NCBI GenBank assembly: GCA_050123055.1
Contig: JASFHU010000001.1
Location: 1-51,686 of the forward strand
DNA: 51,686 nt
Source of the DNA: Anaerolineae bacterium
GTDB taxonomy: Bacteria; Chloroflexota; Anaerolineae; JAAYZQ01
Reading direction: 5' to 3'
Under the pieces are notes generated by a model. It had not been told where the DNA came from, did no database searches, and saw only the letters and a program-made list of their open reading frames with translations. The position numbers and the translations under genes were made by a program. This document shows, one piece after another, positions 1 through 51,686 of this stretch (positions are counted from its first letter, which is position 1; each line of letters begins with the position of its first letter).

Positions 1-520
1 ACTCGGCACCGGGATCCATGGCCACCCCCATCATCAGCGGCGTGACCCCCACCAGCCAGGAGGCCAGGGTCATCGGCCCCCGGGCCGCGACCATCCTGAT
101 GCCCAATCCCTCGGCCTGCAGCCGTTCTTCCATGATCTCGTACAGGCGGAGGACCAGGGGCATCAAGCCCGCCTGCTCCGGATCGGCGGGCTTGGCGCCC
201 GCCCAGAACTCCAGGTCATCTACGACCGGCTCGATGGATGGGGGGCGGTCGGGATAGAAGCGCGGGATCACGCCAAAGGCCGACGGCTCGGCGGCCATGC
301 CATACTCCACCCAAAAGCCCGGGATCCAGACCGCGTCTGGAAACCGTTCCAGCAGGCCGAGGTTGATCTCTAGCCACTTCTCGGGCAGCAAAAAGTAATC
401 GCGCGTGTCAATGCCCGCATAGCCCGGCAGCCAGGGGCTGTCCACGATCAGGGCCACCGGCACCCGCTCGGGCTCGCCCAGTCGGGCCGCTTCTTTGAAT
501 CGTTGCCAGGGTGTGCTCAT
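1..520 (-). CDS. Uroporphyrinogen decarboxylase (URO-D)/MtaA-like family protein, N-terminal part only; the gene runs off the left edge
   Basis: My own minus-strand translation from the ATG at 520-518 gives MSTPWQRFKEAARLGEPERVPVALIVDSPWLPGYAGIDTRDYF... and stays open to position 1. It is absent from the ORF track because no stop lies in the window. The N-terminal EPERVP-type motif resembles the other URO-D-like ORFs here. Confidence 0.6.
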   Translation of the reverse strand, partial: MSTPWQRFKEAARLGEPERVPVALIVDSPWLPGYAGIDTRDYFLLPEKWLEINLGLLERFPDAVWIPGFWVEYGMAAEPSAFGVIPRFYPDRPPSIEPVVDDLEFWAGAKPADPEQAGLMPLVLRLYEIMEERLQAEGLGIRMVAARGPMTLASWLVGVTPLMMGVAMDPGAE

Positions 521-570
521 GGTTCCTCTCATTTCGCATTCAGAATCAAGTTCACCCAACCGTTGAGGGT

Positions 571-1641
571 CTAGGCCCCATATCGCCGGCAGCGCTGGAC
601 GACCTCAAACATGGCCCAGATGTTGTCTTCCGGGGTACCATCGTCCATGTTGATGCAGCACAGGCCCACCTGTTCCAGCGGGCCAGCCGTTCGCAGCAGT
701 CGCTCCGTATCCTCGGCCATCTCCTGGGGCGTGCCCTGCAGCATCCGCACCGGGTTCAGCCTGAGGTTCATAAAGACGTTCGGCAGGGCTTGGCGGCAGT
801 TCGCCACGTCCGACCCCCAACCGACTTCAACATAACGGACCGGCAGCTCGGCGTAGGCCGACGCCATCTTGTGGGCATTATCACCACAGTGGTGAATGCC
901 AAAGGGCTGGATCCGGCCGGCCATGCTCTGTTCCCTGGGCAGGTGCAGCGCCCGGTAGCTCGCCGGCGAGATCATCTGCACGGAGCAATTGGCGTGCAAA
1001 AAGAGCCCGGGATCGACACGCTCGACCATGCGGTTCACCGAGATAGAGCAACTGCCTGTGCGCCCCCGCACATAGAGGGCCACATCCACGATCAGCTCAG
1101 CGATGATGTCCAATAGCCTGCCCACACGCTCAGGGGCCTCGTAAAAGTCGAGGAAGAGCTGCTGCCCATAGAGGTGGTAGGCAGCGTTCAGCAATCCGTC
1201 GGTGTTCAGGTCACCCACCAGGTAGCCATGCTCTGCTTCCAGAGCATCCATGTCAGCGATGAGTTGCCCCATGGGCCATGTCTCCCCAAAGTCGGGCTTC
1301 TCAAGAGCGTCGATCTGCTCTAGAGTCAGCTCCATGGGCTTGGGCTGAGGTGCGGCGTCCGCCTCGAAAAGGATTTCCGAACCCAGGAGTGCTGGGATCA
1401 CAAAGCCGCCGGCGACGTGCAGGGAACCGATGATGGGCCGGGGCTGCGGGTCGGGCTCGCCCAGCCCCAGTTCGCCAAAGCGCTCATACAGCACCCTCCG
1501 CATGGTGACGTCGTTCCCGATCCGCGTCTCGGCGTCCAGATAGAAGTCTTGGTCGAAGGAGATGCCTGCCGTTCGATACCACCAGTTGGGGTTAAAGACC
1601 AACTCGACCGGCAGGAACTCTTGGACGCTGGCGGCTGTCAT
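571..1641 (-). CDS. URO-D/MtaA-like family protein
   Basis: Track ORF 571..1695. I prefer the ATG at 1641 (MTAASVQEF...) because the 1695 start is GTG and overlaps the stop of the upstream gene at 1668. Length is about 356 aa, with a FGIHHCGDN region typical of this family. Confidence 0.7.
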   Translation of the reverse strand: MTAASVQEFLPVELVFNPNWWYRTAGISFDQDFYLDAETRIGNDVTMRRVLYERFGELGLGEPDPQPRPIIGSLHVAGGFVIPALLGSEILFEADAAPQPKPMELTLEQIDALEKPDFGETWPMGQLIADMDALEAEHGYLVGDLNTDGLLNAAYHLYGQQLFLDFYEAPERVGRLLDIIAELIVDVALYVRGRTGSCSISVNRMVERVDPGLFLHANCSVQMISPASYRALHLPREQSMAGRIQPFGIHHCGDNAHKMASAYAELPVRYVEVGWGSDVANCRQALPNVFMNLRLNPVRMLQGTPQEMAEDTERLLRTAGPLEQVGLCCINMDDGTPEDNIWAMFEVVQRCRRYGA

Positions 1642-1667
1642 GGCTAGCGATCCTATTAACCGGTTTT

Positions 1668-2657
1668 CTACCGGATGCGGCTCGTGGATTGCCACATATC
1701 GGGATTGGGGCCAACGGCACGCTTGACCTCCTCCGTCGCCTCTGCCAGCCGGGCCAAGATATCGGGCGCCAGGTGCAGGTCAACTGCCCCGGCCGTCTGC
1801 CGGATCTGGTCCGGCGTCCGGGCACCGGCGATAACCGTTGTGACACCCGGCTGCTGGAACAACCAGGCGATGGCCACGTCGGTCATCGGCTGGCCGATGG
1901 CGGCGCAGATCGCCCCGACCTTGTCCAGCGCGGCAAAGACCTCAGCTTCACACCCCGCCTCGCCGTGGCGGGCCAGGGGCCGCTCGCCGGAAAAGAGCCG
2001 GATGCGGGCCCGGCCCTCGGGCACATCCTCGGGCGAGGAGAACTTATTCGTCAGGAGCCCTTGTGCCAACGGGCTGTAGGCCAGAATGCCAACACCCTCC
2101 TCGACGCACTTATTCTGGATCTCGTACTCGATGCCGCGCCATAGCAGGCTATAGGGCAACTGGTCCGACTCGATCCAACCCAGCTTCAGCAGGTCGCCCA
2201 GGTCACCCACGCCGAAATTGCACACGCCGATAGCGCGCACCTTGCCCTCCTCCCGCAACCGCTTCATCGCCTCTGCTGTCTCCTCCAGAGGCACCGAGCG
2301 GCTGGGCCAGTGGATCTGGTACAGGTCGATATAGTCGGTCTGGAGCCGCCGCAGGCTGTCCTCACACGCCTCGCGGATGCCGTCGAGCGAAAGGTTGGCG
2401 CGGCCCACCTTGGTGGCGATCACCGCCTCCTGCCGCCGGCCGGCTAGCGCGCGACCCAACACCGCCTCCGATTCCCCCCCCGTATAACCCTCGGCCGTGT
2501 CGAAAAAGTTGATCCCCAGGTCTAACGCGGTATGCACCGTGGCGTGCGATTCGGCCTCGTCCTGTGGACCCCATACCGGGTCTCCGGCGATGGCCCAGCA
2601 ACCCATGGCTAGCGCCGACACCGTGATGTCTGTCTTGCCAAGCTTGTGAACCTTCAT
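1668..2657 (-). CDS. Aldo/keto reductase
   Basis: 329 aa. MKVHKLGKTDITVSALAMGCW, FFDTAEGY, ATKV and LYQIHWP are classic AKR motifs. The RBS GGAAGGGTGG precedes the ATG. Confidence 0.9.
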   Translation of the reverse strand: MKVHKLGKTDITVSALAMGCWAIAGDPVWGPQDEAESHATVHTALDLGINFFDTAEGYTGGESEAVLGRALAGRRQEAVIATKVGRANLSLDGIREACEDSLRRLQTDYIDLYQIHWPSRSVPLEETAEAMKRLREEGKVRAIGVCNFGVGDLGDLLKLGWIESDQLPYSLLWRGIEYEIQNKCVEEGVGILAYSPLAQGLLTNKFSSPEDVPEGRARIRLFSGERPLARHGEAGCEAEVFAALDKVGAICAAIGQPMTDVAIAWLFQQPGVTTVIAGARTPDQIRQTAGAVDLHLAPDILARLAEATEEVKRAVGPNPDMWQSTSRIR

Positions 2658-2692
2658 CCACCCTTCCTTTCAGCACCTCACCCTGTCTATCC

Positions 2693-3745
2693 TCACGCCT
2701 CTTGTACGTCTAACACCACTTTGAGCGTCTCACCCTCCTCCCGGTCCACCTGGGCGAAAGCGGCGTCGATGTCGCGCAGGGCCATCCGGTTAGTGATCAG
2801 CAGATCGGGATGTAGCAGCCCCCTGGCCATCAGCCGCAGGGCCCGCGGGAACTCGCCCCGGGTCACCCGCGAGGCGACGATCTTGGATTCCTTCATCACC
2901 AGTGTCTTAAAGCGGACCGCAGTCGGTTCGTCGCCCAGGCCTGTGGTGACGACCCGGCCGGCCGTGCGGACCATGTCCACCGCCTGGGCCAATGGCGCTT
3001 CCTGGCCCGCCACCAGGTGATAGTGACCGACCGCTTCGATGACGCAGTCTGCGCCCACACCGTTCGTGATCTCCAGCACCCGCTCCACCGGGTCCTCCTC
3101 CTGGATATTGATCGCATAGTCCGCGCCCAGCTTGCGGGCCTTCTCCAGGCGGAATGGTTGGAGGTCGGTGACGACCGTCAGGGCGGGGCTGGCGCTGTGG
3201 CACAGCACGTCGAGGATCGACAGCCCCAGCTTGCCGGCGCCCAGGATCACCACCGTCTCCCCAAGTTGAACCTCGCCCCGTTGCAGGACATGCTGCCCCA
3301 GGCCGTACATCTCGACCATCGGCGCGTGGGCCAGCGAAATCTCTTCCGGTAGCAGATAGACGTGGCTGGCCGGCGCGGCCACGTACTGCCCAAATCCGCC
3401 GTCCAGGTCGATCCCCAGCAGCTTGAGGGTCCGGCAGGCATTGAGATGGCCTGTCCGGCAGGCCGGGCAACTGTGGCAGGAGATGACCGGGTCCACGACG
3501 ACCCGATCTCCCCTTTTTAAGCCCTTGACCTCCGCGCCCACCTCCTCGACCATGCCCCCGAACTCGTGTCCCGGGATGGCCGGGTAGGTGACGCGGTTGC
3601 TGAATTCGCCGCGATAGATGTGCAGGTCGGTGCCACAGATTCCGGTATAGCTGGGCGCCACCAGCACCTGGCCGGGCCCAATGCGCGGCTCGGGCGCCTC
3701 GCCCAGGCGAATGTCTCGATCGTCGTACAGAATGCCTGCTTTCAT
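2693..3745 (-). CDS. Zn-dependent medium-chain polyol/alcohol dehydrogenase (sorbitol/threonine dehydrogenase-like)
   Basis: 350 aa. Contains GICGTDLH, GHEFGG, the structural-Zn cysteine cluster CHSCPACRTG and the GAGKLG Rossmann motif. Confidence 0.9.
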   Translation of the reverse strand: MKAGILYDDRDIRLGEAPEPRIGPGQVLVAPSYTGICGTDLHIYRGEFSNRVTYPAIPGHEFGGMVEEVGAEVKGLKRGDRVVVDPVISCHSCPACRTGHLNACRTLKLLGIDLDGGFGQYVAAPASHVYLLPEEISLAHAPMVEMYGLGQHVLQRGEVQLGETVVILGAGKLGLSILDVLCHSASPALTVVTDLQPFRLEKARKLGADYAINIQEEDPVERVLEITNGVGADCVIEAVGHYHLVAGQEAPLAQAVDMVRTAGRVVTTGLGDEPTAVRFKTLVMKESKIVASRVTRGEFPRALRLMARGLLHPDLLITNRMALRDIDAAFAQVDREEGETLKVVLDVQEA

Positions 3746-3761
3746 TTATTCATCCTCGTCG

Positions 3762-4532
3762 CTATAAATTGTCCAGTTCCATAAGCCGGGCGATGTTGCC
3801 GGCCATGATCAACTGCTTCTCCTGTGCCGTGACCTCGCCGTCGAGCAGGGCGTGGTACTTGGCCACCTCGACGTGCGTCAACTCAAAGGGCGTGTCGCTG
3901 CCAAAGCAGACGCGGTCGGCGCCTAGCGTTTTGATCGCCTTGAGGATGGCCCGACTCCGCACTCCGCTGCCTACCAGAAAGAGATTGGGACAGTCCTGGG
4001 CGATCTCGATGGCAGCGTTGGACAGGTCGTGGTGGGCCACGCCCCCCATATGCACCATCAGGATCTGTAGATCGGGGAACATCCTGGCGACTTTGGCTAC
4101 GCGGAAGGGATGGGTGGTCTCGTAGGCGTCGGTGCCAACGTGAAAAGCCAGCAGCTTGCCGGTCTTGGCGATCTCTTCAATCAGGGGCAGCGACATCTCT
4201 GGATCGTCGATGTAGTAGCTGTTCTGGGCGCCGTTCAGCTTGACGCCATAGAATCCATAGTCGTCGATACAGCGCCATATCGCTTCTACTGCGCTTTCCA
4301 GGCCCAGGTGGGGATCGGCCCAGCCAAAGCCCAGGATGCGGTCAGGGTAGCGCTGCGTCGCTTCGTACACATAGGCGTTCGAATCGTCGATCTCGCGCAT
4401 GTAGGGCGGCCGGAGCCAGGTAAGGGATCGGTCCACGCCGGCCCGGTCCAGGCGCCTCAGGAGCTCTTCGATGGTGATGGCCATGGCATCCTCGCCCGTG
4501 GGCGAGATGTGGGTATCTGCGTCAATGATCAT
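3762..4532 (-). CDS. Amidohydrolase-2 family metal hydrolase (lactonase/decarboxylase-type TIM barrel)
   Basis: 256 aa. IIDADTHIS at the N-terminus, GVKL, MVHMGG and CFGSDTPF match the PF04909-type pattern. Confidence 0.75.
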   Translation of the reverse strand: MIIDADTHISPTGEDAMAITIEELLRRLDRAGVDRSLTWLRPPYMREIDDSNAYVYEATQRYPDRILGFGWADPHLGLESAVEAIWRCIDDYGFYGVKLNGAQNSYYIDDPEMSLPLIEEIAKTGKLLAFHVGTDAYETTHPFRVAKVARMFPDLQILMVHMGGVAHHDLSNAAIEIAQDCPNLFLVGSGVRSRAILKAIKTLGADRVCFGSDTPFELTHVEVAKYHALLDGEVTAQEKQLIMAGNIARLMELDNL

Positions 4533-4544
4533 CGGCCCTTCCTC

Positions 4545-5726
4545 CTATGGTTCGACCATGTAAAGGTTGACCCTGCCGCCGAGGTCAGAGGCATACAGGA
4601 TCCGGCTGCCGTCCCAGCTCCAGGTAGGGTGGCAGTGGCTGGTCTGGGTGTGCCACGAGGTCCCGTGGTTGCACAGCACTCCAAGCTTGGCCTCGTTAGC
4701 CGAGATGTCGATGAGCACCAGGTCATCCACGTCATCCCCGACCAGGATGGTGTTGTCCGGATTGGCGTGGTAGTGGTTGCAATAGTAGGGCATGTCTATG
4801 CGCCTGACCAGGTTCCCGTGCCGGTCTACCAAGCCGATAAAAGGGATCATCTCGCTTTCCTTGACGGCGACGTCGGTCGCCACCGCCTGGGTACGGTCAG
4901 AGGTGATCGTTCCATCGTGACCGGGTCCTCGGTTGTCGAAAAAGACGCGGCTGGGATAGCCGTCGCCATCCTGGGTCCAGAACTCGTGCCCGATCGAATC
5001 GTGCTCCTCTTGGCGGAAGCAGGGCCAAGCCTCTCGCGAGACAAAGTCCAGGAACCAGATGCGCTGGGTGACCAGGTGCCAGGGGCCTTCGTGGCAATAG
5101 GTGGCCAGGGTGCTGTCGTCGGGGCAGAACTGAAAGTGCCCCACCTGGTGGGTATCCTTGAAGACGTCGAAGGAACCAGAACCGTCGAGATAGGCCAGCG
5201 TGATGCGCCCATCCTTGACCTGATAGTACCGGTCCTTGAAGCCCGTATAGTTCGGCCCGCGGGCGACCTGTACATTCTCGTTGCGGCAGAAGGCGATATA
5301 GCGCCGGTTGTGGCTGATAGACGGCGAACCCACCACATAGTTCCCCGTCTCCTCGTAGACGGTGATGATCTCGCCGCTGTCTGTATCGAGTTTTCTGATC
5401 TTGTTCCCAACCACATAGACGACGATCCGGCTATCGGGTGTTTTGGTCACACCGCCGACCGGCTCGGTTTCATCGGTCAGTTGCACCATCTGCCCGCTGC
5501 CCAGGTCCATGCGGAACAGGTTGTACTGCGGGCTTTCATGCGGCGCCCTGTCCTCGCCCGCCCCCCGGTCGGAGCGAAAGATGATCTCGTTCCTGTTGCA
5601 GTCGAACGAATTCTCCGTGAAGTAGAGATGCACATTGTTGCCTGCGGACGTCAACTGGGTGATGGTCCGTCTCGTTTTCTCGTCCTCGAATCTGCCGATT
5701 TCTGAATCCCACGTTTGCCCGATCAT
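4545..5726 (-). CDS. Oligogalacturonate lyase-like (PL22-like) beta-propeller protein
   Basis: Track ORF 4545..5729; the first codon is GTG and the second is an ATG at 5726 with an AGGGGG RBS. The N-terminus (TRRTITQLTS...HLYFTENSF...NLFRMDLGSGQMVQLTDE) and the C-terminus (HCHPTWSWDGSRILYASDLGGRVNLYMV) resemble Ogl-type lyases. A generic TolB-like propeller cannot be excluded. Confidence 0.55.
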   Translation of the reverse strand: MIGQTWDSEIGRFEDEKTRRTITQLTSAGNNVHLYFTENSFDCNRNEIIFRSDRGAGEDRAPHESPQYNLFRMDLGSGQMVQLTDETEPVGGVTKTPDSRIVVYVVGNKIRKLDTDSGEIITVYEETGNYVVGSPSISHNRRYIAFCRNENVQVARGPNYTGFKDRYYQVKDGRITLAYLDGSGSFDVFKDTHQVGHFQFCPDDSTLATYCHEGPWHLVTQRIWFLDFVSREAWPCFRQEEHDSIGHEFWTQDGDGYPSRVFFDNRGPGHDGTITSDRTQAVATDVAVKESEMIPFIGLVDRHGNLVRRIDMPYYCNHYHANPDNTILVGDDVDDLVLIDISANEAKLGVLCNHGTSWHTQTSHCHPTWSWDGSRILYASDLGGRVNLYMVEP

Positions 5727-5763
5727 CACACTTGCCCCCTATCGGTCACTTCATAAGCTAAAA

Positions 5764-5810
5764 CCCAAACAAGTTCAGCAGTCCGGAGTGGAGTCCTCAA
5801 CTTGTTGAGC
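5764..5810 (+). repeat. Member R1 of a small palindromic intergenic repeat family
   Basis: CCCAAACAAGTTCAGCAGTCCGGAGTGGAGTCCTCAACTTGTTGAGC is colinear with 35781-35823. Confidence 0.55.
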
Positions 5811-5862
5811 CTAACCCGAACAAGCACAGGAGTCCAATGCATTCCCACAAGTTCGGAAGTCG

Positions 5863-6195
5863 TTACAGGAAATCCTCGCGGATCGGCGTAAAGCAATCCA
5901 CGAGCCGGACGTGCTTGGTCAGTTGCTGGATCGTATGGGGCACACCGGAAGGAACAAGAAATAGGTCGCCCGCCTTCAGGTGTGTCTGCCGGTCCTCCAT
6001 CACAAACAGGATCTCCCCCTCCGCCACGTAACAGACCTGCTCGTGGGGATGTGAATGGGGCGGGTCCAGCTCGCTCGTCGGCCCATCGTCGAAATCGATG
6101 ACGACGATCATCAGGTTGTCGGTGTGCCCGAGCCGGCGCTCGACGCCCTCACGGATCTGTTCCACGGCCATTTCGTCGTATTTCAGAGTTGCCAC
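5863..6195 (-). CDS. Cupin domain protein
   Basis: 110 aa. Two-motif cupin signature: HSHPHEQVCYVAEGE ... GDLFLVPSGVPH. Confidence 0.8.
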   Translation of the reverse strand: MATLKYDEMAVEQIREGVERRLGHTDNLMIVVIDFDDGPTSELDPPHSHPHEQVCYVAEGEILFVMEDRQTHLKAGDLFLVPSGVPHTIQQLTKHVRLVDCFTPIREDFL

Positions 6196-6222
6196 TTGTG
6201 GTCCTTTCTGGGGCTGGATGCC

Positions 6223-7257
6223 TCACTGTTTCGAATTCTCCTGGCCATATGGCAGTTGGACCGTTCTTCCCGTGTGAGCCGATTCATAGCCGGCGAAAAC
6301 GGAGCCCATGACTTGATTCAGGTATGTCTGCGCCTGCGTTTCGAATAGCTTATCTGAGGCCATACAATCCACGAAATGCTGCAAAGCCATTCGGACCGAG
6401 TCCCCCCTGTACCCTTGCGCCGGAATCTCATATTTGTGCTCCAAAACCGGCCTCGACAGGGGCTTGACCCAGAGTCTCCCATCGCTGTCCAACCTTATGA
6501 AGCCGCGTTCACCCTCGAGGCGAGCGCTATCGCAGATGGGATCGTCCATATCCGGTTCTGAGCATCTGGTCGAATAAATGATGCCCCACACGTCATCCTT
6601 CAGACGAAGGTGCAGGTGGACGTTGTCCTCTCCTCTCGTCGCCCCACTCACCCGTCGCATGGCGGAGTAGACCCCGTCTATCTCCCCGCCCAGAAACCTG
6701 ACCACATCAATCAGATGGATCACCGACTCGATGAGCAGGAAGCGCTTCATGTCGACAAAATAGCGTTGATTGGAGAATGGCGGCGTGTGAAGCGCGTCGG
6801 CTGCGTGTCTGGTGAGTGTGATGGTTGTGACTCGACCGATGGCGCCGGCTTCAATCAGCGTCTTTATCTCCCGGTACCAGGGCTGCCAGCGCCAGTTCTC
6901 ATTGATCATCAACCTGGCACTCTGCCTCTCGCAAGTTTCGACAAGCTGGACCGATTCCTCCCACGTTGGGGCAATCGGCTTCTGGCACAGCACATGGCAC
7001 CCCTTGGCTGAAGCCACGTGCACAATCTCCAGGTGAGAATCTGGCCTGGTAGCAACGTCCACAAAGTCCGGAGACAGCTCTTCGATGGCCTGCGCAAGGT
7101 CAACGTACGCCTCGAGACCGAAGCGACGGGCTGATGCTTTCGCCTTCTCCCCATCCCTATCCACGACGGCAAGGATGCGGGCGCCCTCAACGCGGCTCCA
7201 GCCCTCAAGGTGCACATTCCCAAAGTAACCGCATCCTACGGTAATGCCTTTCAGCAT
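6223..7257 (-). CDS. Gfo/Idh/MocA family NAD(P)-dependent oxidoreductase
   Basis: Track ORF 6223..7281 starts with GTG. The ATG at 7257 (MLKGITVGCGYFG...) has a GGAGAGG RBS 5 nt upstream. It has an N-terminal Rossmann fold and an EKP-like CQKPIA motif. Confidence 0.85.
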   Translation of the reverse strand: MLKGITVGCGYFGNVHLEGWSRVEGARILAVVDRDGEKAKASARRFGLEAYVDLAQAIEELSPDFVDVATRPDSHLEIVHVASAKGCHVLCQKPIAPTWEESVQLVETCERQSARLMINENWRWQPWYREIKTLIEAGAIGRVTTITLTRHAADALHTPPFSNQRYFVDMKRFLLIESVIHLIDVVRFLGGEIDGVYSAMRRVSGATRGEDNVHLHLRLKDDVWGIIYSTRCSEPDMDDPICDSARLEGERGFIRLDSDGRLWVKPLSRPVLEHKYEIPAQGYRGDSVRMALQHFVDCMASDKLFETQAQTYLNQVMGSVFAGYESAHTGRTVQLPYGQENSKQ

Positions 7258-7297
7258 GCTACCTCTCCAAGCAGCGGTCACCCCCAGCTCGTCGGGG

Positions 7298-8293
7298 CTA
7301 TATGCCCAGTGCTTGCATCAGCCCCCGGATGTAGCCCACCTGCCAGGCGCGGCTGCAGTGCCGCCAGTCGGTGTCGCCAACCAGGCCAAAGTGGTGATCC
7401 GGCACCACGTAGCCGCCAAAGCCCACCTCCTGCAACGCCTTCAGATTGGCCATCATGTCCCCGTCACCCTGGTCGGGAAAGACCTCGCGATAGCGGGGCA
7501 CCGTGCCCACCACGTTGCGAAAGTGGACGTAAAAGATCTTGTTCGCGCGGCCCAGGGTGCGGATCACCTCGGTGACATCCTGGCCTGCCTCCTGCATGCA
7601 CCCCAGGCACAGGAGCAAGCCATTGTACGGGCTGGGCACCAGCTCGATCAGCCGCTTCAGGCCCTCCAGTCCCGTTAGCACCTGGTGCACGCCCCGGTAG
7701 TAGTCCATGGGTGGATCGTCGGGATGGGTGGCCAGCCGGACCCTGGACTCTTCGGCCACGGGCACGATCCGCTCGTAAAAGTAGGCGATACGAGCCCACA
7801 CCTCATCGCGGGAGACCTCGCCGGCCGGCTTGTCGTCCAGCTCACCCTGGATGCGCTCCGCGTCGAAGGTCTGCAGCACAGCGCCCCCGCGGCCCACCGG
7901 CAGCCGTTCATAACCCGGGTGCCACGAGGGTCCCTTGGCGGCCCAGTAGGTGGTCCGCTGGTCGATGATGACCACCGGCGACGGCGCGCCGTCCTGGTAG
8001 GCCTGGCCGATGCTGCGGATCGTCCGGCAGACATTCTCGATCTCCCGGTCCCGTTCGGGCAATCCCAGGAGCTGGTTCTTGATGCAATCGCCGCCCAAGC
8101 CGATGCCCGTGAGCTCCAGCTCGTAGCGGGCAAAGCGCTCTCGCATCTCCAGGACATTGTCCACGGTCAGGTAGCAACGCTCTGTGTACCCCGGACAAGC
8201 CGAGGCCCAGATGCTAGCGCCCTCTGCGCCAATCTGTTGGGCGAACTGGAGCCGGTCCTCCGCTCCGTTGCCCGATCTCAAGCCTATCCTCAT
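7298..8293 (-). CDS. uxuA: Mannonate dehydratase (UxuA) family protein, short form
   Basis: 331 aa. IVPVAEESRVRLATHPDDPP matches E. coli UxuA [20 protein letters not shown] by eye. The downstream part (YVHFRN ... VPDHH) is also UxuA-like. Confidence 0.7.
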   Translation of the reverse strand: MRIGLRSGNGAEDRLQFAQQIGAEGASIWASACPGYTERCYLTVDNVLEMRERFARYELELTGIGLGGDCIKNQLLGLPERDREIENVCRTIRSIGQAYQDGAPSPVVIIDQRTTYWAAKGPSWHPGYERLPVGRGGAVLQTFDAERIQGELDDKPAGEVSRDEVWARIAYFYERIVPVAEESRVRLATHPDDPPMDYYRGVHQVLTGLEGLKRLIELVPSPYNGLLLCLGCMQEAGQDVTEVIRTLGRANKIFYVHFRNVVGTVPRYREVFPDQGDGDMMANLKALQEVGFGGYVVPDHHFGLVGDTDWRHCSRAWQVGYIRGLMQALGI

Positions 8294-8337
8294 GCAACTT
8301 GTCCCTTCCGATAGTCCAACCTGGAATCAACTCATGG

Positions 8338-8380
8338 CCCGAGCAAGCTCGGGAGTCCGTCCGACTCGTGGTACGAGTCA
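8338..8380 (+). repeat. Member R3 of the palindromic intergenic repeat family
   Basis: CCCGAG-CAAG-CTCGGG-AGTCCG..., then GACTCGT-GGT-ACGAGTC. Confidence 0.55.
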
Positions 8381-8393
8381 GAGTTCTAGCCCA

Positions 8394-9836
8394 TCAGTAA
8401 TAGGCGACCTGTTCCAGTCCAAGATCCACTGCAAAGGCTAGGGCGTCAAAACTCCTTTTCATCAACCGAAAGCGAACCTCCCCGTAAGCGGGATCGTCCC
8501 ACAGGTTCTCGAATTCCCAGGGATCGGTTTCGAGGTCAAAGAGCTCACCCACATCGTGTCCGTGATAGACCACCAGCTTGTAGCGATCATCGCGGATCAT
8601 GGTGCCATAGGTTCCTTGAAAATCGGATCTGCCCGGCACGTCGGGGTTCAAGGCCCGGTAATACTCTGACCGGACAAAGTCGCGATGCCGGTTCGGATCG
8701 ACCTGGCCTGTAAGCAAGGGCAGCAGCGAACGCCCCCCCATCCGCTCAGGCACAGGCAGGCCACAAGCCTCCAACAGCGTCGGCGTGATGTCGGTTAGTT
8801 CCACCAGGGCCTCACTCACCAAGCCGGCCTGAAAGTGACCCGGCCAGGAAATGATCAAGGGAACGCGCACCGAACCTTCGTAGAACCGGCAGCCCTTGAG
8901 CAACAGTCCGTGATCGCCCAGTGCCTCACCGTGGTCGCTGGTAAAGAGGACGATGGTGTTCTCGGTCTGGCCCGTGCGTTCCAGTGCGGCCATCAGACGA
9001 CCCACGTTCCAGTCGATCAGTTCGATCATGGCATAGTACGCCGCCTGGATGGCCTGGGCATCAAGTTCCTCTGGCCTGCGGGCTGTGGTCTGAAAGTCTA
9101 TGCCGGCCAGCCTGGCCTGTGCGGCCAGATCTCTCTCCTGGAACTTTGGACCGGGCAGGCTTTCAGAATCGTATCGCTCCAGGTACTCGCGAGGGGGATC
9201 GAAAGGAGCGTGGGGATCAAAGACGTTGACACTCATCAGCCAGGGCTGATCCCGCTCCTCCTCGATGAATTCGATGGCCCTGTCCGCACACCAGGTTGTC
9301 TGGTGCAGGGAGGGAGGGATCTCTTCGGGGTGCTCGTACAGCTCTGATAGGTCCTTGCCTTGTGCCCGGAGCCAATCTTTGTAGTCGTGCCCCTCATCCC
9401 AGTGGTCCTGTGGATGGTGGCTCCAGTGGAAGACGCGGTAGCCATCATCCTCCGGCCGCGGCTCGATCCGTCCCTGTGCTCCAGACAGATGCAGCTTGCC
9501 CGCCAGGCCGCAGTCATAGCCCGCGTCGGCCAGGAGTTTGGTGACCAGCGGCGCGGCATCGGCCCAGTAGTCGTTGCCATTCATGCAGCCATGGACGCTG
9601 CTGGGGTACATACCGGTCAGAAAGCTGGCCCGGCTCGGCGTACTGATGGGGCTCTGGCAGTAGGCATAGCGAAACGCCACGCCATCATGCACCAGGCGAT
9701 CGATGTTCGGCGTGTGCACGTGGCGGTTGCCCAGGGCTCCGATCGTGTCGAATCTTTGCTGATCGGTGCAGATCCACAGAATGTTCGGTCGCTCTAATTC
9801 ATCCGCCATGAAAGTCTCTGACCCCCTACGATCCAT
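8394..9836 (-). CDS. Sulfatase (arylsulfatase A family), Ser-type active-site motif
   Basis: 480 aa. NILWICTDQQRFD N-terminus and signature P-I-S-T-P-S-R-A-S-F-L-T-G (Ser rather than Cys at the formylglycine position). No signal peptide is visible. An alternative ATG lies at 9809. Confidence 0.9.
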   Translation of the reverse strand: MDRRGSETFMADELERPNILWICTDQQRFDTIGALGNRHVHTPNIDRLVHDGVAFRYAYCQSPISTPSRASFLTGMYPSSVHGCMNGNDYWADAAPLVTKLLADAGYDCGLAGKLHLSGAQGRIEPRPEDDGYRVFHWSHHPQDHWDEGHDYKDWLRAQGKDLSELYEHPEEIPPSLHQTTWCADRAIEFIEEERDQPWLMSVNVFDPHAPFDPPREYLERYDSESLPGPKFQERDLAAQARLAGIDFQTTARRPEELDAQAIQAAYYAMIELIDWNVGRLMAALERTGQTENTIVLFTSDHGEALGDHGLLLKGCRFYEGSVRVPLIISWPGHFQAGLVSEALVELTDITPTLLEACGLPVPERMGGRSLLPLLTGQVDPNRHRDFVRSEYYRALNPDVPGRSDFQGTYGTMIRDDRYKLVVYHGHDVGELFDLETDPWEFENLWDDPAYGEVRFRLMKRSFDALAFAVDLGLEQVAYY

Positions 9837-10977
9837 CCAACTGCCCCATCGGTTTGAGGTCGATGCCCTGCCCCCACACCTCCCGTACCGTCTCCAGGTA
9901 GTATAAATAGTTGCCCAGGGGCACGTCTGGCGGCACCAGGTGGTCGCAGAAACCGATGTAGCCCCCCTCCTCCACCAGGGGAGTCAAGCGATGGACCTCG
10001 GCTTCAATCTCCTCCTTGGAGCTGGCCAGGATGCGCTTGTCAAAACCGCCCATCATCAGCAGGTCCTGGCCGTACTGCTGGCGAAGCCCTATCGGATCGG
10101 CGCCCCAGGTGCCTACCTCGACGGGAAACATACAGTTGACGCCCGCCTCCAGCCAAAGCGGGATCAGTTTGTCGATCTTGCCGTCGCAGTCGACCCAAAG
10201 GACGTCGATGTCATGCTTGTGCAGCAGGTCGGCGATGCGGCGGTAGTGGGGGACAAGATGTCGCTTTAAGTGCGCCGGGCTCAGCAGGGGTCCGGCGTTG
10301 AAGCACATATCCTCCCACATGGCGCAAGCGTCAAAGCGCCCGCCGGTTTCAAAAACGCGGCTCAGCGTGCCGACAATGCAGTCGGCAACGGTGGTGACCA
10401 TCTCCTCGAACCAGGCCGGATCGTCGTAGACTACGATGGACAGGTTCTCCAGCCCCATCCAGTTTCGCAGCCAGCCGTACAGACTACCTCCTGGCAGAAT
10501 GAGCGGATAGTCGCGGTCTGGATCGCGCCAGCGCTCAAGCGCGTTATCCCCTTCCGCCGGGTAACGGGCGGGGTGGTCGGGGTCCAGACGTGGCCTATAG
10601 TGCACCTGCCAGCTCTCGCGGTCGGTCAGCAAGTGTGCCAGGGATTTGGGAATGGAGCTCATGAACTTACGCCGGAGTACCCGGACGCCATCCTCCTGCT
10701 GCACAACTTGGTGGTCGCCACGGTCCTCCAGGACGCGCTCTTCAAAGGGGGGCATGAGCCCGACCTCGATGCCGGTCAACGACCCAGCCCTGCGGATCGG
10801 AAAATCGGTGCCAAAAAAGTCAAAAAAGTACCTTCCGCCCTCTTCAGAGATCTCCTCCGGCAGGCCCTGGTCATGCCAGACCTCCAGCGTCTCCGGCCAA
10901 TAGCCAAAGTCACAGATGGGCGACCGGTCACGGGGCTGGTAGTGCATGGTGGCCTGGAATCGTTCTCGATCGTTCAT
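9826..10977 (-). CDS. URO-D/MtaA-like family protein
   Basis: 383 aa. MNDRERFQATMHYQPRDRSPICDF..., with YGWLRNWMGLENL and CDGKIDKLIPLWLEAGVNCMFPVE segments typical of URO-D-like TIM barrels found in sugar loci. Confidence 0.7.
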   Translation of the reverse strand: MNDRERFQATMHYQPRDRSPICDFGYWPETLEVWHDQGLPEEISEEGGRYFFDFFGTDFPIRRAGSLTGIEVGLMPPFEERVLEDRGDHQVVQQEDGVRVLRRKFMSSIPKSLAHLLTDRESWQVHYRPRLDPDHPARYPAEGDNALERWRDPDRDYPLILPGGSLYGWLRNWMGLENLSIVVYDDPAWFEEMVTTVADCIVGTLSRVFETGGRFDACAMWEDMCFNAGPLLSPAHLKRHLVPHYRRIADLLHKHDIDVLWVDCDGKIDKLIPLWLEAGVNCMFPVEVGTWGADPIGLRQQYGQDLLMMGGFDKRILASSKEEIEAEVHRLTPLVEEGGYIGFCDHLVPPDVPLGNYLYYLETVREVWGQGIDLKPMGQLDGS

Positions 10978-10987
10978 GATTACTAGA

Positions 10988-11035
10988 AGGACTGGCGGTC
11001 GCGGGACATCGTCCTGTTGGATGACCGCCAGTCCT
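10988..11035. repeat. Intercistronic inverted repeat (13-bp arms) after kduD
   Basis: AGGACTGGCGGTC ...22 nt... GACCGCCAGTCCT. It shares the GGACTGGC/GCCAGTCC ends with the element at 19650-19745. Confidence 0.7.
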
Positions 11036-11044
11036 GGATCGTAG

Positions 11045-11812
11045 CTAGCGGGCCAGCCAGCCGCCGTCCACGGGCACGATGGCGGCGTGCATGTAATCGG
11101 AGGCTGCCGAAGCCAAAAAGACGACGGCGCCCTTCAGGTCGGCCGGTTCTCCCCAGTCTCCGGCCGGGATGCGGGCCAGGATGGCCGGATTGCGCACCGG
11201 ATCGGCGCGCAGCGGGGCGGTGTTGTCGGTGGCCACGTAGCCCGGCGCGATGGCATTAACGTTGATGCCCTTGGCTGCCCATTCATTGGCCATCGCCCGG
11301 GTGAGCCCGGCCACACCGCTCTTGGCCGCCGTGTAGGGCGGGATCAGGATGCCACCCTGAAAGGAGAGCATCGAGGCGATGTGGATGATCTTGCCACCCC
11401 CCTGCCGGTCCATGACCCGCGCCGCTGCCTGAGACAGGAAGAACAGGGCTTTCAGGTTCACCTGGATCACGTCGTCCCAATCCTGCTCGCTGAACTCCAT
11501 TGCGGGTGCGCGGCGGATGATGCCCGCATTGTTGACCAGGATATCCAGTCGCCCCATCTCGCCCACTATCCGGTCCACAACCTCATTCAGCTGGGCCACG
11601 GTGGCTTGCTGCAGGTCACAGGGCAGCGGCAGGAAGCGCCTGCCCAACGCTTCTACCTGGGCCTGACTCTCCTCATAGTTGGTCCGGTACAGCCCGGCGA
11701 TGTCGGCGCCAGCCTCTGCCAGGCCCAGGGCCATCGCCTGGCCCAAGCCCCGGCCCACGCCCGTGACCAGGGCAACCTTTCCCTCCAGCCGGAACAGGTC
11801 CAGTACGCCCAT
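11045..11812 (-). CDS. kduD: 2-dehydro-3-deoxy-D-gluconate 5-dehydrogenase (SDR)
   Basis: 255 aa, near-colinear by eye with E. coli KduD: LEGKVALVTG.GRGLGQAMALGLAEAGADI..., GGKIIHIASMLSFQGG, YTAAKSGVAGLTRAMANEWA, and a VDGGWLAR C-terminus. Confidence 0.9.
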   Translation of the reverse strand: MGVLDLFRLEGKVALVTGVGRGLGQAMALGLAEAGADIAGLYRTNYEESQAQVEALGRRFLPLPCDLQQATVAQLNEVVDRIVGEMGRLDILVNNAGIIRRAPAMEFSEQDWDDVIQVNLKALFFLSQAAARVMDRQGGGKIIHIASMLSFQGGILIPPYTAAKSGVAGLTRAMANEWAAKGINVNAIAPGYVATDNTAPLRADPVRNPAILARIPAGDWGEPADLKGAVVFLASAASDYMHAAIVPVDGGWLAR

Positions 11813-11813
11813 G

Positions 11814-12632
11814 CTAGAACCCCAACTCTTTCAACATCGGAACGGTGCGACCCACCCAGCCCAGATTGGGATCGTCCACCGTCGCCTGGACGCGATGCTC
11901 ACCCGCCAGGAACCAGAGATAGTAGGTCATATAACCTGGCGCGCTGACGACGGTGTGGTAGCCATAGGGGGCCATCATGATGGTGTTATCCCGCACTGTA
12001 AAGTTTTCCGCCCCGCCCTGGTCGTTGTAGTAGTGGCAGATGCCAAAGCCGTCCGTTGGGTTGACCTTAAAGTAGTACATCTCCTCGTGGTACGCCTCCC
12101 GGGGCAGGTTTTCCACCTCGTGCTTGTGCGGGGGGTAGGTACTCCAGTTACCGCTCGGTGTAAAGGTCTCGCCAACGATGAGCCGCCGGGCCGGCAGGTC
12201 GGGCTGGGCGATCTCGGTCAGGATCTGGTGAAAGTAGCGCTTAAAGTTGGCCGCACCCCACACGCCGTTGGCTACCCGCTCGGGGCCAATGACGTAGGGG
12301 GCGATCTGCGCCTCGCTCGGGGCGCTGGTCATGGCGATCTGGACCGGCCCATCGGCGCTGATGGCGTACTCGGCGCCAGCCGGCAGGTAGACCGAGTGCG
12401 GCTTGCCGGCAAAGACGTTGGGCCGCCCGCCCACCCCTTCGAATCGCTGTCCGGAGACCTCAAAGGTTGCCTTGCCGCCCAGGATCACGGCCAGCACCTC
12501 ACGGTCTCCCGTGTTGCCTTGCTGCCGTTCCCCGGCGGGTAGCACGAGTAGGTCAAACCCTAGCAGTTTGCACGGATTGTGGGACAGGGCGTTCAGCCCC
12601 GCCTCGGATTCTAACGACGTAAAGTACTTCAC
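11814..12632 (-). CDS. KduI/IolB family isomerase (5-dehydro-4-deoxy-D-glucuronate or 5-deoxy-glucuronate isomerase)
   Basis: 272 aa with a GTG start and an AAGGAGG RBS. SGNWSTYPPHKHEVENLPREAYHEEMYYF closely resembles B. subtilis IolB SGNWSSYPPHKHDQDNLPEE. Its stop lies 1 nt from the kduD start, which fits a KduI role. Confidence 0.8.
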   Translation of the reverse strand: MKYFTSLESEAGLNALSHNPCKLLGFDLLVLPAGERQQGNTGDREVLAVILGGKATFEVSGQRFEGVGGRPNVFAGKPHSVYLPAGAEYAISADGPVQIAMTSAPSEAQIAPYVIGPERVANGVWGAANFKRYFHQILTEIAQPDLPARRLIVGETFTPSGNWSTYPPHKHEVENLPREAYHEEMYYFKVNPTDGFGICHYYNDQGGAENFTVRDNTIMMAPYGYHTVVSAPGYMTYYLWFLAGEHRVQATVDDPNLGWVGRTVPMLKELGF

Positions 12633-12642
12633 ATTCGCCTCC

Positions 12643-13134
12643 TTATCTCGAATAGCGCTCCCAATGGATGACTTGGTCTAAGGTCTTTTTTTCTTTCGTC
12701 GGCCACTGCACCGGCACACCAATGGGTACCAGGGTGAGCAGCTTTAGCTCTCGCGGTATCTCCAAAAGGGCCTTGAATTCCTCCTCCCGGAGCATCGTGT
12801 ACCCCTGGAGCCAACAGGAACCATAGCCCAGCGCTGTGGCGGCGATAAGCATGTTCTCTACGGCAGCGGAACCATCCTCCTGCCACCAGCGGGAAGCGGG
12901 ATCCACCACAACAGCAATGATCGCCCCTGCCTTTTCCATCCACTGCGAAGCAACCTTGAGCTGCTCTATCATATCACGATCTGTGACGACTACAAAATCC
13001 CAAGGTTGGTTGTTGTGACCCGATGCTGCCAGCCGCCCAGCGTCCACGATCGTCTCCAGGTCTTGCCTCGGGATCGGCTCGCCTGTGTACTCCCTGACAC
13101 TTCTTCTCTTCCTGATTGCTTCTAGTGCCTCCAT
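12643..13134 (-). CDS. Nitroreductase family protein
   Basis: Track ORF 12643..13140 starts with TTG. The ATG at 13134 follows the upstream stop by 2 nt, with a GGAGGATGGGAG RBS. RKRRSVREYTGEPIP...ASGHNNQPW is the nitroreductase signature. Confidence 0.85.
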   Translation of the reverse strand: MEALEAIRKRRSVREYTGEPIPRQDLETIVDAGRLAASGHNNQPWDFVVVTDRDMIEQLKVASQWMEKAGAIIAVVVDPASRWWQEDGSAAVENMLIAATALGYGSCWLQGYTMLREEEFKALLEIPRELKLLTLVPIGVPVQWPTKEKKTLDQVIHWERYSR

Positions 13135-13136
13135 CG

Positions 13137-13604
13137 TCAACTCCCATCCTCCGCCTGGCCAAAGGTCAAACGGCTAATCTTGCCCTCGCCCATGCCCTCG
13201 ATAGACACGGGCACGCGCTGGCGGCTCAAGGACACGCCTTTGACCTCACCAAAGAACACCTCACATAGAACGTAGGCGATGCAGCCTGGCTCCAAATGGC
13301 CGCCAAATGCACCATCGGCTGTGGAGAGTGCCACGTGGATGTGGGGTTCGCCCTCCACCACCAGGCCGTTCATGGCCAAGATCTCTATACCGCCCTGGCC
13401 GCGACGAAAGAGGTTCTCCGTCGGAATGCGATTGTGCGTCACCCAGTGCAGATGATAGGCGGCCAGTGTGCCGTAGCCGCCCAGGACCACCGCCTGTTGG
13501 ATGTCAGCTTCCTTGAGGAAACGCTGGCATGATTCCAGAACATCTTCCCCAGGATCCACGCGAACGATGTGGATACGGCTCAGGTTCATCGAAGCAAAGT
13601 CCAT
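13137..13604 (-). CDS. PPC/DUF296 domain protein
   Basis: 155 aa. Shows the pattern G.G.L....L......, a G.IEILAMNGLV strand, PHIHVAL...G..FGGHL and CEVF, typical of PPC (DUF296) domains. Confidence 0.65.
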   Translation of the reverse strand: MDFASMNLSRIHIVRVDPGEDVLESCQRFLKEADIQQAVVLGGYGTLAAYHLHWVTHNRIPTENLFRRGQGGIEILAMNGLVVEGEPHIHVALSTADGAFGGHLEPGCIAYVLCEVFFGEVKGVSLSRQRVPVSIEGMGEGKISRLTFGQAEDGS

Positions 13605-13610
13605 CGTCTG

Positions 13611-14945
13611 TCAGGATCTCCTTTCCGTTGTTGTGAGGGTCATATTCGTCACCTCCAGTCCCCTGACGTTGGAACAACTGAACAGGGGCTCCTTCTGTAT
13701 GGCGCCGCGTATCCGGTTGAAGGCAAGACCATGCGTATCCTGGCAGTGGATTCCCTCGACGGCGTTCAGATGCAGGTCTTCCAAGACGACCTTCTCGATC
13801 GGCTGCTCGGGCAGGCCACGAATGGCCACGGCGACCGCCGCACTGTCGCAGGTCACATTCCTGATCTGGATGTTCCGGAAGGCTGGCGGTGCATCGGACT
13901 GCGATGCCGCCGTGGACGAGCCATAGTACATGTTCAGGACAATAGCCTCGCGGCGCAGATTTGCCATCTGGATATCCTCAAAATACACATTCTCGACAAA
14001 ACCACCGCGACCGCGCATCGATTTGAGCCGGATGCCCTGGTCGCCGCCAGTGACCGTGCAATCGCGAACGTACACGTTGCGCACCCCACCCGACATGCCG
14101 CTGCCAATGGCCACCGCCCCATGCCCCTCGCTCATGATGCAGTCGCGGATCAGGACGTTCTCACACGGCCGGGACACGCGCCAGCCATCCTCGTTCATGC
14201 CCGAGTTGATAGCGATGCAATCGTCGCCTGTGTGGAACGAGCTGCCCTCGACGAGCACGTTGCGGCACGAATCGGGGTTGATGCCATCGGTGTTCGGGCC
14301 CTCGCTCCGGACGGCGATGCCTCGCACGAGGACGTTCTCGCAGTAGACGGGGTGGACGGTCCACATCGGGCCATTGGTAAAAGTCACCCCCTCGACGAGC
14401 ACGTTGCGACAGTGGATCGTCTGTAGGAACTGGGGGCGCAGCGCAGCCTCCTCCGTCCCAAAGACCCGCTTTTCGACGGGCATGCCCTTCGATTGGGCGT
14501 CGTAGAGTGTCTGGGCCGCCTCCCTTTGCAGTCTCTTCCAGTGCCACCAGGCCTGACCCTGCCCATCCAGGACGCCCACGCCGGTGACGGCCACGTTCTC
14601 ACAGTCCCGGGCGTAGATGAGCGACGAATAGTTGTAACACTCAACGCCCTCCCAGCGGGTGAACACCACCGGCAAATAGTTGGCAGGGCGCGTGCTGAAG
14701 CGCAGCAGTGTGCCCTTTTCCAAGTGCAGATTTACATAGCTGCGCAGGTGGATCGGCCCGGTCAGCCAGTCGCCCGGTGGAACGCAGACGATCCCTCCAC
14801 CGCCTTCGTGGCAGGCCTTGATGGCCTGGCGGAACGCTTCTGTGTTAAGAGTGCGCCCGTCATCGACTGCGCCAAAGCTACGGACATCGAAGGTGCGATC
14901 AGGGAACGACGGCGGCTTGACCTCTAGCATCTCAAAGGGGTTCAA
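13611..14945 (-). CDS. Glycoside hydrolase family 28 (exo-polygalacturonase-like)
   Basis: 444 aa. NTDGINPDSCRNVLVEG, HTGDDCIAINSG, GHGAVAIGS and IRLKSMRGRGG are the four GH28 catalytic blocks. No signal peptide. Confidence 0.9.
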   Translation of the reverse strand: MNPFEMLEVKPPSFPDRTFDVRSFGAVDDGRTLNTEAFRQAIKACHEGGGGIVCVPPGDWLTGPIHLRSYVNLHLEKGTLLRFSTRPANYLPVVFTRWEGVECYNYSSLIYARDCENVAVTGVGVLDGQGQAWWHWKRLQREAAQTLYDAQSKGMPVEKRVFGTEEAALRPQFLQTIHCRNVLVEGVTFTNGPMWTVHPVYCENVLVRGIAVRSEGPNTDGINPDSCRNVLVEGSSFHTGDDCIAINSGMNEDGWRVSRPCENVLIRDCIMSEGHGAVAIGSGMSGGVRNVYVRDCTVTGGDQGIRLKSMRGRGGFVENVYFEDIQMANLRREAIVLNMYYGSSTAASQSDAPPAFRNIQIRNVTCDSAAVAVAIRGLPEQPIEKVVLEDLHLNAVEGIHCQDTHGLAFNRIRGAIQKEPLFSCSNVRGLEVTNMTLTTTERRS

Positions 14946-16072
14946 CGTTCCGCTACCCTTTCCATCTCGAGGCTGGCCATGATGAACGGGCCCACCCCTT
15001 TGTATTCGTTGGCGATCACCTTCTCGCCTACGTAATACTCGTAGGAGCCATCCCGGTAGGGCTTGCCCCCCAGGCCGGCCACTGCACAGATGCCGCCCAG
15101 GTGCACCAACCCCCGCTCGTCCATAGTGATAAACTCTTTCAGGAGACCGTCAAAACCCTTCCGGGCCGCGGCCAGGTACTCCTCGCTCAGGTAGCCCTTT
15201 CTTACCCCCTTGGCCAGGGCGTAGACGAACATGCACGACGCAGATGCCTCCAGGTAATTCCCCGGCCTGTCCCCCGTGTCGAGCACCTGGTACCATACGC
15301 CACTGGCCGGGTCCTGGACGAGTATAGCCGCATCCAGGGTTGCCCGGAAAATGGCGATGAGCCTAGTCCGTTGGGGATGATCCAGCGGCAGGTGGTCCAG
15401 CACGTCGGGGATGGCCATGGCATACCAACCCATGGCCCGTCCCCAAAAGTTGGGAGAGCAGCCGGTCTCTGGATCTGCCCACCTCTGGCTTCGGCTCTCA
15501 TCCCAGGCGTGGTAGAGCAAGCCGGTCTTGGGATCTCGGGCCTTTTCCGCCATCAGGATGATCTGGTGCGCCACGTCGTCGAATCCCTCGGGCTCGCCGA
15601 ACCGGCTGGCGAACTCTGCGTAAAAGGGCGAGGCCATATAGATGCCATCCAGCCACATCTGGTGGGGGTAGATCTTTTTGTGCCAGAAGCCACGGGTCCT
15701 CGTACGCGGTTGGGTTCGCAACTGCTCCCTCAACAGGAAGGCGGCCTTTTTGTAGCGCTCTTTGCCGGTCGTCTCGTAAAGGAAAAAAAGCAGGCACCCC
15801 TCCCTGATCTGATCGAGGTTGTGCTCCTCCAGGCGATAGGTACGGATGCTTCCATCTGGACGGATGAACTCGTCCATGTTCCGCCTGACGAAATCATAGA
15901 TCCTTTGTTCACCGGTTTTGGCCCATACCCGCTTGAGGGCCAGCAGGGCCACACCCGGCTCGTAGTGCCATCTCCTGGCCAGCAACGGCTTGCGTTCCAT
16001 CACCGACCTGGCCATCCACCCCGACCAGGCCTCTCCAGCAGGTCGAACTGAATCTATGCCTCTGGTGCTCAC
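14942..16072 (-). CDS. Unsaturated rhamnogalacturonyl hydrolase (GH105, YteR/YesR-like)
   Basis: 376 aa with a GTG start after GGGAGGAG. RRWHYEPGVALLAL, FWHKKIYPHQMWLDGIYMASPFYA and NFWGRAMGW are GH105-like. Overlaps the GH28 gene by 4 nt. Confidence 0.85.
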   Translation of the reverse strand: MSTRGIDSVRPAGEAWSGWMARSVMERKPLLARRWHYEPGVALLALKRVWAKTGEQRIYDFVRRNMDEFIRPDGSIRTYRLEEHNLDQIREGCLLFFLYETTGKERYKKAAFLLREQLRTQPRTRTRGFWHKKIYPHQMWLDGIYMASPFYAEFASRFGEPEGFDDVAHQIILMAEKARDPKTGLLYHAWDESRSQRWADPETGCSPNFWGRAMGWYAMAIPDVLDHLPLDHPQRTRLIAIFRATLDAAILVQDPASGVWYQVLDTGDRPGNYLEASASCMFVYALAKGVRKGYLSEEYLAAARKGFDGLLKEFITMDERGLVHLGGICAVAGLGGKPYRDGSYEYYVGEKVIANEYKGVGPFIMASLEMERVAER

Positions 16073-16085
16073 AGCTCCTCCCTGG

Positions 16086-17129
16086 CTAGCCCAGGCCCTC
16101 GGCCTGCAGTGTCTCCTCGTAGACGGCCATGTACTCGGCGATCATCTCCCGGATGGGTAACTGGTAGGGACACTTTTCCTCGCATTGGCCACACTCGATG
16201 CAATTCCTGCCGGTCTGTAGCGCCGCGGCCAAGTTGCCGGTGGTCAGCCGCTCGACAGGCATTCGTTTCCACACGCTAGGCAGGTTCATCACCAGGGAGA
16301 TCCGCACATCCTCGGGGCACGGCTCGCAATATCCACAGCGGCGGCAAAAGCGCACACCTACCTCATTCCGGATGAGCTCGATCTCCTGCCGCTCCTGGGG
16401 AGTCAGGTCCCAGGAGCCCGCGACGATGGCCGCAATCTCTTCGATCTCCTCTACCCGCTCAATACCTGGATCGGGTACGACATGGTCGAACTGTAGCAGG
16501 TATTTGATGGCCAGGTTTGCATCGCTCAACATCCCCCCACCCAGCGGCTTCATGGCGATAAAGCCCAGCCCGTGCTGGCGGGCCAGGGGCAACAGCTTGT
16601 CGGCCGGCTCGTTGGTCACAAAGTTAAAGGGGAACTGGACGGTCTCAAAGTGGCCCGACGGTACCCCCTTCAGGGCGACATCCATCGAGTGGCTGGTGAT
16701 GCCGATGTGGCGGACGAGTCCGGTCTCCAGGGCCTCTTGCGCCGCTTCCAGCGCGCCTCCGGGGGCGAGTACCTGCTCGTAGGCGTCCATGGAACTGACG
16801 TTGTGTAATTGCCAGAGGTCGACGACGTCGATGCCCAGGTGGCGTCGGCTCTGCTCCAGGTGCCGCCAGGCCGTGGCCCGGTCCCGGGCCGCCGTTTTTG
16901 TAGCGATGACGAGCCGCTCCCTTTGGTCCGGCAGCGCAGCCAGCGCCTTGCCGATGCGCGCCTCGCTGTTGGAATAGGCGTTGGCCGTGTCGAGAAAGGT
17001 CACGCCCAGCTCGATGCAGCGCAGCACAACCCGGACCGCTTCCTCTTCGCTCACCCGTTGGATGGGTATGCCGCCAAAGCCTATCCTGGAAACCTGTAGA
17101 CCGGTCCTGCCCAATGTGGTTGTTTTCAT
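16086..17129 (-). CDS. Aldo/keto reductase with C-terminal 4Fe-4S ferredoxin-type cysteine motifs
   Basis: Track ORF 16086..17552 has an implausible Arg/Gly/Pro-rich extension. The real start is MKTTTLGRTGLQVSRIGFGG at ATG 17129, with a GAGGGAAG RBS and an ATGA overlap with the upstream stop. The C-terminus has CRRCGYCEPCP and CIECGQCEEKCP. Confidence 0.85.
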   Translation of the reverse strand: MKTTTLGRTGLQVSRIGFGGIPIQRVSEEEAVRVVLRCIELGVTFLDTANAYSNSEARIGKALAALPDQRERLVIATKTAARDRATAWRHLEQSRRHLGIDVVDLWQLHNVSSMDAYEQVLAPGGALEAAQEALETGLVRHIGITSHSMDVALKGVPSGHFETVQFPFNFVTNEPADKLLPLARQHGLGFIAMKPLGGGMLSDANLAIKYLLQFDHVVPDPGIERVEEIEEIAAIVAGSWDLTPQERQEIELIRNEVGVRFCRRCGYCEPCPEDVRISLVMNLPSVWKRMPVERLTTGNLAAALQTGRNCIECGQCEEKCPYQLPIREMIAEYMAVYEETLQAEGLG

Positions 17130-18271
17130 CTTCCCTCGGTTCCGGGTCCCCAAAAGTCGGGCGCCCCTCCTTCCAGGGCCAGTAGCACCTCCTGAAAGAA
17201 ATAGTCGCCACAGATAAAGTACTCCTCTACGCCCCAGCCCTTGTGGGCGTGGTAGGTCCCATCCCGCAGCAGCCCCTGGCCTTCCGGCTCGGTCTCGAAG
17301 CAGTTGGCGACCAGGGCGTTCAGGAGGGTAAGGGCCGAGCGATGGAACTGCTCCCGCTCCTCGCCAGCCACCAACCGGGCAAGTCGCAGCAAGCCGCTGG
17401 CTGCAATGGCCCCCGCCGAACTGTCGCGGTAGCGAGGGGCATCGCCGGGCAGGCGCAGGTCCCAAGTCGGCACCCCATCCGGCGGCAGCTCGGCCATGAA
17501 CCGGCGGGCTGCCCGCCGGGATGCATCCAGCAACTCTTCGTCCTGGCACCAATCTGCCGCCACGGCAAAGCCAAAGATGGCCCAGGCCTGGCCCCGTGCC
17601 CAGAGTGAATCGTCGGCGTAGCCCTGGTGTGTGCGCGGGCCCAGTGGCTGGCCCGACGCCTGGTCGAAAAAGAAGGTGTGATAAGAAGCCCCGTCAGGAC
17701 GCACTAAGTATTTGCGGCTGGTCTCGGCGTGGTCCTGCGCTGCACGCTGATACACAGGATCCCCCGTCTGTCCGGAGGCCCAGAACAGGAGCGGCAGGTT
17801 CATCATGGTATCGATGATGGTACGGCCACCCTCCTCGGGGTCGCCCACCTCTCCCCAGGCTTGGATGTACCGTCCGGCGGGCCGGTATCGCTGCACCAGT
17901 TCTCCGGCTGCCTGCAAGGCCAACTGCCGGGCCCCCTCGTCGCCACTCATCTCCCACTGCGCGCGAGCGCTGAGGCTGTATAGGAAGCCCAGGTCGTGGG
18001 TGATGTGCACCCGCTTCTCTAGCCGCTCTCGAAAGGTCGAGAGTAGTGACCCGGCGTGTGCTTTCAGGTCCTCGTCCCCTGTGGCAGCGTAGGCCAGCCA
18101 CAGCAGCCCGGTCCAGAAACCGGCCAACCAGTGGTTGTTCTCGGAGAGCTGGTAGCGGATTCCCTCGCCGACGATAGGGAACTGAGTCCCAAACGCCCCA
18201 TGATGGCGCCGGATTCGGGCCAGCGAGTCTTCCAGTGCGGCTCGTTGATCCGTAGACGGTGTCCACATCAT
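17126..18271 (-). CDS. Unsaturated glucuronyl hydrolase (GH88)
   Basis: Track ORF 17126..18304. I prefer the ATG at 18271, which forms an ATGA overlap with the stop of the upstream 105-aa ORF. NNHWLAGFWTGLLWLAY, ITHDLGFLY and IIDTMMNLPLLFWA are GH88-like. Confidence 0.8.
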   Translation of the reverse strand: MMWTPSTDQRAALEDSLARIRRHHGAFGTQFPIVGEGIRYQLSENNHWLAGFWTGLLWLAYAATGDEDLKAHAGSLLSTFRERLEKRVHITHDLGFLYSLSARAQWEMSGDEGARQLALQAAGELVQRYRPAGRYIQAWGEVGDPEEGGRTIIDTMMNLPLLFWASGQTGDPVYQRAAQDHAETSRKYLVRPDGASYHTFFFDQASGQPLGPRTHQGYADDSLWARGQAWAIFGFAVAADWCQDEELLDASRRAARRFMAELPPDGVPTWDLRLPGDAPRYRDSSAGAIAASGLLRLARLVAGEEREQFHRSALTLLNALVANCFETEPEGQGLLRDGTYHAHKGWGVEEYFICGDYFFQEVLLALEGGAPDFWGPGTEGR

Positions 18272-18585
18272 CGATAGGCTCCGTACTCCTGCCATGCTTT
18301 CCACACGGCCATCAGGTTCTCGCGGACATTCCAGTTGTGGCTATTGAGGGGATACAGGCCCCGCACATCCATGCCCAACTGTCCCATCAGGGCGTCGTCC
18401 GGAAGGGCCAACTGCTGGATCGAATCACACAACTGTACGCCATCCAGCGGCAGGCCCAAAGTTTCGCACAAGCCCCGGTAAGCGATGGCATGGATGCCGG
18501 TGACCTGCGTGCTGCCAAGGTCCAAGGGCACACGGTCTGGCTCCTGGCGATGGAGAGCCGCTAGTAGACGTTCTCGCGAGTTCAT
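18268..18585 (-). pseudogene. Truncated N-terminal remnant of a URO-D/MtaA-like gene (105 codons)
   Basis: MNSRERLLAALHRQEPDRVPLDLGSTQVTGIHAIAYRGLCETLGLP... looks like the first ~80 residues of this ~350-400-aa family and then diverges and stops. Its stop overlaps the GH88 start (ATGA). Confidence 0.5.
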
Positions 18586-18610
18586 GTGAAGGCCAAGCAG
18601 TCCCGGGGGA

Positions 18611-19624
18611 TCAGTCGTACTCGATCCCGACCAGGTGCAGCTCGTCTGCCAGGTGACAGGCCACCCAATGGTCGTCTTTCAGCTCGTGCCATTCGGGGTT
18701 CTCTGTCGTGCACACCTCCTGCGCGTACCGGCAGCGGGGGTGGAATTTGCAGCCGGGAGGCGGATCGGCCGGGCTGGGCACGTCCCCGGGCAGGATGATC
18801 CGTTGGGTGGCTATGTCCGGGTCGGTGCGCGGCACCGCCGAGAGCAGAGCTTCGGTGTAAGGATGCAGCGGGTTGCGATAGAGCTCGTCCGCCTGCGCCA
18901 GCTCGACCAGGTTGCCCAGATACATCACCGCCACGCGGTCGCTGATGTGCTCAACCACCGACAAGTCGTGAGCAATAAAGAGATAGGTCAGCCCGAACTC
19001 CTGTTGCAGGTCTTCCAACAGGTTGATCGTCTGGGCCTGGATCGAGACGTCCAGGGCCGAGACCGGCTCGTCGCAGACGACGAGTTTGGGTCGCAGGGCC
19101 AGCGCGCGGGCAATGCCGATGCGCTGCCGCTGTCCGCCGCTGAAAGCGTAGGGATAGCGGTTCATGTGTTGCGCCCGCAGGCCCACCGACTCGAGGAGTT
19201 CCCGGACCCGTGCCTTGAGCTCGTCACCCTTGGCCACGCGGTTGATGACCAATGGCTCGCTGATGATGTCCATCACCGTCATCCGCGGATTGAGGGAGGA
19301 AAAGGGGTCCTGGAAGATGATCTGCATCTGGCGCCGAAGCGGCTCCATCTCTTTCCTGGACAGCTCCAGAATGTTGACCATCTCCCCGTTGTAATGGAAG
19401 CGGACCTCACCCTCTGTCGGCTCGTAGGCCCGCAGGATGCAGCGGCCAGCCGTTGTCTTGCCGCATCCCGACTCTCCAACCAGCCCCAGAGTTTCCCCCT
19501 CGCGGATGAAAAAGCTGATCCCATCTACAGCCTTGATGTACCCCACGACATTGCGGAAAAAGCCCGCCTGGATGGGAAAGTGCATCTTGAGGTCGCGCAC
19601 TTCTAGCAAGTTGCTCTCTGTCAT
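18611..19624 (-). CDS. ABC transporter ATP-binding protein (OppF/DppF-like)
   Basis: 337 aa. Walker [10 protein letters not shown], signature FSGGQRQR, Walker [13 protein letters not shown], and an Opp-type C-terminal extension with Cys residues. Confidence 0.9.
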
Positions 19625-19649
19625 GTTCTTACCAGTCTAATTTCCGGTG

Positions 19650-19745
19650 GGACTGGCAGTCCTTCACCAGTCCGATCCCCTACCCCGGAGCGGCTGTATC
19701 CCCATTCCGAGGCATCTGAAGACGAGCGGCTAGGACTGCCAGTCC
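19650..19745. repeat. Pair of mutually complementary 13-mers flanking the spacer between the two ABC ATPase genes
   Basis: GGACTGGCAGTCC (19650-19662) and GGACTGCCAGTCC (19733-19745). Each is also a dyad. CCCATTCCGAGG (19701-19712) inside resembles the 23101 repeat unit. Confidence 0.7.
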
Positions 19746-19750
19746 TGGTC

Positions 19751-20791
19751 TCAAGCATTTGTCCCATCCCCCGTCTGATAGAGGGTACATCGTACCAGAT
19801 GGCCCCTCTCCATCTCAGTCAGCGGCACCGCTTTCTCGCAGGCCGGGCGCTTCGGCGCCGGGCAACGGGGGTAAAATGCACACCCCGCCGGCACCGAATA
19901 GGGATCGGGCACACTGCCGGGAATGGGCGTCAGGCGGGCCTTGATCCGGCGGCCCAGGTGTGGGATGGAGCGCATGAGCCCCACCGTGTAGGGATGAAGC
20001 GGCTGGTGGAAAATGGTGCTCACATCTGCGGTCTCGACGATCTTGCCCATATACATCACGGCCACGCGAGTACACATCTCGGCGATAACGCCCAGGTTGT
20101 GGGTGATCATCAGGATGGCCATGCCGAACTCTTCCTGGAGCTTTTTCATCAGCTCCAGGATCTGGGCCTGGATGGTGACGTCCAGGGCCGTCGTCGGCTC
20201 GTCAGCGATGAGCAACGCCGGGTTGCACGACAGGGCCATGGCGATCATAGCCCGCTGGCGCATGCCACCAGAGAATTGGTGGGGATACTCGTCGTAGCGC
20301 TGCTCCGGCAGAGCGATGCCCACCTCGTCCAGCATGCGGATGGCCACCTGCCTGGCTTCCTCGCTGGTCACGTTTTGGTGCAGTTCCACCGTTTCGGCGA
20401 TCTGGCTTCCCACCGTGTGCACCGGCGACAGAGAGGTCAACGGCTCTTGGAAGATCATGGCAATCTCATTGCCCCGAATGTCGCGAATAAGCCGGTCATT
20501 GGGGTTCACGGTGGTCAGGTCAATGGGCGGTTCGCCATTGCCGCGATCAAAGAGGATCTCACCATGGACGATGCGGCTGATCTTTTTCGGTAAGAGGCGG
20601 AGGATAGAAAAAGCCGTCACGCTCTTACCACATCCCGACTCGCCAACCAGGCCGAGAGATTCACCGGGATGGATCTCGAGCGATACGCCATCCACCGCCC
20701 GGACGATACCGTCCAGGGTGTAAAAGTAGGTCTTAAGCTCGTCGAGCTTGACCAGGTAGCGGTCGGTCCCTGCCTTGCCGGATTGGATCAT
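19751..20791 (-). CDS. ABC transporter ATP-binding protein (OppD/DppD-like)
   Basis: Track ORF 19751..21295 is over-extended into the permease gene. The start is [23 protein letters not shown] at ATG 20791 with an AGGTGA RBS. Contains [17 protein letters not shown] and [12 protein letters not shown]. Confidence 0.9.
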
Positions 20792-20820
20792 GGTACTATC
20801 ACCTGAGGTTAGGTCCTCTC

Positions 20821-22011
20821 CTAAACCGTATAGGGGTCCACAGAGTCGCGCAGACCGTCGCCAAGGTAGCTGAAAGCCAGGATGCACACGGCGATGACGA
20901 TCGCAGGTGTGAACACCCAGGGGTAGAGAGCCAGAGACTGGTAGTTCTGCGACTCTTGGATCAACACGCCCCAACTGGTCACCGGTGGGCGGAGCCCCAG
21001 GCCCAGGTAGCTCAGCGACGTTTCGGCCAGGATCATGGCCGGCATGGCCAGCGTCGAGACGACGACGATCTGTCCCATGGTGGCCGGAATCAGATGCCGG
21101 AAGATGATCCAGCGATCGCTGGCTCCGGCCAGCTTGGCGGACATAATATAGTCGTGGTTCCGCAGGGCCAACACCTGCCCCCGCAGTTGCCGTGCCAGCC
21201 AGGTCCAGCCGATGAGCGAGAGGATGATGGTAATGGCAAAATAGGTCTGCATGACGGACCAGGCCAGGGGGATGGCCGCCGACAGGGCCATCCAAAGCGG
21301 AATGGAGGGGAAAGAGCGGATCAGCTCGATCACACGCTGGATGATGTTGTCCACCGTCCCGCTATAGTAGCCCGACGCGATGCCCAGCACAGCACCAATG
21401 GAGAGGCTCATGGCCACGCCCAGCAGGCCGATGGTCAGAGAAACCTGGCCACCGAACAGGATCCGGGAGAACATGCCGCGGCCCTGTCGATCGGTGCCCA
21501 GAATGCAGACCGGCCTGCCATCCTCCCCCTGGAAGAGGTGCACGTTGGCTGGGATCAGCCCAAAGAGCTTGTAGGGCTCCCCCTCGGCAAAGAACAGAAC
21601 CCTAGTCTTTTTCTCCGGGTCGACCACGTACGTCCGGCGCAGGTTTTCGTCAAACTCCTGCTGCAAGTCATAGACCCAGGGTTGGAGTCTGCCCTCGTCG
21701 AAAAAATGGATGAGTTGGGGGGGCATATATATCTGCTTTGTAAAGCGGGTGGTGAGCCCGTAGGGCGCCAAGAAGGGAGCAAAGAGTGCGCTAAGGTAGA
21801 AGAGCAGGATGACGATCCCCCCCGCCAGCGCCGCCTTGTTGCGCCTGAACTTGCGCCAGATCAGCCGCCACTGGGAAGCGCCATAGATTGCCTCCAGCGA
21901 CTTGCCGGTTCGGGGATCGACCTCCGGCTCCACCTCAAGCGCCAGGCCAACGTCGGGCAAGCTCTCGTATAACTCACGAAGCTCCTGCGAACTGGTTAGT
22001 TTGTCCTTCAT
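20821..22011 (-). CDS. ABC transporter permease (OppC/DppC-like)
   Basis: Track ORF 20821..22026 starts with GTG. The ATG at 22011 (MKDKLTSSQ) has a GAGGAG RBS. It has multiple TM helices and the EAA-like loop SAKLAGASDRWIIFRHLIP. Confidence 0.9.
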   Translation of the reverse strand: MKDKLTSSQELRELYESLPDVGLALEVEPEVDPRTGKSLEAIYGASQWRLIWRKFRRNKAALAGGIVILLFYLSALFAPFLAPYGLTTRFTKQIYMPPQLIHFFDEGRLQPWVYDLQQEFDENLRRTYVVDPEKKTRVLFFAEGEPYKLFGLIPANVHLFQGEDGRPVCILGTDRQGRGMFSRILFGGQVSLTIGLLGVAMSLSIGAVLGIASGYYSGTVDNIIQRVIELIRSFPSIPLWMALSAAIPLAWSVMQTYFAITIILSLIGWTWLARQLRGQVLALRNHDYIMSAKLAGASDRWIIFRHLIPATMGQIVVVSTLAMPAMILAETSLSYLGLGLRPPVTSWGVLIQESQNYQSLALYPWVFTPAIVIAVCILAFSYLGDGLRDSVDPYTV

Positions 22012-22059
22012 CGGTACGCTCCTCACAGATCCCTGCCACCGGCGGGCATGAGCTGCGGC

Positions 22060-23043
22060 CTAGCTATAGGCTATCCTGGGATCGACCCAGGCCAGAATAA
22101 TGTCCGCCAGCAGATTGGCCACCATCAACATCACCGCCATAAGCAGCAGGATCGTCCCTGAGAGATAGGTGTCCTGGGTCTGCAGGGCCCGCAAAAAGAT
22201 GGGTCCCAGCGTGGGCAGGATCATGACGATACCTACCAGGGCCGATTGGTTGATGATCTTGGGTATCTCCAGGGCCATGACGCTGATCAAGGGGTTGATG
22301 GCTACCCGTACGGCGTACTTGTTGACCACCGTGCGCTCCTTAAGCCCTTTGGCCCGTGCCGTGGTGATATATTGCTGGCCCAGCGTGTCCAGCAGGTTGC
22401 TGCGCATGATGCGTTGCAGTTGCGCCGTGCTGGAAAGGCCAAGCACGATCACGGCTGGCAAGAGATGCTGGAAATAGTCCAACAACTTGGCCAGGCTCAT
22501 GGGCGCATCCACAAACTCGCGCGAATGCAGACCCCCAACGTCGATATTCAGGACAATGATGCCCAGGAACATCCAGATCAGGGCCAGCAGAAAACCGGGC
22601 AGGCACAGGCCAAAGAACCCCACCGCCGACAGGATATGGTCGCCAGGAGAATATTGGTGCGTGGCCGAATAGATGCCGATGGGGATAGAGACGATGACCA
22701 TAAAGAGCAAGGATAAGAACCCCAGCCAGAGCGTGAACAGCAGGTAGCTAGAGATCACGTCCCAGACCGGCGCGTTCCAGCCCAGGGAATAGCCAAAGTC
22801 CAGGCGATGCCAGCCGGAGACCCAGCGCCAGTATTGGACGTGCAGCGGCTGATCCAGGCCATAGATCTCCTGGAACTTTTTGATGATCTCTTTGTCCTGC
22901 CCGCCGCCTGTCTCGGCAATCTCGGCCTGGAGCGTGGTAAAGTAGTCGCCTGGCGGCAACTGGATGATGATAAAGGTGATCACCGACACGACAAACAGCA
23001 TCGGGATCATGACTGCAATCCGCCTCAGGATGTAGGCCAGCAT
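22060..23043 (-). CDS. ABC transporter permease (OppB/DppB-like)
   Basis: 327 aa. MLAYILRRIAVMIPMLFVVSVITF N-terminus and the TARAKGLKERTVVNKYAVR EAA loop. Confidence 0.9.
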   Translation of the reverse strand: MLAYILRRIAVMIPMLFVVSVITFIIIQLPPGDYFTTLQAEIAETGGGQDKEIIKKFQEIYGLDQPLHVQYWRWVSGWHRLDFGYSLGWNAPVWDVISSYLLFTLWLGFLSLLFMVIVSIPIGIYSATHQYSPGDHILSAVGFFGLCLPGFLLALIWMFLGIIVLNIDVGGLHSREFVDAPMSLAKLLDYFQHLLPAVIVLGLSSTAQLQRIMRSNLLDTLGQQYITTARAKGLKERTVVNKYAVRVAINPLISVMALEIPKIINQSALVGIVMILPTLGPIFLRALQTQDTYLSGTILLLMAVMLMVANLLADIILAWVDPRIAYS

Positions 23044-23068
23044 ACGAGTACCCCTCTATCTTGGGTAG

Positions 23069-23172
23069 GTGAGAGAGGGACCTGCAGCAGCACATGCTGC
23101 CCCATTCCGATGGGCGGACCCATTCCGATGGGCGGACCCATTCCGATGGGCGCAGGCCCCTCTCTGTCTCAC
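23069..23172 (-). repeat. Structured intercistronic element: three tandem 18-bp hairpin units plus a fourth hairpin, enclosed by a long outer inverted repeat
   Basis: CCCATTCCGATGGGCGGA occurs three times (23101-23154; the third ends GCA), and each unit holds CCCAT-TCCG-ATGGG. GCAGCAGCACATGCTGC lies at 23084-23100. The outer arms are GTGAGAGAGGGACC (23069-23082) and GGCCCCTCTCTGTCTCAC (23155-23172). Confidence 0.8.
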
Positions 23173-23186
23173 AACTCAGACAGCCG

Positions 23187-25223
23187 CTAGTGTGGCTCCA
23201 TCCAGTAGTGGGATGGGTCCTGAGTACCAGGCGTCATGATCAGCCAGTCGGAGGTGTGGCTTGGGGCCACGTTGTGGAAGTAGTTCTTGACGATGACCGG
23301 TGCAGGCGCCATACCAGCCGTCCCGATGACGTTGAGCCGGGTGGTGGTCTTGTTTACGATCTCCTTGGCGATCTTGACCTGCTCAGCGGTGTCGGTTACG
23401 GTCTTGTACTGGTCAAAGAGATCCATCAACTCTTTCAGCTCGGCTGTGGGCTCTTCACCCTCCGCCCCACCGGTCTTGTACCAGGTACCAAAGGAGGGAG
23501 CCATCCACGATCTCTCGTCAAAGGGGAACTGGTAGATGGGATCGATCATGGGCACCAGGCCACGGTCAGTGGTCCAGGTGGCGATCATGACCTCGTTCGC
23601 GCCCGCCCGGGGCCAGTACAGGTCACGCGTCGACACCTCGACCTGTGTGTTGAGGCCGATGGCCCGCCAGTTCTCCGCGACCAACTCGAGGCCATCCAGC
23701 ATATCCTGGCTCCACTGCGCGTTTCCTTCGATGACCAGGATCAACTCCGAGCCATCGGCAAAGGTGCGCATGCCATCCGCACCCACCGGCAGGCCCATGT
23801 CGTCGAGCAGGGACTTGGCCAACTCGGGATCGTATTCGCCATAGACGTTCTCGATCTCTGGCTGGTAGAGTGCCGAATCATCCACGACGCTGATGGTACG
23901 CGGCGTGGCCTGGCCCAGCCAGCCAACATCGTTGATCGTGTCCCGGTCTATGGCCTGGGATAGAGCTTGGCGGAACTCGAAGGTCTGCATCAGTTCCCGG
24001 TACTTTTCGTCGGGATAGCTCTGGTTGGGGAAGAAGGTCAGCTCTGATGCCCGCGCCGTCGTCCACAGACCTGCGGTGTAATCGCCCTCTGCGGCATTCT
24101 CCTGGAACACCGGGTAGGTGGCTAGACTCATGCCGCGGTGCTGCATGTCGATCTTGCCGGCAAGGGCCAGAGACTGAATGGCAGCGTTGTCCTCGACCAG
24201 GTAGAAGTAGACCTCGTCGATGTAGGGCAACTGGTTGCCCTCGACATCTACTTTCCAGTAGTAGGGATTGCGGGTGGCGAGCATGTGGTCGGCCCCCTCC
24301 TCCCACTGGGTGATGCGCCAGGGGGTCATCGCCGGGCGCTCGGGGTTGTACTCCCAGGCCATGGCCTCGAACTGCTCGTAGGTGGCGTCCGAGTTGTACT
24401 TGGGGTGGTACTGCTCCAGGTAGTGCCGGGGGGCAAAGAAGCCAAAGCGCTCAAAGCCCAGCGGCCACTGGTTGCCGTGGAAGGCCAGACCCGTGGTCTC
24501 GGCCAGACCGTTGGGACCGGCGAATATGAGCTTGATGGTGGTATCGTCGATCCTTTCCAGGGTCATCGGCTCGCCGTTGACCACCCACTCGGCGTGGGGG
24601 GCAGTGGTGATGTTGGTGTCGTTCTCAATGTCCTCCCACCAGAAGATGATGTCGTCCACGGTAAAGGGTGCGCCATCGGACCACTTGAGGCCTTTGCGCA
24701 GGTAGAGAGTCAGCTCGGTGCCGTCGTCGCTGAACTCCCATGCTTCGGCCAGGCCGGGCTGCACGCCGTCCTTCGGGTCGCGCGGCCAGCGCAGTACCGG
24801 CTCGTAGACGATGCGGCCGTAGCAGTGAAAGTCCTTGATGCCCCGCCAGCCACGGTACCAGGTGCCGCCATACTGGCCCACCGACTTGATGGGCAGGACC
24901 ACCAGCGGATTCTCGGGCAGGCGCTCGGCCACGGGCGGGAGATCACCCGCGGCTACCATGTCAGCCAGCGCTGGCGCCTCGCCGTAGCTGGTGATCTCCA
25001 CCTCGACGGTCTCGACCACGGTGACCTCGACCTCTTTTTCGACCTCGACCGTCTCGACGACAGTCTTTTCGACCTCAACGGTTTCGACCACCGTCTTTTC
25101 CACCTCGACGGTCTCTACGACGGTCACTGGCTCAGGCGTGGGACCGCAAGCCGTGAGGATCAACGACAGCATCAGCACGACGCCGATTACCGCCCGCCAC
25201 ATGGAACTCTTTGGATGAAACAT
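23187..25223 (-). CDS. ABC transporter substrate-binding lipoprotein, family 5 (Opp/Dpp-type, probably oligosaccharide-binding)
   Basis: 678 aa. Signal peptide plus lipobox LILTAC, a repetitive VETVEVEKTV tether, then a family-5 SBP body. First gene of the transporter block, with an AAAGGAGGG RBS. Confidence 0.9.
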   Translation of the reverse strand: MFHPKSSMWRAVIGVVLMLSLILTACGPTPEPVTVVETVEVEKTVVETVEVEKTVVETVEVEKEVEVTVVETVEVEITSYGEAPALADMVAAGDLPPVAERLPENPLVVLPIKSVGQYGGTWYRGWRGIKDFHCYGRIVYEPVLRWPRDPKDGVQPGLAEAWEFSDDGTELTLYLRKGLKWSDGAPFTVDDIIFWWEDIENDTNITTAPHAEWVVNGEPMTLERIDDTTIKLIFAGPNGLAETTGLAFHGNQWPLGFERFGFFAPRHYLEQYHPKYNSDATYEQFEAMAWEYNPERPAMTPWRITQWEEGADHMLATRNPYYWKVDVEGNQLPYIDEVYFYLVEDNAAIQSLALAGKIDMQHRGMSLATYPVFQENAAEGDYTAGLWTTARASELTFFPNQSYPDEKYRELMQTFEFRQALSQAIDRDTINDVGWLGQATPRTISVVDDSALYQPEIENVYGEYDPELAKSLLDDMGLPVGADGMRTFADGSELILVIEGNAQWSQDMLDGLELVAENWRAIGLNTQVEVSTRDLYWPRAGANEVMIATWTTDRGLVPMIDPIYQFPFDERSWMAPSFGTWYKTGGAEGEEPTAELKELMDLFDQYKTVTDTAEQVKIAKEIVNKTTTRLNVIGTAGMAPAPVIVKNYFHNVAPSHTSDWLIMTPGTQDPSHYWMEPH
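24993..25127 (-). repeat. In-frame 30-bp tandem repeats encoding the (VETVEVEKTV)n tether of the binding lipoprotein
   Basis: Protein residues 33-77: VTVVETVEVEKTVVETVEVEKTVVETVEVEKEVEVTVVETVEVEI. The DNA shows about 4.5 imperfect 30-nt units. Confidence 0.85.
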
Positions 25224-25424
25224 TTCTTACCCTCCTTTGCGTTTGTGTTCCTTTGCTCCATTCCAAATCATCTGCTACTCCTCGCTGAATCGTCTCTCGC
25301 CTTATGGCACCTCCCTTCTCCTCTTTCGTTCGACACTCGAGATTGGTTGTGCCAGACAGCAAGGCTGAACGCGGTATGGGGTGGCACAAAGCCCAAAACA
25401 CACCGCACAACGAACCTCAGACCT

Positions 25425-26426
25425 CTACGGTGCGCTAGCCCGGACGACGAGCTCCAGGGGCAGCACAATCTCAGAACAGATCTCGGCAAAGCCATCAATC
25501 CGTTTCAACAGTAGGCGCATAGCTTGATCCCCCAGGTCGTAGCGAGGGACGTGGCAGGTTGTGAGTGGTGGGATGACCAGTGCAGCCATTGGGATGTCGT
25601 CAAAGCCAACCAGGGCCAGGTCGTCAGGCACCCGGCGGCCCAGCTCGGCACAGGCCTGCAGTGCACCCACAGCCACCAGGTCGTTGTAACAGAAAAGAGC
25701 TGTGAGCTCAGGGTGGTCAGAGAGCAATGCCTTGGCTGCCTCTCTTCCATCCTCTGTCTCGTAGGAACAGGAGCGTACCCAGCCTGCGTTCAAGGAGATT
25801 CCTGCAGCCGCCAGGGCGGCGTGGTAGCCTTTGGTCCGCTGCTGACTGCTGTAGGAAGTCAGCGGCCCGGCCAGAAAGCCTATCGCCCTGTGTCCGGTGC
25901 GTAGCAGGTGTTGGGTGGCCACCTGAGCACCCTCTTTGTCAGCCAGCAGGACCGCGTCTACGTGGTATACCTCCAATCTCCGGTTGACCAGTACGGAAGC
26001 GGGATGGTGATCCAGGGCTGCGCGCAGGCCGTCGTCGTGGAGCCGTGAACTGCACAGTACAACGCCATCCACGCGCTTCTCCTCCAATGAATCCAGGGCC
26101 GCAATCTCACGCTGAGGGCTTTCGTCGGTATTGCAGACAAAGATGTTGTAGCCTGCCGCGCGGGCCCTGTCTTCAGCGCCGCGGGCAACATCGGAGAAAA
26201 ATGGATTCGCCATGTCAGGGACCACCAGGCCGAGGGTACCGGTTCGTTGCGTGGCTAGCCCGCGGGCGATGCCGCTGGGCCGGTACCCCATCTCTTCAAT
26301 GATTTCCAGGACACGCTGGCGGGTCGTGGGGCTGATCTCCTCCTTCCCGTTGACCACCCTCGAGACGGTCATCAGGGAAACACCAGCTTCGCGGGCCACA
26401 TCCGATATCGTAACGCGACCGGCCAT
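25425..26426 (-). CDS. LacI family transcriptional regulator
   Basis: Track ORF 25425..26678 is over-extended. The start is MAGRVTISDVAREAGVSLMTVSRVVNG at ATG 26426 with a GGAGAAGGGTGG RBS. It has an HTH plus a periplasmic-binding-fold effector domain. Confidence 0.9.
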   Translation of the reverse strand: MAGRVTISDVAREAGVSLMTVSRVVNGKEEISPTTRQRVLEIIEEMGYRPSGIARGLATQRTGTLGLVVPDMANPFFSDVARGAEDRARAAGYNIFVCNTDESPQREIAALDSLEEKRVDGVVLCSSRLHDDGLRAALDHHPASVLVNRRLEVYHVDAVLLADKEGAQVATQHLLRTGHRAIGFLAGPLTSYSSQQRTKGYHAALAAAGISLNAGWVRSCSYETEDGREAAKALLSDHPELTALFCYNDLVAVGALQACAELGRRVPDDLALVGFDDIPMAALVIPPLTTCHVPRYDLGDQAMRLLLKRIDGFAEICSEIVLPLELVVRASAP

Positions 26427-26442
26427 CAGCCACCCTTCTCCT

Positions 26443-26476
26443 GTGTTGTTAGCGCTTACGTGAGCGCTAACAACAC
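26443..26476. promoter_or_regulatory. Perfect 14-bp inverted repeat with two AGCGCT cores (candidate LacI-family operator or leader hairpin)
   Basis: GTGTTGTTAGCGCT-TACGTG-AGCGCTAACAACAC ends 17 nt upstream of the LacI ATG. It lies downstream of an extended -10 (TGcTATACT, minus strand, 26583-26578). Confidence 0.5.
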
Positions 26477-26729
26477 GGCACCAAGGTAACAGCTTGTCGT
26501 TCCCACGGACACAGTGAACCGAACCCCGCTTGCGTTGTTGTCTGCAGCGACGGCTGTTTTTGAGCCAGTACTCAGCCAGTATAGCACAGGCGCCTTGGAC
26601 TTTGGCGCACAGCCTTTGGACAAAACCGTCGTCTGGGAGATGTCTTTCAGGACAGGAGCGGCGCGGAGCAGGCGACATCGGCTCCTTGGGGATTTGTGTG
26701 GACCCTGGGGTATTCGAGCTGAGCCCTTT

Positions 26730-29700
26730 TCATTCGGCCAGCAGCTCAGCCCGCTGTCGATATTCCGTGGGCGATAGACCCGTCACCTTGCGGAACACCC
26801 GGCTAAAGTAGGCCGGATCCTTGAACCCGACCTGGCGGGCTACTGTCCCAATATCTTCGCTGGTGTGGCGCAACCGTTCTTTGGCCTGCAGGATACGGTA
26901 TCGATTCAAGTACTCCCAGGGAGAAAGGCCCAACTCCTGGCGAAACACCCGGCTGAGGTAGTCCTCGCTGACGCCAATCGCATCGGCTATCTCCCAGCGC
27001 AGGAACGGCCGAGCATAGTTCTGATGAAAGTAGGCCACAGCTTGCTTGACCAGCGCACTGGTGTGTTGCGGTAGTGTCTCCCTGCCAAACAGAACCTGGT
27101 GTAGCGAGGCCACGATCTCATCTCTCGACAGGATGCCCTTGCTCTGCAGGGTGACCAACGCATGCCGCTCCAGTCGCTTGACATCATCGTTGGTGAGTAC
27201 CCGACCGCTCAAGATCAGGACTGGTACCCGCCGCGTCCGATCATTGGCCCGCATCCAGTCTAGCACGTCGAATCCATCCATCTCGGGCATCATGAGATCC
27301 AGGATCACCAGGCTGGGAACTTCTTGGGCCATGCAGGCCAGGGCGGCAGCGCCATCGGCGGCGGTGTGGATGAGGTAGCCGCTGCATCCCTCTGCCACGA
27401 CCTGCTGGTACAGATCGAGCACCTCGGGATCGTCATCTACGATGAGGATCGGACCGGCGTCTTCTGGGGGGCAGATGCTATTAATGGCCTCCATCAAGCT
27501 GGTTCCATCCAGTGGCTTGGCGACAAAGTCGGTCATGCCGATGCTCAGGGCCGCACCCTTACCCGTTTCCTGGCCATACAGGATAAAGGGGGCCTGCGAC
27601 AGCTTGGGGTGATTCCTCAGTCGCCGGACAACTACCCAATCGCCGGAGCGGGCATTGGCCAGGTCCCAGGCCAGGGCGGCGGGTTCCACCCTCTGCATGA
27701 CCGCGCCAAGGTCGTCGGTTGGCCGCAAGTTGTGGATCTCCAGGCCCTGGCAGCGGCTGAATTCGACGATCTCGGCGGCTGGCCGATCGTGAGAGGAGAT
27801 CAGGAGGAGGACAGGCTGGGCTGCCACTGAGGGGAGAGAGGGCCGATCGCTCAAGGTAGGCAGAGGCAGGTAGAGGTGAAACGTGCTCCCCTGGCCCGGC
27901 TGGCTTTCCAACTCTACGGAGCCGCGGTGCAGTGCTACTAGCCGGCGGGTGATGGTCAACCCCAGGCCCGCCCCTTCCAGCCTTCGATTCGCCTGACCGG
28001 CAGTGACAAAGGGCTCAAAGATACGCTCCTGCATCTCGATCGGAATACCGGGTCCCGTGTCCTGGACCCAGATGTGCAGAGCCTCTGCCATGACCTCGGC
28101 TCCCAGGGTGACCCAGCCCCGCTCTACGAACTTGCTGGCATTGCTCAATAGATTGAGCAAGATCTGCCGTAGCCGCACTGGATCGGCCTGTACCGTGGGC
28201 AAGCGCTCGGGTAGCTGCAGGTGCCAGGCGACCTCGTCGCGAGAATCGGCACTCGCCATACTGCGAAAGGCTTCTTCCAGCAGCGGGCGAGGGTCCATGA
28301 GCTCCAGGTACAGGTCGAGTTCGTCGATCTCGGCCCGTGAAAGGTCGAGCAGGTCATTGATCACCCTCAGTTGGTGCCTTGCGCTCTGGTGAATGTGTAA
28401 CAGATCGTTCAGCAATTCCTCTGGCAGGTCAGCGCCGTAGGGCATTGGCGAGCCCAGTGCCTCTTGCGCGCAACCAATGATCACGTTCAATGGGGTGCGT
28501 AGCTCGTGGCTCACGTTTGCCAGCAACCGCATCTTGAGCCGATCAGCCTTCTCTGCAGCAGCCCGGGCCTGGCGAGTTTCATCGAACAGGAGAGCGCCCT
28601 TTAGCGAGCTGCTGATCTGCCCGCGCAGTACCTCGTAGATCGTCCCATCTTTCGGCCCGACTCCGAACAGCGCAACTCCAATCTGTTCATTGCGAAAATG
28701 GAGCGGTTCGACCACCAGGTTGCAGGGCCTGTCGGGTCTACGCTGGCCTGTCAAGTCGAGTGGTGCCAGGTGCTCGGAAGGGAAACTTATTTCATCGGGC
28801 GTCAACGCCATGCGCCCGGTTTCATCATAGGCCAGGACCAAGCGTGACCGTTCGATCGTTTCCTGCGGGTTCTCGTACAAAGAAAGGTAGCAGCACTCAA
28901 TACCTAATGCCGGCAAATCTCGAGCCAGGACGTCTGCCAGCTCTGCCACGTCAAAGGTGGTGACGAGCGCCCGGCCAATCTGTTGCAAGGTTTGGGTCTG
29001 GCCGGTCCTGCGCACCATCTCGTGGCCTTGGGTCCGTCGCACCGCTTCACCAATCAGGACCCGCGCCTGCCCGAAAAGATCCTCAGCCTGACGAAGGGCC
29101 TCTGCGTCAGCATCGCCGAAACTGGGCAACGTGTGGCGGCGCAACGTCGACACCACATCCTGCCAGCCCTGGACCTGACCACTGGCCAGCATACCCTGGC
29201 GCAAGAGCTGATCCAGTTCCTGCAAAAACTTGCCCTCCGCGGCTGGAGCACCAGTCACCTGAGCGACGAAAGGATCGAACAGTCGAGGCGCCCAGTCGGT
29301 CCCCAGTCCCTTGGTCACGCTACCTGCCGCCTGCACCATCGCCTGGAGAGTGACCTCCCGCCGTGCGGAAAGCACGGTCGTTAGGGTCGCTTCAGTCGCT
29401 GATGGGAGTGTGGGGTCTGTGGCTGCCCGAACCACCGAGGGCAACAGGCAGCCACACGACTGGCGTACCTTCAACTTGGCCGGCAGGGCCACCTGCTCGG
29501 GCACTTGTTCACCAGCCAGCATCGCCAGCAGCATCTCCACCGCTCTCCGTCCCTGCTCGTAGAACGGCAATCTCACCGAAGTCAGCGGTGGTGTAACAAA
29601 CCTGCTCTCCAGCACATCGTTGAATCCCACCAGAGCTATCGCCTCGGGGACCTTGATGTTTCGTGTCTGCAGCTCTTCGAGCGCACCCAATGCGGGAAGG

Positions 29701-30392
29701 TCGCTTACAGTCACTACCGCCTCAATGTCCACCTGGGGGCGCAGGTTTCGTTCATCCAGCAGCAGGCGGATTCCCCCGGCGCCCGTAGCTGGGACAAACT
29801 CGCCAGGCATGGTAACAAGGTTGGGATCCAGGGGGATGCCATGCGCCTCCAGCGCGTCGGTATAGGCCCGGTAGCGTTCCTGCGCATAGTAGTGGCTCTC
29901 GGGCCCACGGACAAAAGACAAGCGACGGTATCCGTGGACCTCAACCAGGTGGGCGATCATGTCCCTCATGCCCTGGTAGCTATCGATCGATACGGTGGGT
30001 ATGCCTTCCATCGGCAAGGTGATGCTGACCATCGGCAGAGGATAGTAGCGGTCGTGAAAGCTCGCGACTTTGTCGGGTTCGAGGGTTCCGCCAACAGAAG
30101 AGGCCCAGGTCACCAGGCCGTCCACAACCTCCGCGCTGGCCAGACTATATGCTACGTTGGCCGGCGAGGGGAAACCAGCAGGGTCGCGCAGGGTCTCTCC
30201 GGCAAAGCAGATCAGGTGGGCGCCACGCTCCCGGGCCGCATCAACCACACCAGACCACAATGCTTGGCTAACATTGTCGCCAATCCGAGGGGTTAGATAG
30301 CCAATGGTGGGGCGTGTGTCGCGTGGCTCAAACGAGGCTATGGCTCCATCTGCATGCTGTGTGTCGTATCTACCGCCAACAACTGAGGACAT
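26730..30392 (-). CDS. Soluble hybrid two-component regulator: LacI-type sugar-binding fold, GAF-like region, HisKA/HATPase kinase, degenerate receiver, canonical receiver, AraC HTH
   Basis: Track ORF 26730..30419 starts with TTG; the ATG at 30392 follows AGGAGG. H-box SHELRTPL (His codon 28506-28508), N box LLNLLSNASKF, G boxes DTGPGIP and GAGLGLTI. The receiver Asp in LVILDLMMPEMDG is at 27297-27299. The C-terminal AraC-type HTH has GFKDPAYFSRVFRK. I saw no hydrophobic TM segment. Confidence 0.85.
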   Translation of the reverse strand: MSSVVGGRYDTQHADGAIASFEPRDTRPTIGYLTPRIGDNVSQALWSGVVDAARERGAHLICFAGETLRDPAGFPSPANVAYSLASAEVVDGLVTWASSVGGTLEPDKVASFHDRYYPLPMVSITLPMEGIPTVSIDSYQGMRDMIAHLVEVHGYRRLSFVRGPESHYYAQERYRAYTDALEAHGIPLDPNLVTMPGEFVPATGAGGIRLLLDERNLRPQVDIEAVVTVSDLPALGALEELQTRNIKVPEAIALVGFNDVLESRFVTPPLTSVRLPFYEQGRRAVEMLLAMLAGEQVPEQVALPAKLKVRQSCGCLLPSVVRAATDPTLPSATEATLTTVLSARREVTLQAMVQAAGSVTKGLGTDWAPRLFDPFVAQVTGAPAAEGKFLQELDQLLRQGMLASGQVQGWQDVVSTLRRHTLPSFGDADAEALRQAEDLFGQARVLIGEAVRRTQGHEMVRRTGQTQTLQQIGRALVTTFDVAELADVLARDLPALGIECCYLSLYENPQETIERSRLVLAYDETGRMALTPDEISFPSEHLAPLDLTGQRRPDRPCNLVVEPLHFRNEQIGVALFGVGPKDGTIYEVLRGQISSSLKGALLFDETRQARAAAEKADRLKMRLLANVSHELRTPLNVIIGCAQEALGSPMPYGADLPEELLNDLLHIHQSARHQLRVINDLLDLSRAEIDELDLYLELMDPRPLLEEAFRSMASADSRDEVAWHLQLPERLPTVQADPVRLRQILLNLLSNASKFVERGWVTLGAEVMAEALHIWVQDTGPGIPIEMQERIFEPFVTAGQANRRLEGAGLGLTITRRLVALHRGSVELESQPGQGSTFHLYLPLPTLSDRPSLPSVAAQPVLLLISSHDRPAAEIVEFSRCQGLEIHNLRPTDDLGAVMQRVEPAALAWDLANARSGDWVVVRRLRNHPKLSQAPFILYGQETGKGAALSIGMTDFVAKPLDGTSLMEAINSICPPEDAGPILIVDDDPEVLDLYQQVVAEGCSGYLIHTAADGAAALACMAQEVPSLVILDLMMPEMDGFDVLDWMRANDRTRRVPVLILSGRVLTNDDVKRLERHALVTLQSKGILSRDEIVASLHQVLFGRETLPQHTSALVKQAVAYFHQNYARPFLRWEIADAIGVSEDYLSRVFRQELGLSPWEYLNRYRILQAKERLRHTSEDIGTVARQVGFKDPAYFSRVFRKVTGLSPTEYRQRAELLAE

Positions 30393-30433
30393 TCGCCTCC
30401 TGGTGCAGCAAGCGCCCAAATGCTCAAGATCTG

Positions 30434-30522
30434 TATCCTCTCAGCAAGTGGGGGCGGGGTATATGCGGGCGGCAAAGCCGCCCGCATATACCCCAACTTC
30501 CCCCGATCTATTGAAAAGATAC
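30434..30522 (+). repeat. Copy 1 of a bipartite ~50-nt repeat, split by the 39-nt palindrome
   Basis: Left arm TATCCTCTCAGCAAGTGGGGGC (30434-30455) and core CCCCGATCTATTGAAAAGATAC (30501-30522). The core is 22/22 identical and the left arm 18/22 identical to copy 2. Confidence 0.75.
30456..30494. repeat. Perfect 39-nt palindrome (18-bp stem, 3-nt loop)
   Basis: GGGGTATATGCGGGCGGC-AAA-GCCGCCCGCATATACCCC. No flanking U/T tract. It interrupts repeat copy 1 relative to copy 2. Confidence 0.8.
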
Positions 30523-30569
30523 CAAGTCCTAGACCCTTGCCGGGCTAGCGGGACGACCGGGCAAGCGAT

Positions 30570-30598
30570 AGTATAGCATGAGCGCGTATCACTGTCAA
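30570..30598 (-). promoter_or_regulatory. Sigma-70-type promoter of the hybrid regulator gene
   Basis: Minus strand TTGACA (30598-30593), 17 nt, TATACT (30575-30570) with TGc immediately upstream (extended -10). Predicts a ~170-nt 5' UTR. Confidence 0.65.
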
Positions 30599-30768
30599 GG
30601 ATGCGAGAGGAACCATGATGAAAGCAAGAGGCGACGTCCTGCCAATCTCAGGCAGAAGAGGAGGAACAGCGACAGCACTTGCTCAAACACAAGCAACTAT
30701 CCCGATGACGAGGGCGCTGGGCCAGATACCCAGCACCCTCGTTGGATTTCGCATTCGGCAAAAGGTGG

Positions 30769-32229
30769 CTACCACTCATAGCGCACGGTGTAGGTCACGA
30801 CCGTCTCGCCGTTCGCCTCCACCGGCACCCGGAACTCAATGGTCTGGGCGTCCGTTTTTTCATAGTCGTGGCTGGATTCCAGGATCTTCCACCCAGACCA
30901 GCGGAACATGTGCTCCACCACCCGCACTTCGATCTCCTCGTCCTTGTGATTGCGCAGCGTGATCTCGTAGCTCTCTTCCATCCAGTCGTCATCATAGTCC
31001 ACCCGAAAATCGGTCTGGATCCGCTCGCCGACGACATCAAAGGCATCGCCGATGTAGAGCCGCACCGACTCGTCCTTGGGCGTGTGGTCGATGGCATCCT
31101 CACCGATCAGCAGGGTTGAGCCGTCGATGTCCTTCTTGTAGACCCGCAGGGTGCCCTTGGGCAGCGGGACACCCAGGCCCTCCTCCTCGCCATTCTGGAA
31201 CTCGAGCATGACCATGACCTTTTTGTTGGAGGCGGTGCCGTAGCTGGGGTCATCCAGCGGCTGGTAGTAGCCTCCGAATCGAAGTTGCGCCCCGTCGTAG
31301 ACAAAGAACTTTTCGGCCGGCACGTCACTGGCAGTGACAAACTCGATCTGCTTGGTCTGCTGGTCCTTGACCGTCACCGGGCGCTGCACCTCGTAGAGAT
31401 GGTACTCAAAAAAGCCCCGCTCCTCGACCTGCGGCGCTGGCGCAGCGGCAGCCATGTCAAATACCATCTCTTTCTCCACCACATAGTCGTCGCTGGGTGC
31501 CCGGTGGATGTCGCCGGCGATCAGCTTGAGCTTGGCATCCTCGTAGCTGGTTCCGCTGCGGTTGTCCAGCGTCACCCAACCGTCCAGATCGAGCGACTTG
31601 TCGTCGTCCGCCAGGACGAGGATATAGTCGGACTGCCAGTTGACGCCCCTGGTGAGGTAGGTGACCTCTACATCCTGGGCGCCTCCTTCGACCGATTCCA
31701 CCTGCCAGACCAGCGTCGGCCGGGTGATCAGCCCTTCCGGCAGGGCAGGGAAGCTGAACTCTTTGATCCGGTCCAGCTTGAGCACCGTCACCTGCCCGTC
31801 GGCGGCCTCCAGGATGACGTCGTCGGCGCCGCTGAGAAGCGTGCCGACGTATTCCTGTCCATCCTCGGTGACCACGGCAATCTCCTGGTCCACGTACTTG
31901 CTGAGGAGCTTGGCCGAGCCGACGATGTCGTACTCGTAGTTCTGCTCCAGGACCAAAGTGCCCTCCGGGTCGGTGAGGGAGCGAAAGTGGACGCTGGTCG
32001 GATCGATCAGCGAGGCCACATCCACAAAGCGAACCTCGTTGAGCCCGCCCGACAGGTCCAGGTTGCGCAGGTCCTTGACCAGGGCCAGGTTCTGGTTGTA
32101 AACGGCCAGCTCCAGGCCCTCGCTCTGGGCTGCGACCGGGGCCGCGCCCGACCCGCCGCTCAGCACGCTAACGCCCACCAGGGCCAGGACGGCCATCACA
32201 CTCCAAATCATCCATCGTCTGTTCGCCAT
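30769..32229 (-). CDS. DUF4139-like secreted or membrane-anchored protein
   Basis: Track ORF 30769..32295. I prefer the ATG at 32229 (MANRRWMIWSVMAVLALVGV...) preceded by AAGGAGG at 7 nt. The N-terminal signal/anchor is followed by a beta-rich body (LAVYNQNLALVKD..., VTYLTRGVNWQSDY) that I recall as DUF4139-type. Confidence 0.6.
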   Translation of the reverse strand: MANRRWMIWSVMAVLALVGVSVLSGGSGAAPVAAQSEGLELAVYNQNLALVKDLRNLDLSGGLNEVRFVDVASLIDPTSVHFRSLTDPEGTLVLEQNYEYDIVGSAKLLSKYVDQEIAVVTEDGQEYVGTLLSGADDVILEAADGQVTVLKLDRIKEFSFPALPEGLITRPTLVWQVESVEGGAQDVEVTYLTRGVNWQSDYILVLADDDKSLDLDGWVTLDNRSGTSYEDAKLKLIAGDIHRAPSDDYVVEKEMVFDMAAAAPAPQVEERGFFEYHLYEVQRPVTVKDQQTKQIEFVTASDVPAEKFFVYDGAQLRFGGYYQPLDDPSYGTASNKKVMVMLEFQNGEEEGLGVPLPKGTLRVYKKDIDGSTLLIGEDAIDHTPKDESVRLYIGDAFDVVGERIQTDFRVDYDDDWMEESYEITLRNHKDEEIEVRVVEHMFRWSGWKILESSHDYEKTDAQTIEFRVPVEANGETVVTYTVRYEW

Positions 32230-32327
32230 CACAGTGCCTCCTTTGTGCTTTAGATTCACTTGGTTCTTGCCTACAGGACGCCTATTGCGGCTCAAAGGTT
32301 CCCAGGGGAGACTCGGGTCCTGGGCAG

Positions 32328-32861
32328 CTAGCGGTTCAACTCCCGCAGTTGGGCTTTGTAACGATTCCGAATCCCTTCAAATAGGGTGCAGTAGTGATCG
32401 CTGGCATAGTCGGGGTAAGTCCAGGGCCAGGGACGGAAACGACCCCGCTGGTAGGTCAGCGTGCCCTCACCATAAATCCCCTGGCCCAGGTACAAGCGGT
32501 GAGCGTGGTTCTTGGTGGAGGCCAGCACCATCTTGCCCAAGGAGACATACCCGGGATCGACGTTCACCGGGCGATGGTCGTCCGCGGCCAGCGACCACTC
32601 CAGGTCGTTGGTCTGCAACTTGATAGCGGGGAGGTCTCCCGGGTCCACCAGGTTCTCAAAGGTCACGATCTGCCGCTGCAAGCCGGGTCCAAACTCATCG
32701 GCGTAATAGTCGGTGTGGTCAAAGGGCAGCAGTTCGCTCTCGAAATCGATGGGGCCAAAGGCACGGATCAAAGCCTCCTTCACCCCGTCCAGCAGGGACA
32801 GATTCCCAGTCAACAGACTGGCGATCAGCTTCACCGGTTCGGCTTGGCGGGCTGTTCCCAT
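32328..32861 (-). CDS. DUF4416 family protein
   Basis: Track ORF 32328..33014. The ATG at 32861 (MGTARQAEPVKLIASLL) has a GGGGAGGG RBS and a TTGACA-17-TATCAT promoter immediately upstream. FDHTDYYADEFGPGL, VNVDPGY and WPWTYPDYA are as I remember for DUF4416. Confidence 0.6.
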   Translation of the reverse strand: MGTARQAEPVKLIASLLTGNLSLLDGVKEALIRAFGPIDFESELLPFDHTDYYADEFGPGLQRQIVTFENLVDPGDLPAIKLQTNDLEWSLAADDHRPVNVDPGYVSLGKMVLASTKNHAHRLYLGQGIYGEGTLTYQRGRFRPWPWTYPDYASDHYCTLFEGIRNRYKAQLRELNR

Positions 32862-32880
32862 GGCTGTACCCTCCCCGACC

Positions 32881-32909
32881 ATGATACCGGCAACCTCAGT
32901 TCCTGTCAA
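32881..32909 (-). promoter_or_regulatory. Sigma-70-type promoter of the DUF4416 gene
   Basis: Minus strand TTGACA (32909-32904), 17 nt, TATCAT (32886-32881). The RBS and the ATG at 32861 follow within 25 nt. Confidence 0.6.
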
Positions 32910-33234
32910 GCCCTTCCGCTCCAGGCGATAGGGTCCTGTCAAAATCCTGAAACAGCCAGAAACGCTCGCGAGAGATCGCCAGATCTCGAGCTCGGGGCTG
33001 CAGCCGGGGGGCATCCTGCGACTCTGACAGGGCCCCCTGATCCTGTCGATCCTACCGGTGAAGGAGGACCTAGTGCACCGTGGCGCAAGTAGGCCATGGG
33101 TTCGTAGTGGCCGCCGACCAACGGTCGGACTCAGTCGCTTGGCTCGCTCAGAAACGACTGAAGTCGTTACTACAAACTACAGGCTCATTTGCGCCGCCCA
33201 GCACTAGTTTTCATCAACCACGTCAGCGAAACCC

Positions 33235-33263
33235 TTGACAAAACTGTCGATTTCGAGTATTAT
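33235..33263 (+). promoter_or_regulatory. Sigma-70-type promoter of the LysM/YkuD gene
   Basis: TTGACA (33235-33240), 17 nt, TATTAT (33258-33263). Confidence 0.7.
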
Positions 33264-33276
33264 GTCGTAAGTTCTC

Positions 33277-33328
33277 TATCTTCTCAATAAGTGAGGGCCC
33301 ATCTTTCCCCGATCTATTGAAAAGATAC
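33277..33328 (+). repeat. Copy 2 of the bipartite repeat, in the 5' UTR of the LysM/YkuD gene
   Basis: TATCTTCTCAATAAGTGAGGGC-ccatcttt-CCCCGATCTATTGAAAAGATAC. The outer 13 nt of the arms (TATCTTCTCAATA / TATTGAAAAGATA) are complementary at 12 of 13 positions. Confidence 0.75.
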
Positions 33329-33358
33329 TATGTTCTCAGAGTAAGAAGGAGATTCGCA

Positions 33359-34387
33359 GTGAATCTGTTGATCCGGCGTTTGCCGCTTGCTCTTATCAGC
33401 GCTGTTCTGGCTATGGCCCTGCTGGTGCCTCCAGTCTCTGCGCAGGGCCAGGCCCACGTTGTCCGGCGGGGTGAGACCCTGTACGCCATCGCTGCCCGCT
33501 ATGGCACCACGGTCCAGGCCATCTCGAGCGCCAACGGCTTGCGGAATCCAAGCTACATCTATGCCGGGCAGCGGTTGATCATTCCCAGGGGTAGGAGCAG
33601 CGGCGGCACCACGAGCGCCCCCGCCACAGCGACCGGCGGCGCCTATACCGTACGGCGGGGCGACACGCTCTGGTCCATCGCCACGCGCCACGGCACCACC
33701 ATCGCCGCCCTCCGGCAGGCAAATGGCTTGGGCTCCAACGTCATCTACACCGGGCAGCGCCTCGTCATCCCTGGTGGCAGTAGAGCAAGCAATCGGGCCG
33801 TGACCCAGGCAAGCGGTGGGGGGCAGGTTTATACGGTCCGGCGGGGTGATACCCTGTCCTCCATCGCCTACCGCTATGGTACGACCGCCTGGGCCATCAG
33901 CCAGGCCAACGGACTGGCCAACCCCAGCTATATCTACCCCGGCCAGCGGCTGCGCATTCCGTCCGGGGGAAACATCTCAGCGGCGCCAGCGCCAGCGATC
34001 AGAGTCGCTTCCAGGCGCATCCTCGTCGACCTCTCGGCCCAGCGGATGTACGTGTACCAGAATGGGCAACTGCTGTGGAACTGGGTGGTCTCTACCGGGC
34101 GGCCCGGCCAAGATACGGCGGTGGGCAAGTACAAAGTGCAGAACAAGATCCCCAATGCCTATGCCTACACCTGGAACCTGCAGATGCCCTATTGGCTGGG
34201 CATCTATTGGGCCGGGAGCCTTCAGAATGGCATCCACGCCCTGCCCATCCAGGCCAACGGCCAGCGGCTGTGGGCAGGCTACCTGGGGCAGCGTGTATCG
34301 TTTGGCTGTATCATCCTCAGCACGCAGAACGCCCAAACCCTATACAACTGGGCCACGGTGGGTACACCCGTCGACATTGTTTGGTAG
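33359..34387 (+). CDS. Secreted L,D-transpeptidase (YkuD domain) with three LysM repeats
   Basis: GTG start 7 nt after AAGGAG; the track begins at an upstream TTG at 33317. Signal peptide ...VPPVSAQG, three copies of Y.VRRGDTL..IA.RYGTT.....ANGL, then a YkuD core with the catalytic SFGCIIL. Confidence 0.9.
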   Translation: MNLLIRRLPLALISAVLAMALLVPPVSAQGQAHVVRRGETLYAIAARYGTTVQAISSANGLRNPSYIYAGQRLIIPRGRSSGGTTSAPATATGGAYTVRRGDTLWSIATRHGTTIAALRQANGLGSNVIYTGQRLVIPGGSRASNRAVTQASGGGQVYTVRRGDTLSSIAYRYGTTAWAISQANGLANPSYIYPGQRLRIPSGGNISAAPAPAIRVASRRILVDLSAQRMYVYQNGQLLWNWVVSTGRPGQDTAVGKYKVQNKIPNAYAYTWNLQMPYWLGIYWAGSLQNGIHALPIQANGQRLWAGYLGQRVSFGCIILSTQNAQTLYNWATVGTPVDIVW

Positions 34388-34410
34388 GCCCCCTGAAAGT
34401 GTGGTATACT
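34381..34410 (+). promoter_or_regulatory. Candidate extended -10 promoter of the MFS gene
   Basis: TTGGTA, 18 nt, TGgTATACT (TATACT at 34405-34410). Confidence 0.45.
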
Positions 34411-34503
34411 GCCTCCCTGTCTGGCCGGATCTTTAGATAGCCGGCTGCGACAGCATCCACCCGTGGCCGAACCGGGTTTTGCTGCCAGACAAGGAGAGGT
34501 ACC

Positions 34504-35694
34504 ATGCCCGCTGATGCTGCGGCGGCCGTTCAGGTCGCCGAAAGTGAACGATTCCAGACCGATCGCGTAGTCACCGTCTCTGCCGGGCACGCGGTCCACG
34601 ATACCTATACCGGCTTTCTATCTCCGCTCCTGCCCGCCTTTATTGCGAACATGTCCCTGTCCAAGACCCAGGCCGGACTACTGACGGTCTTTGTGCAGGC
34701 TCCCTCGCTTCTCCAGCCATTCATCGGCTATCTGGCCGACCGGGCCAGCCTGCGCTATGGGGTCATCCTGGCGCCCGCCGTTTCAGCCACGGTCATGAGC
34801 CTGCTGGGCGTGGCGCCGAGCTATGCTGTCCTGGCGCTGCTGCTGACGGTGGCCGGTCTCAGTTCGGCCACGTTGCACTCGGTCGGGCCGGTGATCGCCG
34901 GTCGTCTGTCGGGCAATCGCCTGGGCCGGGGCATGGGCATCTGGATGGTCGGCGGCGAGCTGGGCCGGACCCTGGGACCGTTGTTGATCGCTGTCTATTT
35001 CCGCTATTGGCCGGACGATCTGTCGCATACCCCCTGGCTGATGGTCGGCGGCTGGTTGACCTCGTTCCTTCTCTTTATCTGGCTCAGGGATATAGATGCA
35101 CAGCCCACGAACCTGGGTCCGGGGCTGCCCTGGCGGCAGGCGTTGCGCGCCATGGCGCCGCTGCTGGTGCCGCTAACGGGCATCCTCTTTGTGCGCGCCT
35201 TTATGTCGGCGGCGCTGACCACCTATCTGCCCACCTTTCTGGCTGAGGAAGGGGCCGAGCTCTGGCTGGCCGGCCTGGCGCTGGCGGCGCTGGAGGCAGC
35301 CGGGATAGTGGGCGCGCTGATGGGGGGCTCGTTGAGCGATCGCTGGGGCCGCCGCCTGATCCTGCTCGTATCGCTCGTGGCCACGCCGGCTCTCATGCTC
35401 CTGTTTCTAGTCGTGGATGACTGGCTGCGCTTTCCCCTGTTGCTGGCCCTGGGGCTGGCCGCGCTGTCCGTCACCCCGGTCATCATGGCCCTGGTGCAGG
35501 AGAGCTTTCCCGAGCACCGGGCCCTGGCCAACGGCGTCTATATGTCGATCAGCTTCTTGATCCGCTCGGGCGTAGTGATCGCCGTAGGTGCCATGGGCGA
35601 CCTGTGGGGCATGCGGACATCGTTCCTGGTCTGCGCCCTGATCACGCTGGGCGGCCTGCCCTTCCTGCTGTTTCTGCCCAAACGGGAACGATGA
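34504..35694 (+). CDS. MFS transporter
   Basis: 396 aa with about 12 hydrophobic helices. GRLSGNRLGRG and SDRWGRR loop motifs (MFS D-R-x-G-R-R type). AAGGAGAGG RBS. Confidence 0.85.
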   Translation: MPADAAAAVQVAESERFQTDRVVTVSAGHAVHDTYTGFLSPLLPAFIANMSLSKTQAGLLTVFVQAPSLLQPFIGYLADRASLRYGVILAPAVSATVMSLLGVAPSYAVLALLLTVAGLSSATLHSVGPVIAGRLSGNRLGRGMGIWMVGGELGRTLGPLLIAVYFRYWPDDLSHTPWLMVGGWLTSFLLFIWLRDIDAQPTNLGPGLPWRQALRAMAPLLVPLTGILFVRAFMSAALTTYLPTFLAEEGAELWLAGLALAALEAAGIVGALMGGSLSDRWGRRLILLVSLVATPALMLLFLVVDDWLRFPLLLALGLAALSVTPVIMALVQESFPEHRALANGVYMSISFLIRSGVVIAVGAMGDLWGMRTSFLVCALITLGGLPFLLFLPKRER

Positions 35695-35710
35695 CGTTTG
35701 CGTTCACTGT

Positions 35711-35739
35711 TTGGTTGACGGGATTGGGTGTGGTATAAT
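35711..35739 (+). promoter_or_regulatory. Extended -10 promoter of the dehydratase-like/EamA operon
   Basis: TTGGTT (35711-35716), 17 nt, TGgTATAAT (TATAAT at 35734-35739). Confidence 0.6.
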
Positions 35740-35780
35740 ACATGTTGTATAGGAATAGGCTCAAGGCTTCCTCGATAACG

Positions 35781-35823
35781 CCCAGACAAGTCTGGGACTC
35801 CGGACGCCCCAACTTGTTGGGGG
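35781..35823 (+). repeat. Member R2 of the palindromic intergenic repeat family (inside the dehydratase-like leader)
   Basis: CCCAGA-CAAG-TCTGGG-ACTCCGGAC-GCCCCAAC-TT-GTTGGGGC. Confidence 0.55.
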
Positions 35824-35830
35824 CATTTTC
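35806..35830 (+). terminator. Terminator-like hairpin inside the leader of the dehydratase-like gene
   Basis: GCCCCAAC-TT-GTTGGGGC followed by ATTTTCG, about 90 nt upstream of the ATG at 35922. Confidence 0.45.
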
Positions 35831-35921
35831 GTCCCTGGTGGGCCACGAACATATTGGCTGCCTTGAGCTATCGAGGACAAGCTGAGCCGATCCGAGCAAT
35901 CCACTCCTTTGAGGGTAAGGC

Positions 35922-37274
35922 ATGGCGCGCAAATTTCGCAAACTGGCCACTTCCAAAGACCTGACCCGCCTGATGACGCGCTACTATGCCACGCGCAAGG
36001 TGGTGGGCAAGCTACGCCCCCTGGCCTGGGTGACCAGCGGCGCGCCGGTCGAGATTCTAACCGGCATGGGCGTGGCCACGGTCTATCCGGAGAACTATGG
36101 CGCGCTGGTCGGCGCCCAGCGGGCGGCTGTGCCCCTGGCCCAGGTGGCCGAGGAGGTGGGCTACAGCCCCGATCTCTGCTCCTACGCCCGCTGCCACATC
36201 GGCTCGGTGATGGATCCCCGGAACGCACCTCAGGGCGGCTTGCCCAAGCCCGACCTGCTGGTGGCCAGTAACAACATCTGTGGCACGGTCATCAAGTGGT
36301 ACCAGGCCCTGGCCCAGGAGCTCGACGTGCCCTTTTTCCTCCTCGACGCTCCCTACCAGCACGAGCCTGGGTTGCCCGACCATACCGTCCAATATGTCGC
36401 CGCCCAGTTGGAGGAACTGATCGCCTGGGTCACCCAGCATACCGGTCGCAAACTGAAGAAAAAACAGTTTGCCGAGGTCCTGCAGCTCTCCAACCAGGCC
36501 GTGACCCTGTGGCGCGAGATCCGCGAGCTGTGCCAGGCCCGGCCTTCTCCCCTCAACGCGCCCGACCTCTTTCTGACCATGGCGCCCATCGTCGTCCTGC
36601 GCGGCACCAAGGATGCCGTGACCTTCTACCAGAAGCTCAAGGCCGAGGTGGAGGAGCGCGTGGCCCGCGGCGAAGGGGCGCTCATGGAGGAGCGCTATCG
36701 CCTCCTGTGGGACAATATCGCCATCTGGTACCGCCTCTTCCGGCTCTTCAACCTCTTTTCCAGTGATGGGGCCTGCTTTGTGGTCGACACCTACACCAAC
36801 GCCTGGTCGGTTTCAGTCGATACGGACGAGCCGATCTTGGGCCTGGCCCGCACCTACTCGACCGTCTATATCAACCAGAGCCTTCAGGCGCGCGCAGATA
36901 TGATGACCGGCATGGTGGAACGGTTCGCCGTGGACGGCATGGTCTTTCATTCCAATCGCTCCTGCAAGCCCTACTCGTTGGGACAGTACGAGCTCCTGGA
37001 GCAGGTGGGCCAGCGCACCGGCGTGCCGGGCCTGATCCTGGAAGCCGATATGTGCGACACACGGCTCTATGCCGACGAGCCGATCAAGAACCGTGTTCAG
37101 GCATTCCTCGACCTGCTGGAAGCTGCGCCTCCTGCAGGCAAGGTGCCTGGTACAGAGGCGGCGCCTCCTGCAGGCAAGGTGCCTGGTACGAAGGTGGCGC
37201 CTCCTGCAGGCAGGATGCCTGGTACGGAGGCAATGCCTCCGCCGGAGGCGGGACCCCCGCGGGAGGCGGGGTGA
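35922..37274 (+). CDS. 2-hydroxyacyl-CoA dehydratase / benzoyl-CoA reductase subunit family protein (HgdB/BcrB/double-cubane-cluster-like) with a repetitive Pro/Ala/Gly tail
   Basis: 450 aa. AWVTSGAPVEIL, YPENY, DLCSYARCHIG, NNICGTVIKWY and HSNRSCKPYSLG are family-typical Cys-containing blocks. The last ~45 residues are three copies of APPAGKVPGTEA-like repeats. Confidence 0.7.
   Translation: MARKFRKLATSKDLTRLMTRYYATRKVVGKLRPLAWVTSGAPVEILTGMGVATVYPENYGALVGAQRAAVPLAQVAEEVGYSPDLCSYARCHIGSVMDPRNAPQGGLPKPDLLVASNNICGTVIKWYQALAQELDVPFFLLDAPYQHEPGLPDHTVQYVAAQLEELIAWVTQHTGRKLKKKQFAEVLQLSNQAVTLWREIRELCQARPSPLNAPDLFLTMAPIVVLRGTKDAVTFYQKLKAEVEERVARGEGALMEERYRLLWDNIAIWYRLFRLFNLFSSDGACFVVDTYTNAWSVSVDTDEPILGLARTYSTVYINQSLQARADMMTGMVERFAVDGMVFHSNRSCKPYSLGQYELLEQVGQRTGVPGLILEADMCDTRLYADEPIKNRVQAFLDLLEAAPPAGKVPGTEAAPPAGKVPGTKVAPPAGRMPGTEAMPPPEAGPPREAG
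37125..37232 (+). repeat. Three tandem 36-bp repeats at the 3' end of the dehydratase-like gene
   Basis: GCGCCTCCTGCAGGCAAGGTGCCTGGTACAGAGGCG at 37125-37160, then near-identical units at 37161-37196 and 37197-37232. Confidence 0.85.
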
Positions 37275-38152
37275 GCGGTGAACTGCTTGGCCTGCTCAGC
37301 GCTCTCTGTTGGGCCCTGGGCAGCGTGCTGCTGGCCATAGGGGCCAAACGGATCCACGTCGTACCCTTGAACATGGTCCGCTGTATGTTCTCGGCCGCGC
37401 TCTTTTTGGTCCTGCTGCCCTTCTATGGCGGTCTCGAGGCCCTGGCGGCGATCCCGCCGTCCTCCTGGCTCTGGTTGGTGGTCTCGGTACTGGCCTTGTT
37501 GGTTGTGGGCGATACTTTGTACTTCCGTAGTATGGACCTGGCAGGGGTGTCGTGGGCCATGCCCGTGTCCAGCATCAATCCTCTCTGGGCGGTGATCCTC
37601 GCCTCGTTCTTTGTGGGCGAGCCGCTGAGCTGGCCCCTGGTTCTGGGAGCATTGCTGGTGGTTGTGGGTGTGGTCCTGGTCAGCCGGTCCAGCAGCCCGG
37701 CTGACCAGGGCCTGTCGGTTTCCCCATCCGCTCGCCGGACGGGGCTCCTGATGGCCTTGCTGGTGTCGGTGTTGTGGGCGATCGGACAGGTGTCTCTCAA
37801 GCCGGCGACCGAGGGTGTGCATTCCGTCGTGGCCAACAGTGTCCGCCAGCCGCTGGCCATGTTGATGTTGCTGGGACTCACCACGGTGCGGGGACAGTGG
37901 CATGAACTGAAGGGCCTGGACAGAAAGTCGTGGGCCATTATCATGGTCGCCAGCCTGCTCGGGACGGGGATCGGCACCCTCCTATTCATCATGGCCATCC
38001 AGACGATCGGCGCAGGGAAGAATGCTGTCCTGGCTTCTACCTCGCCCTTTCTGGCCCTGCCCTTTTCGATACTCTGGTTGCGCGAACGGCCAACGCGCTG
38101 GACGCTGGTCGGCACCGTGTTAACAACGACGGGGATCGTCCTGGTTGTGTAA
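37271..38152 (+). CDS. EamA/DMT family transporter
   Basis: Track ORF 37052..38152 is over-extended through the upstream repeat. The GTG at 37271 overlaps the upstream TGA (GTGA) and follows GGGAGG. It is 293 aa with 10 predicted helices and an LSALCWALGSV N-terminus. Confidence 0.8.
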   Translation: MSGELLGLLSALCWALGSVLLAIGAKRIHVVPLNMVRCMFSAALFLVLLPFYGGLEALAAIPPSSWLWLVVSVLALLVVGDTLYFRSMDLAGVSWAMPVSSINPLWAVILASFFVGEPLSWPLVLGALLVVVGVVLVSRSSSPADQGLSVSPSARRTGLLMALLVSVLWAIGQVSLKPATEGVHSVVANSVRQPLAMLMLLGLTTVRGQWHELKGLDRKSWAIIMVASLLGTGIGTLLFIMAIQTIGAGKNAVLASTSPFLALPFSILWLRERPTRWTLVGTVLTTTGIVLVV

Positions 38153-38171
38153 AGAGTTGGGGATGTGAGCC

Positions 38172-39902
38172 ATGACCTGGCCTCACCGCTGGATCATCGA
38201 CCTGTTCAATGCCCTTGCTGCCTGGTACTACCGGCGCAAGTATGGGGCAGCGGCCCGCCAACTGGGTCGTTCTACCCAGGAGGGAGAGGAGGGCCGGCGG
38301 GGCTTTGTCATCGTCGAGATCGACGGCCTGGCCTACGACTATTTGCGCCAGGCCTTGAGCGAAGGCTATATGCCCTACCTGGCCCGCCTGCTGACGGATC
38401 GCAAGTTGAGGCTGGCTCGCTGGCGGTGTGGTCTGCCCAGCACAACGCCCGCTTCCCAGGCGGGCATCCTCTATGGCAACAACTGGGACATTCCCGGCTT
38501 TCGCTGGTACGACAAGGCGACCGGCGAGTCGATCATGTGCAAGCTGCCCGGCGCAACACGGGCGGTCCAGAAGCGCATCGCTGCCGGACGGGCCGGCCTC
38601 CTACGGGGCGGATCCAGCTATACCAACATGTTCGACGGCGACGCGCGGCTGTCGCTCTTTACCCTCTCGGCATTGGGCCGGCACCGTCTGTTTGAGAACG
38701 TCCGCGGGATCGGTTTTTTGATCCTCTTTGGCCTGAGCCCCCTTCGCCTGATCCGGGTAGTCGCCCTGTCGTTGTGGTCGTGGCTGGTCTACGTGGTCAA
38801 GCGCTTTGCCACGTGGATCAGGGTGCGTCCCCGTGGCTCCCACTTTACCTTCTTTGGCCCCCTGCTAGAGATCTTCAATAACATCATCTTCCGAGAGGTC
38901 ACTACCTTTAGCGCGATGGTTGACATCTATCGCGGCATGCCGGCCATCTATGCGGCCTACACCGGCTACGACGAGATCGCTCACCATTTTGGGGCCAACA
39001 GTCCGGAGGCCCTCCGGGCGCTGCGCGGCATCGACAATCAGATCCGGCAGCTCGACCGGATGCGGCAGATCTATGGGCAGCGCGACTACGATCTATACGT
39101 CCTCTCGGACCACGGCATGACACCCTCGCTGCCCTTCCTGCGGGCATATGGACAGACCTTGCAGGAGTTCCTGGCCGACCATACGGGCCAGGAGGTCCAG
39201 ACCGGCGAAAGCTCCGGAGAGAGCGAGGGGCTGCCCGAAGCGCGTGTGCACTTTTTGCTGGAAGAGATCCGGGGCTTGGAGGACCGCCCCCGCAGCCCCC
39301 TATCGGCGCAGTTGTTGCGGGCCACCCGGCAGCGGTTGGAGGATCGCCTACTGGACGAGGCCCTTTCGGCCGGGTGGGACCTGCACCGCCGGAGCGACAT
39401 CGTCGTGCGCAATTCGGGCTCGCTATCGCACATCTACCTGAACGTGACCCCCCGTCCGATGGACCTCAGCGAGGTGGCACTTCTGTATCCTGCCCTGCTG
39501 GAGACGCTCATCGCCCACCCAGGCATCGGGTTGGTGGTGGGCCGGGATGGGGAGGACGTAGTCATCGCCGGTCGGGCCGGCACCCTCTGGATCGGTCCGA
39601 AGGAGGAGCGATTGGAAGGGGAGAACCCGCTGGAAGACCTTGCCGAGCCTGGCTGGGCCGCGGAGCAGGTGGCGCGGGTGGCGCGCTTTCCCCACGCCGG
39701 CGACCTCATCCTCCTGGGCACCTGGGATGGCAAGCAGGTGATCTGCTTTGAGGAGCAGGTGGCCTCCCACGGCGGGCTGGGCGGCCCGCAGGACTGGCCC
39801 TTCCTGGCTTTCCCGCCGGAGGAAAGGATACTGGCCAGAAGGATCGAGAATTCAGAAGAGGTCTACACGCGGTTGGTGGAGATATATGGCGAGTATGGCT
39901 GA
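38172..39902 (+). CDS. Alkaline phosphatase / nucleotide pyrophosphatase-phosphodiesterase superfamily protein
   Basis: 576 aa. VIVEIDGLAYDYL, LPSTTPASQAGILYG (nucleophile Thr region), YDEIAHHFG and LYVLSDHGM are metal-site blocks of the PF01663-type family. A hydrophobic stretch lies mid-protein. Confidence 0.7.
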   Translation: MTWPHRWIIDLFNALAAWYYRRKYGAAARQLGRSTQEGEEGRRGFVIVEIDGLAYDYLRQALSEGYMPYLARLLTDRKLRLARWRCGLPSTTPASQAGILYGNNWDIPGFRWYDKATGESIMCKLPGATRAVQKRIAAGRAGLLRGGSSYTNMFDGDARLSLFTLSALGRHRLFENVRGIGFLILFGLSPLRLIRVVALSLWSWLVYVVKRFATWIRVRPRGSHFTFFGPLLEIFNNIIFREVTTFSAMVDIYRGMPAIYAAYTGYDEIAHHFGANSPEALRALRGIDNQIRQLDRMRQIYGQRDYDLYVLSDHGMTPSLPFLRAYGQTLQEFLADHTGQEVQTGESSGESEGLPEARVHFLLEEIRGLEDRPRSPLSAQLLRATRQRLEDRLLDEALSAGWDLHRRSDIVVRNSGSLSHIYLNVTPRPMDLSEVALLYPALLETLIAHPGIGLVVGRDGEDVVIAGRAGTLWIGPKEERLEGENPLEDLAEPGWAAEQVARVARFPHAGDLILLGTWDGKQVICFEEQVASHGGLGGPQDWPFLAFPPEERILARRIENSEEVYTRLVEIYGEYG

Positions 39903-39940
39903 GGTTTGGCAAGAATGAGCAGTCTCGAACCGTTTCAGAC

Positions 39941-41146
39941 TCAAGACGCCAGCCACCCATCCCGCGCAAATAGTTCCCGGCTGCCCAGCCCCTTAACATC
40001 CAGCACCCGCCCGTTGGCAAAGTAGGCAAAGTCGAATTCGGTCAGATCCCCTGCTTGTGCTCCCGGGATCGGCATCAAGCGCGCCGTCAACGGCTTGTCC
40101 AGGCGCAGTGCCAGTGCCGCCACGTCCAGCAGGATGCCGGCCAATTCCTCCTCGCTCACATCGCCGGGCAGGGGCACCGTATCCAGCCCGGTGCCACACA
40201 CCGCCGAATAGAGCAGCAGGTCGTTCACCGTGAACAGCCCCTCCCGGCTGCGGGCGGCCAGCGTGGCGTCCTCCAAGACAGGCAGCATCAGGCCGTTGAA
40301 GCCACAGCGAGGATACCGGGCCTGGCGCAAGCAGTCGGTCAATAGCGCAGCGACGAACAGCGTCCCCGCTGCGCCAAAGCGATCCACCCCCAGCCGCTCC
40401 ACCGCCGCGCCGATGCTGCGCGCTTCTTCGGGAAAGGGGGCCAGCGAACAGTCGATCCCGGGAAAGCGGTGGTTCTTGCCCTCGGCCAGGGGGCCGACGA
40501 GGTCCGCGATCCGCCCGCCGGCCTCAGTGACGGCCGCGGTCAGTCGCGCCCGCGCCTCGTCCAGCGAGCCTGCTTGCTTGAAGGCGGCCACCGCCAGGTC
40601 CGCCGACTCGGTAGCGATGGCCAGGGCCGGCGCCCCACCATCGTGGTAGGCGGCCGGGAAAAAGGGCGAGTGCGGCCCCACGTTGGCCAGCACGGTCAGC
40701 CGCAGATTGCCAAAACCCAGTTCGCTGGTGTGGGCGATCTCGTGGACGATTGCCGCCGTCCGCCGGATGGCGTCCAGATGGTAGCCCTGGCCCTTGTCCG
40801 CCACGAGCACCCCGGCGAACACGGTCTCTGTCGCCCGGATCAGGTCGGGGATCGTTTCCAGGCGAGACAGGTCTGCCTGCGGGATGTCGGCCAGGACAGG
40901 GCCAAGTGATAGGTAGTCAAATCCAGCCACCGTGCTCTGGTCCCACAGTTCGGTGGCCAGTTGCAGCGGGTCGCCCGGCAGGTGGGAGAGTGGCTGCGTC
41001 GCCAATCGTCTGGTCTGCACCGGGAACCCCGCCTCCTCCAGGGCGTCCCCGGCCCGGCGGGCCAGTTCACCCGCCGCCCGAACCACGGGAGCTTGCGTCG
41101 CAGGATCGCCGGCATTGACGAAACAGGTCACCGAGCGAATGTTCAT
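39941..41146 (-). CDS. DUF711 (UPF0210) family protein
   Basis: 401 aa. MNIRSVTCFVN N-terminus and CGTGLDTVPLPGD near the C-terminus, as in UPF0210 proteins. ATGA overlap with the upstream TrmH gene. Confidence 0.7.
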   Translation of the reverse strand: MNIRSVTCFVNAGDPATQAPVVRAAGELARRAGDALEEAGFPVQTRRLATQPLSHLPGDPLQLATELWDQSTVAGFDYLSLGPVLADIPQADLSRLETIPDLIRATETVFAGVLVADKGQGYHLDAIRRTAAIVHEIAHTSELGFGNLRLTVLANVGPHSPFFPAAYHDGGAPALAIATESADLAVAAFKQAGSLDEARARLTAAVTEAGGRIADLVGPLAEGKNHRFPGIDCSLAPFPEEARSIGAAVERLGVDRFGAAGTLFVAALLTDCLRQARYPRCGFNGLMLPVLEDATLAARSREGLFTVNDLLLYSAVCGTGLDTVPLPGDVSEEELAGILLDVAALALRLDKPLTARLMPIPGAQAGDLTEFDFAYFANGRVLDVKGLGSRELFARDGWLAS

Positions 41147-41916
41147 GATCTTCTCCTATGCTGCCGGGCTGCCTCGAACAGGAGTACGGTCGCTGCCATC
41201 GCCACGTTGAGCGATTCAGCCCCGCCGGTCATGGGGATCGAGACCCGGCCCGTGACCAGGGCTGCGGCCTCCTTCCCGGCTCCGGCTGCCTCGCCGCCGA
41301 CGATCAATGCAGCCGGCTGCGTCCAGTCTACCGCCTCGTAGGCGATCTCGCCCGCCGCGTCGGCCAGCCACACGGCCCGCCCGGCCACCCGCTGGCCGAT
41401 GGCCGGCCAGTCGAGGGTCGCCACCGGCAGGCGAAAATGCGCGCCCATCGCCCCCCGCACGACCTTGGGGTTATAAGCGTCCACCGTGCCCGGGGCGAGT
41501 AGAACCTGGCCCACGCCCGCCGCCTCGGCCGAGCGAAGGATGGTGCCCAGGTTGCCGGGGTCGCGGACCCGGTCGAGGACCAAGATCAGGCCCGACCGGG
41601 GAGGCAGGTCCACGAAGGGCACCACGGCCAGCACTCCCTGGGGTGTCTGGGTGTCTGCAGAGGCGGCCATCACCGCTTCGCTAACCAGCCAGCCGCCCTG
41701 GTCTGCCTGTTTCAGTTCAGGCAGCAGGCGCTGTCCGGCTGGCGTGGTGGCCCAGGCCTCGGTATGAAAGACAAGAGCGGGCCTGATGCCCGCCCTCACC
41801 ACTTCGTCCACCAGGCGTGTGCCCTCAACAGAAAAACGGCCCTCTCGCTGGCGGACCCGCCGCCTCACGAGGGACCGAATATACTTCACCCGTTGGTTCT
41901 GCGTGCTGGTGATCAT
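41143..41916 (-). CDS. TrmH/SpoU family RNA 2'-O-methyltransferase (RlmB-like)
   Basis: Track ORF 41143..42231 is over-extended across rplT in another frame. The start is MITSTQNQRVKYIRSL at ATG 41916. DRVRDPGNLGTILRSAEA, LIVGGEAAG and IPMTGGAESLNVAMA are SpoU motifs 1-3. Confidence 0.85.
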   Translation of the reverse strand: MITSTQNQRVKYIRSLVRRRVRQREGRFSVEGTRLVDEVVRAGIRPALVFHTEAWATTPAGQRLLPELKQADQGGWLVSEAVMAASADTQTPQGVLAVVPFVDLPPRSGLILVLDRVRDPGNLGTILRSAEAAGVGQVLLAPGTVDAYNPKVVRGAMGAHFRLPVATLDWPAIGQRVAGRAVWLADAAGEIAYEAVDWTQPAALIVGGEAAGAGKEAAALVTGRVSIPMTGGAESLNVAMAATVLLFEAARQHRRRS

Positions 41917-41975
41917 CAATGTTGTGAGCCGCCGATCGCCGGCTCGGTCGCCACCCTGCGAACCTGCCCTGGAGT

Positions 41976-42323
41976 TTAGCCTTTGGCAGCCTCTACGATC
42001 TGGGCAAAAGTAGCCTGGTCGTGCACTGCCAGGTCGGCCAGGATCTTCCGATCCAGCTCGATGTTGGCCTCCTTCAGCCCATGGATGAGGCGACTGTAGG
42101 ACAGACCGTTCAGACGCGAGGCTGCATTGATGCGGGCGATCCACAGGCGACGGAAATCGCGCTTGCGGTTGCGCCGGTCGCGGTACACGTACCACAGCGA
42201 CTTGAGCATGGCCTCGTTGCCCCGTCGCCACAGGCGGTGCTTGCCTCCAAATTGGCCTTTGGTGTATTTCAGAACTTTGTTATGTCGTCGTCGGGTCCGG
42301 GGACCCCCCTTTACTCTCGGCAC
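41976..42323 (-). CDS. rplT: 50S ribosomal protein L20
   Basis: 115 aa. [26 protein letters not shown]...WIARINAA is unmistakably L20. Confidence 0.97.
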
Positions 42324-42341
42324 TTGATTCTCCTCTGACTA

Positions 42342-42551
42342 CTACTTTTTCTTCAGGTAAGGGGCCAGCTTGCGGACCCGCTTCTGCGTTGCCCTGTCCG
42401 TGACCTCGTGCATCTCGTCGAACTGGCGTTTCACGCGCTTGCTCTTCTTGCGGCGCAGGTGACTCTTGCCGATCTTGGTTCGCATCAACTTGCCCGATCC
42501 CGTATACTTGAATCGCTTGGCCGCGCCTTTATAGGTCTTGATCTTTGGCAT
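42342..42551 (-). CDS. rpmI: 50S ribosomal protein L35
   Basis: 69 aa. [24 protein letters not shown]...SHLRRKKS. Confidence 0.97.
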
Positions 42552-42571
42552 TACGTCCTCCTTACAAAACG

Positions 42572-42598
42572 ATTGCCCCCATCCTGCTCAGGGGCAAT
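42572..42598 (-). terminator. Hairpin plus U-rich tract between infC and rpmI (possible internal attenuator)
   Basis: Minus strand AUUGCCCC-UGAGCAGGAUG-GGGGCAAU followed by CGUUUUG, immediately before the rpmI RBS AAGGAGG. Confidence 0.35.
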
Positions 42599-42675
42599 AT
42601 CGGTCTGGATCCAATACGTCACAAAGTTGAGCAGAAAACGCAAACGCTGTCAACCCATGTGCCTGTTCCTGTGCC

Positions 42676-43197
42676 TCACTTGCGGCTCGTACCAGGAGCC
42701 ACAATCATCAACATCGTACGCCCCTCGAAACTTGGCCGCTGTTCAACGGTCCCCACATCCGCCAACTCGCTGACAAAGTGGTCAAACTGCTTCTTGGCAA
42801 CGTCGAGATTATAGATCTCGCGGCCTCGAAACCGCATACGGACCTTGACCTTGGCACCCGCTTCCAGGAATGATCGAGCCTGACGGATCTTAAAGTTGAC
42901 GTCATGCTCGTCGGTCTTGGGCCGCAAGCGGACTTCTTTGACTTCAACCTTTTTTACCGACTTGCGTGCTTCCCGCTCGCGCTTGGCCCGATCATACTGG
43001 TACTTGCCAAAGTCCATCAGCTTGGCGACCGGAGGATTGGCGTTGGGCGCGACCTCGACCAGATCCAGGGATCGCTCTTCAGCCAGGCGGAGCGCCTCCC
43101 TCCGCGGAAGGATGCCGAGCTGCTTGCCATCGGAATCGATGACGCGCAACTGTGGCGCCCTGATGGCACCATTGACTCGTGTTCTGCTTCTGCTAAT
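42676..43197 (-). CDS. infC: Translation initiation factor IF-3, AUU start codon
   Basis: The track starts at an internal TTG (43149). The frame stays open upstream to ATT at 43197-43195, preceded by GAGGAGGAG and an in-frame TGA. The N-terminus I-SRSRTRVNGAIRAPQLRVIDSDGKQLG is canonical IF-3. Confidence 0.92.
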   Translation of the reverse strand: MSRSRTRVNGAIRAPQLRVIDSDGKQLGILPRREALRLAEERSLDLVEVAPNANPPVAKLMDFGKYQYDRAKREREARKSVKKVEVKEVRLRPKTDEHDVNFKIRQARSFLEAGAKVKVRMRFRGREIYNLDVAKKQFDHFVSELADVGTVEQRPSFEGRTMLMIVAPGTSRK

Positions 43198-43277
43198 CTC
43201 TACTCCTCCTCATGGTTCACAACTCACACAAGGGTCTCTGACCCTCCCGGGCGACAATGCCCACCAACTTGAGCAGC

Positions 43278-43306
43278 ATTATACCTCAAAACCCCAACGC
43301 GGTCAA
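43278..43306 (-). promoter_or_regulatory. Sigma-70-type promoter of infC-rpmI-rplT
   Basis: Minus strand TTGACC (43306-43301), 17-nt spacer, TATAAT (43283-43278), about 75 nt upstream of the AUU start. Confidence 0.65.
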
Positions 43307-43443
43307 ATGGGAGAGGAGACGTGTATGATCGGTATACCGCAGTCTGCTCCGGCCGGATCGCCAGATCCGGCAGAACTGCAGCGGATGGCAACTGCAGGTT
43401 GCACGCGATCCACTGCGAGCCATTGCGGTCTACTGATGATGGA

Positions 43444-45243
43444 TTACAGATCTCGCTTTTCGGCCACAGCGGCCTGGGCCATGGCGATGAAATCGGCCAG
43501 GGGCTGGGCGCCCAGATCCTGACCGTCGCGCAGCCGCACGGCCACGGCGCCGGCCTTTACCTCGCGGTCGCCCATGACCAGCATGTAAGGTACCTTTTGG
43601 AGCTGGGCGTCGCGGATCTTGGCCTGCATCCGGTCGCTGGAATCATTCACCTCCACCCGTAGCCCGGCCGCACCGAGCTCGGCAGCCACCTGGTGGGCAT
43701 ACTCGCCGTGCCGGTCGGCGATGGGGATCAGCACCACCTGCACCGGTGCCAGCCAGGCTGGAAAGGCGCCGCCATAGTGTTCGATCAACGTGCCGAAAAA
43801 GCGCTCCAGCGATCCCAGCAGCGCCCGGTGCACTACGTAAGGCTGGTGTTCCTGGCCATCCTCGCCGATGTAGCTCATCTCGAACCGCTCCGGCAGGTTG
43901 AAATCGAACTGGATCGTCGACGTCTGCCACTCCCGTCCCAGGGCATCCTTCACCTTGATGTCGATCTTGGGGCCGTAAAAGGCGCCGCCCCCTTCGTCAA
44001 CTTTGTAGGGCAATCCCTGGGCCTTCAGAGCCCTGTCCAGCGCCTGCTCCCCCTGCAGCCAGCGCTCCGGCACCCCGACATAGTGTTCGGGGCGCGTGGC
44101 CAGATAGATGGCGAAATCCTCGAACCCAAAGGCCCGCAGCATGCCCAGGCTAAAGTCATAGACCGCCGCGATCTCGTCCTCAACCTGATCGGGCCGGCAG
44201 ATGATGTGGGCATCGTCGATCGTAAAGCCGCGCACCCGGAGCAAACCGTGCAGCACACCACTGCGCTCGTAGCGATAGACCGTGCCCAGCTCCGCCCAAC
44301 GCAGGGGCAGCTCCCGGTAAGAGCGTCGGCGCGAGTTGTAGACCAGGATCTGATAGGGGCAGTTCATGGGCTTGATAAAGTACTCCTGCCCCTCCACGTC
44401 CATCGAAGGGTACATGCTCTCCCGGTAAAAGTCCAGGTGCCCACTGACCGACCACAGATCGGCCTTTCCAACGTGGGGGGTATAGACGATTTCGTATCCC
44501 CCCCGGTCATGCTCCTGGTACCAGAATTCCTCGATGAGCCTGCGGATACGTGAGCCTTTGGGATGCCAGCAGATCAAGCCCGGGCCCCCGGCCTCCTGGA
44601 TGCTGAACAGGTCCAGTTGCTTGCCCAGTTTGCGGTGATCGCGCCGGGCAGCCTCCTCGAGCCGCCAGAGATAGTCCTCCAGCTCGTCCTGGTTCTCCCA
44701 GACCGTGCCATAGATGCGCTGCAGCATTGGCTGGTTCTCGTCACCACGCCAGTAGGCGCCGGCGATGTTCAGCAGCTTGAAGGCTTTGGGCGGGATCTCA
44801 CCCGTGTTCTCCAGGTGCGGACCCCGGCAGAGATCGGTAAAGTTGCGGTGCGAGTAGATGCCCATGTGGCTGACCGGCTCGGCGCCAGCCCCAGCAGCCG
44901 ACATGCCATCCTCGTCCTCCTCGCCCGAAGAGAGCTTGTCGATCTGGTCGATCTTGAAGGGCTGGTCGGCAAACATCGCCTTGGCCTCGCCGACGTCGAC
45001 CTCGCGGTACTCAAAGGGATACTTGCCCTGGATGCTCTCCCTCATCCGCTTTTCGATTTCGACCAGATCTTCGGGCGTCAGCGACCGCGGCAGGTCGAAA
45101 TCGTAGTAGAAACCGTTCTCGATGGGCGGGCCAAAGGCCAGCTTGCCCTCCGGGAACATGTCCAGCACCGCCTCGGCCATCACATGGGCCGTGGAGTGCC
45201 GTAACTTGTATAGTTGTTCGTCATTTTTCTTCTCAGATGCCAT
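43444..45243 (-). CDS. thrS: Threonine--tRNA ligase (short form without the N-terminal TGS domain)
   Basis: 599 aa. HSTAHVMAEAV editing-domain motif and class II motifs (FRRE-like region, GFTIDDAHIIC, GGAFYGPKID). Starts about where E. coli ThrRS residue ~65 aligns. GAGGAGG RBS. Confidence 0.96.
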   Translation of the reverse strand: MASEKKNDEQLYKLRHSTAHVMAEAVLDMFPEGKLAFGPPIENGFYYDFDLPRSLTPEDLVEIEKRMRESIQGKYPFEYREVDVGEAKAMFADQPFKIDQIDKLSSGEEDEDGMSAAGAGAEPVSHMGIYSHRNFTDLCRGPHLENTGEIPPKAFKLLNIAGAYWRGDENQPMLQRIYGTVWENQDELEDYLWRLEEAARRDHRKLGKQLDLFSIQEAGGPGLICWHPKGSRIRRLIEEFWYQEHDRGGYEIVYTPHVGKADLWSVSGHLDFYRESMYPSMDVEGQEYFIKPMNCPYQILVYNSRRRSYRELPLRWAELGTVYRYERSGVLHGLLRVRGFTIDDAHIICRPDQVEDEIAAVYDFSLGMLRAFGFEDFAIYLATRPEHYVGVPERWLQGEQALDRALKAQGLPYKVDEGGGAFYGPKIDIKVKDALGREWQTSTIQFDFNLPERFEMSYIGEDGQEHQPYVVHRALLGSLERFFGTLIEHYGGAFPAWLAPVQVVLIPIADRHGEYAHQVAAELGAAGLRVEVNDSSDRMQAKIRDAQLQKVPYMLVMGDREVKAGAVAVRLRDGQDLGAQPLADFIAMAQAAVAEKRDL

Positions 45244-45361
45244 GGTTCAAACCTCCTCAGGTGTCAGATGGGCAACGGGGCGATGGGATTGCCCGTTGCA
45301 GCTTGGGTCCAACCAGTATCGGTGTTGCCATCGTCGTCGGTCAACGCCACCACCCCCTTTC

Positions 45362-45630
45362 AGGACAACAAAAAAGCCCTCGCCCATGGGGCGAGAGGCA
45401 AGCTCACGCGGTTCCACCCAATTCAGCCAGCCGGCGGCTGGCCATCTCCAAGGCCGGCAACGGGGCCATCCGGAGCCCTATACTCTCGCCTGCGGCGATT
45501 TGAAGGGCCCACTCCCAGGGGGTTTTCGACAGTTTCTGGCGATGCAGGCTTGCAGCCGGTGACCCGCACTCTCTGGCGCTTTCCGCCGCCTACTCGTCCT
45601 GGTCGACGTGTTCTCGATCTTCTATTGCTC
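45362..45630 (-). promoter_or_regulatory. T-box riboswitch leader of thrS (threonine specifier candidate ACU)
   Basis: Minus strand has AAUUGGGUGGAACCGCG (plus coordinates 45407-45423), which matches the conserved T-box sequence, followed by a terminator hairpin plus U6. Upstream elements: AGAGA bulge motif (CCAGAGAGUG), GAGUA, and GAA-ACU-G at 45531-45533 in specifier-loop geometry. Confidence 0.8.
45370..45399 (-). terminator. Intrinsic terminator of the T-box expression platform
   Basis: Minus strand GCCUCUCGCCC-CAU-GGGCGAGGGC followed by UUUUUU. Its 5' arm overlaps the 3' part of the T-box sequence, giving a terminator/antiterminator alternative. Confidence 0.75.
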
Positions 45631-45632
45631 CC

Positions 45633-45660
45633 ATTATATCCGATTTGCGGAATCTGTCAA
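45633..45660 (-). promoter_or_regulatory. Sigma-70-type promoter of the thrS leader
   Basis: Minus strand TTGACA (45660-45655), 16-nt spacer, TATAAT (45638-45633). Confidence 0.7.
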
Positions 45661-45784
45661 GTGCCAGTGGAAAAAATCATAGGGTTTTGGAAAGTGTCCC
45701 TATAGAGGTTTCTCGCGCTCGTCAGGCGACCATGCAGCAACCCTGAGGGATCCAAGAAACGATGGCCAGGGACGCCATTCCGTC

Positions 45785-47059
45785 TCAAGTTCGCGAGCTA
45801 CCGGCCACTACTGCTTCCTGTTCTAGCTTTAGACCTCGGGCTAGCATGTATTGGATGAGCTCCGACATGTCGGCCAGATGGGGGTGGTGGGTCAAGCGAG
45901 CCAGCCGGCGCTCGTCGGCAGGGCTCAGGGGTTTGGCCCAAAGGGCGTAGGCATTGAGTGTATCCATATCCATCCGGTAGGGTCTGAAACGGGGGGAGAC
46001 CAGCCGCCGCAACTGGGCCAGGATACTCAGGCCTCCGCAGTCCAGATCGGCCCAGACCAGCAGCGGAACGCGCTCTGGGAGGCCCTGGGAAAGAGTTTGC
46101 AGCAGGTGGCGGCAGGAGGGCGAGGGATTACCCCCCAAGTAGAGCGCGGCCAGACCCGCCGGCTCGCGGCGGATCAGCTCATAGAGCGGCGTCAGGTTCT
46201 CGACGCACACCACTTGCTGGGCATCCACAGTGACCTCCTGGACCCCCGCCGCGAGTCGCGCTGGGAGGCCCACCGATGGTTCAAAGTCGCGCAGGTCATG
46301 GGCGACGCCCCGGCGATCGACCAACCGCCAGGGGCCATAGAGGTAGATGTGGCCGGGGTTGGAGACCAGCCCCAATTCCAAGAGTACCTCGTGAGGTCTC
46401 AACTCGCGCCAGTCGGGTCCGTGGCGGCGGGCCAGGTGTACCACCGCCCTGCGGAGCGCGTCGAAGCGTTTGCTATCGTTAAAGAGGCGCACACTGAAGA
46501 CGCGGATGGGCATCTCTTCGACCACGTCGCCCAGAGCCACCAGGGCGGCCAACAGGTCGCGGTTGTGATCCTCGTCGGTGAGGGAAAAGGGTGCGGGCGA
46601 GCGCTCCTCCTTGAGCTGCTTCAGGGTGTGCTGCACCGCCCGGAGCCGCCAGCCGTCGATCCGGTACCGGTCACTCAACAGGAGGTCGCGCAGTCGAGCG
46701 CGGCGCTCGGCCAGAGTAGTGCGGCCCAGCAGGGCAAAGGCGTCACCGGCGCGGTCCGGGTTGAGCGTGGCAGATTCCAGCAAATGGCCGGTCTCGCCAG
46801 GTAGCCAGGTCAAATCTACCAGGCCGGAGCGCTCCAACCGCCAGAACTGCTCATTGGCCACCTGGCGCGGCTCGGGGTCCAGTTGACTGGTATAGCCGGT
46901 AAGGTCCAGCGCCTCGAGATCGCAGCGGATGATGCGGGCGCGAGGATCCTGGCGCCGCTCGTACTGGTCGAGCAGGTTGTTCAGGATGGTGGCTACGTCG
47001 CGCGTAGGCGTGAAGGACAATAACTGAGACATGGTGTTTCCGTCCCTATCCGTGCCCAT
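45785..47059 (-). CDS. jetD: Wadjet JetD (Toprim/topoisomerase-VI-like nuclease subunit)
   Basis: 424 aa; an alternative ATG lies at 47032. The C-terminal half has VVCVENLTPLYEL (Toprim Glu) and LLVWADLDCGGLSIL (DxD), as in DUF2220-type JetD. Last gene of the SMC-like operon. Confidence 0.75.
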   Translation of the reverse strand: MGTDRDGNTMSQLLSFTPTRDVATILNNLLDQYERRQDPRARIIRCDLEALDLTGYTSQLDPEPRQVANEQFWRLERSGLVDLTWLPGETGHLLESATLNPDRAGDAFALLGRTTLAERRARLRDLLLSDRYRIDGWRLRAVQHTLKQLKEERSPAPFSLTDEDHNRDLLAALVALGDVVEEMPIRVFSVRLFNDSKRFDALRRAVVHLARRHGPDWRELRPHEVLLELGLVSNPGHIYLYGPWRLVDRRGVAHDLRDFEPSVGLPARLAAGVQEVTVDAQQVVCVENLTPLYELIRREPAGLAALYLGGNPSPSCRHLLQTLSQGLPERVPLLVWADLDCGGLSILAQLRRLVSPRFRPYRMDMDTLNAYALWAKPLSPADERRLARLTHHPHLADMSELIQYMLARGLKLEQEAVVAGSSRT

Positions 47060-50000
47060 TCCCCCGCTGCTCCGCCTGCAGATGTTTTATCATCTCCGCC
47101 TTGTCGATCTCGATCACAAAAGCGTGATTGTTCTTGCGCACTACGGTGCGTACCGCATCCACATAGGGCAATAGGCCGCCGGCCTTGTCGGGCGGGGTGG
47201 CCAAGATCACCTGCAACTGGCTATCGACCATGAATTGGAGGGCGCTGGCCGTACGGGCGGTATCCATCTTGCCGAATGCTTCGTCAAAGAGGGCCAAGCG
47301 CACCGTATCGGCGTGGCGAGGCTGGTTGAGGCGGTAGGCCTGGGCAAAGGAGGCGGCCATGGCTACGTAGAATGGCGTGGTAGTCTCGCCGCCCGACTTT
47401 TTGGCGTTGATCTTGCTCAGCAGTGCCCGGTCGCCGTTGGGATAGTGGATGCGGATGTCGTATTGCAGGTAGTTGCGATAGTCCTGTAGTTCCTGCAACT
47501 CACGGTCTGTGTCGTCGTCCAGGCCGACAGTCAGTCGTTCGAACAGCAGGTCCCAACCCTGCTGGTGCCGCTGCCGAAAATCGGAATCGAAGAGGCTCGA
47601 TCCCAGAACCGTCTGGCTGTCCATGATCAGGCCATACACCTGACGCAGCGACGGCTCGGGCCTGGTGATGAACTCAAAGCGCTCGCCGCCGAAGCGGAGC
47701 GCCGACAGGGTAGCGTTGAGATAGCCCAGTTGCTGGCGTGCATCTTCGATCTGCTCCCGCAGGCGGTGGATAAAGTTCTCCACCAATTCCTGCTCGGCTA
47801 GGGCGCGCTGCTCGGCGATGCGCTCCTCGTACTGGGGAAGCTCTGACTCGACGAACTTGTCTCGCTCGTGGACATAGCGGGCAGCGTCTTCGTCGCTGTC
47901 AAAGCCAAAGTCATGGGCCAGGCTGTAGGCCTGTTTGGCCTCGCGCAAGCGGTCGCGACTCCGGTTCTCGGCGGTCTGATAGTCACCCTCGTACCGTGCC
48001 GCATTGTGCAGGATGGTCTCGATGGGCTGGCGCTTGCGGCGGCGCTCATACTCGTGCTGTAGATCCTCAAGTAGTTCTTCTGCGCCCTCTTCCTGGAGAA
48101 AGATCGCTGCGTCCTGGAGAGCCTCGTCCGCCGCCCGCTCCAAGCCGGGCAGTGTTGCATCGTTCAGGGTGGCTACCTGTTCCTCCAGGCGGCCAATCTC
48201 CCGCTCTAGCTGGCTGAACTGGCCTTGCAGGTCGTCCACTTTGGCCTGGTGTTGCTCTACCGCGGCTCGCAGCGTCTCGATCGTCTGGGTATTCAGGCCT
48301 GCCAGCTCGGCCTGCAGGTCAGCCATCTGTTGCTCCCGTGCGGGAAGGGGGGCGACGGCCGGAAGATCGCGCTCCAGGTGGTAGAAGAGGCGCACCTTGT
48401 CGCGGGTCAGGGTCAGGCGCTGGGCCAGGCCATCCGAACGTACCTGCAGGGCGGCCATCTCTTGGGCGATGGCGGTCAACTGGCTCTCGCGCTCCTCGAT
48501 CTGGCGGGGGAGCGCCCGCTCGCCGATAAACCAACGGCGGTAGATGCGCGGGTTCAGGTGGCTGGTGGTGTAAGTGCGCCGGACAAAACAGTCTCGGCTG
48601 ACGGCGGTGCGGTGGTCGCGCAGTTCCTCCAGGGTGTCACACTTGACGTAGCTGCCCAGGACCAGATCCACAAAGGCACGGGCTGCCGGGTGCTCGGTCT
48701 CGACCTCGCGGGCCAGGGTGCCGGCGCGGGCCGGGCGGGTGTTGGCCACCAACCGCTCGCCGTCCAGCAGACCCACGCCGTGGAGCCCGTCCTGGTGGCG
48801 GCGTCGATAGAGGGCCATCGCCGCGTCATAGTGCTCCGGCGGGACGAACAGGTGGAAGCGATTGCGTCCCAGCAATCCCTCAATCGCGTCCTGCCACGAT
48901 TCGTCGGGTACACGCAGCAGGGTGCACAAGTAGGGGACCTCCTCTGCAGCCAGGCCCAGTTCGGCTCTCAGCAGGCGGCGCAACCGGGCTGCCTGAGGCG
49001 CTTCAGTGTCGGTGCTGACGTCGCGGTCGCCGGTGCGGAGTTGAATGATCTCCCGCTTCAAGCCTTCCGCTTCGCGACCGAGTTGGACCACCTGCTCGTC
49101 GACCAGCGCCTGCTGCCGGGCGTACTCGTCGCCCAGGATCGCCAGGTCCACCTGGAGGCTGGCGATGGCGTCCAACAGCTCGGCGTCCAGTCCCCCCTTC
49201 CGCTCGGCGAATCGGTCCAGCGGCGCAGGCACATCCAGCCCATCCTCCTGCAACAGGGTCCTCAGTTCATCGGTCGCAGATTGCTCTTTTGACACAAGGT
49301 CGCTGAGTTCGAGCCTGTGGCCGCGGAGGGCGGTCACTTCCTCCTCCAGGGCGGCGATTTCCTGGCGCAGGGCTGCTTCGCGGGCAGCGGTCGCATCGGT
49401 CTGGAGGGCGACCTGGGCGTCAAGGAGCGCCTGGCGGGCAAACCCCAGGTTCTCCTCCAGGCTGCCGCGGCGCAGCTCGGCCCGGCTGAGATCCATACGC
49501 TTCTCATCCAGCTCGTGCCGCCGGAGCTCGAGGGCAGCCAGGTGATGGTCGCCCTGGGCGTGGCGGCGGATGTAGCCGTTTGTGATGCGCCTCCGGCGCT
49601 GGGTTGTCCGCTCCTGGTCCAGTTCCTCGATGCGGTTCAGTTCTTCTATGCGCTGGCGGACGTCGGCGGCCAGGTCTTCAAAGTGGCGCAACGTCTCCAA
49701 CTGTTCCTGCAGCACGTGGACGTCCACCAGGTTTTCGTCGAGGAGGTAGTTGTGCACAAAATCGCGGATCTTGGTCAGCGGGCTAAAGGCCAGCCCCTTG
49801 ACGATCTTGGCCGGGAAGGTGTCCTTGAGCTGGCCCAGCCGGTTGAGGAGGTGAAAGCGATAGTCCTCCAGCCGGGTGAAGAGGTGTGCCCGGCTGCCGG
49901 CTGGCAGGGCAAAGTGCTCCAGGTGGCGGCGGAAGGCGCGGCTGTCGTAGAGCTTGCCGGGCGCGCGAAAGAACCAATTGTCGTTGAGGGGCGCGCCATT

Positions 50001-50378
50001 GACCAAAAAGTAGACCACGTTGGGCGAGCGACCATCCTCGTAGGCGTCGACGACGGCACCATGGACAAAGTGGGTGGCATCCTCCTCGCAGAACTCGAGG
50101 GCTACCACGCCCGTCGAGTCGCCGCGCAGGAAACGCTGCCCCTCGGTGCCCAGCTCGCCGCGCACGTAGCTGGTCAGGGTGCGGCGGCTGCCGCTCATGG
50201 CCGCCTGGTTGAACCTCACGTCACGCTGGCCGCCCACCAGGGCAAACTGCATGGCGTCGAGGATGGTCGACTTGCCGGTGCCGTTGGTGCCGATAAAGTA
50301 GGTGGTCCCGTTGCAGGTGATCGTGGAATTCTCAAACAGGTGCCAGTTGATGAGCCGAATGCGCTTGAGCTCTTTCAT
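47046..50378 (-). CDS. jetC: Wadjet JetC (SMC/MukB-like ATPase)
   Basis: 1110 aa. N-terminal RLINWHLFENSTI...FIGTNGTGKSTILDAMQFAL (Walker A), about 700 aa of heptad-rich E/R/L/Q coiled coil, then KKSGGETTTPFYVAMAASF (signature) and LALFDEAFGKMD (Walker B). ATGA overlap with jetB. Confidence 0.85.
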   Translation of the reverse strand: MKELKRIRLINWHLFENSTITCNGTTYFIGTNGTGKSTILDAMQFALVGGQRDVRFNQAAMSGSRRTLTSYVRGELGTEGQRFLRGDSTGVVALEFCEEDATHFVHGAVVDAYEDGRSPNVVYFLVNGAPLNDNWFFRAPGKLYDSRAFRRHLEHFALPAGSRAHLFTRLEDYRFHLLNRLGQLKDTFPAKIVKGLAFSPLTKIRDFVHNYLLDENLVDVHVLQEQLETLRHFEDLAADVRQRIEELNRIEELDQERTTQRRRRITNGYIRRHAQGDHHLAALELRRHELDEKRMDLSRAELRRGSLEENLGFARQALLDAQVALQTDATAAREAALRQEIAALEEEVTALRGHRLELSDLVSKEQSATDELRTLLQEDGLDVPAPLDRFAERKGGLDAELLDAIASLQVDLAILGDEYARQQALVDEQVVQLGREAEGLKREIIQLRTGDRDVSTDTEAPQAARLRRLLRAELGLAAEEVPYLCTLLRVPDESWQDAIEGLLGRNRFHLFVPPEHYDAAMALYRRRHQDGLHGVGLLDGERLVANTRPARAGTLAREVETEHPAARAFVDLVLGSYVKCDTLEELRDHRTAVSRDCFVRRTYTTSHLNPRIYRRWFIGERALPRQIEERESQLTAIAQEMAALQVRSDGLAQRLTLTRDKVRLFYHLERDLPAVAPLPAREQQMADLQAELAGLNTQTIETLRAAVEQHQAKVDDLQGQFSQLEREIGRLEEQVATLNDATLPGLERAADEALQDAAIFLQEEGAEELLEDLQHEYERRRKRQPIETILHNAARYEGDYQTAENRSRDRLREAKQAYSLAHDFGFDSDEDAARYVHERDKFVESELPQYEERIAEQRALAEQELVENFIHRLREQIEDARQQLGYLNATLSALRFGGERFEFITRPEPSLRQVYGLIMDSQTVLGSSLFDSDFRQRHQQGWDLLFERLTVGLDDDTDRELQELQDYRNYLQYDIRIHYPNGDRALLSKINAKKSGGETTTPFYVAMAASFAQAYRLNQPRHADTVRLALFDEAFGKMDTARTASALQFMVDSQLQVILATPPDKAGGLLPYVDAVRTVVRKNNHAFVIEIDKAEMIKHLQAEQRGNGHG

Positions 50379-50998
50379 ACCTGCTCCTCCACTTCTGCCA
50401 CACGGTACTTTCGCAACCAGGCCTCCATTTCATCCACGGTCTGGACGGGCAAGATCATGGACACGGACCCACGGAGCCGCAACCTCGCCTCGCTGTCGCG
50501 AACGTCCAGAGTGCGCCCATTCAGCGGTTCGATCAGTCCCAAGCGCTTCAGGCGCTTGAGGATGTCCTCGTACTGGGTGATGCCCAGGGCGCGCTCCTTG
50601 CCGGTGATGGTGCGGTACTCCTCACGTACCTCGCCGATGGTGACCACCGGGTCGGCTGCCAGGCTGAGGCGTTCGGCCTGCTCCTCGTAAAGCTTGCGCA
50701 GGACGGTGATCATGAGCGTCTCATCGAGCTTGTAGCGCTGGCGGCAGTAGCCAAAATCGGAGACGACCTGGAAGATGCGGTGGTACTCGTCGTGCAGGAG
50801 GACAAATCCAGACAGGGCCAGTAATGCCTCGAATACCTGCCGGTGGCGGTAGACCAGGTAATAGTCCTCTTTGCTGGCCTCATCCTCCCGGTAGAGAAAG
50901 GTCCCGCCCAGCAGGCGGTTCATCACCCGGGGCACCTCGCGGCGCACCTTGTCGGGCAGTGCGGTCTTTTCCAGTATCGATTGGGTGGTAAACTCCAT
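50375..50998 (-). CDS. jetB: Wadjet JetB (MukE-like, DUF4194-type)
   Basis: Track ORF 50375..51007 starts with GTG. The ATG at 50998 lies 7 nt after GGAGGT. About 207 aa, with a size and operon position (directly before the SMC-like gene) that match JetB. The identity call is mainly contextual. Confidence 0.65.
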   Translation of the reverse strand: MEFTTQSILEKTALPDKVRREVPRVMNRLLGGTFLYREDEASKEDYYLVYRHRQVFEALLALSGFVLLHDEYHRIFQVVSDFGYCRQRYKLDETLMITVLRKLYEEQAERLSLAADPVVTIGEVREEYRTITGKERALGITQYEDILKRLKRLGLIEPLNGRTLDVRDSEARLRLRGSVSMILPVQTVDEMEAWLRKYRVAEVEEQV

Positions 50999-51055
50999 CC
51001 CGCTCACCTCCTAGTGGCTGGGATCCGGACTCCACGGACCCAGTCAAGTTTCGCT

Positions 51056-51686
51056 CTAGCGACGGGCATCCGAGAGGCCCGGTGTCCCGAAAAGTGGCTT
51101 GACCAGTTGGAATGGTCTGACTCGGTACGGCCCGGCCGGGACCGGCTCGCCAGGCAAGGGCTCGACGTCGTACTCTGTGTCGGGGTGGTTGCCGTAGGCG
51201 ACGACGTGGATGAACCAGGGCAGGTCGTCGAACAGATCGGCAGGCAGATCGCGGACGTGGAGTTGGCGGTGACCGTTGAAGAGGTCCATGACGTAGCCGT
51301 TGATCTTTTCAGGTGTGAGTGTCTGGCTGATCTCCCGCAGGGTCAAAGCACGCAGGGCATCCGCGTCCAGGGGATCGAGCAGAGGGACGATGACCGGTTC
51401 CGGCAAGAAGGGCGCCCTGTGCCGCGGCGGCGTGTAGAAGCTGTTGATGTCCGGCGCGCGCAGGGAGGCTGCCTGTAGGGTGGGCATCTCTTCTGGTAGC
51501 CAGCGCTCGCCCTCGTCCAGTAGGGCGGCCAGGTTGCGGCCCAAAACGACCAGGCGCTCTTTGAAGCTGCCCTCGGCGTTGACCAGTTGGTAGCGCACCT
51601 GCCGCAGCGAAGTACGGAGATACTGGGCGTGGCGGCGGTCGATCTCATCCAGCAGGGGATCCAGTCCTTCCAGTTGGTGGATGGTG
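51056..51686 (-). CDS. jetA: Wadjet JetA (MukF-like kleisin), C-terminal ~210 codons; the gene continues beyond the right edge
   Basis: The frame stays open from 51056 to the window end (my translation upstream of the track's GTG gives ...TIHQLEGLDPLLDEIDRRHAQYLRTSLRQ-VRYQLVNAEG...). It sits first in the jetB-jetC-jetD gene order. The call is contextual. Confidence 0.55.
   Translation of the reverse strand, partial: TIHQLEGLDPLLDEIDRRHAQYLRTSLRQVRYQLVNAEGSFKERLVVLGRNLAALLDEGERWLPEEMPTLQAASLRAPDINSFYTPPRHRAPFLPEPVIVPLLDPLDADALRALTLREISQTLTPEKINGYVMDLFNGHRQLHVRDLPADLFDDLPWFIHVVAYGNHPDTEYDVEPLPGEPVPAGPYRVRPFQLVKPLFGTPGLSDARR

Follow-up and report, generated by a model that had tools for sequence, protein, structure and literature searches.

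The minus-strand gene at 26730..30392 of the 51,686-nucleotide stretch of DNA analysed here (hereafter, the window) is best read as encoding a two-component regulator that is cytoplasmic and complete in itself, analogous, in soluble form, to the hybrid two-component systems (HTCS) of Bacteroides. We give this reading a probability of roughly 0.6. From the ATG at 30392, the coding sequence (stop codon included) specifies 1220 aa arranged, from the N- to the C-terminus, as a LacI-type core, a helical bundle, a divergent GAF-like domain, a HisKA/HATPase kinase, a degenerate receiver, a canonical receiver and an AraC-type HTH. All features located below are on the minus strand as well. The open reading frame itself spans 26730..30419 (1229 aa), and its first start codon, a TTG at 30419, is an alternative that would add nine residues; AGGAGG at 30401-30396 precedes the ATG. 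A near-consensus sigma-70-type promoter sequence (TTGACA-17-TATACT with a TG extension) lies at 30570..30598 and is kept in two orthologous loci. An 18-bp hairpin at 30456-30494 was discarded as part of the system because orthologous leaders do not have it.

As the first-pass annotation had proposed, the protein starts with a ligand-binding core of LacI/GalR type that lacks the HTH (29454..30308; residues 29-313). Pfam models Peripla_BP_3 and Peripla_BP_1 match residues 29-313 with E 9e-31, the LacI HTH (PF00356) has no Pfam match in the hybrid regulator, and the core begins about 25 residues from the N-terminus. The CytR model matches the same core at 7e-30, and the best PDB match is a reconstructed LacI transcription factor (E 1.5e-34). 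Judged by these matches, the core is of LacI lineage and not a secreted binding protein. Residues 64-331 of the LacI repressor encoded next to it align with it collinearly, but the sensor was rejected as a recent duplicate of that protein because identity is only 27%. When the positions that contact the inducer in LacI are aligned, they fall on conserved residues of the hybrid regulator (R197 on R173, D247 on D231, N246 on S230, D274 on N258, and F293 on F277), which suggests that the ligand cleft is intact.

The core ends in an R-x-S-C-G-C motif (29448..29465; residues 310-315) that is invariant within the family. The module formed by core and linker is shared by about 3700 cluster representatives whose outputs vary and include kinases, STAS, PAS, chemoreceptor, GAF-array and AraC domains, and the motif is present in 142 of 143 representatives of this wider family whatever the output domain. 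Beyond the motif, residues 314-619 have no Pfam match (no GAF model at E 0.01 or better), and a profile of the linker matched nothing among PDB sequences even at E 10. An AF2 model of this region (pLDDT 85) is made of a helical bundle (29028..29447; about residues 316-455) followed by an alpha/beta domain with long flanking helices that run into the kinase dimerisation helix (28557..29027; about residues 456-612). The top 20 Foldseek matches of the linker model in the PDB are all GAF domains (best E 1.8e-3, target-relative TM-score 0.55-0.62), and the C-terminal half of the linker aligns with the same-position, Pfam-positive GAF of a sibling family (hhalign E 1e-7). The linker can thus be described as GAF-like, in agreement with the initial proposal.

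It is not obvious why a cytoplasmic sugar sensor would need a phosphorelay, and we count this difficulty against the preferred explanation. A tentative suggestion, to which we lend modest weight, is that LacI-type core, RxSCGC motif, helical bundle and GAF make up a cytoplasmic sensor cassette that is widely reused and so far undescribed. The invariant CxC pair might then bind a metal or an Fe-S cluster or respond to redox state, perhaps as a link across the dimer, and the cassette might integrate the sugar signal with a second cellular signal. Such integration would explain a phosphorelay where a one-component repressor seems enough.

The same features admit another interpretation, which we consider rather unlikely: the LacI-type core might be a dimerisation scaffold only, with input via the GAF-like domain or the CxC pair (a small molecule, a metal, an Fe-S cluster or redox), and the protein would report cellular state rather than sugar. 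The constancy of the motif across outputs, the location of the GAF-like domain between core and kinase, and the reuse of the module with STAS, PAS, chemoreceptor and GAF-array outputs are in line with such a role. However, the GAF-like domain has diverged beyond the reach of every Pfam GAF model, the canonical LacI ligand-contact positions are conserved, and orthologues stay linked to GH88/GH28 genes in two phyla, a linkage that fits a substrate-specific sensor.

The remainder of the chain had been annotated as a complete HisKA/HATPase kinase, a receiver without its acidic pair, a canonical receiver and an AraC-type HTH. This description stands, with one nuance for the degenerate receiver. The HisKA dimerisation/phospho-acceptor domain (28329..28535; residues 620-688, with H629 in SHELRTPL) and the HATPase_c catalytic domain (27858..28184; residues 737-845, with N, G1, F and G2 boxes intact) both match Pfam models, and their best PDB relatives are HK853-type kinases. 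Residues H629, N751 (N box), D778, G780 and G782 (G1), and G807, G809 and G811 (G2) are invariant in 50 homologues. The canonical receiver, REC2 (27093..27449; residues 982-1100, with D986, D987, D1032, S1062 and K1085), matches Response_reg at residues 982-1079, and D986/D987, D1032 and K1085 are likewise invariant in 50 homologues. Loss of the conserved His or Asp, which had been named as a possible refutation, is therefore not observed at H629 or D1032. An AraC-type double-HTH DNA-binding domain (26751..26990; residues 1135-1214; HTH_18/HTH_AraC in Pfam) closes the protein.

The degenerate receiver, REC1 (27468..27821; residues 858-975), lies in a region without Pfam match (846-981). Residues 852-978, assessed as a candidate receiver, resemble receivers in sequence: a profile matches receivers among PDB sequences over the full length (E 1.2e-6), and hhalign pairs REC1 with REC2 in the correct register (E 1.4e-4). 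Foldseek gave weak matches only (E about 1e-2) with a model whose C-terminal third is of low confidence. The active-site quintet is incomplete: S865/S866 replace the acidic pair and G940 the Thr/Ser, while D910 and K959 are kept and invariant. REC1 is most likely a non-phosphorylatable pseudo-receiver with a structural or docking function; as Asp and Lys persist, some phospho-chemistry is conceivable. A multistep phosphorelay in the style of classical hybrid kinases, from His629 to Asp910 in REC1 and then to Asp1032 in REC2, seems improbable. REC1 is placed as the receiver of hybrid kinases is, and has the Asp at the phospho-acceptor position as well as the Lys, but the residues at its Mg-binding acidic pair are Ser/Ala in all 50 sequences, the Thr/Ser is Gly, and Pfam detected no Hpt domain either in the protein or among the scanned neighbour genes.

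A further alternative is that the kinase module is vestigial and that the binding-protein fold directly controls the AraC domain. Precedents exist: in one-component regulators of the E. coli XylR type, a cytoplasmic sugar-binding PBP-like fold is directly coupled to an AraC-type DNA-binding domain, and in one representative of the module family described above the sensor module is fused straight to an AraC domain, without kinase. The hybrid regulator is similar to XylR in these two elements; however, it interposes a complete His-Asp module of about 800 residues. Because the catalytic residues of kinase and receiver are all invariant down to 51% identity, selection on phosphotransfer is indicated, and we hold a vestigial kinase to be very improbable.

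Neither a signal peptide nor a transmembrane helix was found in the hybrid regulator, in 120 homologues or in about 70 complete genes of other genomes. The maximum 19-residue Kyte-Doolittle value of the hybrid regulator is 1.52, with no segment at or above 1.6; as controls, neighbouring permeases showed 5-6 peaks of up to 2.93, and the signal peptide of the transporter binding protein reached 2.12. The cytoplasmic location claimed at first sight is thus supported. Hidden membrane helices in the homologues were considered and ruled out, as the hydrophobic peaks all lie in core beta-strands of the receiver or binding core and include charged residues.

Full-length collinear homologues with 51-90% identity were found on more than 100 independent contigs, mostly from Chloroflexota and some from Spirochaetota. 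The same Pfam set is present in at least 113 of the full-length homologues (contigs from JGI, ENA, NCBI and Logan), and about 38 further full-length genes occur in reference genomes, Spirochaetota included. That separate genes were joined into one reading frame by misassembly or a frameshift, or that the protein is membrane-anchored like Bacteroides HTCS, deserves hardly any credence in view of these homologues, of a composition that is uniform along the whole gene, and of hydropathy values below 1.6 against 2.1-2.9 in the controls.

Nor is this architecture rare; the survey revealed a populous family in Chloroflexota. Its database name is only generic, and NCBIfam searches matched generic kinase models, all far below their cutoffs, with no model reaching cutoff. 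A literature search whose coverage left out most subscription journals retrieved no account of a soluble or cytoplasmic HTCS, nor of a histidine kinase with a LacI core. Given the many homologues, the lack of an NCBIfam model at cutoff and the lack of a paper, the architecture is common yet apparently uncharacterised.

Comparison with Bacteroides HTCS bore out both the likeness and the difference noted in the first-pass annotation. HisKA, HATPase_c, receiver and AraC HTH are present on one polypeptide in both cases, and both genes adjoin glycan-utilisation genes, which for HTCS are those controlled. One HTCS, BT1754, which senses fructose for the fructan locus of B. thetaiotaomicron, is also alike in that its sensor is a binding-protein fold (about 300 aa; PMC3243724). 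The REC2 region is matched by PDB entry 12aw, which bears the name 'hybrid two-component system protein'. HTCS are, however, inner-membrane proteins with a periplasmic sensor flanked by membrane segments (PMC3243724). The periplasmic sensors of HTCS are mostly Reg_prop/YYY beta-propellers, whereas Reg_prop and YYY have no Pfam match in the hybrid regulator, whose sensor belongs to the cytoplasmic LacI-repressor lineage. Additional differences are the helical/GAF linker and the pseudo-receiver, and the use of ABC transporters in the locus of the hybrid regulator instead of SusC/SusD. With LacI/GalR repressors, the hybrid regulator shares the type I binding-protein regulatory core, which makes up its first 300 residues or so; in contrast, it has no N-terminal HTH or hinge, and the core ends in RxSCGC and runs on into a kinase.

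The genomic context agrees with the initial description: the gene is head-to-tail with a LacI-family repressor gene (25425..26426; 333 aa from MAGRVTISDV) at the top of a uronate/sulfated-glycan locus transcribed entirely from the minus strand. The locus contains an ABC transporter, GH88, GH28, KduI/KduD, a sulfatase and a PL22-like lyase, and has no SusC/SusD genes. Uronate/pectin genes adjoin the hybrid gene in 7 of 7 loci (the window, L001, L002, L003, L084, L085 and the spirochaete locus L027), and the partners at the orthologue loci examined are GH88/GH28 or oligogalacturonate-lyase uronate genes.

Two candidate control sites are found in the spacer between the regulator gene and lacI. 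One is a tandem direct repeat, GTCCAA-N3-5-CTGTGC (26584..26621; copies at 26607-26621 and 26584-26600), a candidate site for the AraC output domain. It abuts a -10-like TATACT (26578-26583) that lacks a good -35. In the window the repeat is confined to this spacer (2 matches versus 0.04 expected); it is conserved in L001 and L084, and L008, L010 and L024 also have it beside their hybrid genes. Within 500 bp of the ends of the hybrid genes its enrichment is about 33-fold, a figure that compares mostly intergenic with mostly coding DNA in few loci. The other is a perfect palindrome with 14-bp arms and a 6-bp spacer (26443..26476), directly upstream of the lacI ribosome-binding site, whose core is identical in 3 of 3 orthologous loci. 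This palindrome may serve as the LacI operator or else form a hairpin in the RNA. Scanning the window with up to 3 mismatches allowed yielded no further copies and no operator before the transporter genes, and the spacer between lacI and the binding-protein gene has no clear motif and is poorly conserved in a 70% orthologue.

From these observations, we infer ligand, direction of regulation, phosphotransfer route and DNA targets as follows. In what is likely a homodimer, an imported uronate-derived sugar or its catabolite would be bound in the N-terminal LacI-type cleft. The helical bundle and the spine of helices in the degenerate GAF-like domain would relay closure of the cleft to the helices on which the kinase dimerises, shifting the kinase/phosphatase balance at His629. 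The phosphoryl group would pass directly from His629 to Asp1032 of the second receiver. In this respect, the single-chain pathway first envisaged is upheld only in part: the domains are all in one protein, but intramolecular transfer had been assumed, and the phosphoryl group might just as well move in trans between the chains of a dimer. Phosphorylation of Asp1032 would free or dimerise the AraC domain, which may then bind the tandem repeats by the -10 box before lacI and activate lacI and the downstream ABC-transporter, GH88, GH28 and Kdu genes. Activator sites seldom lie as near to a promoter as the proximal repeat, which runs into the extended -10, and repression is conceivable too. A second, negative input would come from the LacI repressor at the palindrome, which lies between the repeat-side promoter and the lacI start codon. 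Control of one operon by two regulators, suggested in the first place, is made plausible by the conserved repeat and palindrome.

HTCS are the textbook route from glycan sensing to gene expression in Bacteroides, and by definition sense periplasmic oligosaccharides from the membrane. If the preferred reading is correct, Chloroflexota, another major group of polysaccharide degraders, and some spirochaetes would use the one-polypeptide logic wholly inside the cell, with a sensor borrowed from LacI repressors. The question is then what is gained from an ATP-consuming His-Asp step between cytoplasmic ligand-binding and DNA-binding domains on one chain; candidates are energy-state gating, integration of a second input and kinetic filtering. 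Being soluble, the family could suit structural work on a full-length sensor kinase, and it could also supply orthogonal sugar-responsive switches. The conserved GH88/GH28 link would aid the annotation of uronate-utilisation regulons in uncultured Chloroflexota.

The sibling family mentioned above (Peripla_BP_4, GAF, HK, REC1, REC2 and AraC; about 1075 aa) is found in Roseiflexaceae and Anaerolineae. It shares the kinase/pseudo-receiver/receiver/AraC cassette, is soluble, and likewise carries a binding-protein fold at its N-terminus and a GAF ahead of the kinase. The fold is, however, ribose-binding-protein-like, the GAF is canonical and Pfam-detectable, and there is no helical bundle; at the one locus examined (L049), an Opp-type transporter adjoins the hybrid gene.

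The regulator occupies a single, unbroken ORF on the minus strand of the window (26730..30419). Its earliest start codon is a TTG at 30419, and the ATG at 30392, with AGGAGG in front of it at 30401-30396, yields the product of 1220 aa to which residue numbers refer. A Pfam scan placed Peripla_BP_3/Peripla_BP_1 at residues 29-313 (E 9e-31 and 1e-13), HisKA at 620-688, HATPase_c at 737-845, a canonical receiver (Response_reg, here REC2) at 982-1079 and HTH_18/HTH_AraC at 1135-1214; a LacI-type HTH is absent from the same scan. Hence, the 1220-aa ORF and the LacI-type fold deprived of its HTH, both described in a first-pass annotation made from the sequence alone, are confirmed.

That annotation had also seen neither signal peptide nor TM helix, and hydropathy analysis agrees. 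The maximum 19-residue Kyte-Doolittle mean is 1.52, whichever start codon is used, compared with 5-6 peaks of 1.6-2.9 in each of two ABC permeases of the window used as positive controls; in the transporter's binding protein, another control, the signal peptide is visible at 2.12. All peaks above 1.6 in 120 homologues contain charged residues and map to core beta-strands, either of the receiver or of the binding core; family-wide, the binding core begins at most ~25 residues from the N-terminus. By hydropathy and N-terminal spacing, nothing resembling a membrane anchor or a signal peptide was found in the regulator or its homologues.

The possibility of an assembly or fusion artefact, raised in the first-pass annotation, is ruled out by collinear full-length homologues on independent contigs and in reference genomes. 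Among the 120 best matches in a 5.8-billion-protein collection, ~113 are covered over 95-100% of their length at 51-90% identity and have the identical Pfam set; their contigs are distinct, originate from JGI, ENA, NCBI and Logan and in some cases reach megabase size. With each GTDB species represented by one genome, a further scan detected more than 578 related stretches, and 38 genes among the best 80 have the complete order of binding core, linker, kinase, degenerate receiver (REC1), REC2 and AraC domain.

The best-supported reading, with a probability of about 0.6, is that the protein is a soluble dimeric sensor kinase-regulator. Ligand would bind in the LacI-type cleft, the signal would reach the dimerisation helices of the kinase by way of a helical bundle and a GAF spine, His629 would donate its phosphoryl group to Asp1032, and the AraC domain would be switched on at a repeat promoter, with feedback supplied by LacI. 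As in the hybrid two-component systems (HTCS) of Bacteroides, all two-component domains and an AraC output share one chain, and glycan genes are adjacent; a binding-protein fold serves as sensor in the HTCS protein BT1754 (PMC3243724). However, the inner-membrane placement and periplasmic sensor that define HTCS are lacking, and the regulator is therefore a soluble variant of the HTCS design rather than a member, in line with the earlier remark that the Bacteroides systems are similar in concept but membrane-bound. The main questions raised are the reason for a cytoplasmic phosphorelay and the role of an invariant CxC motif.

When residues 20-320 were compared with PDB sequences, every top match was a regulatory core of the LacI/GalR family (best E 1.5e-34). 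An alignment with the neighbouring LacI runs collinearly along residues 64-331 of that protein, which makes the domain a LacI core minus HTH and hinge. A recent copy of the neighbouring LacI was considered and rejected, as identity is only 27%. Inducer contacts were mapped with an E. coli LacI sequence in which the well-known residue numbers proved self-consistent. Aligned to the family profile, the contact positions land on conserved residues: R197 and D247 correspond to the invariant R173 and D231, while N246, D274 and F293 correspond to S230, N258 and F277. This conservation suggests that the ligand pocket is maintained.

Two regions were blank in Pfam. For the linker (residues 316-612), an AlphaFold2 model built from a 23-sequence alignment (mean pLDDT 85) contains a bundle of short helices, a ~50-residue helix, an alpha/beta domain and, at the C-terminus, a long helix. 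The linker sequence profile had no match in the PDB; the top 20 Foldseek matches of the model are GAF domains (best E 1.8e-3, TM-score relative to target 0.55-0.62), and the C-terminal half aligns with a Pfam-positive GAF that occupies the equivalent position in a sibling family (hhalign probability 94%, E 1e-7, 147 columns). Model and hhalign alignment thus make the region, previously termed a linker or GAF-like, a probable helical bundle plus divergent GAF.

Exactly where a normal LacI core ends, the protein carries the motif R-x-S-C-G-C (residues 310-315, window 29448-29465, minus strand). The motif is present in 142/143 representatives of the wider family, in all 50 close homologues and in 33 of 35 full-length genomic loci, and might serve as a site for a metal, an Fe-S cluster or redox chemistry. 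An alternative explanation is that the binding core is a scaffold only and that input comes through the GAF domain or the CxC. The near-invariance of the motif is compatible with this possibility; in view of the conserved inducer-contact positions, we consider it unlikely.

The second blank region, REC1 (residues 852-978), gave a full-length profile match to solved receiver domains (E 1.2e-6) and can also be aligned with REC2 in register. Its AlphaFold2 model contains the first four beta-alpha units, with a C-terminal third of low confidence and weak Foldseek matches. The degenerate receiver announced in the first-pass annotation is thus upheld, though it is not fully stripped: the acidic pair is replaced by Ser-Ser and the Thr/Ser position by Gly, while D910, at the phospho-acceptor position within an invariant AWD, and K959 are both invariant. 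Retention of D910 might be reconciled with a true multistep relay through this residue. Such a relay is, however, improbable: the metal-binding residues are missing and the Pfam scan found no Hpt partner in the protein, and for these reasons REC1 is probably a pseudo-receiver.

An NCBIfam scan returned only generic kinase models, all far under cutoffs, plus a CytR core at residues 27-313, and no curated family covering the protein. A vestigial kinase is likewise improbable: among 50 aligned homologues (51-87% identical to the query), H629 in SHELRTPL, N751 and the G1/G2-region residues D778/G780/G782 and G807/G809/G811 are invariant. D986/D987, D1032 and K1085 of REC2 are invariant as well. 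The complete kinase, the canonical receiver and the AraC-type HTH previously proposed all stand. Altogether, we favor the soluble sensor kinase-regulator.

The sensor module extends beyond this architecture. A linker profile searched against 1.84 billion cluster representatives matched 3738 proteins, 1336 of them at E <= 1e-30, nearly always at about residues 300-600, immediately behind an N-terminal LacI-type core. Downstream outputs vary (kinase alone, kinase plus receivers, STAS, PAS, chemoreceptor signalling domain, canonical GAF arrays), and among these representatives the linker is joined straight to AraC in one case. The cassette from kinase to AraC domain is also found behind other soluble sensors: a Peripla_BP_4 core with canonical GAF (a sibling of ~1075 aa, e.g. 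in Roseiflexaceae) and a PAS-GAF pair. One locus (L085) encodes an 803-aa member of the wider family, a LacI-type core plus GAF protein (11093-13504, minus strand), two genes away from a 72% homologue of the regulator.

Homologues are mostly from Chloroflexota (Anaerolineae, Thermoflexales, Caldilineaceae, Ardenticatenaceae), and some genome bins have two copies. Five full-length homologues with 37-42% identity belong to Spirochaetota/Treponemataceae (L027, L042, L045, L057 and L076). Databases name family members only "substrate-binding domain-containing protein", and no description of such proteins was found in the searchable literature. The architecture is abundant and not unique, which makes it less surprising and more relevant.

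Genes upstream of the regulator are unrelated. Those downstream are all on the minus strand: a LacI gene (25425..26426), a family-5 solute-binding protein with an Opp-type ABC transporter, two GH88-family hydrolases (the Pfam model also covers GH105), GH28, KduI, a KduD-like dehydrogenase, a sulfatase, a UxuA-like dehydratase, a PL22-like oligogalacturonate lyase and several oxidoreductases. The order regulator-LacI-transporter-GH88 is kept in L084 (82% identity) and L001 (70%). Homologues in L002 and L003 (51-55%) have no LacI gene and adjoin a CUT1 transporter, GH4, GH88, GH28, KdgK and KdgA; the L085 homologue is directly beside a PL22-like lyase, and in L027 genes for a transporter, GH88 and GH28 lie downstream of the spirochaete gene (42%). 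As all seven loci examined carry such genes, the orthologous group is tied to uronate-oligosaccharide catabolism. The spirochaete gene precedes the same GH88/GH28 genes, which suggests joint transfer of regulator and locus between phyla.

A near-consensus sigma-70-type promoter (11/12, with TG extension) is predicted for the regulator at 30598-30570 and is kept in L001 and L084. Just past its -10 lies a leader stem-loop (30536-30565, minus strand) whose pairing is maintained in the same three loci despite differing sequences. The 5' region also contains a perfect stem of 18 bp (30456-30494, minus strand), closed by a TTT loop and without a T-run behind it; since orthologous loci are devoid of this stem, it is likely to be a repeat element or a local insertion.

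Two blocks of the 303-bp spacer ahead of lacI are conserved in 3/3 loci. One is a tandem direct repeat, GTCCAA-N3-5-CTGTGC (26607-26621 and 26584-26600), a likely candidate site for the AraC domain; TGCTATACT directly adjoins the proximal copy, with no recognisable -35. The window has 2 occurrences versus 0.04 expected, none outside the spacer, and the repeat recurs beside hybrid genes in L008, L010 and L024. Allowing up to 1 mismatch, it is ~33-fold denser within 500 bp of the ends of the hybrid genes than elsewhere in 39 loci (10 in 36.9 kb vs 5 in 616 kb), a figure that is only indicative because intergenic DNA is compared with mostly coding DNA. The other block, immediately ahead of the lacI ribosome-binding site, is a perfect 34-nt palindrome (26443-26476) whose 26-nt core is the same in all three; it is a likely candidate LacI operator, and might alternatively function as an RNA hairpin. 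The earlier proposal that two regulators converge on one transcription unit thus gains conserved candidate sites for both, while the regulation itself we continue to infer.

Other features deserve mention. In the solute-binding protein (23187-25223, minus strand), a lipoprotein-like signal (…LILTAC) precedes a repetitive VETVEVEK(T/E)V linker, and the binding domain comes next. Two URO-D-like (uroporphyrinogen-decarboxylase-fold) genes lie within the uronate locus (571-1695 and 9826-10977, minus strand), and a fusion of aldo-keto reductase and 4Fe-4S dicluster domains (16086-17552), kept in L001, is located between the two GH88 genes. Wadjet-like defence genes occupy 45785-51007 (minus strand): JetD (45785..47059, PF09983), a 1110-aa SbcC/SMC-like ATPase (47046..50378) and, upstream of the latter and overlapping it, a possible JetB ORF (50375..51007). 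In a Roseiflexaceae bin (L049), a ribonucleotide reductase gene (2511-5570, plus strand) contains an intein that includes an endonuclease domain of the LAGLIDADG type.

What the first reader, a model, noticed from the sequence alone, without database searches (positions are those of the whole stretch)
45785..51686. SMC-like four-gene Wadjet (jetABCD) operon beside the thrS/infC housekeeping genes
Four co-directional, tightly coupled minus-strand genes match the type I Wadjet layout by order and size.
- jetA: the 3' ~210 codons of a large first gene, cut by the window edge.
- jetB: a ~207-aa protein.
- jetC: an 1110-aa SMC/MukB-like ATPase with Walker A GTNGTGKST, a long coiled coil, SGGE signature and LFDEAF Walker B.
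- jetD: a 424-aa protein whose C-terminal half carries a Toprim-like Glu (VENLTP) and DxD (ADLDCGG).
- Coupling: jetB and jetC overlap by ATGA. jetC and jetD either overlap by 14 nt or are 14 nt apart, depending on the start chosen.

Wadjet is known (Doron et al. 2018) as an SMC-family system that restricts circular foreign DNA. This is the clearest multi-gene system in the window. The sequence-level points worth following up are:
- The operon abuts core translation genes, with only 125 nt between the jetD stop and the thrS promoter.
- No integrase or transposase is visible.
- All ATPase and Toprim motifs look intact.
Basis: partly seen in the sequence, partly recalled or inferred. Interest (0 to 1): 0.8.

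Follow-up and report, generated by a model that had tools for sequence, protein, structure and literature searches.

The report
Type I Wadjet anti-plasmid operon
This is an ordinary, intact-looking copy of the known Wadjet (JetABCD) plasmid-restriction system in an uncultured Chloroflexota bacterium; the one addition is that in this lineage the operon starts with a small DNA-binding regulator gene lying just past the end of the contig.

Summary
Four co-directional minus-strand genes lie at 45785-51686 with the stated sizes, motifs and junctions. All four match type I Wadjet models: JetA1 5e-20 (C-terminal fragment), JetB1 1e-36, JetC1 1e-265 over its full length, JetD1 2e-86. Type II models and MukBEF/MksE models score far lower or below cut-off. 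A predicted JetD structure matches topoisomerase VI-A and the Wadjet nuclease MksG. The Toprim acidic residues and the JetC ATPase motifs are present.

The window is an entire 51,686-bp contig of an Anaerolineae MAG, so jetA is cut by the contig end. Contigs 99.6% identical to it show a full 481-aa JetA.

Those contigs also show an 84-aa Cro/C1-type HTH gene overlapping the jetA start, behind a consensus promoter. This HTH gene precedes jetA in 71 of 73 related metagenomic loci. A palindrome lies just downstream of the -10 box in 44 of 69 of them. The flanks differ between species, so HTH-jetABCD behaves as a portable five-gene cassette.

No integrase or transposase is present in the window.

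Verdict: a new member of a known kind, of low interest. The putative regulator is a modest lead and untested.

The parts
51056..51686 (-). jetA (kleisin subunit). The C-terminal 209 codons plus stop; the gene is cut by the end of the contig.
   Evidence: Pfam JetA PF18982 1.2e-23, matching model positions 242-432 of 434. PADLOC JetA1 5e-20. Full-length 481-aa JetA is present in the 99.6%-identical contigs L007 and L008.
50375..50998 (-). jetB (KITE subunit, DUF4194), 207 aa from ATG. An alternative GTG start at 51007 gives 210 aa.
   Evidence: Pfam DUF4194 2.1e-23. PADLOC JetB1 1.1e-36. AGGAGG lies 8 nt upstream of the ATG. The exact 207-aa product was called on 7 other contigs.
47046..50378 (-). 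jetC (SMC/MukB-like ATPase), 1110 aa. Its start overlaps the jetB stop (ATGA).
   Evidence: PADLOC JetC1 PDLC00519 1.3e-265 over the full length. Pfam AAA_29 and SbcC_Walker_B. Walker A at 30-38, signature SGGE at 995-998, Walker B LFDEAF at 1030-1035.
45785..47059 (-). jetD (CAP plus Toprim nuclease), 424 aa from the first ATG. More likely 415 aa from the ATG at 47032.
   Evidence: PADLOC JetD1 2.4e-86. Pfam JetD_C 6.2e-18. E287, D338 and D340 are invariant in 37 homologues. The AlphaFold model has pLDDT 82.8. It matches Topo VI-A at E 2e-9 and MksG (8b7f) at E 2e-8.
45762..45778 (-). Weak hairpin with a T-containing tail directly after the jetD stop. A possible operon terminator, of low confidence.
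   Evidence: Pattern scan only: 5 pairs, tail CGTTTCTTGG.

Best explanation
The region encodes a type I Wadjet (JetABCD, also called MksBEFG or EptABCD) system in the chromosome of an uncultured Anaerolineae (Chloroflexota) bacterium.

How it most likely works, by homology to the characterised E. coli GF4-3, P. aeruginosa and C. glutamicum systems:
- JetC (SMC ATPase), JetA (kleisin) and JetB (KITE) assemble into a dimer of motor units.
- The complex loads on DNA and extrudes loops using ATP.
- On a small circular molecule, extrusion runs to completion and the motors stall.
- This licenses the JetD Toprim nuclease dimer to cut the DNA. Plasmids are destroyed in a sequence-independent way, while the large chromosome is spared.

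Shown here: gene content and order, family membership of all four proteins, presence of the ATPase and Toprim catalytic residues, the JetD fold, and full-length jetA in near-identical contigs.

Inferred: complex assembly, loop extrusion, plasmid cleavage, and expression.

In this lineage the transcription unit most likely starts about 1.5 kb beyond the contig end. There, a consensus sigma-70 promoter drives an 84-aa Cro/C1 HTH gene whose stop overlaps the jetA start. I infer that this protein is an autoregulator of the operon, binding the palindrome next to the promoter.
For: Family membership:
- HMM matches of all four proteins to Wadjet type I models.
- A full-length JetC1 match at 1e-265.

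Catalytic residues and fold:
- JetC Walker A, signature and Walker B motifs are present.
- JetD Toprim residues E287, D338 and D340 are invariant across 37 homologues.
- The JetD model resembles Topo VI-A, MksG and Spo11.

Operon structure and completeness:
- Overlapping or closely spaced genes, consistent with translational coupling.
- Intact 481-aa JetA in 99.6%-identical contigs.
- The same jetC-jetD-thrS arrangement in three further samples.

Mechanism: taken from the literature as summarised in PMC10586767 and from the abstracts of 10.1101/2022.10.04.510915, 10.1101/2023.11.03.565488 and PMC10889018.

The HTH gene:
- It precedes jetA in 71 of 73 related loci.
- The -35 and -10 boxes are conserved.
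- A GAACR-N1-4-YGTDC palindrome is present in 44 of 69 loci, against 0.33 expected in shuffles. In 33 of the 40 loci with both a promoter match and a downstream palindrome it lies 9-13 nt downstream of the -10 box.
Against: - There is no experimental evidence for this locus or for any Chloroflexota Wadjet.
- JetC and JetD are too diverged to hit any solved structure by sequence alone. The JetD profile gives only E 0.038 to Topo VI-A and 0.66 to MksG.
- TM-scores of the fold matches are modest (0.27-0.38 of the query). The model has a flexible two-domain shape and a disordered stretch at 181-198.
- jetA and the promoter/HTH region are not on this contig, so their presence in this exact genome is inferred from 99.6%-identical contigs.
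- In the window's own lineage the tight palindrome is degenerate: only the TAGAACA half-site plus a nearby GAAC-AAAG-GTTC remain.
- The JetB N-terminus has no obvious IFDR motif, which is reported to contact JetD in P. aeruginosa (sequence; motif).
Confidence: 0.88

Rival explanations
1. It is a chromosomal MksBEF/MukBEF-type condensin that organises the host chromosome rather than a defence system.
For: JetABC proteins are homologous to MukFEB. Weak sub-threshold hits were seen to MksE (23.2 bits) and MukB-N (19.3 bits). The operon sits among housekeeping genes with no mobile-element marker.
Against: Both condensin hits are below their Pfam cut-offs, while the JetA, JetB and JetD_C models are well above theirs. 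A JetD Toprim nuclease gene directly follows jetC (13 nt apart, or a 14-nt overlap with the long start). Condensin-type MksBEF lacks this subunit. The cassette occupies different genomic sites in different species, which is typical of defence genes and not of core condensins.
Confidence: 0.04
2. It is a decayed or silent Wadjet remnant with no activity. For example, jetA could really be truncated in this genome, or the operon could be repressed permanently by the HTH protein.
For: jetA is incomplete on the contig. One relative (L003) shows jetC split into several ORFs. Expression is unknown.
Against: All three complete genes are uninterrupted and their catalytic motifs are present. Near-identical contigs from several samples carry an intact jetA and the same proteins. 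The proteins are 57-88% identical across many loci with catalytic residues invariant, which indicates purifying selection. The L003 breaks are compatible with assembly errors.
Confidence: 0.06
3. It is another SMC-like defence system (Lamassu/DdmABC, PtuAB-type or Rad50/SbcCD-like) mis-read as Wadjet.
For: The JetC N-terminus gives weak hits to LmuB, PtuA, MADS3 and Rad50 models (E 1e-6 to 1e-9).
Against: Nearly all of these hits cover only about 45-75 residues around the P-loop; the one longer hit (LmuB, residues 4-455, E 4e-6) is still weak. The JetC1 model aligns end to end at 1e-265. The partner genes are JetA, JetB and JetD, not LmuA, PtuB or SbcD.
Confidence: 0.02

Closest known systems
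Type I Wadjet JetABCD of E. coli GF4-3 and P. aeruginosa PA14 (structurally and biochemically characterised)
   Same: Same four-gene order jetA-jetB-jetC-jetD. Same families (kleisin, KITE, SMC ATPase, CAP-Toprim nuclease). Best PADLOC models are type I for all four proteins. ATPase and Toprim acidic motifs are present.
   Different: Very diverged in sequence: phmmer finds no PDB chain for JetC or JetD. The host is a Chloroflexota MAG. An extra Cro/C1 HTH gene heads the operon in this clade. No obvious IFDR motif at the JetB N-terminus.
MksBEFG of Corynebacterium glutamicum (MksG nuclease, PDB 8b7f) and EptABCD of Mycobacterium smegmatis
   Same: The JetD model matches MksG by fold (Foldseek E 2e-8). 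The DxD-containing Toprim segment aligns with MksG (WADLDxGG against WGDLDLDG). It has the same role as the executing nuclease of a plasmid-defence SMC complex (PMC10123090).
   Different: Sequence similarity is marginal (profile E 0.66). Different phylum and different gene nomenclature.
Topoisomerase VI subunit A / Spo11
   Same: Best structural matches of the JetD model (E 2e-9 to 4e-6). Shares the Toprim acidic residues (alignment; NCBIfam Topo VI-A hit at 1e-4).
   Different: According to the literature, the JetD CAP domain lacks the catalytic tyrosine and JetD cuts DNA irreversibly (PMC10586767). The absence of the tyrosine was not tested here. There is no Topo VI-B partner.
MukBEF / MksBEF condensins
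   Same: Homologous SMC-kleisin-KITE architecture. Weak MksE and MukB-N similarity.
   Different: The condensin models score below their cut-offs, and a JetD nuclease gene is present. In addition, the cassette sits at variable genomic positions.
Controller (C) proteins of restriction-modification systems, and the CapH and BrxR regulators of defence operons (analogy for the upstream HTH gene only)
   Same: A small (84-87 aa) Cro/C1-type HTH gene is the first gene of the operon and overlaps the next gene. The promoter and a palindrome next to it are conserved. There is a weak CapH similarity at E 0.002-0.004. WYL-type BrxR regulators have been reported upstream of some Wadjet loci (PMC9122601).
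   Different: No significant match to any curated regulator family. No CapP-like protease partner and no WYL domain. Binding and regulation are untested. The gene is not on the window's contig.

Membership tests
Wadjet type I (JetABCD) | Four co-directional genes in the order jetA-jetB-jetC-jetD forming one operon | tested here: met
   ORF map and junctions. jetA is only partly on the contig but is complete in 99.6%-identical contigs.
Wadjet type I (JetABCD) | JetA: MukF-like kleisin (Pfam PF18982, PADLOC JetA1) | tested here: met
   The fragment scores 83.9 bits against a cut-off of 26.2. JetA1 5e-20. The full-length protein in L007 scores 2e-85.
Wadjet type I (JetABCD) | JetB: MukE-like KITE protein (DUF4194) | tested here: met
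   DUF4194 scores 83.3 bits against a cut-off of 32.7. JetB1 1.1e-36.
Wadjet type I (JetABCD) | JetC: SMC/MukB-like ATPase with Walker A, signature and Walker B motifs separated by a long coiled coil | tested here: met
   JetC1 1.3e-265, end to end. Motifs at 30-38, 995-998 and 1030-1035. The coiled coil and hinge were not modelled separately.
Wadjet type I (JetABCD) | JetD: N-terminal CAP-like domain plus C-terminal Toprim domain with a conserved Glu and DxD | tested here: met
   JetD1 2.4e-86. JetD_C 65.2 bits. E287, D338 and D340 invariant. Fold matches to Topo VI-A and MksG.
Wadjet type I (JetABCD) | Type I rather than type II or III by sequence | tested here: met
   All best PADLOC models are JetA1/B1/C1/D1. 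JetC2 scores 1.3e-6 and JetD2 2.3e-6.
Wadjet type I (JetABCD) | The JetD CAP domain lacks the catalytic tyrosine of Topo VI-A/Spo11 | not tested
   No residue-level structural superposition was made. An invariant Y56 exists in this clade's N-terminal domain, but its position relative to the Topo VI tyrosine was not examined.
Wadjet type I (JetABCD) | Restricts small circular DNA in an ATP- and JetD-dependent manner | not testable with these tools
   Requires a transformation or plasmid-stability assay with EQ and Toprim mutants.
MukBEF / MksBEF condensin | Subunits reach the MukB/MksE family thresholds and there is no nuclease subunit | tested here: not met
   MksE scores 23.2 bits (below 27) and MukB-N 19.3 bits (below 23). 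A jetD nuclease gene is present.
Lamassu (LmuAB/DdmABC) | LmuB SMC-like ATPase together with an LmuA effector | tested here: not met
   LmuB scores only 4e-6, against 1e-265 for JetC1. No LmuA-like partner is present.
C-protein-like or autoregulatory HTH controller (for the upstream gene seen in relatives) | A small Cro/C1 HTH protein encoded first in the operon, with a conserved palindromic operator at its own promoter | tested here: inconclusive
   HTH_26 5.5e-11. Overlaps jetA by 29 nt. Present in 71 of 73 loci. Palindrome present in 44 of 69 loci but degenerate in the window's own lineage. Binding and regulation are untested.

The most novel reading that the evidence does not exclude
A clade of type I Wadjet systems, seen here in Chloroflexota genomes and related metagenomic contigs, is a five-gene cassette rather than a four-gene one. 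A dedicated 84-aa Cro/C1 HTH protein is translationally coupled to JetA. It binds a palindrome at the transcription start of its own consensus promoter and so sets the expression level of the SMC nuclease complex. This would be analogous to C-protein control of restriction-modification systems, for example by delaying or capping expression when the cassette enters a new host. It would be a Wadjet-specific regulatory module not included in the current DefenseFinder/PADLOC definitions.
Probability: 0.45. Interest if true: 0.4.

Novelty: new member of a known kind. Interest (0 to 1): 0.22.

Why it matters
As it stands, this adds one more Wadjet type I locus from a poorly studied phylum. It is useful for annotation and as a hint that this organism resists small plasmids, which is relevant if anyone tries to make Anaerolineae genetically tractable.

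The only part that could add knowledge is the conserved HTH gene and its operator-like palindrome. How Wadjet expression is controlled is little studied. A dedicated, portable regulator would be a simple, testable model for that question.

Tried and rejected
- Sequence searches of JetC and JetD against PDB chains found nothing. A 37-sequence JetD profile gave only marginal hits, so membership rests on the Pfam/PADLOC HMMs and the fold search.
- Exact-protein look-ups for JetC and for the 210-aa JetB found nothing. The 207-aa JetB form worked.
- The look-up with identical ThrS was meant to find strains lacking the cassette next to thrS. All three contigs found carry it, so no empty site was obtained and the insertion boundaries are not defined at nucleotide level.
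- Rfam at gathering thresholds found nothing in the window. The T-box only appears with the E-value threshold.
- No tRNA gene that could serve as an integration site was found. GC content across the operon (0.60-0.67) is not distinct from the rest of the contig, so there is no compositional sign of recent transfer.
- Literature searches for a Wadjet-linked XRE/HTH regulator found only the BrxR/WYL co-localisation report. One further search failed on syntax.
- The condensin, Lamassu and Rad50-like readings were considered and rejected on HMM scores and partner genes.


Full report
**1. What is in the sequence**

The minus strand of 45785-51686 carries four consecutive ORFs:
- A 209-codon C-terminal fragment that runs off the end of the sequence (51056-51686).
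- A 207/210-aa ORF (50375-50998, or to 51007 with the GTG start).
- An 1110-aa ORF (47046-50378).
- A 415/424-aa ORF (45785-47032, or to 47059 with the first ATG).

- jetB and jetC overlap by ATGA.
- The jetC stop overlaps the first jetD ATG by 14 nt. It lies 13 nt before the second ATG, which database gene calls and homologue lengths favour.
- jetA and jetB are 57 nt apart, with AGGAGG in front of the jetB ATG.

The quoted motifs are all present. In JetC these are GTNGTGKST at 30-38, SGGE at 995-998 and LFDEAF at 1030-1035. In JetD these are VENLT at 286-290 and DLDCGG at 338-343.

A perfect TTGACA-16-TATAAT promoter lies 124 nt after the jetD stop. It is followed by a T-box leader and by thrS and infC.

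**2. Family assignment**

Pfam places the four proteins in JetA (PF18982), DUF4194/JetB, AAA_29 plus SbcC_Walker_B, and JetD_C. All score above their gathering cut-offs.

PADLOC gives type I models as the best hit for each protein:
- JetA1 5e-20.
- JetB1 1e-36.
- JetC1 1e-265, aligned over residues 1-1098.
- JetD1 2e-86.

The type II models reach only about 1e-6. MksE and MukB-N fall below their cut-offs. Nearly all hits to Rad50, RecF, PtuA and MADS3 cover only the P-loop region, and the single longer LmuB hit is weak (E 4e-6).

**3. JetD in more detail**

Neither JetC nor JetD hits any solved structure by sequence. A 37-sequence JetD profile reaches Topo VI-A only at E 0.038 and MksG at 0.66. 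The aligned segments do cover the Toprim Glu and the DxD.

An AlphaFold model built on that alignment has mean pLDDT 82.8, with a disordered stretch at 181-198. Foldseek against the PDB returns:
- Topo VI-A: 9o0g and 1d3y, E about 2e-9.
- The C. glutamicum Wadjet nuclease MksG: 8b7f, E 2e-8.
- Spo11: 8urq, E 4e-6.

TM-scores are modest (0.27-0.38 of the query), as expected for a flexible two-domain protein. E287, D338 and D340 are invariant in the alignment. This fits the published description of JetD as a CAP plus Toprim nuclease (PMC10586767). I did not test whether the CAP domain lacks the topoisomerase tyrosine.

**4. Origin and completeness**

The identical JetD is annotated in NCBI as coming from a MAG of 'Anaerolineae bacterium'. 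Its longest contig is 51,686 bp, so the window is the whole contig and jetA is cut by the assembly.

Looking up the 207-aa JetB found JGI metagenome contigs (L007, L008) that are 99.6% identical over about 2.7 kb and extend 1.5 kb further. They show a complete 481-aa JetA with a Pfam match of 2e-85.

Contigs carrying an identical ThrS, from three further samples, all have jetC-jetD directly upstream of thrS-infC-rpmI-rplT. The arrangement is therefore fixed in this population.

**5. A fifth gene**

In L007 and L008, jetA is preceded by an 84-aa Cro/C1-type HTH gene (HTH_26, 5.5e-11). Its last 29 nt overlap the jetA start. It sits behind a TTGACA-17-TATAAT promoter.

The same layout is found in more distant Chloroflexota loci:
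- L003: 74% JetD identity.
- L013/L014: 71%.
- L015: 61%.
- It is absent from a Roseilinea locus, L016.

A metagenome scan with a JetA alignment returned 80 loci at 57-79% identity. Of the 73 with at least 300 nt upstream, 71 have the HTH gene next to jetA.

Aligning 69 upstream regions shows:
- A -35 element (TGTCTTGACA) conserved in more than 90% of loci, and a -10 element (GTATAAT) with most positions conserved in about 90%.
- A palindrome of the form TAGAACA-N2-3-TGTTCTA, usually 9-13 nt downstream of the -10 box.

The palindrome pattern is found in 44 of 69 loci, against 0.33 expected in shuffled sequences. In the window's own lineage only the TAGAACA half-site and a nearby GAAC-AAAG-GTTC remain.

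The protein matches no curated regulator family. Its only similarity is a weak one to CapH, at E 0.002-0.004. I infer an autoregulatory repressor, but this is untested.

WYL-type BrxR regulators have been reported next to some Wadjet loci (PMC9122601). I found no report of a Cro/C1 HTH as part of a Wadjet operon, though the paper library is incomplete.

**6. Context**

The flanks of HTH-jetABCD differ between species:
- This population: a PIN-domain gene upstream and thrS downstream.
- L003: an SNF2 helicase (BrxH/DrmD-like) and a Cys-rich 607-aa protein upstream, and HicAB-like genes downstream.
- L013: an HNH/SRA nuclease upstream and a beta-lactamase-family gene downstream.
- L015: DUF7282 upstream and ABC-2 transporter genes downstream.

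So the five genes move as a unit and often sit beside other defence or toxin-antitoxin genes.

Within the window there is no integrase, transposase or tRNA gene, and GC content is unremarkable. The rest of the contig encodes pectin/uronate utilisation enzymes, an oligopeptide-type ABC transporter, regulators and housekeeping genes.

**7. Mechanism**

This part is by homology only. JetABC would form a dimeric SMC motor that extrudes DNA loops. Complete extrusion of a small circle would stall the motors and activate JetD to cleave the DNA, giving sequence-independent restriction of plasmids (abstracts listed).

Everything beyond gene content, motifs and fold is inferred for this locus.

**8. Verdict**

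This is a standard type I Wadjet operon in a new host lineage. Its homologues are already labelled as Wadjet JetD in public annotation. It is a new member of a known kind, of low interest.

The HTH gene and its operator-like palindrome are a modest, testable addition. They lie outside the contig and outside current system definitions.

Noticed in passing
window 45384-45615 (-), with promoter at 45660-45633 and terminator hairpin at 45397-45377: A T-box leader lies upstream of thrS. It scores 76.1 bits against Rfam RF00230 (E 1e-16), below the family's gathering score of 93, so it is missed at default thresholds. The specifier region reads GAAA-ACC-CC, so the specifier appears to be the Thr codon ACC. 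A consensus promoter and an intrinsic terminator/antiterminator arrangement are present.
   Followed up: partly
window 51686 (sequence end): The window is a complete 51,686-bp MAG contig ('Anaerolineae bacterium'). The truncation of jetA is therefore an assembly break, not a window artefact.
   Followed up: yes
L007 6-224 (about 1.3-1.5 kb beyond the window end): A PIN_3-domain (VapC-like) gene fragment lies directly upstream of the HTH-jetABCD promoter in the near-identical contigs. It may be part of a toxin-antitoxin pair. The contig ends there.
   Followed up: no
L015 6111-6575: In one relative (NCBI GCA_040961635.1), a 154-aa 23S_rRNA_IVP-family (four-helix-bundle) gene is inserted between jetB and jetC. 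It breaks the usual jetB/jetC overlap and has no PADLOC match.
   Followed up: no
L003 6677-10016: jetC of the Chloroflexia MAG MFD00709.bin.2.156 is split over at least three overlapping ORFs in different frames. These are probably assembly frameshifts but could reflect a pseudogene. The JetA C-terminus also changes frame there.
   Followed up: no
L003 587-4227 and 11208-13418: The Wadjet cassette of L003 is flanked upstream by an SNF2 helicase (BrxH/DrmD-like, 4e-75) and a Cys-rich 607-aa protein with no family match. Downstream lie HicB-like and HicA-domain ORFs. The HicA ORF as listed also carries Mg-chelatase C-terminal domains, possibly a frameshift fusion. It looks like a small defence island.
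   Followed up: partly
window 571-26678: There is a large minus-strand cluster for pectin/unsaturated uronate use: GH28, two GH88, KduI, an oligogalacturonate-lyase-like protein, UxuA-like protein, sulfatase and several oxidoreductases. It comes with an Opp-type ABC transporter and a LacI regulator.
   Followed up: no
window 26730-30419 (-): A 1229-aa hybrid regulator combines a periplasmic sugar-binding domain, a histidine kinase, a receiver domain and an AraC HTH in one protein. This is the architecture of hybrid two-component systems of polysaccharide utilisation loci.
   Followed up: no
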